Of a stretch of 64,000 nucleotides of DNA, positions 1-64,000 are shown piece by piece. The notes under the pieces are model-generated. The model worked only from the letters and a program-made list of their open reading frames with translations, was not told the DNA's origin and searched no databases. Origin of the DNA: Verrucomicrobiota bacterium. Its GTDB lineage: Bacteria > Verrucomicrobiota > Verrucomicrobiia > Limisphaerales > UBA11320. Position numbers and translations under genes: made by a program. How positions within the stretch are numbered: position 1 is the stretch's first letter; every line of letters begins with the position of its first letter. The DNA is taken from assembly GCA_016199985.1 (NCBI GenBank), contig JACQFQ010000029.1:73440-137439 (forward strand), written 5' to 3'.

Positions 1-1095
1 GGACATTCCGACGAACGCGAGGAGGAAGAACGGAACCCAGCAGGCCCCCACGATTGCCGTGCGCGAGAGGCGCGGCTGTTGTCCTGTTGCAGCCGACGTG
101 AGGAGGCTCTGATCTTTTCCTGGAGGTGAAGCCTCGTTACCTTGGCTGCTACGAGGCGTTGAAACCACGGTCTCCACCTGTGTCCGCATCTCCCCAGCCG
201 TCTGGTAACGAAGCTCAGGCGTCTTCTCCAGCGCGCGGAGGACAATTTCATTGAGGCGCACGTCGATCAGCACTTTCCGCGACGGCGGTTGCAGTTTGTC
301 CGCGGGAAGTTCGCCTGTGAGCAGTTCATAAAGCACGACCCCGAGCGAATAGATGTCCACGCGGTGATCGGTGCTGCGATGCGCCTTCTGCTCCGGGGCC
401 ATGTATTGCGGCGTGCCGGCTGGCTGGCTGTCCGCGACGCCGACATCCGAGCCGTCGGCATGAAGCAATTTAGCAATGCCGAAATCGGCAATCTTCACCC
501 GACCCTCTTTGTCGAGTAGCAGGTTCTCCGGCTTGATGTCGCGATGCACGATGCCGTGCTCGTGCGCGTATTGCAGCGCCTCGCACACCGGTGGCACCAC
601 GGCCAGCGCCTGCTCGGGCGTGAAGCGGCCTGCCTTCATCGCCTGACGCAGATTCACGCCATCCACGAACTCCATGAGCAAGAAGTAGAAGCCGCCAGCC
701 TGGCCAAAGTCGTAAATGGTCACGATGCTTGGATGATTGAGCGCCGCGAGCGCTTGGGCCTCGTGAGCGAATCGCAGCGCAAATTGCGCGTCCGCCGCGC
801 GCTCCGGCGCGAGCAACTTCAGCGCAACCACGCGGTTCAGTGATTTCTGCCGCGCCTTGTACACGACGCCCATTCCGCCCCGACCGAGGCACTCGATGAT
901 TTCCAATTGCGGGAAATGAGGCGCGAGTTCCGCGGGCGAGAGCGGGGGTTGGGCAGCCAATGCGTCCGCTCCAGTGAGCACCGTCTCGGTGGCGAGATTC
1001 ATCGCCGCCAGACAGCGCGGACACAGCCCCTTGGGCGCGTCAACGGGAAGGGTAACGCCGCACTTGGGGCAGGTGGGCAGGAGAGGCGTGTTCAT
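1..1095 (-). CDS. Ser/Thr protein kinase with N-terminal zinc-ribbon; the C-terminus runs off the left edge of the window
   Basis: My own reverse-complement translation from the ATG at 1095 gives MNTPLLPTCPKCGVTLPVDAPKGLCPRCL. It continues with a Gly loop GRGGMGVVYKA, VALK, catalytic loop HRDIKPENLLL (about 520-555), KIADFGIAK and YMAPEQ. A hydrophobic segment lies near position 1. The ORF is absent from the supplied track because it has no stop codon in the window. Confidence 0.9.
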   Translation of the reverse strand, partial: MNTPLLPTCPKCGVTLPVDAPKGLCPRCLAAMNLATETVLTGADALAAQPPLSPAELAPHFPQLEIIECLGRGGMGVVYKARQKSLNRVVALKLLAPERAADAQFALRFAHEAQALAALNHPSIVTIYDFGQAGGFYFLLMEFVDGVNLRQAMKAGRFTPEQALAVVPPVCEALQYAHEHGIVHRDIKPENLLLDKEGRVKIADFGIAKLLHADGSDVGVADSQPAGTPQYMAPEQKAHRSTDHRVDIYSLGVVLYELLTGELPADKLQPPSRKVLIDVRLNEIVLRALEKTPELRYQTAGEMRTQVETVVSTPRSSQGNEASPPGKDQSLLTSAATGQQPRLSRTAIVGACWVPFFLLAFVGMS

Positions 1096-1346
1096 CGGTT
1101 GAGCGAGCATCCGGCTTGTTTCGCTGGCTGTGAGACAGTGTTCATCGCCAAGTGAATAAAGGCTTATCGCGGGTTGTTACCCCATCCCGAGGCTGCCAAG
1201 CTCAAGACGGCTTCCACTGTCCCGGCGACGAATGGACGAAGAAGCCGACGCGATTGCTTCCGCGTCCGACGCACCGTAACCAGACACCCACGGTGGCCGC
1301 GAGAGTTTGACGCCATAACAAGACTCCGTGGAAATGCCGAAAGGAG

Positions 1347-3350
1347 TCATAGCGCTCGCAGCCGGAAATACTTTGCCGCGCCGGTCGCGGAGTTGGTGTA
1401 GGGGTTGGTCGAGTTGCTGATGACGGTAAACGCGCCGGTGATGATGAGTGAAGTCTCCAAGCGGAACACCGGATTGGTCCAGCTCAACACGACATCCTTG
1501 CCGACTCGCTGGAATTTGAGCGGGATGGGAGCGTTGGTGAATTGCAACTGATAGGTTTGCCGGGTTTGCAACATCAACGTCGGAGAAACGCCGAGCAGGC
1601 TAGCGCCGTTCTCGGCGTAAATCTCAAAGTGACCCTCAATCGGATTCGTCTGAGTAAAGGGAATGATCTGCCGTTGCGGCCCGAGCGATCGCATCCCTTC
1701 GTAACGGGCGCTGTCCGACGCGACGAACACGACGCGCTTCTGCAGCCACCGCGCGAAAATGTGGTTTTTGTCGAGCGACGACATAGCCCCCGCTCCGTAA
1801 AGCACACCCAGTAGTTTGCGGCCGGGGGATTCCTGCGATCCGCGCGCCACCCAACCCAGTGCGACGATATAACGATCCGCCGCGGCAGTGTTCGTCAGCA
1901 ACGTGATGACGTTCGTGAAACCAAGGCCATTGGTTGAGAGGCTGTACCACAACCGGTCCGCATTCAGATGCATGCCCATCAAATAATAACTCGTGTTGCC
2001 GGCGAGGAATTTCTTCACGTCGTTGACGGCATAGGCTCCATTCAACGTCTTGGCGTCAAACGCGTAATTCCTCCCATCCCCGCTTGAGGCCCGAAAGACG
2101 CCGTTGAAATTCTGGAAGTCGCCAAAATACAGGCGATAGACTCCGTTCTCGTAGAGCATGACATTCATCCCGTTGATGTCGGCGGCGGCGTAGTGGTAGC
2201 CTGTAATGCTCACGAGGTTCGACGCGCGCGCCGTGTATGGTTCACCGATTCCATTGCTCCAGTTCGTGCCCGTGGTATCGCTCTTGAGAAAGACGGGCTT
2301 GTTCAGATTGGTGACTGGGTAAAGCGTGGCGTTCATGGCATACGAACCATCGTCGAAACGCAGAGCGTTGACGTTGTTCACATGGATGTAGCCGCCGGGA
2401 ACAATTATCCGATGCCGGTTGGATACCGTCTGAAAATCGAAATCAACATTCCCGCTGTAGATGAGGTCATTGCCCGTCGAAACGCCATCCCAGCCACCAT
2501 AGAACATGCGATAACCCGTGGGCGTTTCCACGGCTGAGGGAGCGTAGATGTTGCGCCAGGCACCGCTGAAAGGCGAGAGGAATGGCGAGCGGTTATCCGG
2601 GAGCAGGTTGAGGCGCCCCGCCTGCCATAGGGCGGGATCGAATGCGCCCGCCTCCACGCCGTCCACCTCCACAAAGCCGCTTTGGGCGATGTTCGTTGTC
2701 AGGACGACGGAAAGGCTGCCAGAAACCGCGTTGGTGATGAGTGAGAGATCCGCGATCAGATGCGCGTCGGTACTCCCGCTCGCTTGGTTCAAGCCGATCA
2801 GCGCGAACACATGCGTTCCCACGCCGAGGCGATCGCCCACGGGGCCAAGGTCGATCACGCTGGCCGGATTGACCGGTGCATTGCAACAGGAAGCCTCGTG
2901 AAGACCGGTGGCCACGGCGGTGTTGGTCACGGGCGCGCCAGGCGAACCAGGCGCGTTGGCGCGCATCAGCTCCGCGCCGTCGAGGTAAGCAACGAATCCG
3001 TCGTCGTAATCAATCGTGAGTTGAAGATGCAGATGGGTATCGACGGCGGAGCTGACGGTGAACGAACGGCGAATGTTGAAAGTGGTATAGAGATTCGGCA
3101 TGTCGCCCAAGGTCGTCGCTTCACCGAGGATGCCGACGTCGCCATAACCAAAGCCACCCGCGGCGGTGATCCACGTCGCGTCGAGCAAGGCGTCGGCGAT
3201 GGTGAGCCAACCCGCTTGCGGCGCGTTGGCGCCTTTGTGGTAGTTCCAGGCATCACCGTGATTGACGAGCGGCGTCGCGGCGAAGGAAACGGCTTGCGCC
3301 AGCGACAGTGCGGCGGCCGCCAAGAGCCAATGCAAGGGCTTAGTTTCCAT
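1347..3350 (-). CDS. Secreted protein with an N-terminal jelly-roll (galactose-binding-like) domain, a beta-propeller-like centre (GH43-like? uncertain) and a C-terminal FYRL-type domain
   Basis: This lies in the 708-aa ORF. The internal start METKPLHWLLAAAALSLAQAVSFA (ATG at 3350) gives a clean signal peptide. The N-terminal part carries the pattern W.Y...W...DDGFVAYLDG. The protein ends ...LSWTNPVFRLETS...AAKYFRLRAL. Confidence 0.7.
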   Translation of the reverse strand: METKPLHWLLAAAALSLAQAVSFAATPLVNHGDAWNYHKGANAPQAGWLTIADALLDATWITAAGGFGYGDVGILGEATTLGDMPNLYTTFNIRRSFTVSSAVDTHLHLQLTIDYDDGFVAYLDGAELMRANAPGSPGAPVTNTAVATGLHEASCCNAPVNPASVIDLGPVGDRLGVGTHVFALIGLNQASGSTDAHLIADLSLITNAVSGSLSVVLTTNIAQSGFVEVDGVEAGAFDPALWQAGRLNLLPDNRSPFLSPFSGAWRNIYAPSAVETPTGYRMFYGGWDGVSTGNDLIYSGNVDFDFQTVSNRHRIIVPGGYIHVNNVNALRFDDGSYAMNATLYPVTNLNKPVFLKSDTTGTNWSNGIGEPYTARASNLVSITGYHYAAADINGMNVMLYENGVYRLYFGDFQNFNGVFRASSGDGRNYAFDAKTLNGAYAVNDVKKFLAGNTSYYLMGMHLNADRLWYSLSTNGLGFTNVITLLTNTAAADRYIVALGWVARGSQESPGRKLLGVLYGAGAMSSLDKNHIFARWLQKRVVFVASDSARYEGMRSLGPQRQIIPFTQTNPIEGHFEIYAENGASLLGVSPTLMLQTRQTYQLQFTNAPIPLKFQRVGKDVVLSWTNPVFRLETSLIITGAFTVISNSTNPYTNSATGAAKYFRLRAL

Positions 3351-3518
3351 GCTCAGAAGGCTTCGATGCCCGTTATCAATTCCCGCGGGACACGTCCGGC
3401 TGCGCCCGTGGCTGGAGCCGGCCGTGCTGACTCCACGTTCCGGCCGGTTTGGCACAAAGGCGGGTTTCATCACCGAGTAAATAAGGAAACGCCGTCCGTT
3501 GTTACATCGCTCCGGCGC

Positions 3519-4262
3519 CTACGCCCGGCTCAACACGGCAACCAAATGCCGCATCTCCGCGTCCACGTCGTCCGCGGCATCGACTGTTTCGGCGATGGTT
3601 TGACGGAACAATTGGCGAAATTGCTTCCGCATCCGATGCACTGCGACCCGCGCCGCGCCCTCCGTCGTGCCCAGCCCCGTCGCGATCTGCCCATAGGGAA
3701 TACTGCCCCGCTCCGCCGTGAGCCATTCCTTGAGAGAATGAAACTCCAGTTCTCGGCCCGCATGCGTGAAATGACCCTGAAGTCGCTCCATCGATTCGTC
3801 CAGCAGGGTCATGGCCCAACGGCGTTCGTAAAGTTCATCGGGCGTGAGTGGCGGCTCAGCGGCAAAGCGGTGTTCCGCTGCCCCAGTGTCTAACGACAGT
3901 GGCAGGATTCCCGATCCCCGCTTTTGTGCCATGCCGCGGCGCCACTCATTCGTCAGGAATCGCTTCATAGTAACGACCAGGAACGTGCGAAACCGCCCCT
4001 TTTCCGGCAGGACGACCCGAAGCCAATCCCGCGCGAGCAACCGCGCAAAAAACTCCTGCGTCAGATCCTGCGCATCATGAGGCGAACGTCCCGATGCGCG
4101 TACGTAGGCGTAGAGGGGATACCAGTAAGCACGACAAAGCGTCTCCAGTGCCGCCGCCGAATCCGGCGACGACTTGTCCCGCGCCGCTAGCACTACCGAC
4201 CAGCGAGTGGTCAAGAACAGCAGGTGCGGCGGCGCGTCGGGAGTCTCTTTCGTTTCTGACAC
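3519..4262 (-). CDS. ECF-type RNA polymerase sigma factor (STK-associated type)
   Basis: The start codon is GTG. The N-terminus reads TTRWSVVL. Region 2 is DLTQEFFARLL...KGRFRTFL and region 4 HTH is YGQIATGLGTTEGAARVAVHRMRKQF. The protein is paralogous to the sigma factor at 35331-36110, sharing KG(R/K)FR..L and R(R/K)G.A.K(R/K)G.G. Confidence 0.85.
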   Translation of the reverse strand: MSETKETPDAPPHLLFLTTRWSVVLAARDKSSPDSAAALETLCRAYWYPLYAYVRASGRSPHDAQDLTQEFFARLLARDWLRVVLPEKGRFRTFLVVTMKRFLTNEWRRGMAQKRGSGILPLSLDTGAAEHRFAAEPPLTPDELYERRWAMTLLDESMERLQGHFTHAGRELEFHSLKEWLTAERGSIPYGQIATGLGTTEGAARVAVHRMRKQFRQLFRQTIAETVDAADDVDAEMRHLVAVLSRA

Positions 4263-4286
4263 GCGGTCTTACCGAGAAAATAAGGA

Positions 4287-4580
4287 ATGATCGTCGATTG
4301 TTACAACACCAATGCCAGTAATGCGGCGCATGCCAAGCAAGTCGTCGAAGACTACGGACGATACCTTTACCTCCAGCGGCTCCGTGAACCAGAGGTCATT
4401 CTCGCGGCGATTTCCAACGAAGTTGTCCGTCATCTCCTCAGCGAACTGGGCTCCGAAGTAGAAGCCACCATCGAAGTGCAGGCAAAGGTTCCCCAGCGTG
4501 TGCCGGACAACGTCGTGCGCACCGTGACCGAGAATTGCCGCACGCTGAAGTTCGACAGTAACGGATTTGAGAAGGACTGA
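4287..4580 (+). CDS. Orphan 97-aa ORF, possibly a remnant of a larger gene
   Basis: The ORF is AT-richer than its neighbours by eye. It ends ...VVRTVTENCRTLKFDSNGFEKD. It starts only 24 nt from the divergent sigma start, which leaves little promoter space. Confidence 0.3.
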   Translation: MIVDCYNTNASNAAHAKQVVEDYGRYLYLQRLREPEVILAAISNEVVRHLLSELGSEVEATIEVQAKVPQRVPDNVVRTVTENCRTLKFDSNGFEKD

Positions 4581-4640
4581 GCTGAAATATGGGATGAAGC
4601 GCGAGTTCGACGCAGGAGGCCCGAGAGCTCCTGATTCTAG

Positions 4641-4670
4641 GCGCGACAAGCGCGTCGCGCTCTTCTAGGT
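4641..4670 (+). terminator. Weak hairpin plus short T-rich tract
   Basis: The hairpin is GCGCGAC-aagcgc-GTCGCGC followed by tcttct, located 60 nt after the 4580 stop. Confidence 0.2.
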
Positions 4671-4678
4671 TCGCCCGC

Positions 4679-5899
4679 GTGAACCGTGGGATCCTTCAGG
4701 CCTCGATACTCCTTCTCCTCTTCGGCTTCGGAGCGTCAATTGCCCTGGGCGGCGCGAGCGCTTCAACAACCGCCGCCGGCGCGTCGCCGGAGGGCGCGAT
4801 GAATGGCGGGGATCGCTTCTCCCTGAGCCCTGGAGCGTATTGGCAGGGTAGGGCGGGGGAGAAGTCGTGGTGGTGGCAGACGGAGTTCGCTTCTCCGAGG
4901 AGGGTCGGCGCCCTCGAGCAGGTGCTTGGGGACCATCCGTTCGTTCTTCGCAACGCTCCCCGCCATTACGCATGGCAGGCCAGCTTGGATGGACAGCATT
5001 GGTTCGAGCTCTTTGGCGCTGTCACGAGCCCTGAAGAGCGGATCTACCGCGTCCTCCGCGCCACCCGACCGAGGCTCGCCCGGTTTGTTCGACTCACCGT
5101 TTCCGATGTCGTCGGCGACCGTCCCACCTTGCGAGAGGTCGTCTTCCATGAGGATCCCGAGGATCGCGTGGATTTCCCTGAGTGGATGGTCGTGGTCAAT
5201 GTGACGCATGACCGACGTCTCCCTGGCGAGGGCGAGCAGTTCATCCCGCTGGCCCGCGGCGTGGCCCCGGGCTTTGCGGCTCAGCAGATTTGGCTGACCG
5301 CGTTCACGCCGGAGTTCCTGTCGGCCGAACCGAAGCCGCTTTGCGCGTTCCTCTCGGGATCGTTCAAGGATTGGTGCGAGGTGGACCGATCGCATTGGCG
5401 CGGGGTGGAATCGGCGCTGCGGGACGGACGGACGCCGATGTGGGCGTCGTGCGGCGGCGCGCAGGCCCTCGGGCTCATATCGGAATACGGTGTGGATCAC
5501 AAGTGGGACTGTCCGCACTGTCCGCGGACCGGCGCGCGGAGCACGCCGCTGTACGGCCACATAGGTCACACCGCCGAGCGGCCTTGTGGGGACTACTCGG
5601 GCTGCGTATTCGAACGCGGGCCACACTGGGCTCTACAGGTGGGAAGGGATCCGGTGTTCGCCGGGCTCCCCGCTGAGTTCTCCGTTGTGGAAAGCCACTG
5701 TGGTCAGCTCGAGTGGACGCCCGCGGGATGGGATTTGGTGGCCACCGCCGGGGAGGGAACCCGAACGTTGATCCAATGCGTTCGGAAGACGGGCGCTCCG
5801 ATCTACGCCGCGCAGTTCCACATCGAGATGAGCGGCTCGCCAGACGTGTCGCGAGCCATCATGCGTAACTTCCTCAGCCTGGCGAGAGGATATCGGTGA
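4679..5899 (+). CDS. Secreted F5/8 type C (discoidin) domain fused to a class I glutamine amidotransferase-like domain
   Basis: The signal peptide is [24 protein letters not shown]. The discoidin-like part includes [22 protein letters not shown]. The GATase1 part has nucleophile elbow [11 protein letters not shown] and C-terminal AAQFHIE (His-Glu). There is a Cys-rich insert DCPHCP...PCGDYSGC. Confidence 0.75.
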
Positions 5900-6038
5900 G
5901 TTCTCAAGGCGGCTTCAATGCAGAGAAGCAGCGGGACGAATACTTCGTTGGGCGTATTGGCAGCCGGGTTCGCGTGCGGGATACTGCTCCCTATCGGGAG
6001 ACCGCGGACGGTCAACGGCCTTGATCCCCGACAAACGC

Positions 6039-6797
6039 ATGAATCAACCCATCAGCGCGGCTTCAGCGGGTGTTCCCTTCGCTGAGGACTCCTCGCGTCC
6101 TTTGTTCCGGGCTCGAGGCCTGACGAAGGTGTACGGCATGGGCACCGCGGAGGTGCGGGCGCTTTCGGGCGTTGATCTGGACCTCTTTGCCGGGGAGCTG
6201 ATCGTTCTGCTCGGGCCTTCCGGCAGCGGCAAGACGACCTTGTTGAATCAGCTGGGCGGCCTGGACGTGCCCACCTCGGGCACGTTGCGCTATCGCGACA
6301 TGGAACTGACGGAGGCCAGCGAGGACCAGCTCACCCTGTATCGGCGGCACTCGGTGGGTTTCGTGTTCCAGTTCTACAACCTGATTCCGAGCCTGACCGC
6401 GCGGGAGAACGTGGCGCTCATCACCGAGATCGCGCGCGATCCCATGTCGCCGGAGGAGGCGTTGGGGAGGGTCGGGCTTTCGCCCCGGCTAGATCACTTT
6501 CCGGCGCAGCTGTCCGGAGGCGAACAACAGCGCGTGGCGATCGCCCGCGCCATAGCGAAGCGTCCGGAGGTGCTGCTCTGCGACGAGCCCACCGGGGCCC
6601 TGGACGTGCGGACGGGCATCGTGGTTCTGGAGGCGATCGAGCGGGCCAATCGCGAGATCGGCGCCATCACGGTGATCATCACCCACAACGCGGTCATGGC
6701 GGAGATGGCGGATCGCGTGATTTATTTTTCCGACGGACGCGTGGATCGCATCCGCTCCAACTCCCATCGCGAGCCCGTCTCCTCGCTCCGGTGGTGA
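6039..6797 (+). CDS. ABC transporter ATP-binding protein (MacB/LolD-like)
   Basis: Walker A is [12 protein letters not shown], the signature is [14 protein letters not shown] and Walker B is [11 protein letters not shown]. The ATG at 6039 is preferred over the TTG at 6021. Confidence 0.9.
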
Positions 6798-6816
6798 TTC
6801 CGAACACCGCTCCATC

Positions 6817-9183
6817 GTGATCTCCCAGCTCGACCGCAAACTGCTTCGCGACCTGCTTCGATTGAAGGGGCAGGCGATCGCGGTTTCGCTGGTGATGGCG
6901 TGCGGCCTCGCGATGCTGATCATGGCGCGAAGCCTGATCGTGTCCCTGGAGACGACGCGGCTGAACTACTATGAATCGCATCGATTCGCGGAGATCTTCT
7001 GCTCGCTGAAACGGGCGCCGATGTCCTTCGTTCCGCAGATCCAGGCGACGCCTGGGGTCTCGGTGGTGGAGCCGGGGATCTCTGTGCAGGTGACGCTCGA
7101 CATCCCTGGCCTGGAGGAGCCGGCGACGGGCTTGGTGAAGTCGCTGCCGGATTACCAGGATCCCCAGCTCAACCGCTTGTTCCTCCGGCAAGGCCAGTGG
7201 CTGCGGCGGGGCGGACGCAAGGAAGTGCTGGTGGGCGAGGCGTTCGCGGAGGCGAATCAGCTGCGTCCGGGCGACTCGATCACGATGGTTTTGAACGGAC
7301 GGCTTCAGCGCTTCCAGGTGGCGGGCGTGGTCCTCTCGCCGGAGTTTATCTTCGAGTCGCGTCCGGGCGCGGCGCTTCCCGACAATCGCACCTACGGCAC
7401 GTTCTGGATGGGTTACGAGGAGCTGGCCAGCGCGTTCGACCTGGATCGGGCGTTCAATCAGGTCTCTTTGCTTCTGGATCCCGGCGCCAGCGAGAAGCGG
7501 GTGATCGCGGATCTCGATCGACTTCTGGCGCCCTATGGCGGGCGCGGCGCCTACGGACGATCGGACCACCCGTCGCACATACGCGTTTCCGACGAGATTC
7601 GCGTGATGGAGACTTTGTCGATTGGGTTTCCGGTCGTGTTCCTGAGCGTGGCCGCGTTCATGACCAACGCGGTGCTGTCGCGGCTTCTGGCGCTGCAGCG
7701 GGAACAGATCGCGATCCTGAAGGCGTTCGGGTTCACCAACGGGCAGATCGGCTGGCACTATGTGAAGTTTTCCCTGGTGTTTGTCATCGGGGGGACGCTG
7801 TTGGGGGCTCTCGGAGGCGTGGTGCAAGGGAGGCAGCTGGTGATCATGTACAGGATCTTTTTTCGCTTTCCCGAGCTCGGCTTCCACCTGGATCGCTCGT
7901 CCCTGGTCATCGCTTTGGGGGTGGGGACTCTGGCGGCTACTCTGGGAGTGATCGGCGCGGTTCGACGCGCGGCCCGGCTGCCTCCCGCGGACGCGATGCG
8001 GCCGGAGCCGCCGGCGAACTATCGACCGTCGCTCCTGGAGTGGATGGGCCTGGCTTCCTGGCTCTCGCACAGTTTCCGCATCGCGGTTCGCAATCTGGAA
8101 CGCAAGCCGGCCCAGGCCCTATTCACCGTCGCAGGGCTGGCCCTGGCGACGGCGATCCTGATTGTGCCGAACTGCTTTCGCGACAGCGTGGGCGAGGTTC
8201 TCGAATTTCAGTGGGACACCGTCCAGCGCCACGACGTCAGCCTGGGCCTTGTGGAGCCGGACACCGAGGCCGCGCAGCATCCTTTGCGGCAAATCCCCGG
8301 CGTGGTTCACATGGAAACCTTCCGATCGGTTCCCGCGCGCATCCTTTTCGGACATCACCGACGGCAGCTCATGATTCAAGGCATGTCGCCCGAGGGCGAA
8401 CATGAGCGGATCATCGGCGTCGGCCATCGCCAGATCCCCATCCCGCGCGAAGGCCTCGTGCTGTCCAGCAAGCTCGCGGATGCGCTGGGCGTGCGGCCGG
8501 GCGATTCTCTGGGCGTCGAGATCCTCGAAGGCAAGCGCCAGACCACGACCGTGACGCTCGTGGGACTGGCCGAGGATTTCGCGGGAGTCACCGCGAGAAT
8601 GGATCGGCAGAGCCTCAACCGCCTGCTGGGCGAAGGCGACGTGATCACGGGCGCGTCGTTCAGCGTCGACGGCTCCCGGCGGGGCGAGTTTCTCAGCTCC
8701 CTCAAGCGTCTGCCGCGGGTCAGCTGGGTGGCCGTGAAGGAGTCCCTGCGCGATAACTTCCGGAAAACCACCGCGGCGAGCATCAACCTCATCCAATCCA
8801 TTTATCTTTTTTTCGCCACGGTGGTGGCGTTTGGAGTGGTGTACAACAACACGCGAATCTCGCTGGCCGAGCGGTCGCGCGAACTAGCGACGCTTCGGGT
8901 GATTGGGTTCTCCCAGCGCGAAGTGGGAAGCATTCTGCTGATCGAGCTGGTCATCCTGACGAGCGTCGCGGTGCCCTGCGGCTTGCTGCTGGGGACGGGC
9001 TTCGCCACAGGCATCATCGGGCTCGTGAGCACGGAAACGATCCGCCTGCCCCTGGTGTTGACCCTCCGGAACTACGCTTTTGCCGTGACTACAGTGACCA
9101 TCGCGTCGACGGTGTCGGCGCTCCTGGTCTTGAGAACCTTGAACCGATTGAACCTGGTGGGCGCGCTTCGAGCGCCCGAATAA
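6817..9183 (+). CDS. ABC transporter permease with two FtsX-type modules (MacB-like)
   Basis: The 788-aa product starts at a GTG. It shows a duplicated architecture in which each TM helix, large periplasmic loop and 3-TM FtsX bundle ends in a motif like ER.RE.A.L(K/R).(F/I)GF. Confidence 0.9.
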   Translation: MISQLDRKLLRDLLRLKGQAIAVSLVMACGLAMLIMARSLIVSLETTRLNYYESHRFAEIFCSLKRAPMSFVPQIQATPGVSVVEPGISVQVTLDIPGLEEPATGLVKSLPDYQDPQLNRLFLRQGQWLRRGGRKEVLVGEAFAEANQLRPGDSITMVLNGRLQRFQVAGVVLSPEFIFESRPGAALPDNRTYGTFWMGYEELASAFDLDRAFNQVSLLLDPGASEKRVIADLDRLLAPYGGRGAYGRSDHPSHIRVSDEIRVMETLSIGFPVVFLSVAAFMTNAVLSRLLALQREQIAILKAFGFTNGQIGWHYVKFSLVFVIGGTLLGALGGVVQGRQLVIMYRIFFRFPELGFHLDRSSLVIALGVGTLAATLGVIGAVRRAARLPPADAMRPEPPANYRPSLLEWMGLASWLSHSFRIAVRNLERKPAQALFTVAGLALATAILIVPNCFRDSVGEVLEFQWDTVQRHDVSLGLVEPDTEAAQHPLRQIPGVVHMETFRSVPARILFGHHRRQLMIQGMSPEGEHERIIGVGHRQIPIPREGLVLSSKLADALGVRPGDSLGVEILEGKRQTTTVTLVGLAEDFAGVTARMDRQSLNRLLGEGDVITGASFSVDGSRRGEFLSSLKRLPRVSWVAVKESLRDNFRKTTAASINLIQSIYLFFATVVAFGVVYNNTRISLAERSRELATLRVIGFSQREVGSILLIELVILTSVAVPCGLLLGTGFATGIIGLVSTETIRLPLVLTLRNYAFAVTTVTIASTVSALLVLRTLNRLNLVGALRAPE

Positions 9184-9190
9184 GCCTTCC

Positions 9191-10477
9191 ATGACGAATC
9201 CAACGCCTACCGCCCATGATGACGTCGCTGGAAACCCGGCGTCGACCCCGCCCCTCCCGCCGAATCGCGGCCAGGGCTCGCCCTCCGCGACGCCGCGAGA
9301 TCCCGGCCGCAACGGCCGCGGCCGGCCGCGCGCCGGCCGATGGATCACTTGGGTTGGGGGCGCGCTCTTGATCGGTCTCCTCGTGTTCGGCTTCTGGCCG
9401 CAGCCGACGCCCGTCGAAGCCACGCGCGTGAAGTCGGGTCCGCTTCGCGTGACGGTCAGCGAGGAGGGCCGCACGAGGATTCGCCATCGATTCACCATCT
9501 CTTCGCCCGTGGCGGGGCAGCTGCGGCGCGTCCCGTTCAAGGCGGGCGCGAGGATCGAGACGAACCAGGTGCTCGCCGTGATTGATCCGCTGACGCCTCC
9601 CTTGCTGGACGCGCGAAGCCGGACGCTCTCCGAGGCGCGGCGCGAGACGGCGTTGGCGCAGTTGGAGAAGGCGAAGTCGCTGCGCTACTTCGCGGCTCGC
9701 GATCTGGAGCGATCCGAGAAGCTTCACAAGGACAGCGCGCTTTCCGCCCAGGCGCTCGAGCAGGCCCAATGGAAGGAGACCGCCGCGGCCCGGGAGGTCT
9801 CCACCGCGGAGAGCGCGCTGCGGCAGGCGGAGGCGGAGCTGGCGGTGTTTCGTCAGTCCGGCGGGCCAGGCGAGTCGCCTGTGGAGGTGCGGTCCTCGAT
9901 CTCCGGCAGCGTGCTTCGCGTGCTGGAGGAGAGTTCCCGCGTGGTCGTCTCCGGCGCCCCGATTCTTGAGATCGGGGATCCCAAAGACCTGGAGGCCGTG
10001 ATCGAAGTGCTCTCCCGCGACGGCACGCAGATCCAGCCCAACATGAAGGTGGAGCTGGACCATTGGGGCGGACCTCAACCGATCCGCGCCATCGTGCGGC
10101 TTGTCGAGCCGTCCGCGTTCACCAAGGTCTCCGCGCTGGGCGTGCAGGAGCAGCGCGTGAACATCATCGCGGACCTGGTCACGCCTCTGGACGAGCGCGG
10201 CAACCTGGGCGATCAGTTCCGCATTGAAGGCCGCGTTATCACCTGGGAAAGCGAGAATGTCCTGAAGGCGCCGTCGGGCGCTCTCTTTCATAGGGACGAT
10301 CGTTGGTGGGTCTTTGTCGTCGAGTCGGGGACGACCCAGCTTCGCGCGGTGAAGGTGGGACGCCAGAGCGGCCCCGAGGCCCAGATTCTCGAGGGGCTCC
10401 GCGAAGGCGAGGTGATCGTGATGTATCCCAGCGATCGCGTCCGGGACAAGGGACGCGTCAAGATCATCGCCCTCTGA
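9191..10477 (+). CDS. HlyD-family periplasmic adaptor (membrane fusion protein)
   Basis: There is a single N-terminal TM helix (WVGGALLIGLLVFGF), a lipoyl-like motif ISSPVAGQLRRVPFKAGARIETNQVLAVIDP, a coiled-coil segment and a beta-barrel C-terminus. Confidence 0.85.
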   Translation: MTNPTPTAHDDVAGNPASTPPLPPNRGQGSPSATPRDPGRNGRGRPRAGRWITWVGGALLIGLLVFGFWPQPTPVEATRVKSGPLRVTVSEEGRTRIRHRFTISSPVAGQLRRVPFKAGARIETNQVLAVIDPLTPPLLDARSRTLSEARRETALAQLEKAKSLRYFAARDLERSEKLHKDSALSAQALEQAQWKETAAAREVSTAESALRQAEAELAVFRQSGGPGESPVEVRSSISGSVLRVLEESSRVVVSGAPILEIGDPKDLEAVIEVLSRDGTQIQPNMKVELDHWGGPQPIRAIVRLVEPSAFTKVSALGVQEQRVNIIADLVTPLDERGNLGDQFRIEGRVITWESENVLKAPSGALFHRDDRWWVFVVESGTTQLRAVKVGRQSGPEAQILEGLREGEVIVMYPSDRVRDKGRVKIIAL

Positions 10478-10499
10478 CGGCCGCGAGCCCTCCTCGCGG

Positions 10500-11891
10500 C
10501 TATTTCGGCTGAGGCGCGGGGGCGCCGGTTCGTTGAATCACCTCGTCGGGCCTGAGTTGCTTGTCGCCCGCGTCCGGGAATTCGACTTTCGGCTGCGACC
10601 GCGCCCACTCGACGTCGCCGACGGACCGCGTCTCGTGAAGGAAGAGGTAGGTGCCCTTCTTGTTCCCGATGATCAGGTCCGGCTTCCCATCGCCGTTCAC
10701 GTCGGCGATCCCGATCTGCCTGCCCACGCCCGAGTCGCTGTCGATGAGATGAGGGATCCAATCAACGGCTCCGCCCGTCTTGCGGACCAGCTCAAACCAG
10801 TAGATCACCGCGGGCGCGGTGGGATCCGGATCTCCGCCGGGGCCGTGCGCCCAAAAGCATTTGCCGGTGACGATGTCCTTGAGCCCATCGCCATTGATGT
10901 CGACAAGCTCCACCGCGTGCAGTTGCGAGAACGCCACGCCGTAGCGGTTCTCCGACCGCTCCTTGTTCATGAAAACATGGGTTTTGAACTGCGGGTGCCC
11001 CTCGGCGTCTTTTTCGCGGAGCTGCTGGTACCATCCGAGGCCGTATCCGTGGGCGGCGATGCTGGTGACCACGTCGTTGAGCCCGTCGCCGTCGACGTCG
11101 TAGGCGAACATCTGCGCGCCGCCTCCCGGGCTGAACGCGGCCGGATGTCGTTTCCAGAGCTCGGTCGAACCGGTCGCGGGCTGTTCCCACCAGCCCCCGC
11201 GCTCAAGGATGTCCATGCGTCCGTCCCCATTCACGTCGCCCAGGCCGAGACCGTGGTTGAAGTTGCCCCACGGACCCTTCGACGAGATGGAGCGAAAGGG
11301 CCACTTCGCGGTGACGTTGTCCCAGTTGGGGGCCGCGTAACCGAAAGTGCCCGCTGAGTTGCAAATGATCTCGGGCTTTCCGTCGCCGGTCACGTCCATG
11401 AACGTGGGAGACTCATTGTCCACGGCGTCGAAGACATTGTGCCGCTCCCAGTGGCGGTCCTGGCCTTTTGGGTTGAGATACAAATACGCGGGAGTGCCGG
11501 GCAGGCCGTAGGTGAGAACATCGTTCCATCCGTCGCCGTTGAAATCGTGGACGAAGGCGAAGAAGTTGTCGCCCGAGTAGGCGTTCTTTTTTCCGAAAGC
11601 GCCTTCGAATCCGGGAATTCTTTCCTCCGTTCCGTCCGCTTTCTTGAGCGCGAAGGTGGTGGTGGCGGGATACAGCTCGTGGCGCTGGGTGAAATCGGGC
11701 CCCTCCCACCAGTAGGGCCCGGAGATGGCGTCAGGCTTGCCGTCGCGGTTCAAGTCGCCGAAACAGGCGCCTTCGCTCCAATAGTATTTATCGAGGTGAA
11801 CCTTTCGGAAGGAATGGAGCGTGTGGGTGGCGGCGGGGGCGGACAAGGGGAGAAAGCAAACCCCAAGGGCGAGGAGCAGCGACGATTTCAT
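10500..11891 (-). CDS. Secreted FG-GAP/VCBS repeat protein
   Basis: A signal peptide is present. There are at least 6 repeats of the Ca-binding motif: FNGDGWNDVL, VTGDGKPEII, VNGDGRMDIL, VDGDGLNDVV, INGDGLKDIV and VNGDGKPDLI. Confidence 0.85.
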   Translation of the reverse strand: MKSSLLLALGVCFLPLSAPAATHTLHSFRKVHLDKYYWSEGACFGDLNRDGKPDAISGPYWWEGPDFTQRHELYPATTTFALKKADGTEERIPGFEGAFGKKNAYSGDNFFAFVHDFNGDGWNDVLTYGLPGTPAYLYLNPKGQDRHWERHNVFDAVDNESPTFMDVTGDGKPEIICNSAGTFGYAAPNWDNVTAKWPFRSISSKGPWGNFNHGLGLGDVNGDGRMDILERGGWWEQPATGSTELWKRHPAAFSPGGGAQMFAYDVDGDGLNDVVTSIAAHGYGLGWYQQLREKDAEGHPQFKTHVFMNKERSENRYGVAFSQLHAVELVDINGDGLKDIVTGKCFWAHGPGGDPDPTAPAVIYWFELVRKTGGAVDWIPHLIDSDSGVGRQIGIADVNGDGKPDLIIGNKKGTYLFLHETRSVGDVEWARSQPKVEFPDAGDKQLRPDEVIQRTGAPAPQPK

Positions 11892-11941
11892 CGCAGCGTT
11901 CTGGCAGGGTTACGGCAACGAGTCAATCGCTTGTCGGAGGA

Positions 11942-13261
11942 TCATCCGTCCAGCCGTCGCCGGAAGAGGCCGCCCACGGCGTAGACCACGGCGCCGAGCA
12001 GGACAACGCCCGCGCCGAATGCGAGGGCGCTCACGGGACCCACCCGATCTCCTCTGGCGCTCCAAAGAGCAACCCCGAGGATCAAGGCGGGAAAGACCCC
12101 AAGGCCGACGGCGCCGAGAAGGCCGCCCGGAACGCGGTAAGGACGCGGCAGATCTGGCTCGCGGACGCGCAGGACCACGAGCGCCACGAACTCCAGAAGG
12201 AGACTGAGGCCGTAGAGCATGATGTCCAGGGCGACCAGTCGTTCGAAGCCGATGCCGAGGCAGAGGGCCCAGCACGCGGCGCAGACCAGGATCGCCACCC
12301 AGGGCGCGTCATTCTTGGCGATGCGCAGGGCGAAGACCTTGGGGAGGAAGCCGTCCTCCGCCAGCGCCACCGGGACGCGCGTGTAGGAGAGGACCAGCGC
12401 GTTCAGCATGCCGAAAGCGCTGATCATGCCCGCCACGACAACCGTGATCATCAGCCATCGACCGCCGACCGCGCCCGCGACGTCCGCCCAGGAACCCGTG
12501 GTCCACGACGAGGGTGGAACGCCAAGACGCGACACCGCGAGCACGGGCACGACGTAAGTCGCGGCGAGCAGCGCGACCGCGCCCATCATGGCCAGCGGAT
12601 AGGTGCGGTGCGGACGCTCCACCTCGCCGGCGACCGTCGAGGCGTTGTCCCAGCCCATGCAATTCCACATCGCGACAAGGAAACAGGAGAAGAGGCCGCC
12701 TTGCGTGAGAGGCAGGCGCTCGGTCGGCACAGCCGCCATGAGCGATTTCGGCGCGGCCAGCAGGACGATGACGGCAAACGGGGCGAGGAGCAGGACGCTC
12801 AATACAACAGAGGAGCCGCCCACCGAACGCGCGCCGCCGAGGTTGAGCGCGGCGCAGGCCGCGATCATCGCGAAGCCGACGGCGATCGCCGCCGCGCCCT
12901 CGCCCAGCGAGGGGAAGAGTCGACTCAGATAAAGCACAAAGAGGGTCGGATAGATGGCCATGTCGAAGATGCTCGCCGCAAGCGACAGCCAGGCTTCCTG
13001 GAAGCCCCAGAATCGGCCCATCGCCCGCTTGACCCAGGTGTAGTAGCCGCCGTCCTCGGGCATGGCGGCCGAAAGCTCGGCGACCATGAGCGCGGTGGGC
13101 AGGCTCCAGACGATCGGCGTGACGATGAGGATCAGGGCAGCGCCCAGGTAGCCGGCCCCGTGAATCACTTCCTCCAGGCCGAAAGGACCGCCCGCGACCA
13201 TGAAGTAGGTCGCTGTCAGCAACTGCATGACCGTCATCTTTTTTTTGCTGTGTGGTTTCAT
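11942..13261 (-). CDS. APC-superfamily amino acid permease
   Basis: The 439-aa product has about 12 hydrophobic segments and the N-terminal motif FMVAGGPFGLEE typical of APC carriers. Confidence 0.85.
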   Translation of the reverse strand: MKPHSKKKMTVMQLLTATYFMVAGGPFGLEEVIHGAGYLGAALILIVTPIVWSLPTALMVAELSAAMPEDGGYYTWVKRAMGRFWGFQEAWLSLAASIFDMAIYPTLFVLYLSRLFPSLGEGAAAIAVGFAMIAACAALNLGGARSVGGSSVVLSVLLLAPFAVIVLLAAPKSLMAAVPTERLPLTQGGLFSCFLVAMWNCMGWDNASTVAGEVERPHRTYPLAMMGAVALLAATYVVPVLAVSRLGVPPSSWTTGSWADVAGAVGGRWLMITVVVAGMISAFGMLNALVLSYTRVPVALAEDGFLPKVFALRIAKNDAPWVAILVCAACWALCLGIGFERLVALDIMLYGLSLLLEFVALVVLRVREPDLPRPYRVPGGLLGAVGLGVFPALILGVALWSARGDRVGPVSALAFGAGVVLLGAVVYAVGGLFRRRLDG

Positions 13262-13446
13262 TATTGGAATCTCAACAGCCGAAACCCGTCAGGCGACTCC
13301 GCGGACGCGAAGGGGAAAACGGCGGCCAGAGTCGCTCCTGTATCGCGGGTCCAGGGCAAGGCCGTCGCGCTCGACGACCCTTCGCGACTTTTCCCGCATC
13401 CAAGCCTCAGCCAGGTTATGAAGCGCGCCATGCCCCGCCGCGGAGC

Positions 13447-15240
13447 TTACGCGCGCAGCAGCGCGGGGTAGGAGGCGACTTCGCTCAAGCGCTGCGCGAC
13501 TTTCCGCTTCAGCGCGGTGGCGTTCAGGGGGGTCCATCGGAGCAGGCGTTTCACGATGCCCAGCTGCGTCTTCAATTCGTCGCCTTCCGCCCAGCTTGCG
13601 AGCGTCGCTCGAGCCGTGTTCTCCATCCGGGTCGCGGCGTCGTTCACCGCGATCGCGGCCAGGGTCGCGTGGCTCCCTGAAGCGTCCGCTTTCCCCGCGT
13701 GCTTTTGCGCCCGGAGCACCGCGCTTTCGGCCAGATAGATGTCGATGATCAGGTCGCTCAATCCCGCCAGAACCTCCTGCTGGTCGATGAGTTTCTCTCC
13801 GAACTTCTGATAGGCCGCGCCGGAAAGAAACAGCGCCACCTTCTTCGCGTTCGCGAGAAGCGAGCGTCCGCTTCGCAGCGGATCGGGAAACTCTTCAGGC
13901 GCGGCGAGGTCAAACAGCTCCTTCACGATCTTCGCCACCGCGGGCATGAGAGGGAAACGCCCCCGCTGCGAGCGGCGCATCAGCAGCCCGGGAATGAACA
14001 GCCGGTTGATCTCGTTTGTGCCTTCAAAAATCCGGTTGATGCGCGAGTCCCGATACGCGCGCGCCGCGGGGAACTCCTCGGTGTAGCCATAGCCCCCGTG
14101 GATCTGCAGCGTCTCATCGGCGGCGCGATCCAGGGTTTCGCTGCACGCCACCTTGATGATCGAGCACTCGAGCGCGAACTCGTCCAGGCCGCGCGGGAAC
14201 GCGGGATTCATCGAATCCATGAGCTCGCCGGTCTCCATCACGGCGTCGATCATCGCGGCCGTGCGATAGACCGCGCTCTCGGCGGCGTAAATCTTCGCGG
14301 CGATGTGGCCGAGCTTCTGCTGGATCAATCCAAACGAGCCGATCGTTTTGCCGAACTGCGATCGCTCCCCGGCGTATCGCGCGGCGACGCGCAACAGATC
14401 CTTCGACGCCCCCACGGCTCCGGCCCCGAGCCCGAAGCGGCCGAAGTTGAGAATGTTGAAAGCGATGTAAGCGCCCTTGCCCGCCTCGCCCAGGAGCTGG
14501 TCCTTCGACACTGTGGCGTCCTCCAGAACGACGCGGCGCGTGGATGAGGTCTTGATACCCAGCTTGTGCTCCTCCTTGCCGACCGACAAACCGGGAGTCG
14601 TCCGCTCGACCAAAAAAGCGGTGACATGTTGTCCGTCGATCTTCGCGAACACAGTGAACAAATCCGCCCAGCCGGCGTTGGAGATCCACATCTTCGTTCC
14701 GTTGAGGACGTAGCTCTTGCCATCCGAAGTCAGCGTCGCCTTCGCGCGCATCGCGAGAGCGTCGGAGCCCGACGCGGGCTCGCTCAGGCAGTAGGCCGCC
14801 ATCCATTCGCCGCTCGCCAAACGCGGGAGGTACTTCTTCTTCTGCTCCGGCGTGCCGAAGTAGACGAGGGGCTGCGTTCCGATGCCGCTGTGCGCCCCGC
14901 ACGTGACGCCAAACCCTCCGAGCCGCGTGAGTTGCTCGGACACACCCACGGACGCGACCTTGCCCAGGCCGAGTCCGCCGTATTCCTCGGGCACTTCGCC
15001 GCCGAGCAACCCGATCTGACCCGCTTTCTTGAACGCCTGGACGGCGAGGCCGGGTTCCTGATGCTCGAGCGCTTCGACCTGGCTGAGCACCTCCTTCTCC
15101 ATGAACTTTCCGGCGGTCTCCGCCATCTGTCGGAGATCCGAGGACAGTTCCTCGGGCGTGAAAACGTTCTGTGTGTCTGTCTCGTGCAGGAGGAAGTTCC
15201 CGCCGATCAGATGCGGAGCCAAGGGTTTCAAGTCAGCCAT
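13447..15240 (-). CDS. Acyl-CoA dehydrogenase (long, FadE-like)
   Basis: The 597-aa product contains CLSEPASGSDA, TKMWISNAG and QIHGGYGYTEEFP. It is the last gene of the beta-oxidation operon. Confidence 0.9.
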   Translation of the reverse strand: MADLKPLAPHLIGGNFLLHETDTQNVFTPEELSSDLRQMAETAGKFMEKEVLSQVEALEHQEPGLAVQAFKKAGQIGLLGGEVPEEYGGLGLGKVASVGVSEQLTRLGGFGVTCGAHSGIGTQPLVYFGTPEQKKKYLPRLASGEWMAAYCLSEPASGSDALAMRAKATLTSDGKSYVLNGTKMWISNAGWADLFTVFAKIDGQHVTAFLVERTTPGLSVGKEEHKLGIKTSSTRRVVLEDATVSKDQLLGEAGKGAYIAFNILNFGRFGLGAGAVGASKDLLRVAARYAGERSQFGKTIGSFGLIQQKLGHIAAKIYAAESAVYRTAAMIDAVMETGELMDSMNPAFPRGLDEFALECSIIKVACSETLDRAADETLQIHGGYGYTEEFPAARAYRDSRINRIFEGTNEINRLFIPGLLMRRSQRGRFPLMPAVAKIVKELFDLAAPEEFPDPLRSGRSLLANAKKVALFLSGAAYQKFGEKLIDQQEVLAGLSDLIIDIYLAESAVLRAQKHAGKADASGSHATLAAIAVNDAATRMENTARATLASWAEGDELKTQLGIVKRLLRWTPLNATALKRKVAQRLSEVASYPALLRA

Positions 15241-15261
15241 AAGTTGTCTCTTTCTCTGGGC

Positions 15262-17292
15262 TCACAGCCCCAATTGTTCCACCAAAATCTCCGCCAAATC
15301 CTTCACCGGCGTCTCGGATCCGGACGCCGCGACTCCGTCCTTCATCATCGTCAGGCAAAACGGGCAGCCCACCGCGATTGTTTTCGCGCCGGTGGCGAGC
15401 GCCTGGGCGGCCCGCTGCGTCGAGACGCGCTGCGCCGTCGGTTCCTCCATCCACATGCGGCCGCCGCCCGCTCCGCAGCACGATGTTTTCTCGCGTCGCG
15501 CGGACATCTCGGTCGGCCGCTCGCCCGTCGCGGCCTGGAGCATATCGCGGGGCGCCTGGTGAATTCCGTTGGCCCGGGCCAGGTAGCAGGGATCGTGGTA
15601 GGTCACAAGTCCCGGCGGGGCCGCGCGCAATCCCTCCGCGGGACGAAGCCTCCCCGCCTCGAGCAGCTCCGCCAGGAGCTGCGAATGATGCTGAACCTCG
15701 TAATCGCCGCCGAACGCGCGATAATCCTTGAGGAGCGCGTTGAGGCAGTGAGGACAATGCGCGACGATCTTCCTCACCTTGTATCGGGCGAGGGTCGCTA
15801 TGTTGATCTGCGCGAGCTCCTGGAAGAGAAACTCATCGCCGAGGCGTCGCGCGGAATCTCCGGTGCATCGCTCCTCCTTTCCCAGGATGGCGAAATTGAC
15901 CTTTGCGGCCTTGAGCAGGCGGACCACCGACCGCGTCACGCGCTGAGCGCGGCGGTCGTACGCTCCGGCGCATCCGACCCAATACAGAAGCTCGAAGTCC
16001 GGATTCTCCTGGACAGTGGGCGCGCCAAAACCCACTGAAATCTCGGCGCTGTTCCAATCCGAGCGCTCGTTCGCCGGCAGCCCCCACGGGTTCCCGCTCG
16101 ACTGCATGCGTCGGAGCGCCACCGCCGCCGTCCCGCTGAGGCCGCCGTCCGCGACGAGATGTCGTCGCATCTCCAGGATGGCGCCCACGGGATCCACTCG
16201 CGCCGGGCAGACGGAAGCGCAGGCGTTGCACGCCGTGCAGGCCCAAAGTGTTTCAGGGCCGATGGATTCATGCACCGCGTTCCAGCGACGCGAGGTCATC
16301 AGCTGCTTCAGGTCCTGAACAACCTTTTTCGGCGACAGCGGCTTTGACGTCGCATGGGCCGGGCAGGCCTCCTCGCAGCGTCCGCACTCCATGCAGGCGT
16401 CGAGGCTGAGGAGCTGCTGCTGCGTGAAATGACGGACGTCGCTCACGCCGATGCGCTCCTCCTTCTCGACCTGCTCCATCGTCACGGGAACCATCGAGCC
16501 GAGCGCGGGGCGCACGAGCAGCAGGTTGAAAGGGATGGCGATGGTGTGGAGCAATCGCGTGAAGGGGATCGACGCGATGAAGCCGAGGACCAGAATGGAA
16601 TGGACCCACCACACGGCGAGATGCGCCGATCGGGCGCTGGATTCCGTCCATCCGGCGAACGCGGACGCGACCCACAGCCCGACCGGGGAACAATGCGCGC
16701 CGATCCCGTCGGGCTTCTGCCATGTGATCCGCAACCCCTCCACCAGATAGCCCGTGAGGCCAATCGCGATGAAGGAGTCGACCACCCACCAGTCGGTGGC
16801 GCGATGTCCAACGCTGCCCGGCAGGCGAAGCCGCCGCCATAGGAAGTAGGAGCATCCTGCGAGGAACAGGACTCCGGCGACGTCCAGGGTGTATTCGTAG
16901 GCGACGTAGTAGGCGCCTTGATGAAAGTGGAGCCGCTTCGAAGCCATCGCCGCGAGGTGATCGATCTCGAGCAGTGTCGTGCCGGCGAACAGCGCCAGAA
17001 AGCCGAGGAAGAGGAGGACATGGGCGCGTCCCGCGAGGCCCCGATCCTTCACGCGCTCCTGGCCCAGCCCTTCAACGAGCAATCGTCGGAGCCCGGGCCG
17101 CGCCGCTTTGACGATCTCGATCAAGCGGGTCTTGAAGAGCTCCCGTAGTCCTATCGAGCGGCCTTCGCGCCAGAGTCGGAATCGTCTCCAGACGCCCCAG
17201 GCGAAGCAGGCGCAGGCCGCGGCCGTGAGCGCGTAGAAAAGCCACTGCGAAAGAGGCGGGATGTTCCCGAAGGTCTCGCGCGTCGGAGTCAT
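15262..17292 (-). CDS. Membrane-bound Fe-S oxidoreductase (EtfD / heterodisulfide-reductase-like; candidate ETF:quinone oxidoreductase)
   Basis: The N-terminus is multi-TM. There are two 4Fe-4S motifs, CMECGRCEEACP and CTACNACASVCP, and two CCG-type Cys-rich motifs (HCPHC..., SCCGAGGG...VGCPFC). A 4-nt overlap joins it to etfA. Confidence 0.8.
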   Translation of the reverse strand: MTPTRETFGNIPPLSQWLFYALTAAACACFAWGVWRRFRLWREGRSIGLRELFKTRLIEIVKAARPGLRRLLVEGLGQERVKDRGLAGRAHVLLFLGFLALFAGTTLLEIDHLAAMASKRLHFHQGAYYVAYEYTLDVAGVLFLAGCSYFLWRRLRLPGSVGHRATDWWVVDSFIAIGLTGYLVEGLRITWQKPDGIGAHCSPVGLWVASAFAGWTESSARSAHLAVWWVHSILVLGFIASIPFTRLLHTIAIPFNLLLVRPALGSMVPVTMEQVEKEERIGVSDVRHFTQQQLLSLDACMECGRCEEACPAHATSKPLSPKKVVQDLKQLMTSRRWNAVHESIGPETLWACTACNACASVCPARVDPVGAILEMRRHLVADGGLSGTAAVALRRMQSSGNPWGLPANERSDWNSAEISVGFGAPTVQENPDFELLYWVGCAGAYDRRAQRVTRSVVRLLKAAKVNFAILGKEERCTGDSARRLGDEFLFQELAQINIATLARYKVRKIVAHCPHCLNALLKDYRAFGGDYEVQHHSQLLAELLEAGRLRPAEGLRAAPPGLVTYHDPCYLARANGIHQAPRDMLQAATGERPTEMSARREKTSCCGAGGGRMWMEEPTAQRVSTQRAAQALATGAKTIAVGCPFCLTMMKDGVAASGSETPVKDLAEILVEQLGL

Positions 17293-18266
17293 CGCTTCTC
17301 AATCTTGCCCAGCCATTCCGGGATCGCCTGGTAAACGTCGGCCACCAATCCGTAGTCCGCCACCTCGAAGATGGGCGCCTCCGGATCCTTGTTGATCGCG
17401 ACGATCACCTTCGTGTCCTTCATGCCCGCCATATGCTGGATCGCTCCGGAGATGCCGACCGCGATGTACAGATCGGGCGCGACCACCTTGCCCGTCTGTC
17501 CGATCTGCAGCGAGTTGGGCGTGATCCCGGAATCGACCAGCGCCCGGCTGGAGCCGACGGCGCCGCCGAGGGCGTCGGCGAGGCCTCCGACCAGTCTTTC
17601 GAAATCTTCGGCGTTCTTCAGGGCTCGTCCCCCTGAAACCACGATGCGCGCTTCCGTGGCGTCAGGTCGGCCGGAGATTCGCTGCTCGCGCGCCACGAAC
17701 TGGGTGTCCCCGACGGACGGTTGCTTCGCGAGTTGGAGCGGAACGATGGGAGACTCGGCGGATTGCGCGGAGGGAGCGGAGAAGGCCGCGGCGCGAACCG
17801 TGATCACCCGCAGCGGGCCGTCGAGCCGCACGGTGGCCAGCGCGTTGCCGGCGTGGAGGACGCGCTTGAAGAGAAGGCCGCGGTCGTCGCGCCGAACATC
17901 CACGACATCGCTGATCATCCCGGCGTCGAGAAGCGCGGCGGCGCGCGGGAGGATGTCCTTGGTCAGGGTGGACGCGGCGCCCGCGACGCAGTCCGCCTGG
18001 CAGGATCGCGCCGCGTCCACAACGGCGGACGCCCATCGATCGGCCAGGGGCTCCGACAGCGTTGAGTCATCGGCGAGGATCACGCTGGTCGCTCCGTGGC
18101 GACGCAGGCCGTTCGCGACGGCCTCCACCTGATGTCCGATCACGAGCGCGTGGATCTCCCCGCCGCCGGCGATCTCAACGAGCTTCGCCGCAAAACCCAG
18201 CGCGGCCAGGGTGGCGAGCTTCAGCTGTCCCCGCTCGTGTTCCGCAAGCACTAGAATGCGCGCCAT
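17289..18266 (-). CDS. etfA: Electron transfer flavoprotein alpha subunit
   Basis: The 325-aa product has the C-terminal FAD-binding motifs VVSGGRAL, QIGQTGKVVAPDLYIAVGISGAIQH and INKDPEAPIF. Confidence 0.9.
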   Translation of the reverse strand: MARILVLAEHERGQLKLATLAALGFAAKLVEIAGGGEIHALVIGHQVEAVANGLRRHGATSVILADDSTLSEPLADRWASAVVDAARSCQADCVAGAASTLTKDILPRAAALLDAGMISDVVDVRRDDRGLLFKRVLHAGNALATVRLDGPLRVITVRAAAFSAPSAQSAESPIVPLQLAKQPSVGDTQFVAREQRISGRPDATEARIVVSGGRALKNAEDFERLVGGLADALGGAVGSSRALVDSGITPNSLQIGQTGKVVAPDLYIAVGISGAIQHMAGMKDTKVIVAINKDPEAPIFEVADYGLVADVYQAIPEWLGKIEKR

Positions 18267-18272
18267 AGATGA

Positions 18273-19028
18273 CTACAAGATCTTCGCTTCGTTCCTGAGC
18301 TTCTCGATGAGCGCGTCCACCGACGCGACGCGAACGCCCGCCTTTCGTTTCGGCGGCGCCTCCATGGAAACCAGATGGGTCCGGGACTTCGCCAGGGGAG
18401 CAACCTCTGACGCCTTCAGGTTTTCCACCGGCTTCTTCTTCGCCTTCATGATCCCGGGCAGCGACACATAGCGCGGCTCGTTGAGCCGGAGGTCGGTGGT
18501 AATGACGGCGGGGAGTTTTACGACGATGGTTTCGATTCCGGAGTCGGTTTCGCGTCCGCATCGGGCGCGGCTGTTGGCGTCTGTCAGCTCCAGTTTGGAG
18601 ACGAAGGTCGCCTGAGGCAGCGACAAAAGCCCCGCGAGCATCTGGCCCGCCTGATTGGAATCGTCGTCGATGGCCTGCTTGCCCATCAAGATGAGCGAAG
18701 GCTTCTCCCGCTCGCACAGCGCGGCGAGCACTTGGGCGACGGCCAGGGAATCGAGATCTCCGTCGGATTGGATCCAGATCCCGCGGTCGGCGCCCATCGC
18801 AAGCCCGACGCGCAGCTGCTCGACGCAGTCCTCGGCGCCGACGCTCGCGACAACGATCTCGCAATCGACGCCGCGCTCCCGGATGCGAAGCGCTTCTTCC
18901 ACGGCGATGGCGTCGAAGGGATTCGCGGAGTGCTTGATTCCGTCGGTCACGATGCCGGACCCGTCCGGCTTGACGCGGATGCGCGTGTCGGGGTCGGGGA
19001 CCCGCTTGATGGTCACGAGGATTTTCAT
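18273..19028 (-). CDS. etfB: Electron transfer flavoprotein beta subunit
   Basis: The start MKILVTIKRVPD is typical of EtfB (ATG at 19028, preferred over 19049). The motif LILMGKQAIDDDSNQ is present. Confidence 0.9.
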   Translation of the reverse strand: MKILVTIKRVPDPDTRIRVKPDGSGIVTDGIKHSANPFDAIAVEEALRIRERGVDCEIVVASVGAEDCVEQLRVGLAMGADRGIWIQSDGDLDSLAVAQVLAALCEREKPSLILMGKQAIDDDSNQAGQMLAGLLSLPQATFVSKLELTDANSRARCGRETDSGIETIVVKLPAVITTDLRLNEPRYVSLPGIMKAKKKPVENLKASEVAPLAKSRTHLVSMEAPPKRKAGVRVASVDALIEKLRNEAKIL

Positions 19029-19029
19029 C

Positions 19030-20214
19030 TCACGCTTCGAGGCGCTCAATGATTCCCGCCCCGCCCATGCCGCCTCCCACGCACATGGTGATGAGCCCGT
19101 AGCGGGATTTGCGGCGTCGGAGCTCGTGCAGGATGGACACCGTCAGCTTTGCTCCCGACGCGCCGAGAGGATGCCCCAGAGCGATCGCTCCGCCGTTCAC
19201 ATTGACGCGATCGGGGTTGAGATGGCACTGGCGGATCACCGCGAGAGCCTGGGCGGCGAACGCTTCATTGAGCTCAATGAGATCCAGTTGGTCGGCGCTG
19301 AGACCGGCCTGCTTGAGAGCCTTGGGAATCGCCGCGACCGGGCCGATGCCCATGATTCCGGGGGCGACGCCGCCCACGGCGTAAGTGATAAACCGGGCGA
19401 GCGGTTGGAGCTTGAGCTCCTTCACCACCTCGCCGGAGACCAGGAGCACAGCGGCGGCGCCGTCGCTGCGCTGCGAGGCGTTGCCCGCGGTGACCGTTCC
19501 CTTCGGGTTGAACGCGGGCTTCAACGCCGCCAGCTTCTCCAGGGATGTGTCGCGACGCGGTCCTTCGTCGTCGCTGAAGACGTATTCCTTCACCTGGCGC
19601 TTCTGTCGCTCATCGAGGCTGACTTCGCGGACGGGAACGGGGACGCATTCCTCGCGGAATCGGCCGGCCTCCAGCGCCGCGATCGCCTTCTGATGGCTTT
19701 GATACGCGAAGGCGTCCTGGTCGGCGCGACTCACCTCGAACTGCCGCGAAACATTTTCCGCCGTCAGGCCCATCGCGAGGTACGCGTCGGGCATGTCGAC
19801 GACCAGGCAGGGGTTGGGCGACATGCGAAAGCCGCCCATGGGCACCTGGCTCATGCTCTCCGCCCCGCCCGCGATGATGACATCCGCCATGCCGCTGAGG
19901 ATCCGTTGCGCGCCGATGGCGATGGCCTCAAGGCCCGAGGCGCAGAAGCGATTGATGGTGACCCCCGGCGCGGTGTCTGGAAGGCCGGCTCGCTGCGTCG
20001 CGATGCGCGCGATATTCATGCCCTGAGGGCCCTCCGGCATCGCGCAGCCGAGGATCACGTCCTCGATCCGCGACGCGGGAACATTTGGCGCGCGCTCCAG
20101 CAGCGCGCGAAACGTGAGCGCGGCCAGATCGTCCGTGCGGACGGAGCGCAGCTTGCCCTGGGGGGCTTTGCCAACAGGGGTTCGCGCGGCGGCGACGATG
20201 AAGACCTCTTTCAT
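19030..20214 (-). CDS. fadA: Acetyl-CoA C-acyltransferase (thiolase)
   Basis: Active-site motifs are [10 protein letters not shown] (Cys), [15 protein letters not shown] (His) and MCVGGGMG (Cys). Confidence 0.92.
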
Positions 20215-20218
20215 AAAA

Positions 20219-22627
20219 TCAGTTCCTCAGCGGTTTCCCGGTTTTGAGCGTGTGCTTGATTCGTTCCAGGGTTTTGGGCTCGCCACAGAGGCTGAGGAAA
20301 GCCTCGCGCTCCAGGTCGAGAATATACTGCTCCGAGACGAAGTGCGTGTAGCTGAGATCGCCCCCGCAAAGGATGTAGGCGAGCTTGGTCCCGATTTTCT
20401 GGTCGTGCTCGCTGATCTGGCCGGCCTGGCGCATCTGGTGGAGGAGCATCTTGAAAAGCGCCAGCCCGCTCTCGCCCACCGCCGGCAGGTCGGTCCGGGG
20501 CGTCTGCGGACGATACCCCGCCGCGACCATCTGGAGCACCTTCGCCTTGGCCTCTCCGATGAGCCAATCCTTGTTGAGCACGAGGGTGGATTCGGAGGCG
20601 CGGAGGTAGCGCAGCTTCAGCGCTTCCGGGGCGCTCGTGGAAACCTTCGCCAACCCCGCCGTTTCCCACGCGAACCTCACGCCGGAAAGATAGTCGGCGT
20701 CATCGGTTTTTGGAATGTTCTCGGTGCATCGCATCAACATCTCCTTCGTGCCCTGGCCGGCGGGGATCAATCCGACTCCGACCTCCGGCAATCCCATGTA
20801 GGTCTCCGCCGCGGTCATGAGGTGGTCGCAGCCCATGGCGAGCTCGCATCCGCCCCCCAAGGTGTAGCCGTGGCAGGCCCCGACGACGGGCTTGTCGAAC
20901 CAGCGGAGAGAGCTCGTCGACTTCTGGAACGATCGGATGCTGAGATCGATCTCGTCCCACTCCTGATTTTGAATCTGGGTGGTGATCAACATCAGGTTCG
21001 CTCCCGCCGAGAAGTGCGGACCTTGGTTTCCCACGACCAGCCCGACGAAATTCTTTCCCACTTCCTCCAGCGAGTCGCGCAGGAGACGGAGCTGATCGCC
21101 GCCCAGCACATTCATCTTCACGTGAACCTCGAAACACGCGACGCCGTCGCCCAGATCCAAGAGGCTCGCGCCCGGGTTGCTCAGCACGACCTTGTTGTCT
21201 CCGTGAACGCGGGGGAGAAAGACCGCCTGAGGCGCCTCTTCGGCGATTCGCATGTTCTTCGCGGCGGGGGAAAAGAAATGAACGCGCTGGGCGCGGGTTT
21301 CGTAGAAGCTCTTGCGTCCGGAGGAGAGCAACGCGTTGACGAGGGGCGGTGTTTCGCGCCCTTCTTTTTCGAGGCGCCGCGCCGTCTCGGCGACCCCGAG
21401 GGCGTCCCACATCTCGAAAGGACCGAGCTCCCAGTTGTAGCCCCAGCGCATCGCGTTGTCGACGGGGAGAACCTCGTCCGCGATCTCGGGAACGCGGCGG
21501 GCCGTGTAGCAGAGCATCGAGCTGAGGTGCTTCCAGGCGAAGCGCCCCGCCTTGTCGTCGGCCTCGCAGAGCGCGCGAATTCTTTCGGCGGGCGAGGCCA
21601 GGCCGCGGACGGCGTCGAGGCTCGGGATGGAGGTCTTGGCGCGCGGCTTGTACTCCATTGTCCTGTAGTCGAGCGTCAGAATCTCCCGTCCCTGGGCTGT
21701 TTTCGTTCGCAGGTAGAAGCCCTGGCCCTTCTTCTCGCCCCACCAACCCCGCTTCACCATGTCCTCGATGAACTCGGGCTGACGAAAGAGCGCGAGCTCT
21801 TCCGGGTCTTTCAGCAGGCCCTGGAGATTGCGGCCCATCTGCGCCATGAGGTCGACGCCGACGATGTCGCCGAGACGGAACATGGCGCTTTTCGGCCTGC
21901 CGATCGCGGGCCCCATGATCGCGTCCACTTCGTCGATGCTCAGGGACTCCTCGATCGTGAGCCAGAGCGCCTTCTGCATGTCGTAGCAACCGATCCGGTT
22001 GGCGACAAACCCCGGCGTGTCCTTGCCGACAACGATGCCTTTGCCCAGCACGGCTTCGCTCCACGCGGCGAATGCCCGGAGTCGCGCGGCGTCGGTGTCG
22101 TGGTTGGGGATGAGTTCGAGCAGCCGCATGTAGCGCGGCGGATTGAAGAAGTGGGTGGCGAAGAAGCGTTGGCGATAATCCAGCGGCAGTCCCTCGGTCA
22201 TCCCGTTGATGGAGAGGCCGGAGGTGTTGGTGGTGACGACGGCGTCGGGTCGCGCCAGCGCGGCGATCTTCCGATGGAGATCGCGCTTGAGATCCATGCG
22301 CTCCAGCACCGCCTCGACCACCCAGTCGGCCTCAGCGATTTCGCCGAGGTGATCCGCGACGTTTCCGACGCGGATGAGCGCGGCGGCCTCGGGCGTGAAC
22401 AGCGGCTTCGGGGAAAGCTTCTTCATTCGCTCGAACAGCTCGCGCGTCGGACGATTGCGAACCGCGGGCGAGTCGAGCGAAGCGCCCTGGCTCTGTTCGG
22501 CGGGCGTGAGCTCCGCGGGGGCCACGTCCATGAGGAGCACCGGGATGCCCACGTTGGCGAGGTGGCCGGCGATCTGGGCGCCCATGGTCCCGGCGCCGAT
22601 GACGGCGGCTTTGTTGATCTTCAGCAT
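20219..22627 (-). CDS. Bifunctional 3-hydroxyacyl-CoA dehydrogenase / enoyl-CoA hydratase (HCDH N-terminal, ECH C-terminal)
   Basis: The N-terminal Rossmann motif is AAVIGAGTMGAQIA. The C-terminal crotonase motif is ACHGYTLGGGCELAMGCD. The product is 802 aa. Confidence 0.9.
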   Translation of the reverse strand: MLKINKAAVIGAGTMGAQIAGHLANVGIPVLLMDVAPAELTPAEQSQGASLDSPAVRNRPTRELFERMKKLSPKPLFTPEAAALIRVGNVADHLGEIAEADWVVEAVLERMDLKRDLHRKIAALARPDAVVTTNTSGLSINGMTEGLPLDYRQRFFATHFFNPPRYMRLLELIPNHDTDAARLRAFAAWSEAVLGKGIVVGKDTPGFVANRIGCYDMQKALWLTIEESLSIDEVDAIMGPAIGRPKSAMFRLGDIVGVDLMAQMGRNLQGLLKDPEELALFRQPEFIEDMVKRGWWGEKKGQGFYLRTKTAQGREILTLDYRTMEYKPRAKTSIPSLDAVRGLASPAERIRALCEADDKAGRFAWKHLSSMLCYTARRVPEIADEVLPVDNAMRWGYNWELGPFEMWDALGVAETARRLEKEGRETPPLVNALLSSGRKSFYETRAQRVHFFSPAAKNMRIAEEAPQAVFLPRVHGDNKVVLSNPGASLLDLGDGVACFEVHVKMNVLGGDQLRLLRDSLEEVGKNFVGLVVGNQGPHFSAGANLMLITTQIQNQEWDEIDLSIRSFQKSTSSLRWFDKPVVGACHGYTLGGGCELAMGCDHLMTAAETYMGLPEVGVGLIPAGQGTKEMLMRCTENIPKTDDADYLSGVRFAWETAGLAKVSTSAPEALKLRYLRASESTLVLNKDWLIGEAKAKVLQMVAAGYRPQTPRTDLPAVGESGLALFKMLLHQMRQAGQISEHDQKIGTKLAYILCGGDLSYTHFVSEQYILDLEREAFLSLCGEPKTLERIKHTLKTGKPLRN

Positions 22628-22673
22628 GCGATGACGATGAATGTATTGATGAGCCGACGAGCCGCGAGGATGA

Positions 22674-24269
22674 CTATCCCGTCTTTCTCAGCTCGCGTCG
22701 CAGGTATTTTCCAACGCCCGATCGAGGCAATGTGTCGCGAAACTCGACGGACCTTGGAATCTTGTAGGCCGCCAGATTCTTTCGGCAATACTCAATGACC
22801 TCCTCCTCCGCGAGCGAGGCGCCGGGTTTCCGGACCACAAAGGCCTTCACGCTCTCGCCGCGATAGGCGTCGGCGACTCCGACGACTCCCGCCTCCTGGA
22901 TGGCGGGATGCTGGAACAGCACCTCCTCCACCTCGCGCGGATAGACGTTGAATCCGCCGACAAGGATCAGGTCCTTCTTGCGATCGACAATATAGTAGAA
23001 GCCCTCGCTGTCCCTCTTTGCGATGTCCCCTGTGTAGAGCCATCCGTCGCGAAGCACGGCCGCGGTTTCCTCGGGCTTGTTCCAATAGCCCTTCATCACC
23101 TGGGGGCCGCGGATGGTCAACTCGCCTTCCTCGCCGAGCGCGACCTCCGTGGTTCCCTTGTCGAGATCCACGATTCGCGCCTCAGTGCCCGGCACGAGCT
23201 GTCCGATGCTCCCGGCCCGCGGCGCGCCGGGGGGATTGACGTGCGTGGCGGGCGAGCACTCGGTGAGTCCGTAGCCTTCCACGAGCCGGGCGCCCGTCTT
23301 CGTCTCGAATTCCTGCTGCACGGCGATCGGCAGCGGCGCGCCGCCGCTCATGCAAACTCGCAGCGCGCCGAAACCGTAGCGACGGATGTCGGGCGCCGTG
23401 TTCAGCGCGACGTACATGGTGGGCACCCCGTGGAACAGGCTGGGACGATGCTCCCGCACCGCTTGCAGGACGGGCTCGAGCTCAAACCGCGGAAGGATGA
23501 TGGTCGCGCTGGCGCTGTGCACCGCCGAGATCATCACGCAGGTCGTGGCGTAGATATGGAACAACGGCAGCGCCGCGACGAAGGTTTCCCCATGAAGCTG
23601 GCCGCCGGTGAGCCATTCGCAGGTCTGCTCGGCGTTCACGACCAGATTGGCATGCGTGAGCATGGCGCCTTTCGAGACGCCGGTGGTTCCGCCGGTGTAC
23701 TGCAGGCATGCGACGTCGTCGGGGCGGGTCCCCGCCGGCTGGGGGTGACGGCTGATCCGAAGCAGGTTCTCCCAGGGAAGAGGATCGCCATGCGACATCC
23801 CGGGGGGCTTCGGCGACCGCAGCGCCCGAGCGAGCGTGGCGGCGCCGCTTCGAGTGTACTGGGCGCCGTGGGTGAGGATCACCCGTCGCAGCTGGGGGCA
23901 CGCCGGACGGGACGCGTTCACCAGCGGCGCGAGGAGCGCGTCGGCGATAAGGATCGTCGCGCCCGCGTCGTTCCATTGATGGATCGCTTCGCGCGGCGTG
24001 TAGATGGGGCTTGTTGCGGTCACGATGCCCCCGGCGCGGAGGACGCCGAAGTACGCGATGAAAAACTGGGGGCAGTTGGGAAGCAGCAGGGCGACGCGAT
24101 CGCCTTTGCGCAGGCCGAGGGCTTGAAGGCCCGCGGCGACGCGCTGGACGTGGCTGAGGAAAGTGGAATAGGGAATCCGGTGACCGAAGTAGATCATTGC
24201 CGTCTTCCGGGAAGCGGCTATGGCGACCTCTTCGAGCATCTGGCTCAAGGTGATCCTGCGATGCTTCAT
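22674..24269 (-). CDS. fadD: Long-chain fatty-acid--CoA ligase
   Basis: The AMP-binding motifs are YTGGTTGVSKGAMLTH, GYGLTE, TGD and the C-terminal GKYLRREL. Confidence 0.9.
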   Translation of the reverse strand: MKHRRITLSQMLEEVAIAASRKTAMIYFGHRIPYSTFLSHVQRVAAGLQALGLRKGDRVALLLPNCPQFFIAYFGVLRAGGIVTATSPIYTPREAIHQWNDAGATILIADALLAPLVNASRPACPQLRRVILTHGAQYTRSGAATLARALRSPKPPGMSHGDPLPWENLLRISRHPQPAGTRPDDVACLQYTGGTTGVSKGAMLTHANLVVNAEQTCEWLTGGQLHGETFVAALPLFHIYATTCVMISAVHSASATIILPRFELEPVLQAVREHRPSLFHGVPTMYVALNTAPDIRRYGFGALRVCMSGGAPLPIAVQQEFETKTGARLVEGYGLTECSPATHVNPPGAPRAGSIGQLVPGTEARIVDLDKGTTEVALGEEGELTIRGPQVMKGYWNKPEETAAVLRDGWLYTGDIAKRDSEGFYYIVDRKKDLILVGGFNVYPREVEEVLFQHPAIQEAGVVGVADAYRGESVKAFVVRKPGASLAEEEVIEYCRKNLAAYKIPRSVEFRDTLPRSGVGKYLRRELRKTG

Positions 24270-24500
24270 GCGCTGCTACCCGAATCCATCGTCATCCTGA
24301 CGGAAAAATAAACGGCCGTGCGGGAATCCACAGCGCCATCTAGACGAGGTGTCAACGGGAGAGGCAAGATTTTTCGACGCTTCGGGGGCCGGGCCCGCTT
24401 GAAGCGAAGGCCCCGCGCCGCGGCCGACGCGGGGTGAAGGAGCGTTGGACTCTTGCCTTCTCTCCGGTCTTTCGGAACACTGGCGCGCACTATCGCATCC

Positions 24501-26228
24501 ATGAAAAAAGTTTCTGCCAAATCCGCCGCGAAAAGCGGAAAAAACAATTCGGAGTCTCTTCGCGCCTTCTCCTCCATTGTCCTCGACGGACCCGAGCGCG
24601 CCGCCAGCCGCGCGATGCTCTACGCCGTCGGATTCAAGAAGGAGGACTTCCGCAAAACGCAGATCGGCGTGGCTTCCACCTGGGGCATGGTGACGCCCTG
24701 CAACATGCATATCGACCACCTCGCGGTGCAGGTGGGCATCGGCGTCAACGAAGCGGGCGGCAAGGCGGTCACGTTCAATACCATCACAATCTCCGACGGC
24801 ATATCGATGGGCACCGAAGGAATGAAATACTCGCTGGTCTCCCGCGAGGTGATCGCCGACTCCATTGAAACCGTGGTGGGATGCGAGGGGATGGACGGCG
24901 TTGTCGCCATCGGCGGATGCGACAAGAACATGCCTGGCTGCCTGATCGCCCTCGCGCGCCTGAATCGCCCCGGGGTTTTCGTTTACGGCGGCACGATTCT
25001 TCCGGGCTCCTACGACGGAAAGCCCGTGGATGTCGTGAGCGTGTTCGAAGCCGTGGGCAAGCACGCCGCCGGCAAGATGGACGACGCGCAGCTCGACGAG
25101 CTCGAGTCGAAGGCGATCCCGGGGGCGGGATCCTGCGGCGGGATGTACACCGCCAACACCATGGCCTGCGCCATCGAAGCGCTCGGCATGAGCCTGCCCA
25201 ATAGCTCGGCCCAGGCCGCGATCTCGCGCGAAAAGGAGGTCGACTGCGAAAAGGCGGGCGCGGCCGCGGTTGAGCTTGTGAAGCGCGGAATTCGTCCGCG
25301 CGATATTATGACGAAGAAGGGCTTCGAGAACGCCATCACGGTCGTGATCGCCCTCGGTGGATCGACCAACGCGGTGTTGCACCTGCTCGCCATGGCCCAC
25401 GCCGCCGGCGTGAAGCTCAGCATCGATGACTTCACGCGAATCGGAAAACGGGTTCCGGTTCTCGGGGACCTTCGTCCCAGCGGCAAGTACGTCATGGCGG
25501 AGCTGGTGAGGATCGGCGGACTCACGCCGCTGATGAGAATGCTCCTCGACCATGGTCTCCTCCATGGCGACTGCATGACGGTGACGGGCAGGACCGTCGC
25601 GGAGAACTTGAAGGACACGCCCCGGTATCCGGCCGGACAGGATGTCATCCGCTCTTTCGACAACCCCGTGAAACCCGAGAGCCATCTCGTCGTGCTTTAC
25701 GGGAATCTGGCCCGGACCGGCGCGGTGGCCAAGATCAGCGGGAAGGAAGGCCTGAGGTTTCAGGGCAGGGCGATCGCCTTCAACAGCGAGGAAGCCGCGC
25801 TTAAGGCCATCCTCGACGGGACGGTGAAGAAGGGGCATGTGGTGGTGATCCGGTACGAAGGACCCAAGGGCGGCCCTGGCATGCGCGAGATGCTCTCGCC
25901 GACCTCCGCCATCATGGGGAAGGGCATGGGCAAGGACGTTGCCCTCATCACCGACGGCCGATTTAGCGGGGGCAGCCATGGATTCGTCGTGGGGCATGTG
26001 ACCCCCGAGGCCTATGATGGCGGCGCGCTGGCGATCATCCGGAACGGCGACTCGATCACCATCGACGCATCCAAGCGCGAGATCAACGTGGATATCCCCG
26101 CGGCCGAGATCAAGAAGCGCCTGAGCCGTTGGAAGCAACCGAAGCCCCGCTACACCTCGGGCGTGCTTGCGAAGTACGCGCGCTCTGTGAGCTCCGCGCA
26201 TCTGGGCGCTGTGACAGACCTGCGCTGA
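24501..26228 (+). CDS. ilvD: Dihydroxy-acid dehydratase
   Basis: Diagnostic motifs are [28 protein letters not shown] and [12 protein letters not shown]. The ATG at 24501 (MKKVSAK...) is preferred over 24453. Confidence 0.93.
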
Positions 26229-26461
26229 TGGCGCCGCGTGGTTTTGCCCATCAAGCGCGGCCGGCGTCGGTCGATCGCTACGGCAGCGGCCTGCGCCGCT
26301 GGGAGGCAGGGCGAGACCGTCCGCGCTCCACTGCGAGCGCCTGGTTCGCGGAAAAACAGAGCCCGTCCGCCGATGAGAGCCCTGGATGCCCGAACGTTTC
26401 TTGGCCTCTTTTGGCGCAACCGATGGGTTGATTGTCCGTTCGTTCGTGGCACAGTGGCGTC

Positions 26462-26998
26462 ATGAGTCTGTGTTGTCGCATCGTTGTCGTTATCGCCTTT
26501 GGAGCCGGGCTGCTCCTTGCGGGGCGATTGGGCGTTCCGTCGGCCGACGCGGCCGCCTTGCCCGAGGGCGAGCAAGTGTTGTTTGTCCATCTCCGTTGCC
26601 GGAGCAACCAGGTGTCCATCGCGCGAGTCGACGCCAGGCCGGGGCGATTGAAGGAAGGCGCGGCGCGGCGCGGCGCGTTTGAACTTCAGCTGACGGACGC
26701 GCAAGGCCAGGCGATATGGAACGGGGCCATCGAGGATCCCCGGCTGCGTTCCTTTGAGTTTCCAGCCGACGGATCGAACCGGTTGGCGCGAGTGAACGTC
26801 TCCTCTCCGACCGTCGAGACTGTTCTCCGCATCCCCATGAAGGCCGCGGCGCGGGAGGTGGTGCTCCTGGGCGAGGCGCCCGCGACGTCGGTGGCTCCCC
26901 AGGGCGCGCCGGACTCAACGCGGCCCCAGGCGCCAAAGCGCCCTGTTCTCGCCCGATTTCCGATTCAGTCCCCACCCGACACCCCAAGGTCGCCGTGA
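26462..26998 (+). CDS. Small secreted hypothetical protein
   Basis: The signal peptide is MSLCCRIVVVIAFGAGLLLAGRLGVPSADA, with a Pro-rich C-terminus. The stop overlaps the start of the M64 gene by 4 nt. Confidence 0.5.
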   Translation: MSLCCRIVVVIAFGAGLLLAGRLGVPSADAAALPEGEQVLFVHLRCRSNQVSIARVDARPGRLKEGAARRGAFELQLTDAQGQAIWNGAIEDPRLRSFEFPADGSNRLARVNVSSPTVETVLRIPMKAAAREVVLLGEAPATSVAPQGAPDSTRPQAPKRPVLARFPIQSPPDTPRSP

Positions 26999-28401
26999 TC
27001 CGTCTCGTCGTTCCCTTTCTCGTCGTCTGCGCCGTATTCCTGACGGAAGCGGAGTCCCCCCTTGAAGCGGCGGCGGCCGCTTCAGAGATGAGCGTCATCC
27101 TTTCCAACGGACCCACGGCGTCGCGGATCAATGTGGCCTTGCTGGCGGAGGGCTATCGGGACGTTGAGAGCGCGAAGTTCTACGCAGACGCGCGGACGGT
27201 CGTGACGTCTCTTTTGGCCGCGGAGCCGCTGCGAAGCTACGCGCGATTCTACAACGCTTTTGCCATTTTCGTCGCCTCGGAGGAGTCTGGCTCGAGCCAC
27301 ACGAACCCTCCGATCGCCCGTCGCACTTATTTCAACAGCACCTTCGACTCCTATGGAATCCAGCGCTTGCTCACGCTGCCCCCCAACAATCTCAACTCGC
27401 GCTATGCGGACGGCCAAGGGAAGGCGATCGATCTGCTGAAGCAGTGGCTGCCCGATTACGATCTCGCGGTCGTGGTGGTCAACGATCCGACGTACGGAGG
27501 CTCCGGCGGCCCAATCCTGGTCGTGTCGACACATTCCCTGTCGGGGCAAATCGCCGTTCACGAGCAGGGGCATACATTCGCGGCGCTGGGAGACGAGTAC
27601 GCAGACCCGTTTCCGGGCTACCCCGACATCGAGGAACCGAACACGACCCGCGAAACGCAGCGCGATCGGATCAAGTGGAGAACCTGGATTGATCCCGCCA
27701 CACCGCTGCCGACGCCTACCAACAACACTCTCTACGCCCGCGCGGTTGGGCTGTTTGAAGGCGCTCACTACCACAGCGTGGGGTGGTTTCGTCCGAGGCT
27801 CGATTGCAGGATGCGATCGCTGGGATCGCCGTTTTGCCAGGTTTGCGCCGAGGCGATCGATCTCTCGCTGCATCGGGCGCTCGGCACGATGGACTCCTCC
27901 ACCCCGGCAACGAACCTGCCCGTCGTTGTGTCGATCTTCGGGAGCGGCGAATTCGTTCTGTCGCCCGTCCTGCCGGCCGGAGCGGGCGCGTCGGTGTCCT
28001 GGTCGCTGGACGATGTGGCGATGGCGACCGACGATCCGTTTCGTCTCCTGCTCCCGGGCTCGGCTTTGGCGCGGCCGACCAGCCAGCTGGTCGCGCGATA
28101 CACCCTGGAGTCCCCGTTTGTGAGGACGGATCCCAACCACCTCATGGAGGGGGTGGTTCAGTGGACGATCACGCGCGACATGCAGAAGCCCCCGGCGCTG
28201 GCGTGGGGATGGGACAAGGGGGGCGGATTGTTTTTGGCCTGGCCGGTCGCCGCGGAGGGATTCCAGCTGGAAACGACGACCGATGTGGTGTCGGGGAAGT
28301 GGACCATCGCCTCCGGATCCCCCATTCGCGCGGTGGACCAATGGCAGCAAGCCTTCCCGCTATCGCAAGCAGGGGCCTATTTTCGACTCCGACGTCCATA
28401 G
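26995..28401 (+). CDS. Peptidase M64 (IgA-peptidase-like) zinc metalloprotease with a C-terminal FYRL-type domain
   Basis: GTG start with a signal peptide. M64 features are NVALLAEGY, VVVNDPTYGGSGG and the zinc site AVHEQGHTFAALGDEY. The protein ends ...AGAYFRLRRP. Confidence 0.8.
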   Translation: MIRLVVPFLVVCAVFLTEAESPLEAAAAASEMSVILSNGPTASRINVALLAEGYRDVESAKFYADARTVVTSLLAAEPLRSYARFYNAFAIFVASEESGSSHTNPPIARRTYFNSTFDSYGIQRLLTLPPNNLNSRYADGQGKAIDLLKQWLPDYDLAVVVVNDPTYGGSGGPILVVSTHSLSGQIAVHEQGHTFAALGDEYADPFPGYPDIEEPNTTRETQRDRIKWRTWIDPATPLPTPTNNTLYARAVGLFEGAHYHSVGWFRPRLDCRMRSLGSPFCQVCAEAIDLSLHRALGTMDSSTPATNLPVVVSIFGSGEFVLSPVLPAGAGASVSWSLDDVAMATDDPFRLLLPGSALARPTSQLVARYTLESPFVRTDPNHLMEGVVQWTITRDMQKPPALAWGWDKGGGLFLAWPVAAEGFQLETTTDVVSGKWTIASGSPIRAVDQWQQAFPLSQAGAYFRLRRP

Positions 28402-28485
28402 CGACGCGGGGAGCCAAGGGTTTGGCCCGCACGCGAGGTTTTCTCACGAAGAGGAACCGCCAAGGACGCCAGAAGCCGGGGAAGC

Positions 28486-29790
28486 CTAGGGGGTCGGAGG
28501 CAGTGATTCGAGGGCGACCTCCAGGCGGCGTTTCCAGACGTAGCGAAACATGAGCGTTCGCAGCGCCGCGGTGAGCGGGATCGCGAGGACGCCGCCCAGG
28601 ATGCCTCCGAGGAGCGTGCCGCCGATCATCACCGATACGATGATCGTGAGCGGGTGGAGGCCGACGCGGTCGCCGATGATGCGCGGCGAGATCACCAGGC
28701 CTTCCAGCATCTGCGCGAGTCCGAAGACGCCGAGCACCGCGAGCGGATGCCACCAGTCGCCGAACTGCGCGACCGCGATCGCGACCGCCGGAACAAGGCT
28801 CATCGCCACCCCAAGGTAGGGGATGACGCCCAGGATCGCCGCCATCACGCCGAGCAGCAGGGCGTAGTTAAGCCCGACGCACATGAATCCCGTCGTCAGG
28901 ATCGCTCCGACGCACATCGCCACCAAAACCTGGCCCCTGAAGAACACCACGAGGCAATCATTGATGGAGCTGAGAACGAAGATGATTTCGTTTTTTGTCT
29001 CCGACTCGCGGAGGGGCAGAAACTCATGCCATCGCCGCTGGATGCCGCGCTTCTCGAGGAGGAAGTAGAAGAGGTAGACCGGGATCAAAGCGAAGCCGGC
29101 GAGCAGGCTGACGACCGACGCCGCCAGCGAGACCTGATCCAGGACCCACGATCCCACCTTGGGCAGCGTTCGGCTCATCCATGCAAAAACGCTCGCGGTG
29201 ACATCGACGTTCCATTTGAAGCCTCCGGGTTCTTTCGATGCGGGATCCGCGGCTGACGCCTGCGCCTTATCGGGGCTTGCGGAGTCGTTGGGGGCCGCGG
29301 CAGCCGGGGCGTTTGTCGACGCGTTCGCGCCGCCTGCGCTCGCCACGGTGTTTGTGTCGAGCGGCGCGCGGGGCAGGGGGCTGAGCAGGCTGCTGGGGAG
29401 CCAATGGGGCGGGTTTTGAAGAAACGAGTCGACCCGCTCGCGCACCTTGGACACGTAGGCGGGGACCTGCGACGTGAACGATTGGATCTCCGACACAAGG
29501 CGCGGCAGCACGGTGGCCGCGAGTCCCGTCAGCAACAGCAACGCGAGGGCGAACACGGTGAAGATGGAGCGAACTCGCGAGCGCATCCGAGCTTCGAAGA
29601 AGTCGACGACCGGATCCAGGATGAACGCGAGCACGCCCGCCAGGGCGAGGGGGATCAGGACCGAGGAGACGCGGTTGGCCAGCCAACCCAGGCTCCAGAG
29701 AAAGAGACCGAGGAGCACGAGCAGGACCCCTACAGCGAGCGCGGTGACGGACGACCACAGGATGCGCGATTGTCGTTCGGTGGGACCCAT
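28486..29790 (-). CDS. AI-2E family transporter (PerM/UPF0118)
   Basis: The 434-aa product is multi-TM with a low-complexity Ala/Pro/Ser loop, matching the typical AI-2E topology. The C-terminal motif is GGILGGVLAIPLTAALR. Confidence 0.85.
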   Translation of the reverse strand: MGPTERQSRILWSSVTALAVGVLLVLLGLFLWSLGWLANRVSSVLIPLALAGVLAFILDPVVDFFEARMRSRVRSIFTVFALALLLLTGLAATVLPRLVSEIQSFTSQVPAYVSKVRERVDSFLQNPPHWLPSSLLSPLPRAPLDTNTVASAGGANASTNAPAAAAPNDSASPDKAQASAADPASKEPGGFKWNVDVTASVFAWMSRTLPKVGSWVLDQVSLAASVVSLLAGFALIPVYLFYFLLEKRGIQRRWHEFLPLRESETKNEIIFVLSSINDCLVVFFRGQVLVAMCVGAILTTGFMCVGLNYALLLGVMAAILGVIPYLGVAMSLVPAVAIAVAQFGDWWHPLAVLGVFGLAQMLEGLVISPRIIGDRVGLHPLTIIVSVMIGGTLLGGILGGVLAIPLTAALRTLMFRYVWKRRLEVALESLPPTP

Positions 29791-29808
29791 GGGTAAGGGA
29801 GGGAGGCG

Positions 29809-30624
29809 CTAGGATTGTCCGAGCAGGCGCGACTTCTCCGCGGCCGCGCGCACGGCGGATATCAACGCGCCGCGAAGCCCCGCCTTCTCGAGTTGGTGAA
29901 GGCCTTCGATGGTTGTTCCGCCGGGGCTCGTCACCATGTCCTTGAGCGCGCCCGGATGTTGTCCCGATTCCAAAACCATTCGGGCGCTTCCCAACAGAGT
30001 CTGCGCGGCGAGACGCGTTGCGACGTCGCGCGGCAGTCCAGCGGCGACGCCTCCGTCGCTGAGCGCCTCGATGATCAGGTAGGCGTAGGCGGGTCCGCTG
30101 CCGCTCAATCCGGTGACCGCGTCGAGCAGCGGTTCCTTGACTTCGAACGCGACGCCCACGGCGCCGAAGAGCGATCCGGCGAGGGCGGCATCGGCCGGTG
30201 TCGCGCTCCGGCCCAGCGCGTAGCCGGTGGCGGATGCGCCGACAAGGGCCGGGGTGTTCGGCATCACCCGAATCACTCTTGCGCCCTTTGGCAAGCCCGC
30301 CTCGAGTTGCGCGAGCGTAATCCCCGCCGCGATGGAAATCAGCAGATGGCCCGGTTTGAAGGCGCGCTTGATTTCGCGGAGGACATCCTGGGTTTGAGCG
30401 GGCTTCACCGCGAGGAAGATCACGCGCGAGCGGCGGACCACCTCCAGGTTGCCTGCAACGACGCGACAGCCGGTTTCGGCCGCAAAGCTGTCGCGCGCGG
30501 CGGCGAAAACGTCGCTCGCGATCAGGGCCGCGGCGTCCACCTTGCGCGCTTTGAGGAATCCTTTGGCCAGGGCATTCGCCATCTTGCCCGCCCCGAGAAA
30601 CCCGATCTGGATCGAATCAGCCAT
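29809..30624 (-). CDS. proC: Pyrroline-5-carboxylate reductase
   Basis: Diagnostic motifs are IGFLGAGKMANALAKG, RVMPNTPALVG and VTSPGGTTIEGL. Confidence 0.9.
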   Translation of the reverse strand: MADSIQIGFLGAGKMANALAKGFLKARKVDAAALIASDVFAAARDSFAAETGCRVVAGNLEVVRRSRVIFLAVKPAQTQDVLREIKRAFKPGHLLISIAAGITLAQLEAGLPKGARVIRVMPNTPALVGASATGYALGRSATPADAALAGSLFGAVGVAFEVKEPLLDAVTGLSGSGPAYAYLIIEALSDGGVAAGLPRDVATRLAAQTLLGSARMVLESGQHPGALKDMVTSPGGTTIEGLHQLEKAGLRGALISAVRAAAEKSRLLGQS

Positions 30625-30687
30625 GTGATGCGTTGTTGAGAGACTCTAGGGAGCAACGCCGAGCCGGGGCAACGCATAACTTGGAAT

Positions 30688-32145
<1,458 letters not shown>

Positions 32146-32255
32146 TTGGCTTAATCCGTGTCAGGCGCGCTCAACCCAGGCGAACTTAACCCCGCCGAGG
32201 CCAACGCGGCGCGCGCGAGACCCCGGAAGTCGGACGCAGACCCGGCGGCCGCGAT

Positions 32256-32543
32256 TCACTGGGAAGCGGCGCGGGCTCGAACGGCTTCCTTTTTCTCCTC
32301 CAGGGTGGCTAGGAAGGTTTTCCGCGCGTTGACCATCTGGCGCTCCAGCTCCTTGACCTCGTCGTAGTCGCCCTTGGCGTAGGCCTTCTCCAGCTCGCCC
32401 TTCAGAAAGATTTCCCGCTCGGCGATCTTGGCCGCGTAGACGGAGTCCAGCTCGGCGAGCTCCTTCTTCTGCGCATCGGTGACCTTGACGGCTGGGCTCG
32501 ATTTCGCGAGCCGTTCCATGGCGAGTTCGTAGGAGGATTTCAT
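32256..32543 (-). CDS. Small helical (coiled-coil) hypothetical protein
   Basis: The 95-aa product is rich in K, E and A with heptad-like periodicity. It has an ATG start and normal codon bias. Confidence 0.5.
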   Translation of the reverse strand: MKSSYELAMERLAKSSPAVKVTDAQKKELAELDSVYAAKIAEREIFLKGELEKAYAKGDYDEVKELERQMVNARKTFLATLEEKKEAVRARAASQ

Positions 32544-32669
32544 AGATTACGGATCGGCATCATCATCGCGCCATGAGCCTTTGTGAAGGACGAATGCGGC
32601 CCAGTCCCAACAACCCGGCAGGCGCGATCGTTGGAGCGCGGCGTCGCTGGGTCCTCTCGGAAAGAGGAA

Positions 32670-32703
32670 GGGCGTGGAACCGACTTGCGACGGTCCCACG
32701 CCC
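32670..32703 (-). terminator. Hairpin downstream of the PA14/Ig gene
   Basis: The hairpin is GGGCGTGGaaccg-acttgcga-cggtCCCACGCCC. On the minus strand it is followed by ttcctctttcc. Confidence 0.35.
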
Positions 32704-32751
32704 TGTTGCCTGCGTGGTTGTTGGTCTGTCTCCGGCGGGTTGTCCCGACGG

Positions 32752-34839
32752 TCAACGAGTGCGGTAGAACTTGTGCTTGTCCGCCGCGGCAAATGTGGCA
32801 GGGCTCGTTAGGCCGGTCTCCTCAGTCCAGGCGAGTAGATCGTCCGAGGACTCGAGAATCTTGCCGCCCCACTCCAGGAGCAGCTTGCCATCGGGTTGCG
32901 CGGAGATCTGGATCGCGGCGGTCGGGCCGTAATAGGAGAGGACGTCGCCGGAAATCGGCTGAAGCTCCGCGGCGGGCGTGGCGTCGCCCACCAACCGCCA
33001 GGCGACTCTTGCGAAGTCTCCGCCGTTCACTTCCTTGTAGATCACCTGGAGGGGATAGCTGTGGCCGGCCTCCAGCGTGATGGGCGCTGAGGTCGATGGA
33101 GCCCCGGATTCCTTGAAGCCGTCCGCCACGGTGGCGTCCGTCGCGATAGGCGTGTTGTCGACCGTGTCGATGCTGTCGAACGTGTCGTCCTCGAGGCTGA
33201 TCCGCACCTCGCCGGCCTCATCCGCGTCCAGGAAGAACTCGTAGTCGCCGCTCTCGGTGGGGGTGATCCAGGTCCTCATTCGGGCGCCATAGGCGTTGAG
33301 CGGACCGCTGGGGATGATGAGGGTGGAATCCAGGCCGGTGATGGGATAGTCGACGTCGTAGCCGTCCGGGTAGAGCGCGCTGTTTCGGAGATCGCTCACG
33401 AGCCCTCCGACAATGGACTTCCAGAGATCGAACCCAACAAAGCCCTTTGCCAGGCTGAAGCTCTTGAAGCTGGCTTTGGAATCGGCCGGCAACGAGTTTC
33501 CGGCGAGGTCCTCCACTCCCGAAACCGTCACGGTCAACGCGGTGCCCGGGCCGTAGTCCGATGTGATCAGGCGGACGGTGCTCGGGTCCAGGACCACCGC
33601 GGAGTTAACCTTCACGCCCCCGCTGACCTTGTAGCTGTCCGCGACGGGGAGTTGCTCGAGCTTCATCGCTTCCGAGAAGGCAACATAGATCGAGTTGAAG
33701 TGGATGCTGGCCGTGGCGGACACAACCGTGGGGATGACGCCATCGACGGTGAGAGTGGCTTCGCCTGTTGTGGTGTGATCCGCTCCGCTTTTCATGGAGC
33801 ACCGGAATTTGGTTCCATCCTCCGCCACGTTCAGCGCTGGGGTGGTGTAATCCGGGGACGTCGCGCCGGGAATGTCGGTGTAATCAGCCCCTCCCGCCGA
33901 CTTCTGCCACTGGTATGTGATGGCCAGGGTGCTGGTGGCCGCGGCGCTGAACTTCGCCGTCTTGCCGGCTGCGGCGCGGATGTTTTCGGGATTCTCCGTG
34001 ATCCGGAGGTTGCCGGAAGCCTCGACCTCGGCCAGATAGAGGGCGTTCAGGCCATATCCATACTTGGTAGCCACCCCGGCGGCCGGGTTGCCGAAGGGCG
34101 CCACGCCGCCGTATTGTTCACCAACAATCTGGAATCCAAAGCTGTCGTTTCCGTCGGGGTCCAGCACGGGCACGGGTTCGATATTGTCCCAGCCCACGAG
34201 GGATCCCGCCTTGTTGTGACCGGTGTTCAACGCCACCTGATTGGGTTGAAGATCGCTGGCCGGAAAGGATGCCTTGGTGAATAGGTTCTTGTTCTTGCTA
34301 CCGTCGACATGCGCAGCCACGTAGTTCTCGGCCCCTGTGATGCTGAACACGCTCCAACGGTCATCATAGGAGCCGCCTCGACAGACCGTGCCTCGGAGGT
34401 CGTAGCGCCGATCCGGATCCAGGCCGTAGAAGTTCAAAATCAGCTTCATGTGTGTGAGCGCGTGGAGACCCGGAAGACCGTCGTTGCCAATGTCGACCTT
34501 TCCCTTGAAGAGAAGGTCGGCCGGGCTTCCCGGGTCCGGTTCGGCGTCGGCGCCAAAATCGTCCGGCGCCGCATTGCCATCGCTCTCCACGGAGACGAAG
34601 AATCCGGCCGCGAGCTGTTCCCCGGTCTGGATGTCCCTTAGGATTCCACCGTCCTTGTTCACTCGCATGCTATAACCGGTGGCGTTCGGAGAGGTAAGAT
34701 CTGGGTTGGCGTTGGGGTGATGATCATTGAACGCCTCCCAAAGACGAGCGGGTTGGCTCGAAGCCGTCCCGACCAGCGAGAGCAGCGCCGCTCCGCAGAG
34801 CCAGGCTCGTAAGGCGATGGGTGAGTAGGGTGTTTTCAT
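32752..34839 (-). CDS. Secreted multidomain protein with an Ig I-set-like domain, an SbsA-type Ig domain, a PA14 domain and a C-terminal FYRL-type domain
   Basis: The signal peptide starts at MKTPYSPIALRAWLCGAALLSLVG (ATG at 34839). The Ig-like part is YQWQKSAGGADYTDIPGATSPDYT...EDGTKFRC. The PA14-like part is TESGDYEFFLDADEAGEVRI...YKEVNGGDFARVAWR. The protein ends KHKFYRTR. Confidence 0.75.
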   Translation of the reverse strand: MKTPYSPIALRAWLCGAALLSLVGTASSQPARLWEAFNDHHPNANPDLTSPNATGYSMRVNKDGGILRDIQTGEQLAAGFFVSVESDGNAAPDDFGADAEPDPGSPADLLFKGKVDIGNDGLPGLHALTHMKLILNFYGLDPDRRYDLRGTVCRGGSYDDRWSVFSITGAENYVAAHVDGSKNKNLFTKASFPASDLQPNQVALNTGHNKAGSLVGWDNIEPVPVLDPDGNDSFGFQIVGEQYGGVAPFGNPAAGVATKYGYGLNALYLAEVEASGNLRITENPENIRAAAGKTAKFSAAATSTLAITYQWQKSAGGADYTDIPGATSPDYTTPALNVAEDGTKFRCSMKSGADHTTTGEATLTVDGVIPTVVSATASIHFNSIYVAFSEAMKLEQLPVADSYKVSGGVKVNSAVVLDPSTVRLITSDYGPGTALTVTVSGVEDLAGNSLPADSKASFKSFSLAKGFVGFDLWKSIVGGLVSDLRNSALYPDGYDVDYPITGLDSTLIIPSGPLNAYGARMRTWITPTESGDYEFFLDADEAGEVRISLEDDTFDSIDTVDNTPIATDATVADGFKESGAPSTSAPITLEAGHSYPLQVIYKEVNGGDFARVAWRLVGDATPAAELQPISGDVLSYYGPTAAIQISAQPDGKLLLEWGGKILESSDDLLAWTEETGLTSPATFAAADKHKFYRTR

Positions 34840-35193
34840 GGGTTTTGGTACCGTGCTTGCGCCGGGGGTTGACAGATCCGGCAGGTGGGTTGGGTGGGTT
34901 GGGTTGGTTGGCGGCGGGCCGGCTCCATCAACATCCGGGAGCTCGGCCTGCGTCCCCCATCGAAGCTCACAAAACCGATCGCTCTTGAAGTCAGAGCGTA
35001 CAAGGACCTCACGGGACATGAGCGCTTGCCGGTCATAGGCTGATTGGGTGAATGACACTTATCAGACGCCGGTGATTGTTTCAAGCCCTCGTTCAGATGT
35101 ATTGGAGCTCTAGCGGAGGAGGGGCAATGTCCGTCCTGGCGCCCCTGCGTTCAACAGCGGATTTGATTGTCATGTTCGGCAGATTCCCGCGTT

Positions 35194-35218
35194 GGAACTC
35201 TTCGATGCATCCTTCGAC
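35194..35218 (+). promoter_or_regulatory. Candidate ECF-type promoter (GGAAC-N16-CGAC) upstream of the sigma gene
   Basis: The sequence gttGGAACtcttcgatgcatccttCGACac lies about 115 nt upstream of the ATG at 35331. This is a pattern match only. Confidence 0.25.
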
Positions 35219-35330
35219 ACTTCCTTTGTCAGTCTGTTCGCAACGCCATCATCGGCGCAATCTGCGCTTGAAGTCGGTCTCGACCTTGATATCCACTGGC
35301 CGCTCCTATTCCTCCACCCACAAGCACGAC

Positions 35331-36110
35331 ATGGAATCGGCCGCTCCGGGCAACAGTTCTGACGCGCCTCAGGCAGGGGCAACCTCCTCTGCCTCGGGCT
35401 CCTCGACCCATTGGTCAGTTGTGGGCCCTGCCCTGTTGGGGGATCGAGAGGCCGTGGGCGAGCTCTATCTTTCCTATGCTCCTGCTCTGCTCGCCTACCT
35501 GCGTCACAAGGGGAACTCGCCTGAGGAAGCCATGGAGTTGCTCCAGGGATTCTTTGAGCACCTTCTCGAGACGGACGGCTTGGGTAAATATGAGAAGAAG
35601 GGAAAGTTCCGATCCTGGCTTCTGAGAGGGCTGAGCAATTTCGCAACGGATGTCTGGCGCAAAGGGCAGGCGAAGAAGAAAGGAGAGGGCAGGATCCATG
35701 CGCGAGTGGGCGTGGATGTCGAGATTGGCGAGTTGGAACCGATCGACAGCCAGTTGACCCCCGAGCAGGCCTACGATCGCAAGTGGGCCATCTCCTTGCT
35801 CAGGCGCGTGTTGTCGAAGCTTGCCGGAGAATACGCCGACGAGGATAGGAGCGCCTTGTTCGATGCGATCAAGCGGTTTCTCCCGGGAGGCGACGCTTCC
35901 GTTAAGTACGAGGAGATCAGCGCCACGCTGGGCATGAAACCGAACACCGTCGCCGTGATGGTCAAACGCTTGCGAGAACGCTACACGGGGCTGCTATGGG
36001 CGGAGGTCGCCGATACTGTGGAGCCGTACCAGATTGAGGAGGAGTGGTTGCATCTCTACGAAGCGCTTCGCGGCGCCAGGGAACTGGGAAGCGTCTCCCG
36101 CAATCCATGA
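35331..36110 (+). CDS. ECF-type RNA polymerase sigma factor (STK-associated type)
   Basis: The internal ATG at 35331 (MESAAPG...) is preferred, because the upstream 85 aa of the track ORF look non-coding. Motifs are THWSVV, ELLQGFFEHLL, KGKFRSWLL and the region 4 HTH YEEISATLGMKPNTVAVMVKRLRERY. Confidence 0.85.
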   Translation: MESAAPGNSSDAPQAGATSSASGSSTHWSVVGPALLGDREAVGELYLSYAPALLAYLRHKGNSPEEAMELLQGFFEHLLETDGLGKYEKKGKFRSWLLRGLSNFATDVWRKGQAKKKGEGRIHARVGVDVEIGELEPIDSQLTPEQAYDRKWAISLLRRVLSKLAGEYADEDRSALFDAIKRFLPGGDASVKYEEISATLGMKPNTVAVMVKRLRERYTGLLWAEVADTVEPYQIEEEWLHLYEALRGARELGSVSRNP

Positions 36111-36129
36111 GCCCTAGCGTGAGGAACCG

Positions 36130-38739
36130 ATGAGCGCTCAGCGGCTCTGTCCTGTTTGCCAAACCCCTCTCCCGGGAGATGCTCCGCTGGGCCTGTGCCC
36201 TCGCTGTCTCTTTGGAACTCCGCCGGCGCGACCCGCCTCCTCCGACCCGAAAACCCGGGCCCCCTCGGCTATTCCCTCCGAGCTCCGGGACTACGAGTTA
36301 CTGGATTCTGGTCGCGAGGGCGGGATGGGAACTGTTTATCGAGCCAAGCAGAAACGGCTGAACCGCACGGTGGCGTTGAAAATGATTCGCTCTCACCGCC
36401 TGGCCTCATCATCGGACCGGGAGAGGTTTCGCATCGAGGTCGAGGCGAGCGCGACGCTCAGCCATCCCAACATCGTGCGTATTTACGCGACGGGAGAGCA
36501 TGAGGGACAGCCTTACTTCAGCATGGAATGGATGGCGTCAGGCGACATGCGTGATGCCCTGCGTTCCTGGAAAGCCTCGCCTATTCCGGTCGAGCGCGCG
36601 GTTTCATGGATGATCATGATCTCCGAGGCGGTGCACCACGCCCATGAACGGGGAGTCTTGCACCGCGATTTGACCCCCAGGAATGTATTGTTTGATGAAC
36701 ACGGGGTTCCGAAGGTTTGTGACTTCGGTCTCGCGCGGTTTTTGAACAACCCTAGCGAGCTGACACAGACTGGGCAGGGCATGGGTTCGCCGGGCTACGC
36801 GTCTCCCGAGCAGGCCTCTGGGAGCCAACAAGAGCCTCATCCCACCAGTGACGTTTTCAGCCTGGGCGCCATTCTGTACCACTTGATCACCGGTCGCGCC
36901 CCATTCTCGACGCAGCACTGGAACCAGTTTCTTCGACAGGTCGCTGAGGACGAGCCGGCTTGGCCCTCAGTGCTCAATCCCGCGGTGGATCGGGAACTGG
37001 GAACGATCTGCCTCCAGTGCTTGAATAAAGATCCGGGACAGCGCTATCCGTCGGCCCGGGCGCTGGCGGAGGATCTCAGCCGGTGGCAGCGAGGAGAGCC
37101 GATCACAGCGCATCCACTGCCGCTCTGGCGGCGGGCAGCGAAGTGGACCCGACGCAAACCCATGGTCGCGACTCTCACCGCGGCCCTCGCGCTTGTTATC
37201 GTTGTGGGTTCGATCACGGCGACTTGGTTCGCTGTCGCAAACGCGCGGCAGCGAGCCCAGCATGATTTGGCCGAATCGCTGCGAGTTGCCGGCGTGGATT
37301 TCAGGAATCACAACAATGCCTCCGCCTTTTCGGCGCTGGCGCGTGTGCTGCGGAAGGATCCAGGAAACCGTGTGGCTGCGGAGCGACTGGTCAACACGCT
37401 GCGTCAGCGCGTGTTCCTCGTCTCCGTCGACGCTCGGGCGGGCGGGGTTTCTGTTCCGGAGGGCTCTGCGGATTTGACGACGCCCATTCAGCAGTCCGGG
37501 ACGCGCGCATTGAGCCCCGACGGGCAGTGGGAGCTGATTCGAACGGCTCCCACTGTCGTCGAGCTCAGGACCAGTCAGGGCAAACCTCTTTGGTCCAGGC
37601 GGGCTCATGAAAAAGTGATTCGCTCCTGGGGTTGGAGTCCGGATGGACGATGGGTGGTTACCGCCGCAGCGGATGGCAAGGCGCGTCTCTGGGACGTGTC
37701 GACGGGTGGCCTGGTTCAGGAGGTTGATTCTGGCGAGTCGTTGCTCTACTCGGAGCTGAACCCTTTAGCCGATTCCTGGGTGACGGCCGCGAGCTCCGGT
37801 GTTGTTCGCCTTTGGGATCGGTCGACTGGCCGGAGCATGGGAGCGAAGATCCAATTGAACGGCGCGGCGAATCATGCCCATTTCAGCCCGGATGGAAGGT
37901 TCGTGGTGACGTCTTCCGACGACGGGGTGGCGCAAGTGTGGCACGCCGGGCGCGATGGAACACTGGCTGGCGCGGCGTTTTCAGAGGCCGCTCGGTTCCG
38001 GCTGCCTGTCAATGACGCTGTGTTTACCACCAATCTGGCCTCTATCTGGGTGACCCTCAGCAATGGCGAGAGAAGACACTGCTGGATGACATCCTCGGCC
38101 TGGTCCACGCCCCTTGGAGGCCCGGCGGGTTTCATCGAGGCCGCGGGGCGCGTGCCTTCAGTGGATATCCCGGAGTGGTTGGCACGCCAGACAACGCAGC
38201 GAAGACTGACCGCTGTGAGCCCGGACCGGCGTCATGCGGCCACTCTTTCTGGCGAAGGACCCGTTTTGGTTTGGGATCTGCGTTCCCGCCAGACCTCGCC
38301 TGTCAGGCTCTTGAACGAAGCCAACGTGATTGCCCTTTGCTTCAGCCCGGACGGGCTGCGGATCGCCACCGGAGACGCCGATCGCAGAGTGATCGTTTGG
38401 GATGCGGACACGGGAGTGGCTTTGGGAGATCCCGCTCGCTCGGCCTATGTGCCGACCCAGGTATGGTTCACCACTGTCGGTCTCGAGGTTCAGGCGCAAG
38501 GGGGATTGCGATGGGCGTTGTACGATGGGGCCAGAGAAAGGCATTCGTGGCTTGCGAGCATGGCCGACTTGGTGGCCGGTGATCAGGTCCCCACATCGGC
38601 GGCGGGAAGCGACTCAAGATCTGCGCAGGATCTCGCGAACTTATTGGCTGCCATCCGCCGGGAGAAAGAGAGGCTGGGACCGTCGTCTCCATCGTGGGGA
38701 ACACTCGGATGGGCCGAAGAATACATTCCGGCGAAATGA
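36130..38739 (+). CDS. Ser/Thr protein kinase with an N-terminal zinc ribbon, a kinase domain, a single TM helix and extracytoplasmic WD40 repeats
   Basis: The zinc ribbon is CPVCQTPLPGDAPLGLCPRCLF. Kinase motifs are GREGGMGTVYRA, VALK, HRDLTPRNVLF, CDFGLAR and SPEQ. The TM helix is MVATLTAALALVIVVGSITATWFAV. At least 6 WD-like blades follow, for example WSPDGRWVVTAAADGKARLWD and FSPDGRFVVTSSDDGVAQVWH. Confidence 0.9.
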   Translation: MSAQRLCPVCQTPLPGDAPLGLCPRCLFGTPPARPASSDPKTRAPSAIPSELRDYELLDSGREGGMGTVYRAKQKRLNRTVALKMIRSHRLASSSDRERFRIEVEASATLSHPNIVRIYATGEHEGQPYFSMEWMASGDMRDALRSWKASPIPVERAVSWMIMISEAVHHAHERGVLHRDLTPRNVLFDEHGVPKVCDFGLARFLNNPSELTQTGQGMGSPGYASPEQASGSQQEPHPTSDVFSLGAILYHLITGRAPFSTQHWNQFLRQVAEDEPAWPSVLNPAVDRELGTICLQCLNKDPGQRYPSARALAEDLSRWQRGEPITAHPLPLWRRAAKWTRRKPMVATLTAALALVIVVGSITATWFAVANARQRAQHDLAESLRVAGVDFRNHNNASAFSALARVLRKDPGNRVAAERLVNTLRQRVFLVSVDARAGGVSVPEGSADLTTPIQQSGTRALSPDGQWELIRTAPTVVELRTSQGKPLWSRRAHEKVIRSWGWSPDGRWVVTAAADGKARLWDVSTGGLVQEVDSGESLLYSELNPLADSWVTAASSGVVRLWDRSTGRSMGAKIQLNGAANHAHFSPDGRFVVTSSDDGVAQVWHAGRDGTLAGAAFSEAARFRLPVNDAVFTTNLASIWVTLSNGERRHCWMTSSAWSTPLGGPAGFIEAAGRVPSVDIPEWLARQTTQRRLTAVSPDRRHAATLSGEGPVLVWDLRSRQTSPVRLLNEANVIALCFSPDGLRIATGDADRRVIVWDADTGVALGDPARSAYVPTQVWFTTVGLEVQAQGGLRWALYDGARERHSWLASMADLVAGDQVPTSAAGSDSRSAQDLANLLAAIRREKERLGPSSPSWGTLGWAEEYIPAK

Positions 38740-41700
38740 GCCTTCCGCGCCCATCTCCGGCGTGGAGTCCGCGAAGGACAAGAATCCTGTCGTGGGTTCG
38801 TTTGAATCTGGGGCCGAGGCGCTGTTGGCCCGTGGCCTTGCTCGGTTGGCTCGCCCTGGTGGCGCAGGCTGCTCGATTGCAAGGCGAAGAGGTCGGCGCC
38901 TTCGACCTTCGCACCAACACGCAACCCGCCACAATCAATGCGACCGAAGGCGCTGTCCTCCTTTATCGAGGCGGACTCCAGCCTCCGCAGAGGATCGAGC
39001 CTCCGCAGAGGATGAAGCTTTCCAGGACAAACGCTCCTCCCACACTCGAATATCAACAGCAATTGCAGACGCTTTTGACCGCGTGGGCTAGTCTGACGCT
39101 TGCGGATCAAACGACGCTGCGCGTGTGGGAGATGACACGGTTGTATGTCGTGCATCCCGCCAGCAATTCCGCCCCGCCAAAACTCAACATTGAGGAGGGG
39201 GAGATTCATGTGAACAGTCGTGGCGCTCGCGAGGGCTCGTGTCGGGTGGACACGCCGTACGGAACCGCAAACCCCCAGGGGACGGAGTATGTTGTGAGCG
39301 TCGATCCGTTGCAGAGACGCACCCAGATCACCTTGTTTGATGGTGAAGCCGACATCTCCAACGGTCGGGATCACCGCGTTCTCAAAGCGGGCGAACAAGG
39401 AACTCTCAGCCCGGGGCGACAGATCGAAGTGCGCTCCATCCAGGCGTCCAATATCGTGCAATGGTGGATTTATTATCCGGCCGTATTGGACCCTGAGGAG
39501 CTTCCGCTCACCGCGGAGGAGAAGGCGCGCGCTGCGGAGTCCCTCGCCGCTTATCGTTCCGGCTCGCTCGCTCAGGCTCTCAGAAACTACCCTGGGTACC
39601 CGCAGGACGCGAGGATCGATACCGACGGGCAGGCGATATACTATGCCGCGCTGCTCCTATCCGTTGGTTCGGTGCGGCGCGCGGAAAGCGCGCTTCAGCG
39701 CGTGAATACGAACGCTCCGCTGGCGCGCGCTTTGAGAACGATGGTCGAGGCTGTGAGCGTCGATATGACGGGGCTCGACGCCCCCGGCAAAAAAAGACGA
39801 GCTTCTCCGAGCGGTCGACGTCTTAGCGCGAGCGCCGATTCTGATCTGTCGAGCTTGTCGGCCAGCGAGTGGATCGCGGTTTCGTACTCGCATCAGGCGA
39901 CGAACAACCTGGAGGCGGCGGTGGAGAGCTCGCGTCGAGCTGTGGAGAGGTCGCCAGGGTTTGGGTTTGGGTGGGCGCGACTTGGGGAGCTGGAATTCAG
40001 CTTCGGCCGTTTGTCAGCGGCGAGGAGCGCCATGGAGAAGGCGCTGGTCCTGAGCCCATCCAACGCCCCAGCCCACGCGCTTCAGGGCTTCCTGCTCGCT
40101 GGCGAGAACCGATGGCGACAGGCCCTGGCGTCCTTCGACCGGGCGATTCAGCTCGATGCGAGGCTGGCGAACGCGTGGCTGGGCCGCGGGTTGTGCAAGC
40201 GTCGACTGGCGTGGCGTGAACCCCGACGCGGCCCTGGGGCAGGTCGAGGGGTTCGCCCCCTTCCCGACTGGCTATCCGACCTGTCCACTGCGGTCAGCCT
40301 GGAGCCGACTCGTTCGTTGGTCCGGAGCTATATGGGCAAGGGATTTGCCGAGGTGGGAGAGGTTGAACTGGCGGAAAAGGAGCTGGCTTACGCCAAGGCC
40401 CTCGACGCGAATGACCCGACGCCGTGGCTCTACTCCGCCTTCCTGAGACGTGAGGAGAACCGCGTCAACGAGGCTGTCTATGACTTGGAGCAGTCGATCG
40501 AACGGAATGACAATCGCGCCGTGTATCGCTCCCGTCTCCTGCTGGACGAGGATCGAGCGGTCCGCAGCTCGAGTCTGGCGAGTCTTTATCGTGACGCCGG
40601 GATGAATCGGCTGGCCTTGGCAGAGGCGGCCAGCGCGGTGAGCGCGGACTATGCGAACTATTCAGCGCATCAGTTTCTGGCCGAGAGCTACAACACCTTG
40701 AGAGACCCCACCCGATTCAATCTGCGTTATGAAACCGTTTGGTTCAACGAGCTGTTGTTGGCGAATCTGCTCAGTCCTCCGGGCGCCACGCCGCTCTCTC
40801 AACATGTCTCCCAGCAGGAGTATTCCAGACTGTTCGAGCACAATCGGGTGGGCTTGACCACCGACAGCTCTTACCGGAGCGATGGACAATACCGTGAGCT
40901 TTCTTCGCAGTTTGGCGTGGTGGGAAACATGGCATGGTCCCTGGACCTGGACTATCAGCGGAATGATGGGATCCATCCGAACAATCAGCTCGAACGAACG
41001 GAATGGTACACTACGGTCAAACAGCAACTGACGCCGCAGGACTCCGTGCTGCTGCTTTCGGAGCACATCGACTACCGGGCTGGGGACATCTACCAGACCT
41101 ATACCCCGCGCGACACCGATACACGTTTTCGCCTGAACGAAAGTCAACCGGGCAGCGTGTTTGTCGGCTACCATCGGGAGTGGTCTCCCGGGGTGGATTC
41201 ATTGCTTTTGGGTGGCTGGGTGGATGCAAGCCAGGAGGCGCAAGGGGGTAACTATGCCATCGACGTTCTTGCTCACAATGGCGGGGGGACGCCTGTTTCC
41301 CAACCGCAGGCCTTTCAGTTCATTGATGGCGTCCAGACTCGCTTTTGGAGCTGGGAAGCCAACCAGATTTTTCAAACTGCCGATCATGGAGCGCTGGTAG
41401 GCGGACGATGGCAGGAGGGTCGCCTGAGGACCAGCGACAGAATCGAACCTGTGGACTTCGATCCTGACCGGATCATTCGTGGCTCGTTTGAGACTCCTTT
41501 GCGCGAAACCTCAGCTTACGGATACTACACCTGCAAGCTTCTGGATCCGCTGATTATCACCGCTGGCATTGGATGGGATCAAGCGACCTTCGGTGAGAAC
41601 TTCCGCAGCCCTCCGCTCACCAACACCCCCACGCATCGCAGTCGCTGGGAGCCCAAGGGAGCGCTCACCTGGGTTCCCAACGCCTGGATGACGCTGCGCG

Positions 41701-42464
41701 GCTCGTACTCAAAGTCCTTGGGCGGGGTAACCGCCAATGGAGCGTACCGTTTGGAGCCGACACAACTCGCCGGTTTTCCCACGACTTATCGATCCATCCT
41801 CTCCGAGTCTCTCGGAGGATCCATGTCTGCTCCCGCCCTGGAGACGGCCGGGCTCGCCTTGAGCCTGAGGATGACCGACCGGCTCTATGCGGGCTTCGAA
41901 GTCAGGGCCTTGAGCTCGTCAGCTCGCAACTGGATCGGCGCCTTGGATGTGGACGAGGGCCCTGGAGGAACAGTGCAGCGCTTGTCTTTGACGCAGACGG
42001 CAACAACGCGGGAAACCATGGGGTCGGTTTACGCGAACTGCCTGATAAGCTCAGAGTGCTTGGTTGGCCTGGACTACAGTGTGACACACGCAAGGTATCG
42101 CTCCGTCCTTCCCGAGCCAGCGTCATTGATCATTGACGGTCCATCCGACTTTACCCAGAGATCCACACTTCATCGGATTGGGATTCGCGGGGCCTTCAAT
42201 CATCCATCGGGATTCTTTGCGAACACCGACCTCTCCTGGCTTCTACAGAGCAGTTCCAGCAGCGTGACAGGCGAGAGAACACCAGGCGAATCCTTCGTCG
42301 ATGTGAACGCCTCCCTCGGCTATCGTTTCCGGCGGCAGCGCGCTGAGTTTCTCCTGGGTGTTATGAACCTGGCCGGGCGGAGCTATGAGTTGAATCCGCT
42401 GACTCCGTACGAGGAGTTTCCCAGATCCCGTGTTTTTGTTGCTCGGTTGCGGTTCAAATTCTGA
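38736..42464 (+). CDS. Secreted FecR-like domain + TPR repeats + large C-terminal putative outer-membrane beta-barrel
   Basis: The ATG at 38736 overlaps the kinase stop (ATGA). The signal-like segment is CWPVALLGWLALVAQAARL. The FecR-like part is EGEIHVNS...DTPYGTANPQGTEYVV...TLFDGEADI. TPR-like helices span about aa 280-640. The alternating beta-like C-terminal ~600 aa end in FVARLRFKF. Confidence 0.75.
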   Translation: MSLPRPSPAWSPRRTRILSWVRLNLGPRRCWPVALLGWLALVAQAARLQGEEVGAFDLRTNTQPATINATEGAVLLYRGGLQPPQRIEPPQRMKLSRTNAPPTLEYQQQLQTLLTAWASLTLADQTTLRVWEMTRLYVVHPASNSAPPKLNIEEGEIHVNSRGAREGSCRVDTPYGTANPQGTEYVVSVDPLQRRTQITLFDGEADISNGRDHRVLKAGEQGTLSPGRQIEVRSIQASNIVQWWIYYPAVLDPEELPLTAEEKARAAESLAAYRSGSLAQALRNYPGYPQDARIDTDGQAIYYAALLLSVGSVRRAESALQRVNTNAPLARALRTMVEAVSVDMTGLDAPGKKRRASPSGRRLSASADSDLSSLSASEWIAVSYSHQATNNLEAAVESSRRAVERSPGFGFGWARLGELEFSFGRLSAARSAMEKALVLSPSNAPAHALQGFLLAGENRWRQALASFDRAIQLDARLANAWLGRGLCKRRLAWREPRRGPGAGRGVRPLPDWLSDLSTAVSLEPTRSLVRSYMGKGFAEVGEVELAEKELAYAKALDANDPTPWLYSAFLRREENRVNEAVYDLEQSIERNDNRAVYRSRLLLDEDRAVRSSSLASLYRDAGMNRLALAEAASAVSADYANYSAHQFLAESYNTLRDPTRFNLRYETVWFNELLLANLLSPPGATPLSQHVSQQEYSRLFEHNRVGLTTDSSYRSDGQYRELSSQFGVVGNMAWSLDLDYQRNDGIHPNNQLERTEWYTTVKQQLTPQDSVLLLSEHIDYRAGDIYQTYTPRDTDTRFRLNESQPGSVFVGYHREWSPGVDSLLLGGWVDASQEAQGGNYAIDVLAHNGGGTPVSQPQAFQFIDGVQTRFWSWEANQIFQTADHGALVGGRWQEGRLRTSDRIEPVDFDPDRIIRGSFETPLRETSAYGYYTCKLLDPLIITAGIGWDQATFGENFRSPPLTNTPTHRSRWEPKGALTWVPNAWMTLRGSYSKSLGGVTANGAYRLEPTQLAGFPTTYRSILSESLGGSMSAPALETAGLALSLRMTDRLYAGFEVRALSSSARNWIGALDVDEGPGGTVQRLSLTQTATTRETMGSVYANCLISSECLVGLDYSVTHARYRSVLPEPASLIIDGPSDFTQRSTLHRIGIRGAFNHPSGFFANTDLSWLLQSSSSSVTGERTPGESFVDVNASLGYRFRRQRAEFLLGVMNLAGRSYELNPLTPYEEFPRSRVFVARLRFKF

Positions 42465-42483
42465 ATGCCCCGGCCCTCCTCCC

Positions 42484-42513
42484 GCGCCTCGTCCGAGGTC
42501 GCGATTCTTCTTC
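42484..42513 (+). terminator. Weak hairpin plus T-rich tract after the barrel gene
   Basis: The hairpin is gcgCCTCgtccGAGGtcgc followed by gattcttcttc. Confidence 0.2.
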
Positions 42514-42625
42514 AGCTCCCGACGCGGGCCGCGTCACCGGACATTCGCGTCCCTTGACGCCTCGGCGCTGCTCTGTCAAACACCGGGAGATTTCATGCAA
42601 CAGACTGTGAACTGACACAACTGGT

Positions 42626-44443
42626 ATGAGTTGCCTTCTGAAGCGGTGTTTGAGGTCTCCGCCGTGGTCATGTCGGCGTCCCTGGCCTCGCCAGCTGCCA
42701 TCCCCATGCCCCGCCACTGTGTTCCGCCGGCTCTGGCTCGTGTGTCTTCTCCTGAGTTGTGTCGGGAGCGCTGTTGCGCAATTCGATTTGTATTTCGAGG
42801 TGCTCAACCCCCCTGTCAGCGCCTTCCAGTGTCAGCATGTCGGCTGGGTCATCAGAGTGACAAATAAGGGCAGTTTTGTTTCACCGAATGTTTGTTTTCT
42901 GACCGGTGTCGTTCCTCAATCGGGGCCGCAGCAATGGAACACGCCGTTCCAGATTCTCAACTTTCAGACCAAGATGCTCCGCCCGGGGGAGAGCCAGCTT
43001 TTTCCGGTTACCGATTACGTCATCCTCTGCAACGCGCCTTTGGGGAGGCTATACACCAAGGTCGAGACTCTTACGATTCCGACTTTTGGGTGTAGCATGG
43101 ACTTTCTTACCAATGGCAACTGGGATGAGAAGCCCATCCAGATTCAGGAAACGTTCTGGGATCTTAGGTTCCGGCTTGTGAACCCGCCAACTCACGGCGT
43201 GACCTGTTCCTCGGTCGACTGGGCGATAGAGGTGACGAACGCGGGCAACGCCGCTTCCCAGGACGTTTGTTTCTTTTCCGGGATCGGCCCCTTCTCAGGG
43301 CCTGGGAATTGGAAGGATGTTCCGTTTTTCGCGCCCTTCCGCTCTGGCAGCATTCCCCGTGGCGGCAGTCGCGTGTTCCCTGTCATCAACTACCAGATCC
43401 CTTGCAGTGCGACACCCGGCCAGCAGTATGTGAAGGTGGAGATCAACTATAACCCCGGGGCATGCGACGATCCGCACAAGGCTGGAAACTTTGCGGAGTC
43501 CGCGATTCAGTTGGAGGCTGGATATTGGGACCTCCAGTTTTCGATTGCGAAAGCTCCTCCGACGGGGTTGCTGGGCAGTTTTGTGCGATGGGATGTGAAT
43601 GTGGTCAACGCCGGGACACTGACTTCCATGGACGTTTGTTTCGTAACCGGGATAGGTCTCCATAGCGGGCCAAACGCATGGGCCGACAACCTGGGTCTTG
43701 TGTCCCTGCACTCCGGCCCGATTCCGCCACACACGACGGAGACATTTGCCGTTGCCGGATACTTGATCTCCCCTCTTGCCCTGCGCACCCAACAGTACAT
43801 CAAAGCCGAGATCAACTATGCGGCTGGCTGTTTCGACCCCTTTTCCACGGGGAACTATGCCGACGTTCCCATCCTGCTGGACCTGGACGAGAACTGTGCC
43901 ACATGTCCGCTTCAGGGCCCTGGCCCGTGGTTGGAACCGATCTTCTTGGATATACCTCCCCCTGGGTCTAGACCCCCGATCAACGGGTCATACTACGGAC
44001 ACCTTCATGTTGGCATAGGACCTTCGCAAGCCGTTGCGTCGGGCGCGCAGTTTTGGTGGCTCGATTACAAGAATACGAATCATTTCAGCCAGAGCACCAA
44101 CTTCCTGATGCAACCGGGCCTCGCCTTCACACTTCATTTCGGCCCCGCTGAACATTACACCGAGCCGACCAACGTGACGTTCGTTCTCTCCAGAGGTGAT
44201 CAGGCTGAGTATCTTGGGAACTATCTGGCGCATGGAAAACTGGAACTCTCACAGGGACAGCTGTGGCTCATTGGTTCGAGTGGGAGCACCTATCGCATCG
44301 AGTCCAGCCCGACCCTGGATTCGAACGCCTCCTGGAAGCCCGTGTTTCAACAGGCCCTGACATCCGAGACTCGTATGGCGCTGGATGGCCTGGCGCCAGC
44401 CGTTTCCAGCAACCTGTTTCTTCGTGCCGTCCTTTCTCCATAG
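42626..44443 (+). CDS. Secreted protein with three tandem ~123-125-aa CARDB-like repeats and a C-terminal FYRL-type-like domain
   Basis: The probable true start is the GTG at 42719 (VFRRLWLVCLLLSCVGSAVAQ signal). The repeats begin FDLYFEVLNPP, WDLRFRLVNPP and WDLQFSIAKAPP. Each carries V(T/V)NAG and (D/N)VCF.(T/S)G. Confidence 0.7.
   Translation: MSCLLKRCLRSPPWSCRRPWPRQLPSPCPATVFRRLWLVCLLLSCVGSAVAQFDLYFEVLNPPVSAFQCQHVGWVIRVTNKGSFVSPNVCFLTGVVPQSGPQQWNTPFQILNFQTKMLRPGESQLFPVTDYVILCNAPLGRLYTKVETLTIPTFGCSMDFLTNGNWDEKPIQIQETFWDLRFRLVNPPTHGVTCSSVDWAIEVTNAGNAASQDVCFFSGIGPFSGPGNWKDVPFFAPFRSGSIPRGGSRVFPVINYQIPCSATPGQQYVKVEINYNPGACDDPHKAGNFAESAIQLEAGYWDLQFSIAKAPPTGLLGSFVRWDVNVVNAGTLTSMDVCFVTGIGLHSGPNAWADNLGLVSLHSGPIPPHTTETFAVAGYLISPLALRTQQYIKAEINYAAGCFDPFSTGNYADVPILLDLDENCATCPLQGPGPWLEPIFLDIPPPGSRPPINGSYYGHLHVGIGPSQAVASGAQFWWLDYKNTNHFSQSTNFLMQPGLAFTLHFGPAEHYTEPTNVTFVLSRGDQAEYLGNYLAHGKLELSQGQLWLIGSSGSTYRIESSPTLDSNASWKPVFQQALTSETRMALDGLAPAVSSNLFLRAVLSP
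42779..43900 (+). repeat. Three in-frame tandem repeats of 375/369 nt inside CDS 42626-44443
   Basis: The repeat anchors (F/W)D(L)-x-F sit at 42785, 43160 and 43529 (GAT/GAC codons). The repeats are diverged at the DNA level but align clearly at the protein level. Confidence 0.7.
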
Positions 44444-44802
44444 CCCTTCCTTTCCAGGCGCGCCAGGGAATCGGAGCCTTCCGCCGAGTGGACATGTCCC
44501 GTGGTCGGTGTTCCTCGAGTTGCTGAGGCTGTTTCCTTCCTGATCTGATACCGGTTCTCGTCCGCGCTGCGCGCTGGAGAAGGCCGTGATCTTCTTTACT
44601 CGCATCGGGCGTGGATCCCTCCACGAACGAGCGCATCTCAGCCCTGATCAGGCAAACCGGACGGCCTTTTCCTTCTTCCTGCAAATCCTCCGTCATAATC
44701 CCGCGCCCTCTACGTGGTATCTCGTGAAAGGGCGGGCCTTTGAACAGAGACGGCCTGCAAAACCTGAGAACACCACTACTTGCCCCATTACGCGGAGCTG
44801 CC

Positions 44803-46548
44803 ATGAAAACCATCCCACTCATCTTTGTTTGTTGCCTGCTCGCCGGGTCTGAGACATCTCAAGCTGTCACCCTGGCGAGCCTGGAGTTTGACGCGGACAA
44901 CCATCTTCCGTCCCAGGATCCTGGCATCGCCCTTTTCAACAGCACAGGATCGCCCGAGGCAGACGTCTTCGATGTCTCGGGCGGCTTCCTCCATCAACAC
45001 ACATTTGATCTGGGAGGATCCGCCCGCTACCACTCTCCCAACCTCCAGCTCACCTCAGGAACCTTGAGAGCGGACTGGGATCTAAGGCTGGAAGCGCGGT
45101 TCGTCGTGCATCGTGTCGGCGGGCCCCGGGGCGCGTTCTTTGAGGCGTTTGACGGCGCCAATGTCTACTCAGTCGAGTTCACACCCGGAGGCGTTGTCGT
45201 TGCCGCCGAGGAAATCGGGTTTTCTCCGGTGATTCCAGTTTCCGAATCCGAACCTCACATCCTCCGGCTGGAGTCTCGCAGCGGCACTGGAGAAGTGCTG
45301 TGTTTTGTGGACGGCCTCCTTCGATTTAGGGGGCTCGCCCCGACGAAAACGACTCTGAACGGGTTCTGCTGGGGGGATGGCAGCGTGGAGCCTGGGGCCG
45401 GCGCCGACATTGACTGGGACTACTTGCGAATCCAACAGCAGCCCCCGGCCATTCTGCGAATCGTTCAGGCCCAGGCTCATTGCGGCGCGAACACGGTGAC
45501 GCTTTCCTACAATCAACCTGTCACCCTAGAGGGCAGCTATACGCTGGAGAACGGTGTCTCCGTGATCCGCCGGACCTATGGAAGGGACTCCGCTGAAGTC
45601 GTTTTGTCGACGTCGCTTCTTGCCCCGCGCACGGCCTACCGTCTCACGGTTCGCGGTGTGCATAGCCTGGAGACGCCCTCGGACGAGCTGGAATCAGATT
45701 CCTCAGTCTGGTTCGTGGGTTGCGCGAGCGCGTGCAACGAGCTGGTGAGCGCTCCAGCCGACGGAGGCGCCGTGACGATTGGCTGGGGGGACCCATCCGA
45801 TGCCATCCAGACCAGCACGAACCTGAGCACTTGGTGGGATCTTCCGGGAGCGGTGTCTCCCATGGTCGTTCCTTCGCACGGCTTGCCGATGCAGTTCTTT
45901 CGTCTCACCTGTGATCCGACGGGCACAACGAACGGACCTCTCCCTGCGTTCATCCGACAGCCGCGCTCGTTTGGCGTCAGCAGTGGCAATAGCGTCTCCT
46001 TCGAGGCGCAGATCGTGGGTCTCGGGCCGATGAGCTATCAGTGGTTTCGCAATGGGACCAACCTGCTGGGACAGACGAGCGACCGGCTCACGCTCGTCGC
46101 TGGCAGTGAATCCGACGAGGGGGTGTATGAACTCCGCGCCACGAATAGATTCGGGGTGGCCTGGAGCAAGCCGGGCTATCTCCTGCTCACTCCTCAACTT
46201 CCCCCTGCGTCATGGAATACACTCGTGGCCAGGCCTAGTGTTTTCGTTCTCTTGCTTCGTCCTGCCCGGGACTTCTCGTTCAACACAACCCTGGCTTCCG
46301 AGGAGATCCATACGATGAGTTGGGGGAAAGACAACGTCGACGGATTGTCGTTCAACACCACCCTGGCCTCGCCCCCTGTGGACGTCTTTCTCTTGGGTCT
46401 CCCCTTCCCGGAATCGCTTCCATTCAACACGACGGTCGCCGGATCGCCTGTATCGGTGTTTCTCCTGGGATCCGAGACCCCGGAAGGGCTGGCATGGAAC
46501 ACCTCAATCGCCCAACCGCCTGTGCAACTCAAACGATCCGCGTTCTGA
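44803..46548 (+). CDS. Secreted multidomain protein with a ConA/LamG-like domain, an SbsA-Ig domain, an internal FYRL-type domain, an Ig I-set domain and five C-terminal 22-24-aa repeats
   Basis: The signal peptide is MKTIPLIFVCCLLAGSETSQA (ATG at 44803). The Ig-like part is YQWFRNGTNLLGQTSDRLTL...DEGVYELRATN. The internal domain reads IQTSTNLSTWWDL...MQFFRL. The C-terminal repeats have the form (F/W)NT(T/S).A..PV.VFLLG. Confidence 0.7.
   Translation: MKTIPLIFVCCLLAGSETSQAVTLASLEFDADNHLPSQDPGIALFNSTGSPEADVFDVSGGFLHQHTFDLGGSARYHSPNLQLTSGTLRADWDLRLEARFVVHRVGGPRGAFFEAFDGANVYSVEFTPGGVVVAAEEIGFSPVIPVSESEPHILRLESRSGTGEVLCFVDGLLRFRGLAPTKTTLNGFCWGDGSVEPGAGADIDWDYLRIQQQPPAILRIVQAQAHCGANTVTLSYNQPVTLEGSYTLENGVSVIRRTYGRDSAEVVLSTSLLAPRTAYRLTVRGVHSLETPSDELESDSSVWFVGCASACNELVSAPADGGAVTIGWGDPSDAIQTSTNLSTWWDLPGAVSPMVVPSHGLPMQFFRLTCDPTGTTNGPLPAFIRQPRSFGVSSGNSVSFEAQIVGLGPMSYQWFRNGTNLLGQTSDRLTLVAGSESDEGVYELRATNRFGVAWSKPGYLLLTPQLPPASWNTLVARPSVFVLLLRPARDFSFNTTLASEEIHTMSWGKDNVDGLSFNTTLASPPVDVFLLGLPFPESLPFNTTVAGSPVSVFLLGSETPEGLAWNTSIAQPPVQLKRSAF
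46213..46545 (+). repeat. Five tandem 66-72-nt (22-24-aa) repeats at the 3' end of CDS 44803-46548
   Basis: The (W/F)NT codon anchors sit at 46213, 46279, 46351, 46423 and 46495, spaced 66, 72, 72 and 72 nt apart. Confidence 0.75.
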
Positions 46549-46616
46549 CCTGAAGTTCAATTTGATTCGACTGGAACAGCATCCATCCCAAAACAAACAA
46601 ACAACAAGAACCTCAC

Positions 46617-47831
46617 ATGAAAACACTGACACTCATCACGCTCGGGCTGCTCGCCGCGGGCATCAACACTCAGGCTCAATTCAACTCCGGAAGCACGGGA
46701 GCCCGTGGGCCGCTCGTGGTCGCCACCAACCTCATCGTCGATTTACCCGACGACGGCATTCTGCACTTCAGCACCGTGACCGTTCAGCCAGGCGCCGTGC
46801 TGCGGTTCAGAAAAAACCTGAAGAACACGCCAGTCTACCTTCTCGCCACCGGGGATGTCACAATCCAGGGCGTCATTCACGTGGACGGCGGCGACGCCAC
46901 CCTTTCGGCGCCCTTTGAGCCCGGACGCGGCGGGCCTGGAGGATTTGATGGCGGATGGCCGGGGTTGGGAGGGATTGCCGCAGGGGATGGCTACGGACCC
47001 GGGGGTGGAAAGGCGGGCACTGACGCGGTCGGCGGCTGCTTCGGAGCCGCCTCGACGGCGGGTTGCGGCGCCTACGCTACTTCCCCGAGCCCGCACTATG
47101 GGTCGCTGAACAAGGGCCAGCTCTACGGGAGCCCGCTTCTTGTGCCGATGGTAGGAGGGTCTGGCGGCGGCGGCGTGGGTAGGAGCGGGCAAGGGGTGGG
47201 CGGTGGTGGCGGCGGCGGTGGCATCGTCATCGCTTCGAATACGCGGATCGAAGTGTCGGGCAGCGTTTCCGCGAATGGTGGCCGTGGAATGATTTTCCGC
47301 TCTGGATGTGATGACGTCAACGGCACGGATCCGAATCCTGGAAGTGGCGGCGCGATTCGGCTGGTGGCTCCCGCGGTCGCGGGTGGCGGCGGCCTATACT
47401 GCTCCGGCCGGACATACGGCGCGGCTCAGGGCAGCCATGGTCGCGTGAGGATTGATACGATCGACCCTCGTAACCTCAATCTGGGCGTCATCGGCTTGGT
47501 GACTTACGGGAAATACATGGTTGTCTTCCCCACGACGCTGCCCTCTCTCGACATCATCGAGGCCGCTGGCGCCTCCATCAAACCCGGCGCCGGTCCTGTG
47601 ACGGTCCAACTGCCAAACAACGCGCCTACCGCGCAGGTGGTGAAACTGCAAGCGAGCAACTTCTTCGGCTACGTTACCAATTACGTTGTGGTCACGCCGC
47701 AGAGCGGCCCCAGCGCCACCTATGTCACTGTCATTGATAATGCCTCTGCGAACCCCGCCACGGGCAACGTGACGGTGACTCTGCCCGTGAGCACGCCGGT
47801 GTCTATCGCCGCCTGGAACAAAGTGCCCTAG
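46617..47831 (+). CDS. Secreted glycine-rich protein (putative beta-helix/beta-solenoid)
   Basis: The signal peptide is MKTLTLITLGLLAAGINTQAQ. Gly-rich runs include GGSGGGGVGRSGQGVGGGGGGGGIVIAS, with repeated G-x-G turns. Confidence 0.7.
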   Translation: MKTLTLITLGLLAAGINTQAQFNSGSTGARGPLVVATNLIVDLPDDGILHFSTVTVQPGAVLRFRKNLKNTPVYLLATGDVTIQGVIHVDGGDATLSAPFEPGRGGPGGFDGGWPGLGGIAAGDGYGPGGGKAGTDAVGGCFGAASTAGCGAYATSPSPHYGSLNKGQLYGSPLLVPMVGGSGGGGVGRSGQGVGGGGGGGGIVIASNTRIEVSGSVSANGGRGMIFRSGCDDVNGTDPNPGSGGAIRLVAPAVAGGGGLYCSGRTYGAAQGSHGRVRIDTIDPRNLNLGVIGLVTYGKYMVVFPTTLPSLDIIEAAGASIKPGAGPVTVQLPNNAPTAQVVKLQASNFFGYVTNYVVVTPQSGPSATYVTVIDNASANPATGNVTVTLPVSTPVSIAAWNKVP

Positions 47832-47850
47832 CCCGGTCGAAGACTCGAAG

Positions 47851-47910
47851 GCAGGCCCCGGGGGTTGCGTGATCTTGATCAACGTCTCCGGGGCCTGCTC
47901 CTTTTCTTCA
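47851..47910 (+). terminator. Intrinsic-terminator-like hairpin after the Gly-rich protein gene
   Basis: An 11-bp stem, GCAGGCCCCGG ... CCGGGGCCTGC (47851-47861 / 47888-47898), is followed by tccttttcttc. The loop is long (26 nt) with an inner gttg/caac pairing. Confidence 0.4.
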
Positions 47911-48218
47911 GTCATTCAACCCGCTGGGGGAACTCTCTTAGATCAATGCCGAGCTGCCCCGTCGTGGAGAAGCCTTGGAGTCGGGTGAAGCCACCGTGTG
48001 GACCGCGTCTGTCTGCTTTGAAACCTCAACAGATCGGACGCGAAGCCACGGGAGGTGAATCTCGCCGAACTTCCGAACTTCCGTCGCCAAACATCTTGAC
48101 GTTCCACGGAATCGGCGTAGGACGGTCTCATGGCCGCACAGCTTTTCCGTTTTCGGAATCAGCGCGCTGGACTCCTCCGGCGTCGGGCTCGATGCGTCGC
48201 CTTCAAACTCCTCCCTCT

Positions 48219-49784
48219 ATGAACACCAGCCTCACTCGTCGAACCTTCCTCACTCAGGTCAGCCAGGGCATGTTGCTGGCCACGGTCGGATTGGAAACAG
48301 CCGCTGACCTGCGTCTGACCGCGAAGCCACAGGATGAAGGCGAGGGCGCCCTGGACTTCGGCCCGCGGGAGCCCCTGGTGCGCTTGATGCAGGAAACTCC
48401 GGTGGATCGGTTGTTGCCCGCGCTTGTTCGCCAACTGCGTTCCGACGTGAGCTTGAAGGACCTTGTAGCCGCGGCCGCTCTGGCCAACGCGCGCACCTTC
48501 GGAGGCGAGGATTATGTGGGCTTCCACACGATGATGGCGCTCGCCCCGGCGTTCTACATGTCGCAGGAGCTCCCGTCATCCCAGGCGGCTCTCCCCGTAT
48601 TCAAGGTGTTGTATCGAAACACCGCGAGGATTCAGGAGCATGGCGGACGCAAGGGCGAGGTGCTCCACGCGGTGGAGGGCGGGGCGGGCTCGGCGAGCGT
48701 GGAGGGCGGGGTTGCGCTGCGGGACGCGGTTCGGAGCGCCGACGCGCAGAAAGCGGAAAGGACGCTCGCCTCCATCGCGCGCGGGTCCGCTGAAGACGCG
48801 TTTGAGGCGGTTTTGATGGCGATGCACGATCACACCGAGGTGCATCGCGTGGTCCTTCCGTATCGTGCCTGGGACATGCTGGGCATTGTCGGAAAGGAGC
48901 ACGCGAATACGATGCTTCGGCAGTCGGTCCGCTATTGCGTGAAAGCCGAATCCTATTCGCGCTCCGCCGCGGGCGACGAACCCCGGACGCTGCTTCCACG
49001 CTTGCTCGAGGAGCATCACTTGATGTCGAAAACCCCGGGAACGCGAGACCCGGGAGATGGATGGGTGCAGGAATTCAGCGAGACGCTTTTCAAGTCCACC
49101 GGCGCTCAAGCCGCAGCCGCCGCCGCCGCCGCCCTGGCGGACGGAATCGCCCCGGATGTCATCGCCGAGGCGGTGTCCCTTGCGGCGAACCAGTTGGTTC
49201 TTCGCGACCAAGGCCGTCTGCCGCGCGAAGAAGTCGCGGGAAAGCCGGTGGGGAGCGTTCACGGCGATTCGATCGGGGTTCACGCGTCGGATTCCGCGAA
49301 CGCCTGGCGGAATATGGCGAAGGTTGCGCGTCCGAGAAATTGCTTCGCGAGCGCGATCCTGGGCGCCTATCAGGTCGCGGTGGATCGCACAGCCCGCGGC
49401 GGCGATTTCGATCATTGGCAGCCTCTGCCGATAGAGCGACACCTCAGCGAGATCAAATCGACGTCGCCCGAGGCGCTCCTCCGCGAAGCCGAGGAAGCGA
49501 TCCGCGGCAATCTTCAGGCCAAGGCGGCCGCGGTCGCACATCGATATGGCCAGCAGGGGCACGCGCCGCGCCCCCTGTTCGACCTTCTGCTTCGGTACGC
49601 CGTGAGCGAGGACGGCTCATTGCACGCGGAGAAGTTTTATCGCACCGCGTCGGAGGAGTTCGGCAGGAGCCGCGCGGTCTATCGCTGGCGGTACGCGGTT
49701 GCCCTGGCGCGAGTGACGGCGAGCGAGTATGGCCGTCCGGCTCCCGGAATCGCGGAAGCCCGATCGCTGCTTCAATTGAGTTGA
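48219..49784 (+). CDS. Tat-signal hypothetical protein (mostly helical)
   Basis: The ATG at 48219 gives MNTSLTRRTFLTQVSQGMLLATVGLETAADL, a twin-arginine motif. I recognise no family. The N-terminal 118 aa of the track ORF are rejected. Confidence 0.65.
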   Translation: MNTSLTRRTFLTQVSQGMLLATVGLETAADLRLTAKPQDEGEGALDFGPREPLVRLMQETPVDRLLPALVRQLRSDVSLKDLVAAAALANARTFGGEDYVGFHTMMALAPAFYMSQELPSSQAALPVFKVLYRNTARIQEHGGRKGEVLHAVEGGAGSASVEGGVALRDAVRSADAQKAERTLASIARGSAEDAFEAVLMAMHDHTEVHRVVLPYRAWDMLGIVGKEHANTMLRQSVRYCVKAESYSRSAAGDEPRTLLPRLLEEHHLMSKTPGTRDPGDGWVQEFSETLFKSTGAQAAAAAAAALADGIAPDVIAEAVSLAANQLVLRDQGRLPREEVAGKPVGSVHGDSIGVHASDSANAWRNMAKVARPRNCFASAILGAYQVAVDRTARGGDFDHWQPLPIERHLSEIKSTSPEALLREAEEAIRGNLQAKAAAVAHRYGQQGHAPRPLFDLLLRYAVSEDGSLHAEKFYRTASEEFGRSRAVYRWRYAVALARVTASEYGRPAPGIAEARSLLQLS

Positions 49785-49809
49785 AGCAACAAGGCGAACG
49801 CTTCGATGG

Positions 49810-50166
49810 ATGGGTATGGTTGACGCGTTCTCCGACGACATTTCAGCCGCTCGTTACCTGGCGGCGATCCACTCTCAGTTCCAGACCCGGACTCCGGCGG
49901 GAGATCGGATTGCATTGAGACTGATCCAGGTGACGTCGCCCCGAATGACCCTCGCCTCGGTCGATCCCGCGGGACCCCGATATGAGTGCTTCTCGTTGAT
50001 CTTCGAGGGGGCCGATGACACCCCGCTTTCCCAGGGCTTGTGTCGTCTGGAGCATGACGCCTTGGGAGTCGCGGACATCTTCATTGTGCCGGTCGGCGCG
50101 GAGCGCGGACGTCGGCAGTATGAGGCGGTCTTCAATAGAAGGGTTACCCCTTCGCCCCTGCCGTAA
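49810..50166 (+). CDS. Small hypothetical protein, paralog A (no signal peptide)
   Basis: The 118-aa product shares F.L.F.G...H..LG..D(I/L)FIVP(V/I)GAE....YEAVFNR with the next gene. Confidence 0.6.
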   Translation: MGMVDAFSDDISAARYLAAIHSQFQTRTPAGDRIALRLIQVTSPRMTLASVDPAGPRYECFSLIFEGADDTPLSQGLCRLEHDALGVADIFIVPVGAERGRRQYEAVFNRRVTPSPLP

Positions 50167-50303
50167 GGCCTCCGTCCTCCGGCGTTCCTGCGCTGAACGG
50201 CATCGCGCCCGCGCCAAATGCCCGGCGGGCCGCGCATCTCGGGACGCGTTGCTGTTCGGATGTCCGTAAACGCGTCAAACGCGCGCCGTCCCATCCTAAT
50301 GTT

Positions 50304-50332
50304 TTGACCCAAGCCTCCGATCTCGTTAGCAT
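50304..50332 (+). promoter_or_regulatory. Candidate sigma70-like promoter (TTGACC-N17-TAGCAT)
   Basis: The sequence ttgacc(50304-50309)-17 nt-tagcat(50327-50332) lies about 33 nt upstream of the ATG at 50365, inside the only sizeable gap (198 nt) of this cluster. Confidence 0.3.
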
Positions 50333-50364
50333 GCGTTTCGCCGTCCGAAAACCGGAGTCGCTGG

Positions 50365-50847
50365 ATGTTTAAGTTGTTTATCGCTACTCGCCGACGCTTT
50401 ATTGGTGGTTGTTCCGCCCTCGCCGCGATCATGGCTTGCGTTCGAGTCCGCTCGGCGACCTCCCTCAGGGATCCTTTCTCGGCGCCATCCTTTTCTGAAC
50501 CGCCTTCATTCGAAGCGTTCGCCCGGCACTCCCTTTCCTCCTTCGTTGCGCTGAATCGCGGCGGAGAGTCCCGCCAACTTCAACTCGTGCTCGTCGAGTC
50601 GCCTTCATCGCGGGGCCTGGGCGTGGCGCGCGGTCCGGATTCCCGCAACGAGAGGTTCCGGTTGGTCTTTCGCGGTGAAGGAGCGTCGCGCTGGGCGCAG
50701 GACACCTATCGATTCCATCACGCGCATCTCGGCGAGTTCGATTTGTTCATCGTTCCCATTGGCGCCGAAGATCCGCGCCATGGTTATTACGAGGCGGTGT
50801 TCAATCGTCCCTCCCGACTCAGCCCAAAGGAGACCGCTCATGTCTGA
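50365..50847 (+). CDS. Small hypothetical protein, paralog B, with a Tat-type signal
   Basis: The N-terminus is MFKLFIATRRRFIGGCSALAAIMA (twin-Arg). The C-terminal domain is paralogous to 49810-50166 and ends DLFIVPIGAEDPRHGYYEAVFNR. An 8-nt overlap joins it to the next gene. Confidence 0.65.
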   Translation: MFKLFIATRRRFIGGCSALAAIMACVRVRSATSLRDPFSAPSFSEPPSFEAFARHSLSSFVALNRGGESRQLQLVLVESPSSRGLGVARGPDSRNERFRLVFRGEGASRWAQDTYRFHHAHLGEFDLFIVPIGAEDPRHGYYEAVFNRPSRLSPKETAHV

Positions 50848-51343
50848 ACCCTTTATAGGAGAAATCCGCGCGTTCAGCTTCAACTATGCTCCCAAAGGGT
50901 GGGCGATGTGCAATGGGCAGCTGTTGCCGATCAACCAGAATCAGGCGTTGTTCGCTCTGTTGGGAACGACCTATGGCGGCGATGGGCGAACGACTTTCTC
51001 GCTCCCCAATCTGCAGGGACGCGTTCCTTTGCACTTCAGCCAGGCCATTCCGCAAGGCGCAACGGGGGGCGAGCTCGCGCATACCCTAACTCTTTCCGAG
51101 ATGCCGGCGCACACTCACGTCCTTCAGGCCTCTCCGGCGGTTGGGACGGCGAATGTTCCCACCAACACCTCCATGCTGAGCCGTCGCGCCGCCGAGATTT
51201 ATCACGATCCCGTGGATCTGACGCCGATGGGCCCTTCCACCGTGGGCCCCGCCGGGTCCGGTCAGGCTCATTCCAATTTGCAGCCGTATCTGGTGTTGAA
51301 CTTCTGCATGGCATTGCAGGGATTATTTCCATCGCGCAACTGA
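50840..51343 (+). CDS. Phage tail collar domain protein (MdpB/COG4675-like), paralog 1
   Basis: The start is MSEPFIGEIRAFSFNYAPKGWAMCNGQLLPINQNQALFALLGTTYGGDGRTTFSLPNLQGR. An HTH (HxH) motif is present. The C-terminal motif is GQAHSNLQPYLVLNFCMALQGLFPSR. Confidence 0.9.
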   Translation: MSEPFIGEIRAFSFNYAPKGWAMCNGQLLPINQNQALFALLGTTYGGDGRTTFSLPNLQGRVPLHFSQAIPQGATGGELAHTLTLSEMPAHTHVLQASPAVGTANVPTNTSMLSRRAAEIYHDPVDLTPMGPSTVGPAGSGQAHSNLQPYLVLNFCMALQGLFPSRN

Positions 51344-51353
51344 GGACCAAGCC

Positions 51354-51857
51354 ATGGGACAACCTTTCTCCGGTGAGATTCGACTGTTCGCGGGCAACTT
51401 CGCCCCGCTGGGATGGGCGTTCTGCGAGGGGCAGCTGCTGCCCATCTCGGAGTATGAGGTTTTATTCACCTTGATCGGGACAACGTATGGCGGAGATGGC
51501 CAATCGACCTTCGCGCTGCCAGACCTCCGCGGGCGCGTGGCCGTGCATCAAGGCCCGGGTTTTGTGGCCGGGCAGAGCGCCGGCGTGGAGTTCGTGACGC
51601 TTACAACGGCTCAACTGCCGCCGCACACGCATCCATTCCTTGCGTCGGCCGATTCGGCGGCGTCTCCGAATCCTGAAGGTCGCACGCTCGCTGAGACGGC
51701 GACGACGACACCGTATTTCCAGGGTTCGGCCGCAGTGGCCCTGGCTTCGAGTTCAATGGGTCCGGCTGGCGGAAACCAACCCCATAGCAATCTGCAACCG
51801 TTTCTATGCATGAATCACATCATTTGCCTGCAGGGAATCTTCCCGACCCGGAGCTAA
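51354..51857 (+). CDS. Phage tail collar domain protein, paralog 2
   Basis: The N-terminus reads GEIRLFAGNFAPLGWAFCEGQLLPISEYEVLFTLIGTTYGGDGQSTFALPDLRGR. An HTH motif is present. The C-terminal motif is GNQPHSNLQPFLCMNHIICLQGIFPTR. Confidence 0.9.
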   Translation: MGQPFSGEIRLFAGNFAPLGWAFCEGQLLPISEYEVLFTLIGTTYGGDGQSTFALPDLRGRVAVHQGPGFVAGQSAGVEFVTLTTAQLPPHTHPFLASADSAASPNPEGRTLAETATTTPYFQGSAAVALASSSMGPAGGNQPHSNLQPFLCMNHIICLQGIFPTRS

Positions 51858-51877
51858 CGCAACTCGCCTCCTGAGAT

Positions 51878-52408
51878 ATGGCTGATCCATTCCTGGCTGA
51901 GATTCGACTTTTCGGGTTCAACTTCGCTCCGAGGGGATGGGCGTTCTGCACCGGACAGATCCTCCCGATTGGTCAGAACACAGCGCTCTTTTCTTTGCTC
52001 GGCACCACGTATGGCGGCAATGGAAGGTCAACTTTCGCGCTGCCGAATCTCGAGGGAGCCGTCGTGATGCATCCGGGCCATGGGCCGGGGCTCTCGAACT
52101 ATGATCTGGGTCAATCGGGGGGACAATCGACGGTGACGCTTCTCAATTCCGAGATGCCGCAACACTCTCACGCGCTCGCGGCGTCGAATGAGATCGGCGA
52201 GGACCGGAAGCCTTCGGGCGAAGCTTTTGCGCGATCCACGGGAGGCCCGCTTTACGGTCCTCCGCCCGTCCCTCCGGCCGCTTCCGTCGCGATGGCGCCC
52301 GCCGCGATCGGCGTCATCGGCGGCAATCAACCTCACAACAACATGATGCCCCATCTGGCGGTGAGCTTTTGCATCGCGCTGCAGGGAATCTATCCGGCTC
52401 GCGGCTGA
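51878..52408 (+). CDS. Phage tail collar domain protein, paralog 3
   Basis: The N-terminus reads AEIRLFGFNFAPRGWAFCTGQILPIGQNTALFSLLGTTYGGNGRSTFALPNLEG. An HSH motif is present. The C-terminal motif is GNQPHNNMMPHLAVSFCIALQGIYPAR. Confidence 0.9.
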   Translation: MADPFLAEIRLFGFNFAPRGWAFCTGQILPIGQNTALFSLLGTTYGGNGRSTFALPNLEGAVVMHPGHGPGLSNYDLGQSGGQSTVTLLNSEMPQHSHALAASNEIGEDRKPSGEAFARSTGGPLYGPPPVPPAASVAMAPAAIGVIGGNQPHNNMMPHLAVSFCIALQGIYPARG

Positions 52409-52420
52409 GGCGAGCTCACG

Positions 52421-52936
52421 ATGATGAATCCCACCCCTCACTCTGAAGCGGCGTTCTCCCTCCGCCCCGCGCAAGACGCCGACGCCGAGGCGCTGTTCCG
52501 AGTTTACGCGAGCACGCGAACAGAGGAGTTGGCGAAGGTTCCCTGGGACGATGGGAGGAAGGATGCGTTCCTCCGCATGCAGTTCGAGGCTCAGACCCGC
52601 TGCTACCGATCCGACTACCCCGGCGCTGTGTTTGACGTCATTCTAGTTCGTGGGGCGATTGCCGGACGTCTTTCGGTGCATCGACGCGCGCAGGAGATCC
52701 GAGTCATGGACATCGCGCTGCTCCCTGAGCACCGGCGTCGTGGGATCGGCGGTCGGATTCTACGCGGTATCCTTCAAGAAGCGGAGCGGGATGCCAAGCA
52801 TGTCACCATCCATGTGGAGAGTTTCAATCCGGCGCAACATCTCTATGAGCGCTTGGGGTTCCAGCGCGTGGGGAGCAACGGGGCGCACCACCTGATGGAG
52901 TATCGTCCCGCCGCGCTCGTGGAGGCGAGGTCATGA
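52421..52936 (+). CDS. GNAT family N-acetyltransferase
   Basis: The 171-aa product has the acetyl-CoA motif LLPEHRRRGIGGRILRGIL and the C-terminal motif AQHLYERLGFQRVG. Its stop overlaps the next start by 4 nt. Confidence 0.85.
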   Translation: MMNPTPHSEAAFSLRPAQDADAEALFRVYASTRTEELAKVPWDDGRKDAFLRMQFEAQTRCYRSDYPGAVFDVILVRGAIAGRLSVHRRAQEIRVMDIALLPEHRRRGIGGRILRGILQEAERDAKHVTIHVESFNPAQHLYERLGFQRVGSNGAHHLMEYRPAALVEARS

Positions 52937-55900
52937 GACCAAGTCTTCGCTCGATGGCCGCGGGGTTCGTCTGGCTCTGCGTCCTTGCCGCCCTGAATCC
53001 GGAGGCGCTGGCGCAAACCAATCTGGGTGTCGCGCTGACGACGTCGCTCACCGCGACACAGGGCGCCGTGTTGGCATACACCCTGATCATTACCAACCAG
53101 GGGACCAACGCGGTTCAGGGGGTCAGATTCTCGGATATTCTCGATCCGAACACGACGCTCGTTCCAGGGTCGGTGAACACGTCGCCCCTGGCGTTCGACG
53201 ACGCCTATTCGGTGATCGGCAACGTGGCGCTGAGCATCCCCGCTCCCGGAGTGCTTGCGAACGATGTGGATCTCGATGGCGTGGGGCCTGCCTTGTCGGT
53301 CACAGGTTTCGACGCCGCTTCCGCGCGGGGCGGCAAGATCGTGATGAGCGCGAACGGCGGATTCACGTATGATCCGCCCGTTGGATTCGAGGGCGTCGAC
53401 AGCTTCAGCTACCGGATCGACGACGGAGAGGGATTCACGGACACAGGGAAGGTGAGTCTGACCGTGACGGGCGTCGTTTGGTTTGTGAACGCCGCCGCCC
53501 CCGCGGGCGGCGACGGACGATTGAAAACCCCTTTCAAGTCGCTCGCCTCTTTCGCCGCGATCAATAACAACAGTCCGGCAGGCGGTCGGAGCGGTCACAG
53601 CCTCTTTCTGTATTCGGGGTCCTACGCGGGCCCGCTCACGCTCCTGAACGATCAGAGAATCCTGGGTCAGGGCGCCGGGGCTTCGCTCTCCGCGATCACA
53701 GGCCTGACGCCACCCGTTGGCAGCCTCGCGTTTCCGGCAACGGGCGGCGCGCGACCTGTGGTGGGAAACGGCACGGCCGGGATCGTTCTTGCATCCGGCA
53801 ATCAGGCGCGCGGCTTGAATTTCTCCACAACCGGCGGGGCGATCGCAGGCGCCCACGTTGGCGCGCTCACGTTGCTGGAGATCGGTGTCACGAACACCGG
53901 CGGCGTCGCTGTCAACCTGGCTGACGGATCCCTCAGCGTCACCCTCGACGCGGTCCATTCGACCGGGGGCGCCACGGGGATACGCCTGGCGAAATGCGCC
54001 GGCGGTTTTGCCATCATCGGCGATGGCGCCGCCGCGGAAAACGGCAGCGGAGGCACTCTCAAGACGACCACGGACAGCGCGGTGATTCTGGATGGGGCCG
54101 CCAATGTTTCGCTCTCGCGGATGCGAATCCTCAACGCGGGCGGCAGCGGCGTCTGGGGCCAGAGCGTCAATGGCTTGGTCGTGGACTGGTGCCGGCTTGC
54201 CAACAACGGCGACGCTGTGGGAGAGGCCGGCATTCGGCTCGGGGATCCCTTGGGGGCCACGGGTTTGATCGGAACCACCTCTGGCGGTTCGAACCCCACG
54301 CGTATCTCGAACACCCTGATCCTGGGCTCGGGAGAGATGAATCTTGCGATCTACAACAACGCAGGGACATTGCAACAGTTGGATCTCGTGAACCTTGTCT
54401 CCAGCGACACCCGCAATCGTCCGCTGGGGGCCGACGGATTCCTGTTCGAGACCCGCGGCAGCGCGGTCGCGGCGCTCTCCTTTGCGCATTCGTCCTTCTC
54501 CAACAACTTTACCCAAGGGATCCAGGCTTCAGCCTTGGATAAGTCCACGCTTACCGTGAGCGTTGTGGACTGCGGATTCACCAATAACAATGAGGGCGTT
54601 GTGCTCGGGAACGCGAACGCCGCTCAGCTGACCTTCGACGTGGCCAGCAACCGGTTCGTCAACACGCTCGCCGCGGGGGCCTCCGGCGCGGCGATCGCCG
54701 CGGTCAACGCGACCACGGTGACAGGCGTCGCCCTCTACTCGGGGCGGATCCGGAACAACACGATTGCCGGCGGGGGCATCGACAATCACTTGATCGCCGC
54801 GCTTTTCTCCGGCGCCGGGAACAACACGCTTTCGGTGACAAGCAACTCTATTGTGGCCGCCAACAGCCAGTTCAGCGGCGTCTTCATTCAGGCGGGCGAA
54901 GCGGGCTCGGGCAAGCTGAGCGCCAGCGTTTTGGTGAAGGGCAACAAGGTTTCCGTCGGCGCCTTGGGGAGCCATGGGATAGTAGCGCAATCGCGCGTGA
55001 TATCGACGCTCTGCGCTGAGATCGCCGAGAACGTTTCCACGACGGCGGGCCAGGGATTGTTCGGCGTCAATATCCGTCAGCGGGACGCTTCGACCTTCCG
55101 GCTGCCTGGATTCGCCGGTCCGTTCAACTCCACCGCATCGGTCGCCGCGTTCGTTGCCGGCAAGAACAACGGCAGCACCGTGAACGCCACTGTCAGCAGC
55201 GCCTACTCGGGCGGCGGTCCTTGCGTTCTCCCCCTGATGGCCGCGGCTCGACCGACGCCTCGAGATGCGACGGCGGCCACGCCTCTTTCGCCATCACGGT
55301 CTTCAGACGAGTTTCCACAGCCGGCGCGGGGCGTCCCACCGGTCGCGAACCGATCGCCGCGGGCGCTGAGCGACGCCGAGTTGCAAGCTGGGGCGGCCGC
55401 GGCGCGCGAGGTGTGGGCGCGCTCAGGAATCAGTCCTCAGAGGCTCGAGGCTCTGGAGCATGTGCGGTTCGAAGTGGCCGACCTGAGCGGGTGGCGGCTG
55501 GGCGAGTCCACGCCGGGCCTGGCTCGCCTGGATCGCACCGCGTGCGGATACGGATGGTTTGTCGATCCCTCGCCGTTGTCCAACGCGGCGCCGCAGGGAC
55601 AGATGGATTTGCTCTCCGCGCTCGCGCATGAGATGGGACATCAGCTCGGGCTGGCCGACGACTACCGTCCTTCGCGGAGCGGGGACGTGATGTACGGCGT
55701 GTTGGCGCCCGGCGAGCGGCGATTGCCTTCCGCGGGCCGCGCGCTTTCTGGCGCGGGCCGCTCTGACGCGGGTCCGCACTATCTGACAGCCGCGCTGGAT
55801 GTCGGGACCCTCCCTCCGGGCAAGAGCCTCACCATCGCCTTCCGTGCCCAAGTGGCGAAACCGATGCCGGGGGGCGTCTGCGCCTTGTCCAATCAGGCGA

Positions 55901-57984
55901 CGGTCTCCATGGCGGGCGCTCCGCCCGTTCTGAGCGATGATCCACGGACGTCTCCTCCCTTCGACGCCACGGTGACATCGATCGCGCAACCCCCGCTCGT
56001 CGCGACCCTTGCTGCGACCTCAGTGACGAGCGACGGCGCGGCGTTGAACGGATCCGTCAACAGCTGCGGATCCGCCGGAGGATACTACTTTGAGTTCGGT
56101 CCCACCGCGGCCTACGGATCGCGGACTCCAGGCGGACCGATTGCGGGCGGCGTGGGGGATGTCGCGGTGGGTGATTCGCTTGCCGGCCTTTTGTCTGGAG
56201 GGGCCTACCATTTCCGTGTCGTGGCGACGAACGCCTTCGGGACCAGCGCGGGAGGCGATCGAGTTTTTGTCACTGGGATCACGATCCTCAAGCAGCCGCA
56301 GAGCGTGGTGCTTTGCGTCGGGCGACTCACGACGTTCGTCGTCGCGGTGAATGTGCCTGGCGCGACCTATCGATGGCAACGCCGGCTGGCGGGGTCCGCC
56401 GGTTTCCTGAATATCCCGGGCGCGTCCTCCCCGACATTCACGGTTTTGTCCGCGAAAGCGACGGACGACGGGACCGCCTATCGCGTGGTAGTGGCGACGG
56501 ACGCCATCCACGTCACGAGCGATGAGGCTTTCCTGTCCGTCATCACGGTGAAGGCCCCCTTTCTGAGCGCCAATTTCGACAAAGGGCTTCCGGCCAACAC
56601 CGCGACTTACGGCGACGCGTACATCGACGCCGCGACAGGCGTGTTGGAGTTGAATCCGAACGCAGGCGGCCGCGCCGGCGCGTTTCTCACCGCGGACCCC
56701 GCGCCGGGTCGCTTTGTTCAAGGCTTCGTCGCTTTGTTCAAGGCGCGGATTTCCTCGGTTGTCTCTCCTCCCGCCGACGGCTTCAGCTTCAACTGGGCTT
56801 TTGACCTGCCGAACGGCGCGTACAGCGTCGCGGAGGAAGGGGAGGGCTCCGGGCTTTCTGTCGCGTTCGACACATTCGACAACGGGGGCGGAGAAGCGCC
56901 GGCCATCGACGTGTTCTGGAAAAGGACCCTGGTGATTCACCGGCCTGTGCCCATCGACTTCCTCGTCCGTGGCGACAGCTTTTTCGACGTGGGGATTCGC
57001 GTGACGCCCGACGGGCTGCTCGACTTGATTTGTGGATGCGAATCCGTGTTCGCTCGGCTTCCAATTCCAGGGTTCACGCCATTGAGGGGAGCGCGGTTCG
57101 GATTGGGTTCGCGCACCGGCGGGCTCTGGGAGACTCATGGGATTGACGATCTGGCTATTGATATTGGCGTTGATCCCACCAATGGAGTTCCGCGCATCGA
57201 TTCCGTTTCGCTACAGTTGCCGAAGGGCCTCGTGATACGGGGCGCCGCGCCGCCTGAACTGAACCTGATCCTGGAATCGTCCGTGGACTTGAGGGCCTGG
57301 ACTTGGCGTGGGTACATCCATCCGGGCGCGGATGGAAAATGGGAATTCGTGGACGCCGACGTGGCTTCGAGCGCTCAACGATTCTACCGCCTCCGTTCGC
57401 TCCCCCAGTTTCCATCCGGGTTGCTGAACTACTATGACGCCGACGGAAGTTTTCAGGACGGTTTCGGACAGGATCACGGCTTGCCGATCGGGGGGATAGG
57501 CTTCGGCCCGGGAGAAAGAGGCCAGGGGTTTCTCTTCGACACTCCTGACCGGCTCGTCTCGATCCAGGCTGCTCCCCTCCCTGTTCCCTGGACGCTGGGG
57601 ATCTGGGTGAAGCGCGGCGTGGCCGTGGATCGTTCCGAATCTTTGCTCTTCGACGCGGCGACCGCCGTGAAACTGGAGCAATGGGACAATTCGCATCAGG
57701 TGGGGCTGACCCAATTCGGGGCCGCGGACTACTATTTCAAATACACGGCGCCCTTGGACGTCTGGACGCACCTCGCGCTCGTCGCTGTGAAGGGATCGAC
57801 ACAACTCTACGTGAACGGCGTCCTGACGGACACACAGCCCGTGAGCATCAATCTGCCCCGAGGCGCGCTGGGCGGGAGAGTCGGCGACCGCTTGCAGGCC
57901 GTGATCGACGAAGTCGCCATCTTCGGGCGCGCGCTCTCCGCCTCCGAAATCCTGCAGGTCTATTCCGCGACTCACGGACCCTGA
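52933..57984 (+). CDS. Giant secreted multidomain exoprotein (1683 aa)
   Basis: The protein begins with a signal peptide (FVWLCVLAALNPEALAQ). It continues with a DUF11-like repeat and a cadherin/VCBS-like Ig domain (GVLANDVDLDG...FTYDPPVGFEGVDSFSYRIDDG). A parallel beta-helix region follows (about aa 180-760), then a zinc-protease motif HEMGHQLGLADDY. Next come a second DUF11-like segment and an Ig I-set domain (YRWQRRLAG...DDGTAYRVV). A lectin/ConA-like domain follows (ADGFSFNWAF), then an internal FYRL domain (AQRFYRLRSL). The protein ends with a C-terminal LamG domain (WTHLALV...LYVNGV...IDEVAIFGRALS). Confidence 0.85.
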   Translation: MRPSLRSMAAGFVWLCVLAALNPEALAQTNLGVALTTSLTATQGAVLAYTLIITNQGTNAVQGVRFSDILDPNTTLVPGSVNTSPLAFDDAYSVIGNVALSIPAPGVLANDVDLDGVGPALSVTGFDAASARGGKIVMSANGGFTYDPPVGFEGVDSFSYRIDDGEGFTDTGKVSLTVTGVVWFVNAAAPAGGDGRLKTPFKSLASFAAINNNSPAGGRSGHSLFLYSGSYAGPLTLLNDQRILGQGAGASLSAITGLTPPVGSLAFPATGGARPVVGNGTAGIVLASGNQARGLNFSTTGGAIAGAHVGALTLLEIGVTNTGGVAVNLADGSLSVTLDAVHSTGGATGIRLAKCAGGFAIIGDGAAAENGSGGTLKTTTDSAVILDGAANVSLSRMRILNAGGSGVWGQSVNGLVVDWCRLANNGDAVGEAGIRLGDPLGATGLIGTTSGGSNPTRISNTLILGSGEMNLAIYNNAGTLQQLDLVNLVSSDTRNRPLGADGFLFETRGSAVAALSFAHSSFSNNFTQGIQASALDKSTLTVSVVDCGFTNNNEGVVLGNANAAQLTFDVASNRFVNTLAAGASGAAIAAVNATTVTGVALYSGRIRNNTIAGGGIDNHLIAALFSGAGNNTLSVTSNSIVAANSQFSGVFIQAGEAGSGKLSASVLVKGNKVSVGALGSHGIVAQSRVISTLCAEIAENVSTTAGQGLFGVNIRQRDASTFRLPGFAGPFNSTASVAAFVAGKNNGSTVNATVSSAYSGGGPCVLPLMAAARPTPRDATAATPLSPSRSSDEFPQPARGVPPVANRSPRALSDAELQAGAAAAREVWARSGISPQRLEALEHVRFEVADLSGWRLGESTPGLARLDRTACGYGWFVDPSPLSNAAPQGQMDLLSALAHEMGHQLGLADDYRPSRSGDVMYGVLAPGERRLPSAGRALSGAGRSDAGPHYLTAALDVGTLPPGKSLTIAFRAQVAKPMPGGVCALSNQATVSMAGAPPVLSDDPRTSPPFDATVTSIAQPPLVATLAATSVTSDGAALNGSVNSCGSAGGYYFEFGPTAAYGSRTPGGPIAGGVGDVAVGDSLAGLLSGGAYHFRVVATNAFGTSAGGDRVFVTGITILKQPQSVVLCVGRLTTFVVAVNVPGATYRWQRRLAGSAGFLNIPGASSPTFTVLSAKATDDGTAYRVVVATDAIHVTSDEAFLSVITVKAPFLSANFDKGLPANTATYGDAYIDAATGVLELNPNAGGRAGAFLTADPAPGRFVQGFVALFKARISSVVSPPADGFSFNWAFDLPNGAYSVAEEGEGSGLSVAFDTFDNGGGEAPAIDVFWKRTLVIHRPVPIDFLVRGDSFFDVGIRVTPDGLLDLICGCESVFARLPIPGFTPLRGARFGLGSRTGGLWETHGIDDLAIDIGVDPTNGVPRIDSVSLQLPKGLVIRGAAPPELNLILESSVDLRAWTWRGYIHPGADGKWEFVDADVASSAQRFYRLRSLPQFPSGLLNYYDADGSFQDGFGQDHGLPIGGIGFGPGERGQGFLFDTPDRLVSIQAAPLPVPWTLGIWVKRGVAVDRSESLLFDAATAVKLEQWDNSHQVGLTQFGAADYYFKYTAPLDVWTHLALVAVKGSTQLYVNGVLTDTQPVSINLPRGALGGRVGDRLQAVIDEVAIFGRALSASEILQVYSATHGP
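56708..56744 (+). repeat. Perfect 17-nt direct repeat with 20-nt period inside the giant CDS
   Basis: The sequence gtcgctttgttcaaggc occurs at 56708-56724 and again at 56728-56744. The two copies are read in different frames (RFVQG / VALFKA). Confidence 0.9.
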
Positions 57985-58026
57985 GCTTTGTCCGGCGCGC
58001 GATTCGACCAGGATCGAGAAGACGCG

Positions 58027-58926
58027 TTAGCGTCGGGCAAGAATCTCCTTCAGCGTCGGCATTGAAGGTTGCGCTCCCTTTCGTTCGACGGAGATTCCGG
58101 CGGCGCGGACGGCGAATTCGATTGCCTCGCGAGTGGGGAGGCCGGCGGCCATCGCGGCCGCAAAGCATCCGGTGAAACAGTCGCCGGCGCCAGTGGTGTC
58201 CACCACGCGCGATTTCAAAGCGGGCGTCCAGAGCACCAGATCGTTCCTCGCCCAACACACGCCACGGGCGCCGCAAGTCACGATCACTTGCCCGACACCT
58301 TTTCGCGCCAACGTCAACGCGGCCCGCTCAATCGCCGCGTTCGAGGTCGATCGAGCGCCCGTCAAGAAGGCCAGCTCCGTCTCGTTCGGGATGAGCGTGT
58401 GAACCTTTCGGAGCAAAGCCGGAGGCAGGCTGCGCGCGGGCGCCGGGTTCAATATCGCTGGAATGCCCGCTCGCTCCGCGATCGTCAAAGCGGCGGCCAC
58501 CGCGGGCATCGGGATCTCCAGCTGCAGGACCAGGACATGGGGCGGGACGAGGGCGCCCAGGGCGCGGCGGACAAGCGACGCTGGGAGCGCGTCGTTGGAG
58601 CCGCGGGCGACCGAGATCATGTTTTGTCCCACCGCGTCGACCAGAATCAGCGCCACTCCACTGGTGGCGTTGGAAGGTCGGTGGATGGCGTCGAGCTGGA
58701 TGCCTTCACGCCGCAAGCGCTCAACAGATTGATCGCCGTAGGCGTCTCGTCCGATGCTCGCTACGAACGAGACTCTCGCTCCCGCGCGGACCGCGGCCAC
58801 GGCTTGATTGGCGCCCTTGCCTCCGGCGTGGACCCGCAGCGGTCCCGCCAGGACGGTTTGGCCCGGTCCTGGGAGCGTGGCGGACGTCAGCACCAAGTCT
58901 GTGTTGGAGCTGCCCACGACCGTCAC
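58027..58926 (-). CDS. rbsK: Ribokinase (PfkB family)
   Basis: Diagnostic motifs are VVGSSNTDL, GGKGANQAVA and DTTGAGDCFTG. The track ORF extends to 59163, but the GTG at 58926 (VTVVGSS, preceded by GGGGG) gives a typical ~300-aa ribokinase and removes the overlap with the divergent kinase gene. The start is uncertain. Confidence 0.8.
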   Translation of the reverse strand: MTVVGSSNTDLVLTSATLPGPGQTVLAGPLRVHAGGKGANQAVAAVRAGARVSFVASIGRDAYGDQSVERLRREGIQLDAIHRPSNATSGVALILVDAVGQNMISVARGSNDALPASLVRRALGALVPPHVLVLQLEIPMPAVAAALTIAERAGIPAILNPAPARSLPPALLRKVHTLIPNETELAFLTGARSTSNAAIERAALTLARKGVGQVIVTCGARGVCWARNDLVLWTPALKSRVVDTTGAGDCFTGCFAAAMAAGLPTREAIEFAVRAAGISVERKGAQPSMPTLKEILARR

Positions 58927-59134
58927 ACGCCCCCGACGGCTCAGAGCTTTTCGATAGTCAGCGAGAAAGGATTCCTGCGAAATCACGTCCCGATAAGACC
59001 CCGGACCTCCCGTTAGCACAAGCGCGCCTTCCCAGGAGCCTCGTAGGCGGCCGGAATCGGCGGAGGGAGCGGCGAGAACGAGAACTGCGGCGGAGGACTG
59101 TTCCGCCCTTGACTTGGGGTTGGCGGACGGGGTG

Positions 59135-60259
59135 ATGATGACGCGCGTGCCAGTCCTGTTCACTATTGGGAACGAGATCCGCTACGAGATCGTCCGAAAG
59201 ATCTTCGAAGGCGGGATGGGTATTGTTTACGAGGCGGAGCAGAAGGGCGCCCAGGAGTTTGTCAAGCGCGTCGCCATCAAGGTCGTCCGCCAAAACTTCA
59301 CTTCGCAGAAGCAGTTCATCGAGAATTTCATCGGCGAAGCCAAGCTCGTCGCGGACTTGATCCACACGAACATCGTTCAGACCTACCATCTGGGGGAACA
59401 CAACGGGAGCTTCTTCATCGCCATGGAGCTCATCCGGGGCGTGAACCTTGAGCAGTTTTCCGCCCAGCTCAAGGAGAAGCGCCGGGTCCTTGCGATAGAG
59501 ATGGCGGTGTTCATTGCCAGCCGAGTGGCTCGTGGGCTGGCTTACGCGCATGCCAAGACCGACAAGAACGGGCGGCCTCTGGGGATCGTTCATCGTGATG
59601 TGAGCTTCAAGAACATCATGATCGCGTTCGAAGGCGACGTGAAGCTCACCGACTTCGGCATCGCCAAGGCTCGCGGGTTTCTCACCGACAACGAAGGCGA
59701 GGTCGTCGCGGGCAAGGCCGATTTCATGAGCCCGGAGCAGGCCGACTTTCAGATCACCGACAAACGATCCGACCTGTTTTCCCTCGGCGTGGTCCTGTCG
59801 ACACTGGTGCTGGGCTACAACATCTTCAAGGACTCGACGCCCGAGAAATCCCGCCTGCGGGTGATCTCGATGGCCATCCCCGATTTTCGAGCGCTCGATC
59901 GTCGAGTGGACGACCGCCTCAACAAGATTCTTCAGCGCGCCCTGGCGCGCCGCGTGACGCAGCGCTATCCGGAGGCCGACGAGGTGCTTTACGATCTCGA
60001 GCACTACATCTACCACTCGGGCTATGGCCCGACGAATGAGACTCTGGGAAAGCTGATCCGCGGATTGTTCGGCGTTCGCCCCGAGGGCACGATGAGCGAG
60101 TCGGCCAAAGGCGGCACTCAGGTGATGGGTCGCACGGGGCGCGCCGGGAAAAAGTCCGAGGGCGCCACGCAGCGCGCCGCGACCGGCGCCACTCGTTCGG
60201 GAGGCACTATTCGCCGCGGCGGGGCCACCGCCCGATCGGCTCCTAAGAAGAATCCATGA
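59135..60259 (+). CDS. Protein kinase-like protein with an atypical catalytic loop
   Basis: Kinase motifs are GGMGIVYEA, VAIKVV, HRDVSFKNIMI, LTDFGIAK and FMSPEQ, followed by an Arg/Gly/Ala-rich tail. The ATG at 59135 is preferred over the TTG at 59114. The stop overlaps the aguB ATG (ATGA). Confidence 0.8.
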   Translation: MMTRVPVLFTIGNEIRYEIVRKIFEGGMGIVYEAEQKGAQEFVKRVAIKVVRQNFTSQKQFIENFIGEAKLVADLIHTNIVQTYHLGEHNGSFFIAMELIRGVNLEQFSAQLKEKRRVLAIEMAVFIASRVARGLAYAHAKTDKNGRPLGIVHRDVSFKNIMIAFEGDVKLTDFGIAKARGFLTDNEGEVVAGKADFMSPEQADFQITDKRSDLFSLGVVLSTLVLGYNIFKDSTPEKSRLRVISMAIPDFRALDRRVDDRLNKILQRALARRVTQRYPEADEVLYDLEHYIYHSGYGPTNETLGKLIRGLFGVRPEGTMSESAKGGTQVMGRTGRAGKKSEGATQRAATGATRSGGTIRRGGATARSAPKKNP

Positions 60260-61146
60260 GGAAGAAATCATCGGAGGTCCGCGTGGGGCTTCTTCAACAC
60301 GCGTGCGTCGCGGATCCCCGGAAGAACATCGAGAAGGCCCTCGCCCTGGCCGACCAAGCCGCGCGCTCCGGAGCCCAGATCATCTGCACCCAGGAGCTGT
60401 TCTCCTCGCTCTATTTCTGTCAGTCCGAGAACCACGACTACTTCAAGCTCGCCGAAACCATCCCAGGGCCCACCACTGAGCGGTTTCAACGCCTGGCCCG
60501 GAAGCGGAGAGTGGTTGTGGTGGCGTCGCTTTTCGAGCGCAGAGCGGCCGGGCTCTACCACAATACCTCGGTGATCATCGACGCCGACGGCGCCCTGCTT
60601 GGGGTCTATCGCAAGATGCACATCCCCGAGGATCCGCTTTTCCACGAGAAGTTCTATTTCACCCCCGGCGACCTCGGCTTCCGGACCTGGAAAACCCGCT
60701 TCGCCAAGATCGGGGTGCTCATCTGCTGGGATCAATGGTATCCCGAGGGCGCCCGCCTCACCGCATTGCAGGGCGCGGAGATTCTGTTTTATCCAACGGC
60801 GATCGGCTGGCACCCTGGCGAGAAGGCGCGTTATGGCGCGAACCAGCATGGAGCCTGGGAGGTGATCCAGAGAAGCCACGCCGTCGCCAACGGATGTTAT
60901 GTCGCGTCCGTGAATCGAATCGGGTTGGAGCGGCCGATCGGCGGGGATGGTCTCGAGTTTTGGGGACAGAGTTTCGTTGCGGGAACCTCTGGACAGATTC
61001 TGGCGAAAGCTCCCGTGGACCGCGAGGAAGTGATGATCGTTCCCGTGGACCTCGCGAACGTGAACGTGACTCGCACGCATTGGCCCTTCATGCGCGACCG
61101 TCGGATCGACGCCTACGGCGGCATCACCCGGCGTTATCTCGACTAG
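60256..61146 (+). CDS. aguB: N-carbamoylputrescine amidase (carbon-nitrogen hydrolase)
   Basis: The nitrilase-superfamily E-K-C triad contexts are CTQELF, YRKMHIP and [11 protein letters not shown]. The product is 296 aa. Confidence 0.8.
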
Positions 61147-62131
61147 CCAGGGAGCTCGTCGCCGCCGGTTGGGCCAGATGGCACGCCGCCCAGTGTCCTG
61201 GCGACAGCTCCCGAAGGGGCGGCGTCTCGATGGAACATCGGGCTTCCGCCACGGGACAGCGCGGATGGAAGGGGCAGCCGGACGGCGGTTGAATGGGAGA
61301 GGGGACGTCCCCGGACAGAACGATCCGCTGGCGCTTGGATTCCGGATCCACCTCGGGGATGGCCGAGATGAGCGCCTGCGTGTAGGGATGGCGTGGCTCG
61401 CTGATGAGGTCCTTCGAGGGGCCGCTTTCCACAACGCGGCCGAGATACATCACCAGAACCCGCGCGCTGATGTGCTCCACCACGGCCAGGTCGTGGGCGA
61501 CGAAAAGATAGGCGACGCCGAGCTGTCGCTGCAGATCCTGAAGCAGGTTGATGACCTGCGCCTGAACAGAAACGTCGAGAGCGCTCACGGGCTCGTCGCA
61601 GACAATGAGCTTGGGCTCCACAGCGAGGGCTCGCGCGATCCCAATACGCTGGCGCTGTCCGCCGCTGAACTCATGCGGATACCGGGTCATGTGGCTGGGG
61701 TCGAGGCCGACCTGCCGCAGCAGGCTTTCGATCCGGCCGCGACGCGCGTCCACCGTCGCCGCCAAGCGGTGGATGTCGATCGCCTCGCCGATGATTTCGC
61801 CGACGGTCATCCGAGGGTTCAGCGAGCCGTAGGGATCCTGGAAGATCATCTGGAAGTGACGGCGCTTTTGCCGAAGCGCCTCGCCGTCGAGCTGGGCGAG
61901 GTCCTCGCCGTCGAACAGGATCCGCCCGCTGGTCGGTTCGAGAAGGCGGATGACCGCGCGCCCCAGCGTCGTCTTGCCGCATCCGCTCTCTCCGACGAGC
62001 CCAACCGTCTCGCCCGCGTCCACGGTCAGCGAAACACCATCCACAGCCTTCACGTACTGGCGCGCGCGGCTGAACAACCCGTGTCGGACGGGGAAATGCA
62101 CCTTCAGATCCTGGACTTCGAGAAGTTTCAT
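61124..62131 (-). CDS. Oligopeptide/dipeptide ABC transporter ATP-binding protein (OppF/DppF-like)
   Basis: The ATG at 62131 gives [13 protein letters not shown]. Motifs are [23 protein letters not shown] and the C-terminal Cys motif GCPFHPRCP. Confidence 0.9.
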
Positions 62132-63138
62132 GTTTGCCAGAAGGGGCAGCGAACCCAGTGACCGGGGCCCGCTTCCAGCCAGTCGGGGGCGGTGGTGGAA
62201 CACTGGGCCTGGGCTTTGGGGCAACGGGGATGAAAACGACAGCCCGACGGGAAAGCGCCGAGGTTCGGCACGCTTCCAGGGATCGCCTGAAGCCTTTCAC
62301 CGGACGCGCGGAGCTTGGGCACCGAGTTCATCAATGCCTGCGTGTAGGGGTGAAGGGGACGGGCGAGCAGCTCCGACGCCGGGGCGTACTCCACGATCTG
62401 TCCGGCGTACATGACCGCGACGCGATCCGCGAGATCGCCCACGATCCCGAGGTTGTGAGTGATGAGCAGCAGGCTCATGCCGATCTGTCTCCGAAGCTCG
62501 CGAAGCAGATCAATGATCTGGGCCTGGATTGTCACATCCAGCGCGGTCGTCGGCTCGTCGGCGACGAGCAGCCTCGGGTGGCTTGCCAGCGCCATGGCAA
62601 TCATGACGCGCTGCTGCATCCCCCCGGATAACTGGTGCGGATAGTCGCGCATCCGCGACTCCGGCGCGGGGATCCCCACGAGCTTGAGCAAACGGATCAC
62701 CTCGTCGGGAGTGGCCGCGTCGGGGCGATGCAGCTGCAGCGACTCGAGGATCTGGCTTCCGACGCGGAACACAGGATTCAGGGAGGCTCCGGGTTCCTGG
62801 AAGATGTAGCTGACGACGCCGCCCCGGATGGCGCGGAGCTCGCGCGGGGACATCTTGAGAACATCCTGCCCGTTCACCCGGATTTCACCGCCCGCGTAGC
62901 GAGCCGGGGGCGTTGGCACCAGGCGCGCGATGGAAAGAGCTGTGACGCTCTTGCCGCAGCCGCTTTCTCCGACGAGGCAGATCGACTCGCCCGCGTTCAG
63001 GGAGAAGGAAACGCCGTCCACCGCGCGGAGAGCGTGTCCATCTTTGAGGAAGTCGAGCCGCAGATCGCGGATTTCCAGCAGCGGCGCCTCGGCGGGAGGC
63101 GACGCCGAAGGCTTTGCGCGGGCTTCGGGTGTGATCAT
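62128..63138 (-). CDS. Oligopeptide/dipeptide ABC transporter ATP-binding protein (OppD/DppD-like)
   Basis: The ATG at 63138 gives MITPEARAK...[11 protein letters not shown]. Motifs are [23 protein letters not shown] and GCRFHPRCP. There are 4-nt overlaps at both ends. Confidence 0.9.
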
Positions 63139-64000
63139 GCGCTCTTCGTGTCGGCGGCGTCTCTTAGACCATCGCCCAAAAAGTTGAAAGCGAGAACGGT
63201 CAGGAAGATCGCCCCTCCCGGCGCCAGCAGCCACGGGTAGTCCTGAACGTACTGATGATTCTGGGCGGCGTTCAGCATCAAGCCCCAGCTCGCCTCGGGC
63301 TCCTGGATCCCCACGTTCAGATAGCTCATCACCACCTCGCCGAGGATGTAGTAGGGCACGCTCAACGTCGCGGCGACGATCACGTAGGAAAACGTGCTGG
63401 GCAGGATGTGCTTGAGCACGATCCGGACTCGGGTTTGTCCGAGGGCTCGGGCGGCGAGAACAAACGGGCGCTCGCGCAAGGAAAGCGCCATCCCTCGAAC
63501 AACGCGCGCGGAGCTGGCCCAGCGGATGAAACTCAGGATGGCCACAATGATGATGTAAACAAGGGTCGAGCTCAGCGAGGCCGGGAAGACCGAGCGCAGA
63601 GCCATGATCAGGTAGAGGCCGGGGATCGACATGATCAGCTCGCAGACCCGCATGACCGTGAAATCCACGCCGCCGCCGACATAGCCCGCGTAGCCGCCGA
63701 TGAGCATGCCCAGGCTGAGCGACAGCGTGATCCCGATCAGGCCGATCGACAGCGAGATCTGGGATCCGTAGAGCAGCCTCGAAAGGATGTCGCGTCCGAA
63801 CTGGTCGGCGCCGAGGAGAAACAGGGGGGCGTCGGGATGATCCACTCCGAGGAAATGGGTGGAGCATTTCAGAAAGCCAAACAGCGTGTAGGGCTCCCCC
63901 TTCGCGAAGAACCGCAGGGCCGCCGCCGAGCCATCCGCGGACGCCTCGTAGGTCGCGGGCTCGGCAACTTTCTTGTACAACCGAACGGACAAGCGGCCTC
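63135..64000 (-). CDS. Oligopeptide/dipeptide ABC transporter permease (OppC/DppC-like); the N-terminus is probably beyond the right edge
   Basis: The BPD-type permease carries the EAA-like loop ARALGQTRVRIVLKHILP and several TM segments. The frame stays open to position 64000. Confidence 0.8.
   Translation of the reverse strand, partial: GRLSVRLYKKVAEPATYEASADGSAAALRFFAKGEPYTLFGFLKCSTHFLGVDHPDAPLFLLGADQFGRDILSRLLYGSQISLSIGLIGITLSLSLGMLIGGYAGYVGGGVDFTVMRVCELIMSIPGLYLIMALRSVFPASLSSTLVYIIIVAILSFIRWASSARVVRGMALSLRERPFVLAARALGQTRVRIVLKHILPSTFSYVIVAATLSVPYYILGEVVMSYLNVGIQEPEASWGLMLNAAQNHQYVQDYPWLLAPGGAIFLTVLAFNFLGDGLRDAADTKSA

Follow-up and report, generated by a model that had tools for sequence, protein, structure and literature searches.

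An NsrA-like outer-membrane protein encoded with a WD40-bearing kinase and an ECF sigma factor in Verrucomicrobiota: a possible variant of NsrA-type signalling

The stretch of verrucomicrobial DNA analysed in the present study (64,000 nucleotides in full length, hereafter the window) carries three tightly packed genes on the plus strand, which encode an ECF-type sigma factor, a Hanks-type kinase and a large outer-membrane protein. The features of the locus and the evidence for each are as follows.

35076..36110, 36130..38739 and 38694..42464, all +: open reading frames of the sigma factor, the kinase and the barrel protein, as called
35331..36110, +: ECF-type sigma factor, 259 aa (Sigma70_r2, 2e-7; TIGR02937 (ECF), 2.6e-13; start chosen from the N-termini of homologues)
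36130..38739, +: Hanks-type serine/threonine kinase (STK), 869 aa, single-pass membrane protein (Pkinase, 3e-50)
36148..36207, +: N-terminal zinc ribbon of the kinase, CxxC...CxxC, with C7, C10, C23 and C26 (read from the sequence)
36316..37065, +: catalytic domain of the kinase, residues 63-312 (Pfam PF00069)
37159..37236, +: single transmembrane helix of the kinase, about residues 344-369 (scan for uncharged stretches)
37504..38517, +: WD40 beta-propeller of about seven blades with a disordered insert, residues 459-796, predicted to be extracytoplasmic (Pfam, AF2; location from the topology)
38736..42464, +: NsrA-like outer-membrane protein, 1242 aa, with signal peptide, FecR domain, TPR region and 22-strand barrel (Pfam, AF2, Foldseek, hhalign)
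38736..38873, +: signal peptide, residues 1-46, ...WLALVAQA/AR (read from the sequence; putative cleavage site)
38931..39437, +: FecR-type beta-sandwich, residues 66-234 (PF04773, 1e-12, residues 111-205; AF2 strands at model positions 20-188)
39279..39287, +: G182-T183-E184 of the FecR domain (invariant alignment columns)
39513..40772, +: TPR solenoid, residues 260-679 (TPR matches in Pfam; all-helical in AF2 at model positions 214-633)
40845..42458, +: 22-strand beta-barrel of the TonB-dependent-transporter (TBDT) type, residues 704-1241, ending ...RLRFKF (PF00593, AF2, Foldseek)

The close packing of three co-directional genes had already been noted in a preliminary description of this DNA, and a second reading of both junctions showed that it is real. 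The stop codon TGA of the sigma gene (36108-36110) is separated by 19 nt from the kinase ATG at 36130, just 5' of which lies GAGGAA, and the kinase and barrel-protein genes overlap by the ATGA at 38736-38739. The beginning formerly placed at 35194 is out of frame with the sigma reading frame; the ATG at 35331, located 25 codons 5' of a THWSVV motif kept in homologues, is supported instead. Profile searches against Pfam bore out all the domain calls made earlier (Sigma70_r2, Pkinase, WD40, FecR, TPR and barrel). The flanking genes yielded no detectable anti-sigma family, in agreement with the earlier statement that no anti-sigma gene is adjacent; neither were TonB/ExbBD genes seen among the flanking genes scanned, nor polysaccharide synthase genes in the flanks of the operon. 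The gene upstream of the operon encodes a divergent PA14/Big_5 protein. It is probable that the sigma, kinase and barrel-protein genes represent one operon encoding a trans-envelope signalling path.

The sigma factor consists of regions sigma2 and sigma4 only and adjoins a Hanks kinase, as follows from the Pfam and TIGR matches and the flanking genes. Searched against the PDB, the profile of its family found structures of ECF sigma factors. In the family alignment, Thr26 is invariant within an N-terminal THWSVV motif, the linker contains the motif KRGGG, and the C-terminal helix is acidic. The DxxD positions of sigma2.2 stay acidic: the window sequence reads EEAMELLQG, the family consensus is D-A-Q-D-L-T-Q-E, and both acidic positions are kept. 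This sigma family is linked to kinases in general. In the two closest homologues the same zinc-ribbon kinase comes next; an STK gene also comes immediately after each of the four distant homologues that were checked on long contigs, and the STK bears WD40 repeats in three cases. Some relatives of the sigma factor, including the second sigma factor encoded in the window, match PF07638.

The kinase carries the motifs VALK, HRDLTPRN, DFG and SPE, and, with its complete set of catalytic motifs, looks active. Its zinc ribbon is also kept in the kinases of two further loci or locus groups (L080 and L081/L082) and in the second kinase of the window. The transmembrane helix is flanked by KWTRRK on its N-terminal, cytoplasmic side, and one such helix was found at the equivalent position in eight of eight orthologous kinases. 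The WD40 match in Pfam scored 3e-22. The AF2 model of residues 376-869 comprises three helices followed by about 27 strands arranged in about seven blades, with a 60-aa disordered insert and pLDDT above 90 in most blades. Thus, the original picture of a zinc-ribbon kinase with one transmembrane helix and at least six WD40-like blades was upheld, with the number of blades now put at about seven.

The third protein begins with the signal peptide, behind which the FecR domain occupies the N-terminal position, and its C-terminus reads ...FVARLRFKF. The AF2 model (pLDDT 88, pTM 0.87) shows a beta-sandwich, a TPR solenoid and 22 long strands, with pLDDT mostly above 90 in the barrel. The proposal of an outer-membrane barrel in the C-terminal ~600 aa is therefore borne out by the model, and the FecR-like assignment by both the PF04773 match and the predicted beta-sandwich. 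The TonB_dep_Rec_b-barrel profile (PF00593) matched residues 789-996 (4e-8). The top 50 Foldseek matches of the model were all TonB-dependent transporters, PqqU, FhuA, OprC, FoxA and FecA among them, with a best E of 1e-12. No Pfam match to a Plug or STN domain was found in the protein, and the AF2 model has no plug-sized domain between the TPR region and the barrel. An exporter of the BcsC/PgaA/PelB type was considered and rejected, since the 50 Foldseek matches all belong to TonB-dependent transporters and synthase genes are lacking in the flanks.

The closest counterpart of this protein among described systems is NsrA of Sinorhizobium meliloti (SMb20775), which goes with the CHASE2 adenylate cyclases CyaK, CyaD1 and CyaD2. 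NsrA is an outer-membrane co-receptor that CyaK needs in order to perceive its signal (PMC7529298, PMC13001267). The pSymB gene directly upstream of cyaK was confirmed, by locus and architecture, to encode a 1190-aa FecR and TPR protein. Both proteins have a length of about 1200 aa, a signal peptide, FecR and TPR regions and a C-terminal barrel of about 550-600 aa with an aromatic end, and both genes abut the gene for an inner-membrane transducer. The hhalign comparison of the window family with NsrA gave an E of 6e-20 overall, 5e-15 for the FecR part and 1.6e-10 for the TPR part. The NsrA barrel, stated as aa 600-1200 (PMC7529298), did not demonstrate significant sequence homology to the barrel of the window family in hhalign (E 0.16), and no PF00593 match was found in NsrA. 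The systems differ in their partners: the S. meliloti protein works with a CHASE2 cyclase via cAMP and Clr, whereas the window protein is encoded with a WD40-propeller Ser/Thr kinase and an ECF sigma factor. The barrel gene of the window lies downstream of its partner, while nsrA lies upstream. Adjacency to a CHASE2 transducer is a trait of the NsrA-like group, but nothing similar to CHASE2 was detected along the 64 kb of the window, and the neighbour of the barrel gene is the WD40 kinase instead.

The barrel protein is one member of a large family in Verrucomicrobiota, whose architecture is that of S. meliloti NsrA. The survey of this family covered 78 related loci, with 80 homologous genes used for the adjacency counts and 81 homologues placed in a neighbour-joining tree rooted on NsrA; the trees are without support values. 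A CHASE2 transducer is encoded in the locus of 49 of the 80 genes and is directly adjacent on the same strand in 38. Its outputs include a cyclase (31 loci), an STK (6), a PAS-histidine kinase-receiver and a TIR domain; in one locus (L017) a CHASE8 histidine kinase takes the place of CHASE2. The complete triplet, in the order sigma factor, WD40 kinase, barrel protein, occurs in six loci (the window, L001, L003, L058, L070 and L082), and the pair of kinase and barrel protein in two more (L006 and L014). The kinase gene precedes the barrel gene in about eight further loci, with the sigma gene directly upstream in five of them. In all of these loci the kinase stop codon is at most ~30 nt away from the barrel gene or falls inside the reading frame of the barrel protein. 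The arrangement recurs, and, given this recurrence, the gene order is beyond chance. The WD40-kinase-linked barrel proteins form a single cluster in the tree. In this clade, which includes the window, the sigma factor and the WD40-bearing STK stand in for CHASE2. Two loci (L043 and L054) have the order barrel protein, CHASE2-kinase and a sigma factor of the window's sigma family (33-34% identity).

The comparison of the barrel proteins linked to WD40 with those linked to CHASE2 points to the FecR domain as the part that changes with the partner. FecR identity is 27-29% between the two groups versus 40-48% within them, a between/within ratio of 0.62-0.64; the corresponding ratios of the TPR region and the barrel are 0.88-0.90 and 0.83-0.94. 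In the controls, the FecR ratio was 0.94 for two CHASE2 subclades and 0.91 for CHASE2-kinases against other CHASE2 outputs. Judging from these identities, the FecR domain diverges along with the periplasmic domain of the partner and not with its cytoplasmic output.

The cytoplasmic half of the locus is comparable to the kinase-activated ECF systems EcfP/PknT of Vibrio parahaemolyticus and EcfK/PknS of Xanthomonas citri (ECF43); groups ECF59-62, 217, 267 and 283 are also linked to kinases (PMC13147305, PMC7826278). As in ECF43, the kinase next to the sigma factor is of the Hanks type and spans the membrane, with a domain outside the cytoplasm, and an anti-sigma factor is lacking (PMC13147305, PMC7826278). 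This part of the comparison with ECF43 and EcfP, drawn in the preliminary description, stands, but the mechanism does not carry over. The sigma2.2 region of ECF43 contains an uncharged QTTA motif with a phospho-Thr (PMC13147305), whereas that of the window is acidic (ExxE), and the window family is further distinguished by its N-terminal THWSVV and a long linker. Because the acidic residues of sigma2.2 are kept, the window sigma factor is not an ECF43-type switch, and the sole demonstrated mechanism of kinase-activated ECFs does not obviously apply to it. The window also shares with the FecA-FecR-FecI and FoxA-FoxR-FoxI systems a barrel of the TBDT type, a FecR domain and an ECF sigma factor, which link a surface signal to transcription. 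The GT of the window's FecR domain aligns with G181-T182 of Escherichia coli FecR; in FoxR, self-cleavage takes place at a GT within the periplasmic domain (PMC11637429). However, classical FecR belongs to the inner-membrane anti-sigma factor, and in the window it is fused to the barrel protein; the plug, STN domain and anti-sigma factor are missing, and a kinase is found in place of regulated proteolysis. FecR-domain envelope proteins are genomically paired with membrane transducers also in a Burkholderia operon for a LysM-FecR protein and a CHASE2 histidine kinase, and in the CHASE2 cyclase clusters of Campylobacterota (PMC5192318, PMC9239204). In contrast to the window, the partner is a CHASE2 protein in both cases, and neither system includes a WD40 kinase or an ECF sigma factor; in the Burkholderia protein, LysM and not a barrel accompanies the FecR domain.

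Taken as a whole, the locus is best read as a relay from the outer membrane through the kinase to the sigma factor, a variant of NsrA-type signalling, to which we assign a probability of roughly 0.55. The 22-strand barrel would place the 1242-aa protein in the outer membrane, with the N-terminal FecR domain and the TPR arm projecting into the periplasm as in NsrA. A signal arriving at or through the barrel may alter the contact of the FecR/TPR region with the periplasmic WD40 propeller. The kinase would then be switched on in the cytoplasm and phosphorylate the co-encoded sigma factor, which has no anti-sigma partner, and the phosphorylated sigma factor would engage RNA polymerase. Candidate phospho-acceptors are the invariant Thr26 of THWSVV ahead of sigma2 and an (S/T)PE motif in the long sigma2-sigma4 linker.

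The preliminary description had left a relay and an export pore as alternatives. The relay is now favoured, since a transducer with a periplasmic sensor is nearly always adjacent, the FecR domain co-varies with its periplasmic domain, the barrel is of the TBDT type and polysaccharide genes are lacking in the flanks; the pore is less supported. It seems unlikely that the TPR-barrel protein translocates or anchors giant secreted proteins, with the sigma/kinase pair or CHASE2 merely regulating its expression. Fusions of TPR and barrel are known in exporters, and the modelled barrel is plugless. Most of the 78 loci encode giant secreted NHL/SBBP/LamG/Ig repeat proteins beside the barrel gene (immediately downstream in L001 and L082), which would be compatible with a part in secretion or surface assembly, and four secreted proteins of unassigned function follow the gene in the window. 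The window's downstream genes, however, are not kept in sister loci, where only one of them (d3, 46617..47831) was matched, in L003. The barrel is not of the exporter type, NsrA acts in signal perception (PMC7529298) at a locus without a giant protein, and FecR divergence tracks the periplasmic domain of the partner. The constant neighbour is the transducer's periplasmic sensor domain, while the outputs vary freely, TIR included, which argues for an input module and not a regulated cargo system.

Somewhat less improbable, though still doubtful, is co-regulation without coupling, where the barrel protein belongs to the target operon of the sigma factor (e.g., for envelope or uptake functions) and the WD40 kinase senses a ligand of its own. 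ECF sigma factors commonly autoregulate operons containing their effectors (PMC7826278), and the sigma factors that accompany the barrel clade do not form a monophyletic group. Most pairs of sigma factor and WD40 kinase occur without any barrel protein, so the propeller may sense something by itself. Such co-regulation leaves unexplained that the barrel family is otherwise tied to CHASE2 transducers with five types of output, that its gene is translationally coupled to that of the kinase in eight loci, and that a different periplasmic domain in the partner goes with a shift in the FecR domain alone. TonB-dependent uptake with classical cell-surface signalling, in which a divergent TBDT would import a substrate and signal like FecA, could account for the PF00593 match, the TBDT-like fold and the FecR domain; it is highly improbable for a protein that lacks Plug and STN matches in Pfam and a plug-sized domain between TPR region and barrel in AF2, at a locus devoid of an anti-sigma gene and without TonB/ExbBD genes among the flanking genes scanned.

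If the relay reading is adopted, its principle is not new. The preliminary description knew of no characterised case of either arrangement, but signalling from an outer-membrane FecR-TPR-barrel protein to an inner-membrane transducer has already been shown genetically for NsrA/CyaK; what is new is confined to the combination with a WD40 kinase and an ECF sigma factor. To our knowledge, no outer-membrane partner has been described for kinase-linked ECF systems, and the joint outer-membrane sensor, kinase and sigma factor look like an apparently undescribed route from the cell surface to gene expression. More tentatively, it is conceivable that the locus represents a third way in which signals cross the envelope to reach ECF sigma factors, in which a plugless barrel-TPR-FecR protein directly gates the propeller of a Hanks kinase, the kinase phosphorylates the sigma factor outside sigma2.2, for example at Thr26, and NsrA-like proteins serve as a general plug-in input in Verrucomicrobiota. 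If this is true, NsrA-like proteins would feed cyclase, Ser/Thr kinase, histidine kinase, TIR and sigma outputs, and the FecR domain would be their exchangeable connector.

Three ORFs on the plus strand fill positions 35076-42464 of the window. The succession of sigma factor, kinase and barrel protein proposed in the preliminary description was confirmed by ORF calls, Pfam and TIGRFAM matches, AF2 models and the gene junctions:

35331-36110, plus strand, ECF-type sigma factor
36130-38739, plus strand, zinc-ribbon Ser/Thr kinase with WD40 repeats
38736-42464, plus strand, NsrA-like barrel protein of 1242 aa

The described packing also holds, as the kinase ORF opens 19 nt past the sigma stop codon and the third ORF begins at the ATGA overlap (38736-38739). 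The originally assigned start of the module, 35194, is out of frame with the sigma ORF; ATG 35331 is supported instead, because homologues begin about 20-25 residues ahead of the conserved THWSVV motif. Public data contain identical proteins, which stem from a Verrucomicrobia MAG; their models are shorter, 229 aa for the sigma factor (entry P0121) and 804 aa for the kinase (entry P0241), with starts computed from these lengths at V31 and M66, respectively (nt 35331-35420 and 36130-36324 affected). The longer ORFs are supported, because the shorter models would lose THWSVV and the zinc ribbon, both conserved in homologues. The sequence GYAATC-N3-GCTTG lies about 70 nt 5' of the sigma start codon in the window (35257-35270) and in two loci of sigma/kinase relatives (L080 and L082), and could be a promoter or leader element. 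Elsewhere in the window it shows no enrichment (four matches with at most one mismatch versus 2.0 expected) and yielded no regulon.

The first protein matches Sigma70_r2 (2e-7) and TIGR02937 (2.6e-13), and among PDB structures its family profile matches ECF sigma factors. Kinase-linked ECF groups have been described before (PMC7826278). In EcfP and EcfK, the DxxD of sigma2.2 is swapped for QTTA, of which a Thr becomes phosphorylated (PMC13147305). The equivalent positions are acidic both in the window (EEAMELLQG) and in the family consensus (DAQDLTQE), not QTTA, and a switch of the ECF43 type was rejected for this sigma factor. In the alignment, T26 of THWSVV is the sole invariant Thr of the family and may be a candidate phospho-acceptor; by analogy with T106 of EcfK, the (S/T)PE in the long sigma linker may be another.

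The kinase has an N-terminal CxxC...CxxC ribbon, followed by a Hanks kinase domain (Pkinase, 3e-50; motifs VALK, HRDLTPRN, DFG and SPE), then one hydrophobic helix (residues 344-369) and finally WD40 repeats. In the AF2 model, residues 376-869 form three helices, after which come about 27 strands, i.e., roughly seven blades, broken up by a disordered insert of 60 residues; the earlier count of at least six blades behind a ribbon, a kinase domain and one helix agrees with this model and the Pfam matches. The N-terminal zinc ribbon is kept in the closest relatives and in the second kinase of the window, and one could speculate that it is the docking site of the sigma factor. The catalytic loop HRDLTPRN (residues 178-185, nt 36661-36684), with Thr in place of the usual Lys and Arg two positions on, is reminiscent of the tyrosine-kinase HRDLAARN; it recurs in L082 (residue 174), and the remaining six orthologues carry canonical HRDxKPxN. 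Periplasmic WD40 domains on kinases of the PVC group (Planctomycetes-Verrucomicrobia-Chlamydiae) are known (PMC11032199). Generic WD40 proteins made up most of the results of a search with this periplasmic domain, which revealed no informative fusion, and a metagenome scan with the kinase found one relative, L082.

Behind its signal peptide, the third protein has Pfam matches to FecR, TPR and TonB_dep_Rec_b-barrel (4e-8). The suggested FecR-like fold was borne out by the profile search (PF04773, 1e-12), and the C-terminal region read as a barrel is predicted by AF2 as one of 22 strands. The model of the mature protein, built on 119 homologues (mean pLDDT 88, pTM 0.87), consists of a beta-sandwich (model residues 20-188), a solenoid that is helical throughout (214-633) and 22 long strands (658-1195), with nothing plug-sized between the solenoid and the strands. 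The top Foldseek matches in the PDB are all TonB-dependent transporters, among them PqqU, FhuA, OprC, FoxA and FecA, with E-values near 1e-12 across about 600 aligned columns. Both a polysaccharide exporter and a classical TonB-dependent transducer were rejected on fold and domain content. The tripeptide G182-T183-E184 (nt 39279-39287) is invariant in 119 family members and corresponds in the alignment to G181-T182-E183 of FecR from E. coli, which is cleaved at G181/T182. Since FoxR cleaves itself at a GT site of its periplasmic domain (PMC11637429), the aligned GT makes self-cleavage of the barrel protein possible as well.

A protein search with the barrel protein gave more than 1300 matches; those listed are nearly all of about 1200 aa with FecR and TPR, mostly also with PF00593, and where a source is given, it is verrucomicrobial. 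In species-representative genomes, 551 stretches were confirmed by a scan, and 78 loci were retained. Several MAGs (those with L002, L006, L008, L012, L035, L047 and others) are labelled Bifidobacteriaceae, Saccharimonadales, Haliangiales or Akkermansia muciniphila; on such typically verrucomicrobial loci these labels look unreliable, or the bins contaminated. When the ORFs around the family genes were called and clustered, the most frequent immediate neighbour was a protein of about 670 aa with CHASE2 and Guanylate_cyc domains (Pfam). A tblastn search of plasmids with the barrel protein gave one TPR match only, and NsrA of S. meliloti was reached indirectly, by querying with a CHASE2 cyclase and then from the cyaK gene annotated on pSymB. 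The gene overlapping the cyaK start encodes a 1190-aa protein with FecR and TPR. We take it to be nsrA, the gene immediately upstream of cyaK. Its product aligns with the family of the window in hhalign with a probability of 99.2% (E 6e-20), by part with 5e-15 for FecR and 1.6e-10 for TPR; the alignment of the barrels is collinear and not significant (hhalign E 0.16, no hmmsearch match). NsrA is an outer-membrane beta-barrel protein that the CHASE2 cyclases CyaK and CyaD1/D2 need to perceive a plant or ribosomal-protein signal (PMC7529298, PMC13001267), its barrel being stated as aa 600-1200 (PMC7529298, S7 Fig legend). In Campylobacterota, according to a comparative study, FecR-domain outer-membrane proteins are clustered with CHASE2 cyclases (PMC9239204). 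Through NsrA, therefore, both the family architecture and the concept that a FecR-barrel protein of the outer membrane signals to a transducer in the inner membrane were known before, a precedent of which the preliminary description was not aware.

A CHASE2 gene lies within the fetched stretch for 49 of the 80 family genes at the 78 loci, many loci without one being on short contigs; in 38 of those 49 it directly adjoins the family gene on the same strand. The outputs of the CHASE2 partners were as follows:

cyclase, 31 loci
Ser/Thr kinase, L022, L023, L026, L043, L054 and L056
PAS-HisKA-HATPase-receiver, L033 and L039
cytoplasmic TIR, L018:6778-8385 (minus strand) and L025:7536-9212 (plus strand)

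For an envelope sensor, TIR fused to CHASE2, as encoded beside these NsrA-like genes, is an uncommon output. At L017, a CHASE8-HAMP-GAF histidine kinase takes the place of CHASE2 directly upstream. At L043 and L054, the CHASE2 kinase gene is followed directly by a sigma factor of the window's sigma family (33-34% identity), and at L026 and L004 another ECF-like sigma gene is directly upstream of the barrel gene. The barrel protein and a periplasmic sensor domain are constant while the output is free to vary, which is the signature of an input module.

A WD40 kinase gene lies immediately upstream of the barrel gene at seven loci (L001, L003, L006, L014, L058, L070 and the metagenome locus L082), none of which has a CHASE2 gene. 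The sigma gene of the same family directly precedes it at five of them (not at L006 or at L014, whose stretch begins at the kinase); the complete triplet, whose conservation was in question, thus recurs in L001, L003, L058, L070 and L082. The closest sigma homologues are at L080 and L081 (the latter the same sequence as L082); in both cases the same zinc-ribbon kinase comes next, and then the contig ends. In an NJ tree of 81 family members rooted with NsrA, all WD40-linked proteins fall into one basal cluster, together with that of L005, whose neighbours are uncharacterised. The barrel-linked sigma factors are scattered over the sigma tree. For four distant sigma homologues on long contigs, a kinase comes next in every case, bearing WD40 in three, and a barrel protein follows the pair in none. 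Sigma factor and WD40 kinase are therefore a widespread two-gene unit; one NsrA-like clade has joined units of this class, possibly more than once. A second, similar module, with no visible barrel protein, occupies positions 1-4262 of the window:

3519-4262, minus strand, second ECF sigma factor, 31% identical to the first, matching PF07638 (Sigma70_ECF)
1347-3473, minus strand, secreted 708-aa ORF without Pfam match
1-1089, minus strand, second zinc-ribbon Ser/Thr kinase (CPKCG...CPRC, canonical HRDIKPEN), running past the window start

A FecR domain contacting the periplasmic domain of its partner should diverge specifically upon a change from CHASE2 to WD40. Between WD40-linked and CHASE2-linked proteins, the ratio of between-group to within-group identity was 0.62-0.64 for FecR (27-29% between, 40-48% within), 0.88-0.90 for TPR and 0.83-0.94 for the barrel, with eight WD40-linked sequences, one MAFFT alignment and the ORF calls of this analysis. 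In the controls, the FecR ratio was 0.94 for two CHASE2 subclades and 0.91 for CHASE2 kinases against other CHASE2 outputs. The FecR domain did diverge in this way, tracking what the partner has in the periplasm and not the output in the cytoplasm; this evidence is indirect.

Pfam searches found no anti-sigma family in the genes flanking the triplet. Upstream is a divergently oriented gene for a PA14/Big_5 protein. Downstream (42626-49784), four genes for secreted proteins of unknown function follow, in which Pfam found nothing beyond one Ig domain; only the third has a counterpart at a sister locus (L003):

first, plus strand, 605 aa, three internal repeats of about 130 aa each
second, plus strand, 602 aa, Ig I-set domain and C-terminal FNTT repeats
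third, plus strand, 404 aa, glycine-rich
fourth, plus strand, 639 aa, twin-arginine-like signal

Next come three tandem paralogues that cluster together (50675-51343, 51354-51857 and 51878-52408); the first, the sole paralogue scanned, contains a phage tail Collar domain, and downstream of the three is the gene for a 1683-aa cadherin/Big_9/LamG protein (52933-57984). Giant secreted proteins of 800-2900 aa (NHL, SBBP, LamG, Ig or cadherin-like) flank NsrA-like genes in most loci, e.g., L001:8354-14455, L082:14271-17813 and L017:14547-19745.

The preliminary description left a choice between a signalling relay and an export pore. The relay is favoured, at a probability of roughly 0.55: in the outer membrane, the barrel protein would serve as sensor or co-receptor and touch the kinase propeller with its FecR/TPR arm, and the kinase would phosphorylate the co-encoded sigma factor. 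A pore for the export or assembly of the nearby giant NHL/SBBP/LamG/Ig proteins ranks lower and appears improbable; these proteins often adjoin the barrel gene and the barrel has no plug, but the 22-strand fold of the TonB-dependent transporter type, the input-module pattern of the partners, the co-variation of FecR with the partner and the NsrA precedent all speak against it. It is unlikely that the barrel protein and the sigma/kinase pair are co-regulated with no physical coupling, since this would leave the modular partners, the recurrent variant and the FecR divergence unexplained, although many sigma/kinase pairs do occur without a barrel protein. With no plug, signalling domain or anti-sigma factor, a true TonB-dependent transducer is hardly credible.

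Literature searches turned up no account in which an NsrA-like protein is coupled with a WD40 kinase or with an ECF sigma factor. Every component is known, NsrA with CHASE2 cyclases included; the novelty is this pairing and is not categorical. To our knowledge, signal transfer from the Gram-negative outer membrane is understood in very few systems, essentially TonB-dependent cell-surface signalling and NsrA, the latter a single genetic case. NsrA-type sensors emerge here as a large modular family. The locus suggests wide use of the NsrA principle, given more than 1300 homologues and 551 confirmed stretches, and a FecR domain that works as an adaptor re-tuned upon a change of the inner-membrane partner. 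It also suggests that a eukaryote-like kinase together with an ECF sigma factor can be connected to the same outer-membrane sensor, offers a concrete candidate partner for many orphan periplasmic WD40 propellers of PVC-group kinases, and points to a second mode of sigma activation by phosphorylation, without the sigma2.2 switch of ECF43.

Follow-up and report, generated by a model that had tools for sequence, protein, structure and literature searches.

Non-phage loci of at least eight bacterial phyla share a cassette with three stand-alone collar genes

What is understood of collar-domain proteins concerns viral fibres alone, and their stand-alone bacterial relatives (RhiB, MrpB and other COG4675 proteins) have been without a known function since the 1990s. 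In the window, by which we mean the whole 64,000-nucleotide stretch of Verrucomicrobiota DNA analysed here, three collar genes stand in a row within a cluster of eight genes read in one direction. This raises the question of what a trio of tail-fibre-type genes does in a bacterial genome, and which of its neighbours belong with it. We found that seven of the eight genes make up a conserved cassette, and that at least eight bacterial phyla carry it in non-phage loci. The function of this cassette has never been studied before.

The cluster contains the following features, all on the + strand:

48219-49784, +: 521-aa Tat-signal protein, with a twin-arginine motif and no Pfam or NCBIfam match
49810-50166, +: DUF6916 short form, 118 aa (PF21880, E 3.4e-21), no signal peptide
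50304-50332, +: promoter-like TTGACC-N17-TAGCAT, inside the 198-nt spacer
50365-50847, +: DUF6916 long form, 160 aa (PF21880, E 2.4e-19), with a twin-arginine signal
50840-51343, +: Col1, 167 aa (PF07484, E 1.4e-29), Col1 clade in the neighbour-joining (NJ) tree, PAHTH (HxH) motif
51354-51857, +: Col2, 167 aa (PF07484, E 2.2e-28), Col2 clade, PPHTH motif
51878-52408, +: Col3, 176 aa (PF07484, E 3.7e-26), Col3 clade
52421-52936, +: GNAT N-acetyltransferase, 171 aa (Acetyltransf_1/3/7/10)
52933-57984, +: giant exoprotein, 1683 aa, with a Sec-type leader and DUF11, Big_9/cadherin and Laminin_G_3 domains

All eight genes, with their spacers, overlaps and domain assignments, are as an earlier sequence-only reading of this DNA had given them. 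From the first gene to the last, the spacers are 25 and 198 nt, then an 8-nt overlap, then gaps of 10, 20 and 12 nt, and finally a 4-nt overlap. The 8-nt overlap joins the stop of the long DUF6916 gene to the start of Col1, which has an AAGGAG ribosome-binding site upstream, while the 4-nt overlap joins the end of the GNAT gene to the start of the giant gene. The promoter-like element that the same reading had pointed out is present, yet its single occurrence compares with 1.4 +/- 1.1 expected from shuffled sequence, and a motif at chance frequency is no evidence of function. An Rfam scan found no RNA families in the window, PADLOC defence-system models gave zero matches against all eight proteins, and an NCBIfam scan gave no match for the collar, DUF6916 or 521-aa Tat proteins.

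A conserved cassette and an incidental neighbour

To retrieve comparable loci, we used a hand-made degenerate DNA pattern specific to DUF6916, which returned 33 loci from several phyla as 8-kb pieces. A cassette-type GNAT gene was present in 30 of these 33 loci and collar genes in 24; in most of the loci where GNAT or collar genes are missing, the 8-kb piece ends before them, and five loci have GNAT and DUF6916 with no collar gene inside the piece. The same gene layout was also seen in neighbourhood look-ups.

The members of the cassette are GNAT, short DUF6916, Tat-signal long DUF6916, Col1, Col2, Col3 and a large Sec-signal beta-helix/Ig protein. Carriers belong to the Verrucomicrobiota, Acidobacteriota, Chloroflexota, Bacteroidota, Nitrospiraceae, Geobacter, and Alpha- and Betaproteobacteria, some with the cassette on the chromosome and others on a megaplasmid. 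Cultured bacteria are among them: the layout is the same in Comamonas antarctica (strain 16-35-5), Ruegeria sp. TM1040, Aminobacter and S. meliloti LMB1, and is kept, minus DUF6916, in Deinococcus ficus and in Paenibacillus, including Paenibacillus amylolyticus. The collar triplet is linked to GNAT and to a large secreted protein across phyla, in line with the earlier suggestion that these genes work together. The YEAVFNR family of that reading proved to be DUF6916 (PF21880), a genuine cassette member.

The 521-aa Tat protein, by contrast, had been included in the unit and has to be taken out of it. This protein (twin-arginine motif TRRTFL; N-terminus TRRTFLTQVSQGMLLATVGL) has more than 6000 homologues, about 68-70% identical and mostly from Verrucomicrobia. 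It is absent from every other cassette locus examined, and one homologue in another Verrucomicrobia genome (P0133, 68% identical) has an unrelated neighbourhood. Both observations rule it out as a cassette member; it is an incidental neighbour.

Absence of phage genes around the collar trio

Pfam scans for sheath, tube, baseplate, tape-measure, terminase, portal and integrase genes found none among 28 larger ORFs elsewhere in the window, in the genes after the cluster or in about 3 kb past the window end. The genes scanned there were solely housekeeping, transport and signalling genes. The earlier remark that no other phage gene can be recognised thus holds over this range, and the cluster is not a phage remnant.

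A decayed prophage or tailocin fragment that retained its tail-fibre genes would be in keeping with the matches of the collar proteins to PHROG tail families, and with the full-length triplets found on a few IMG/VR contigs. However, structural, lysis and integration genes are absent in the window and just beyond it, and isolated phages carry collar proteins only 33-35% identical to ours, compared with 62-74% among cellular homologues. Moreover, DUF6916 had zero matches in 50,697 phage records, and the same seven-gene order is found across phyla. Phage carriage was rejected for the IMG/VR contig L050, whose prophage ends at the integrase before the cassette is reached; the remaining contigs are short fragments. 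We find a phage origin of this kind hardly credible for the locus.

Collar proteins, their partners and a possible mechanism

Col1, Col2 and Col3 score 102.2, 98.4 and 91.3 bits against PF07484, where the gathering cut-off is 24. Collar proteins of the cassette are 164-180 aa long and stand alone as a domain: in all three orthogroups the sequence starts with M-x-x-P-F and opens directly at the collar domain. The C-terminal motifs QPHxN and LQG.FP are conserved among orthologues, and PxHxH is conserved in all three orthogroups. None of Col1-3 has a signal peptide, as had been noted before.

An NJ tree of 59 collar ORFs gave three clean clades, with each locus contributing one member per clade. 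The three paralogs, already described as diverged, are thus ancient and distinct orthogroups that always occur together. This set is kept as a consecutive, co-directional trio in about 25 loci from several phyla, and residue 3 (E, Q or D) is diagnostic for the orthogroup. Most of the plasmid records listed have exactly three collar places apiece. The single copy of each orthogroup at a locus suggests that Col1, Col2 and Col3 form an obligate 1:1:1 heterotrimer. In favour of such a heterotrimer we counted the three clades, residue 3, the threes on plasmids, the poor AF2 model of the Col3 monomer (pLDDT 42) and the trio of a virophage, to which we return below.

Alternatively, each paralog could form its own homotrimer with its own ligand specificity, and the cell would then display three related knobs. 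Phage collar fibres, T4 gp12 among them, are homotrimeric, and loci with a single collar gene exist, so homotrimers are possible within the collar family; other loci have arrays of six (L056) or nine (L051) genes. These arrays, however, are multiples of three. Across phyla, each locus has strictly one member of each orthogroup with no clade ever lost, gene order and translational coupling are conserved, and the virophage trio assembles as 1:1:1 (PMC12724248). We consider three separate homotrimers unlikely.

Col3 has more than 8000 homologues, of which the best 120 are all at least 62% identical, and by profile it matches the 8kec long tail fibre and T4 gp12. Orthologues from different phyla share 45-56% identity, and the top matches 62-74%, which is unusually high for receptor-binding proteins and argues against a variable glycan ligand.

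The nearest solved relatives of the GNAT by sequence are N-terminal (N-alpha-) acetyltransferases (6wqb, Naa50). Against TIGR01575 (rimI) it scores 38.6 bits, far below the equivalog cut-off of 86.4 that would place it with the RimI/RimJ/RimL type, and only general GNAT membership is established. GNAT is the member common to cassettes with and without DUF6916. In Spirosoma a formyltransferase takes its place, and this replacement fits N-acylation of an amine. Residue 2 of the collar proteins is A, S or G in 63 of 66 sequences, and these have no invariant lysines. Based on the solved relatives, on collar residue 2 and on the Spirosoma formyltransferase, we hypothesize that GNAT acetylates N-termini.

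The two DUF6916 proteins score 75.6 and 69.6 bits against PF21880 (cut-off 27) and belong to a family of 9496 clusters at E <= 1e-3, for which we found no paper that mentions it. In a 37-sequence alignment of the family, A106-V-F-N-R110 of the C-terminal YEAVFNR motif is invariant. The AF2 model of the short form is an all-beta barrel (pLDDT 84), and a fold search with it gave no significant match in PDB or BFVD (best E 0.14 and 0.0096; TM <0.5). A likeness to small phage neck/tail barrels and to PilZ barrels was too weak to serve as evidence.

The two forms differ in their predicted export. The long form starts with TRRRFIGG followed by a hydrophobic stretch (TRRRFIGGCSALAAIMA) and, like the 521-aa protein, is a predicted Tat substrate. 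An RR motif is present in 31 of 42 long-form representatives, compared with 1 of 102 short forms, and the pair of short and Tat-long forms is also found in Comamonas antarctica. In the window and in four other loci (L014, L016, L030 and L032), the stop of the long form runs into or directly adjoins the first collar gene. The short form, in turn, adjoins GNAT in 30 of 33 loci, and a fusion of GNAT with DUF6916 is known from a single 868-bp contig.

We took this dimorphism, the overlap with Col1 and the detection of a Ruegeria pomeroyi collar protein in exoproteomes (PMC4949626) as suggesting export of the collar proteins; the lack of an export signal on the collar proteins themselves was counted against it. 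Since many cassettes lack a Tat-signal DUF6916 (Bacteroidota, Geobacter, Nitrospiraceae, Alphaproteobacteria) or any DUF6916 (Deinococcus, Paenibacillus), hitch-hiking through Tat is not a general route.

The last gene encodes a variable member. In the window, the giant protein has DUF11, Big_9/cadherin, a beta-helix-like region, an HEMGH motif, an Ig-like region and a C-terminal Laminin_G_3 domain (E 5.5e-14). It had been called a lectin/protease: the lectin-like domain was found, whereas the protease call comes down to HEMGH and a sub-threshold NCBIfam match (21.7 bits, with a cut-off of 80). Residues ~31-390 are homologous (E 1e-12 to 1e-76) to large proteins adjoining the triplet in six other loci (L010, L014, L018, L033, L035 and L045), and in L003 a homologous large protein lies ~4 kb from the triplet. 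In almost every locus with enough flank, the triplet is flanked by a Sec-signal protein of roughly at least 770 aa. These partner giants are highly variable, whereas the accessory genes are conserved; most have no HExxH, and they carry the beta-helix, Ig, cadherin or PKD domains typical of adhesins.

Variable giants beside conserved accessory genes are also seen in polymorphic effector systems. The cassette could then be a secreted toxin or bacteriocin-like module, with the giant as HExxH effector, the collar knob for targeting and GNAT for self-protection, and the HEMGH motif together with a lectin-like domain would suit that role. But the HExxH region is sub-threshold here and absent from most partner giants, PADLOC recognised no defence system, the cassette has no dedicated secretion genes, and no observation here supports immunity through GNAT. 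A toxin module is very unlikely.

We instead propose the following mechanism. Col1, Col2 and Col3 would assemble into a compact 1:1:1 heterotrimeric knob, equivalent to a tail-fibre tip without the shaft. In T4 gp37 and gp12 the HxH motif has a metal-binding role, and the knob may likewise hold a central metal site to which each chain contributes one HxH. GNAT would N-acylate a component in the cytoplasm, the likeliest target being the N-termini of the collar chains, where Ala, Ser or Gly is conserved. DUF6916 would act as a small beta-barrel partner of GNAT and the knob. The Tat-signal form, translationally coupled to Col1 here, may take the trimer, already folded and without a signal of its own, through the inner membrane as a hitch-hiker. 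Outside the cytoplasm, the knob and the variable giant beta-helix/Ig exoprotein could form a surface recognition or adhesion device. That the locus is one copy of a widespread bacterial cassette, borne on chromosomes or megaplasmids, and that its knob works in this way, is a combined reading whose chances we judge to be evenly balanced.

The main competitor places the same proteins in a cytoplasmic machine, in which the collar trimer, GNAT (or the formyltransferase) and the short DUF6916 act together and the collar never leaves the cytoplasm. Such a machine might be an N-acylation or maturation complex, might chaperone the giant before its export, or might have a small-molecule amine as substrate. 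It would explain why Col1-3, GNAT and the short DUF6916 all lack signal peptides, and it agrees with the GNAT-DUF6916 fusion, with GNAT and DUF6916 pairs that have no collars, with the interchange of GNAT and formyltransferase, with the many cassettes that have no Tat-signal component, and with a very high collar conservation that is more typical of an enzyme or scaffold than of a receptor-binding protein. In contrast, the long DUF6916, which is coupled to Col1, carries clear Tat signals; the giant partner, with its Sec leader, would be unfolded when it crosses the membrane; exoproteomes include a stand-alone collar protein (PMC4949626); and the characterised collar domains are all extracellular receptor-binding or fibre elements (including PMC12724248). 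A purely cytoplasmic role is, in our view, rather doubtful.

Taken furthest, the knob proposal describes a tail-fibre tip domesticated in many phyla: an N-acylated, metal-containing heterotrimer, folded in the cytoplasm and escorted by DUF6916 (through Tat hitch-hiking where the signal is present), that would be the conserved recognition or anchoring partner of unrelated giant adhesin-like exoproteins. We hold this full version only tentatively, as a possibility. If true, it would be a previously unrecognised general apparatus for surface recognition, with a spread comparable to that of known adhesin-sorting systems.

Comparison with known systems

The closest parallel is the virophage DSLV2, whose three consecutive PF07484 tail proteins are reported to bind Synechococcus lipopolysaccharide as a stable 1:1:1 heterotrimer (PMC12724248, J Virol 2025). 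By arrangement and description the two trios are alike: the collar genes are adjacent and co-directional, of similar length, and conserved as a set. Unlike the cassette, the DSLV2 trio makes a fibre of the virion, with the capsid capsomers as its predicted docking site (PMC12724248). The cassette lies outside a viral genome, without capsid or other viral genes, and its partners are GNAT, DUF6916 and a giant secreted protein.

The tips of T4 gp12 and of long tail fibres (PDB 1ocy, 1pdi, 5iv5, 8kec) share the collar domain, and the HxH motif is present there too; in profile matches, the 8kec long tail fibre gave 1.7e-6 and T4 gp12 0.002-0.017. The T4-type proteins, however, form long, shafted homotrimers anchored on a baseplate, whereas those of the window have ~170 aa, start at the collar domain, come as three paralogs and are not from a phage.

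For export, the comparison is with Tat hitch-hikers, in which a signal-less subunit leaves the cytoplasm with a signal-bearing partner, as for HybO/HybC of E. coli hydrogenase-2. By its sequence, the cassette has a similar arrangement, with a small Tat-signal DUF6916 directly upstream of, and translationally coupled to, proteins without a signal; before export these would have to fold and oligomerise, and probably take up metal. Unlike HybO/HybC, many cassettes have no Tat-signal member.

Among bacteria, RhiB (Rhizobium rhiABC) and MrpB (Microcystis) are stand-alone COG4675 proteins, annotated as "microcystin-dependent protein", of unknown function (PMC6969944, PMC13133039, PMC3328848). The extracellular glycoproteins of Microcystis are dominated by the microcystin-related MrpC, which has been implicated in contact between cells. 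The likeness here is the COG4675 assignment given in these papers. The rhiABC and mrpAB loci have one collar gene rather than three, their partners RhiA, RhiC and MrpA have no Pfam domain, and neither GNAT nor DUF6916 is reported there.

Stand-alone bacterial collar proteins have been detected in soil metaproteomes and marine exoproteomes. What is new here is that many of them fall into a single conserved cassette, that their partners in it are defined (GNAT, DUF6916 and a giant secreted protein), and that its collar genes are three fixed orthogroups. For DUF6916, with ~9,500 clusters, this is a first functional context. The cassette also hints at a way in which soil and marine bacteria may target or anchor their giant adhesin-like proteins, and its cultured carriers and defined partners make the question of function directly testable.

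Conservation and layout of the cassette

Eight co-directional genes form the cluster in the window, with coordinates in our ORF table exactly as implied by the earlier, sequence-only reading:

48219-49784, + strand, 521-aa protein with a twin-arginine motif
49810-50166, + strand, short DUF6916 protein (118 aa)
50365-50847, + strand, long DUF6916 protein (160 aa) with a twin-arginine motif
50840-51343, + strand, collar protein Col1
51354-51857, + strand, collar protein Col2
51878-52408, + strand, collar protein Col3
52421-52936, + strand, GNAT (Pfam)
52933-57984, + strand, 1683-aa giant protein with DUF11, Big_9/cadherin and C-terminal Laminin_G_3 domains (Pfam)

The intergenic distances (25 nt, 198 nt, an 8-nt overlap, 10, 20 and 12 nt, and a 4-nt overlap) also agreed with that reading. 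By sequence the window corresponds to contig JACOTJ010000197.1 of NCBI assembly GCA_016178445.1; its Col3 carries the NCBI label of a Verrucomicrobia MAG protein. Domain identities are solid: Pfam detected DUF6916 (PF21880) in both small proteins (E 3e-21 and 2e-19) and the phage tail collar domain in all three ~170-aa proteins (E 1e-29 to 4e-26), the family to which these had been assigned. As had been described, the flanking products carry export signals, namely twin-arginine motifs on the 521-aa protein and the long DUF6916 and a Sec-type leader on the giant protein; none was found on the collar proteins, the GNAT or the short DUF6916. Two labels held only in part. For the protease label of the giant protein, the only signs were an HEMGH motif and a sub-threshold NCBIfam match. 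The promoter-like TTGACC-N17-TAGCAT exists at 50304-50332, a single site where shuffled sequences give an expectation of 1.4.

The sequence-only reading had named conservation of the neighbourhood as its own test, and we found it firmly conserved in other genomes by look-ups, a pattern search and cultured carriers. Of the homologues found for the short DUF6916, we followed three to long contigs; each of these carried a GNAT, DUF6916 (the second, long DUF6916 being variably present) and three collar genes, and two had a very large secreted protein nearby. Scanning one genome per species with a degenerate DNA pattern that encodes FIVPV-8 residues-Y[EQ]AVFNR, a motif of DUF6916, yielded 33 loci from Acidobacteriota (Pyrinomonadaceae, Bryobacteraceae, Blastocatellia), Verrucomicrobiota (Pedosphaera), Chloroflexota (Anaerolineales, Ktedonobacterales), Bacteroidota, Nitrospiraceae, Geobacter and Candidatus Magnetocorallium. 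To establish gene content, six-frame ORFs of the 8-kb pieces were searched by phmmer for matches to the window proteins. The cassette-type GNAT was present in 30 of the 33 loci, collar genes in 24, and the collar triplet, complete or edge-truncated, in 17, the remainder being mostly cut by the end of the piece. Five loci (L013, L015, L017, L024 and L036) carried GNAT and DUF6916, sometimes two of each, and no collar within the 8-kb piece; such a pair might have a role of its own or work in trans.

Among cultured carriers, Comamonas antarctica 16-35-5 has the same layout as the window, with a short DUF6916, a Tat-signal DUF6916 (NRRGFLARG), a GNAT, three 'tail fiber protein' genes and a YDG-domain giant gene of more than 11 kb. 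Ruegeria sp. TM1040, Aminobacter spp. and S. meliloti LMB1 carry a giant Ig or choice-of-anchor-D protein, three collars, in some cases a further gene, a GNAT and DUF6916 (HMM E 4e-22, 7e-20 and 3e-22 in this group), while Deinococcus ficus and Paenibacillus amylolyticus carry the giant protein, three collars and a GNAT without DUF6916. Seven of the eight cluster genes are thus one instance of a widespread, non-viral cassette, more general than could be seen from the window alone.

The eighth, the 521-aa Tat protein, had been counted in the unit but does not belong to it. It is absent from every other cassette locus examined, including the closest, L014 of Pedosphaera, where the giant shares 57% identity with the window's. 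Its very large and highly conserved family, which matched no Pfam or NCBIfam model, has more than 6000 matches, the closest being ~68-70% identical, ~520 aa long and mostly from Verrucomicrobia; a 68%-identical member in another genome sits among unrelated genes. In another genome, a homologue is preceded by two genes whose starts overlap, of 385 aa and 198 aa (L041, L042).

A variable giant partner in a cellular setting

A Sec-signal protein adjoins the triplet in nearly every locus with enough flank, mostly right after Col3. The shortest of these ORFs, at ~770 aa, are truncated at the edge of the locus, and the longest exceed 4000 aa. We distinguished two related kinds. Type A combines DUF11, Big_9/cadherin and beta-helix (the window, L014, L010, L018, L033, L035, L003 and Deinococcus), with homology over residues ~31-390 of the window protein (E 1e-12 to 1e-76). 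Type B has an N-terminal beta-helix cap, 'CSLRxAIxxAN', followed by Ig, PKD or cadherin domains (L016, L006, L040, L039 and, more weakly, L020 and L028). Annotations of cultured genomes call the giant Ig-like, choice-of-anchor D, YDG-domain or cellulose-binding. As giants of varied type stand beside the same accessory genes, it is the accessory genes that are conserved and the giant partner that is variable.

The collars described here are a cellular clade, not recent phage cargo. The absence of other phage genes, claimed from the sequence alone, is solid and was borne out by Pfam scans of large ORFs elsewhere in the window, of the genes that follow the cluster and of ~3 kb past the window end. 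Among 28 further large window ORFs were those for beta-oxidation enzymes, MacB/HlyD, IlvD and DUF1501, together with secreted Ig/PA14 proteins, an ECF sigma factor and a Ser/Thr kinase bearing WD40 repeats; PfkB, a protein kinase, a nitrilase-family enzyme and Opp ABC transporter subunits lie 3' of the cluster, and ribosomal proteins L9 and S6 and SSB lie ~3 kb past the window end. No sheath, tube, baseplate, portal, terminase or integrase was found in any of these regions. More than 8000 Col3 homologues have E <= 1e-10, and the best 120 are 62-74% identical and 161-177 aa long. Col1 shares 45-56% identity with its orthologues in Comamonas, Deinococcus, Ruegeria and Paenibacillus. In isolated phages identity goes no higher than 33-35%, against the 62-74% among cellular homologues. 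The majority of IMG/VR matches are single collar domains within long fibre ORFs. The sole long 'viral' contig with a triplet (L050) has its cassette in the host flank, since it lies beyond the integrase and a bacterial DUF2076 gene. DUF6916 had no match in 50,697 phage records, and no PADLOC model matched any cassette protein.

The window also encodes other secreted proteins: one of 605 aa (42626-44443), with no Pfam match and three internal ~140-aa repeats ('VNPP...C..V.W.I.VTN.G...S..VCF..G'), and a 602-aa Ig-domain protein (44740-46548) ending in four or five short 'FNTT(L/V)A' repeats that resemble N-glycosylation sequons. Three consecutive genes at 35076-42464 may constitute a trans-envelope signalling unit; they encode an ECF-type sigma factor, a WD40-repeat Ser/Thr kinase fusion and a 1293-aa protein with FecR, TPR and a TonB-dependent-receptor-like beta-barrel.

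GNAT and DUF6916

The GNAT is the only enzyme that cassettes share whether or not they contain DUF6916, and it is often translationally coupled, overlapping the giant gene in the window and DUF6916 in L006. A 267-aa ORF (P0224; L049, 13-816) fuses a cassette-type GNAT to DUF6916, its GNAT part being 37% identical to that of the window (E 1e-31); the fusion is known only from one 868-bp metagenome contig and may be a sequencing artefact. In a locus of the Spirosoma oryzicola plasmid NZ_CP089539.1 (L130, 8690-9643), where DUF6916 was not detected, a formyltransferase-family gene takes the GNAT position, with the collar triplet on one side and a 1487-aa cellulose-binding-domain protein on the other. 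This replacement suggests that N-acylation of an amine is the conserved chemistry. No lysine is invariant in the collar proteins, 63 of 66 sequences have A/S/G as residue 2, and the solved GNATs nearest by sequence are N-terminal acetyltransferases (6wqb, Naa50). From these features and the formyltransferase swap, we propose that the GNAT would N-alpha-acylate the collar chains. Its best NCBIfam match is RimI, far under the cut-off.

The DUF6916 family is large: of 1.84 billion representatives searched, 9,496 clusters match it at E <= 1e-3. AF2 confidently models a small beta-barrel (pLDDT 84), for which no significant structural relative was found. Among 144 top representatives the family is dimorphic, an RR motif occurring in 1 of 102 short and 31 of 42 long proteins. 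In the window, as in L014, L016, L030 and L032, the stop of the long gene either overlaps the first collar gene or directly adjoins it. This motif and coupling fit a model in which the long DUF6916 may carry a pre-folded collar trimer out as a hitch-hiker; such export cannot be general, since in many cassettes DUF6916 is missing or present just in its short form. We regard the export route, like the acylation target, the metal, the ligand and any functional tie to the giant, as hypothetical.

Three collar orthogroups and their probable assembly

A neighbour-joining tree of 59 collar ORFs from ~25 independent loci separated cleanly into three clades, each represented once per locus, and these orthogroups are solid. 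Gene order is Col1-Col2-Col3 or Col2-Col1-Col3. Residue 3 is clade-specific (E, Q or D); in all clades the start lies exactly three residues ahead of a conserved Pro-Phe and a P-x-H-x-H motif is kept. A Col1 search matched exactly three places per record in most of the plasmid records listed. IMG/VR collar arrays contain nine tandem genes (L051, 1-5456) or six (L056, 5255-8531); as these are multiples of three, the triplet appears to have been duplicated as a unit, giving three and two triplets. The Col3 monomer was unfolded in AF2 (pLDDT 42), as expected of an intertwined oligomer.

Loci with a single collar imply that homotrimers may form elsewhere in the family. Two of these (L131, 6998-8812, and L132, 3013-13318; Aliiroseovarius and Hymenobacter) also lie next to Ig-like giants, with a DUF4331 protein at one and a PID-CTERM sorting-domain protein at the other.

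We found no paper mentioning DUF6916 or describing a cassette of triplet, GNAT and giant protein. In Candidatus Solibacter, collar paralogs were reported under positive selection, and soil metaproteomes have been found to contain stand-alone collar proteins. Such proteins had been noticed as RhiB (rhiABC) and MrpB (PMC6969944, PMC13133039, PMC3328848), and one was detected in Ruegeria pomeroyi exoproteomes (PMC4949626). For the virophage DSLV2, a trio of consecutive PF07484 proteins is reported to assemble as a 1:1:1 heterotrimer and to bind lipopolysaccharide (PMC12724248). Taken with this work, the orthogroups, sequence features, plasmid records, arrays and Col3 model give good though indirect support to a heterotrimer of Col1, Col2 and Col3; it is the best reading, and we consider it probable.
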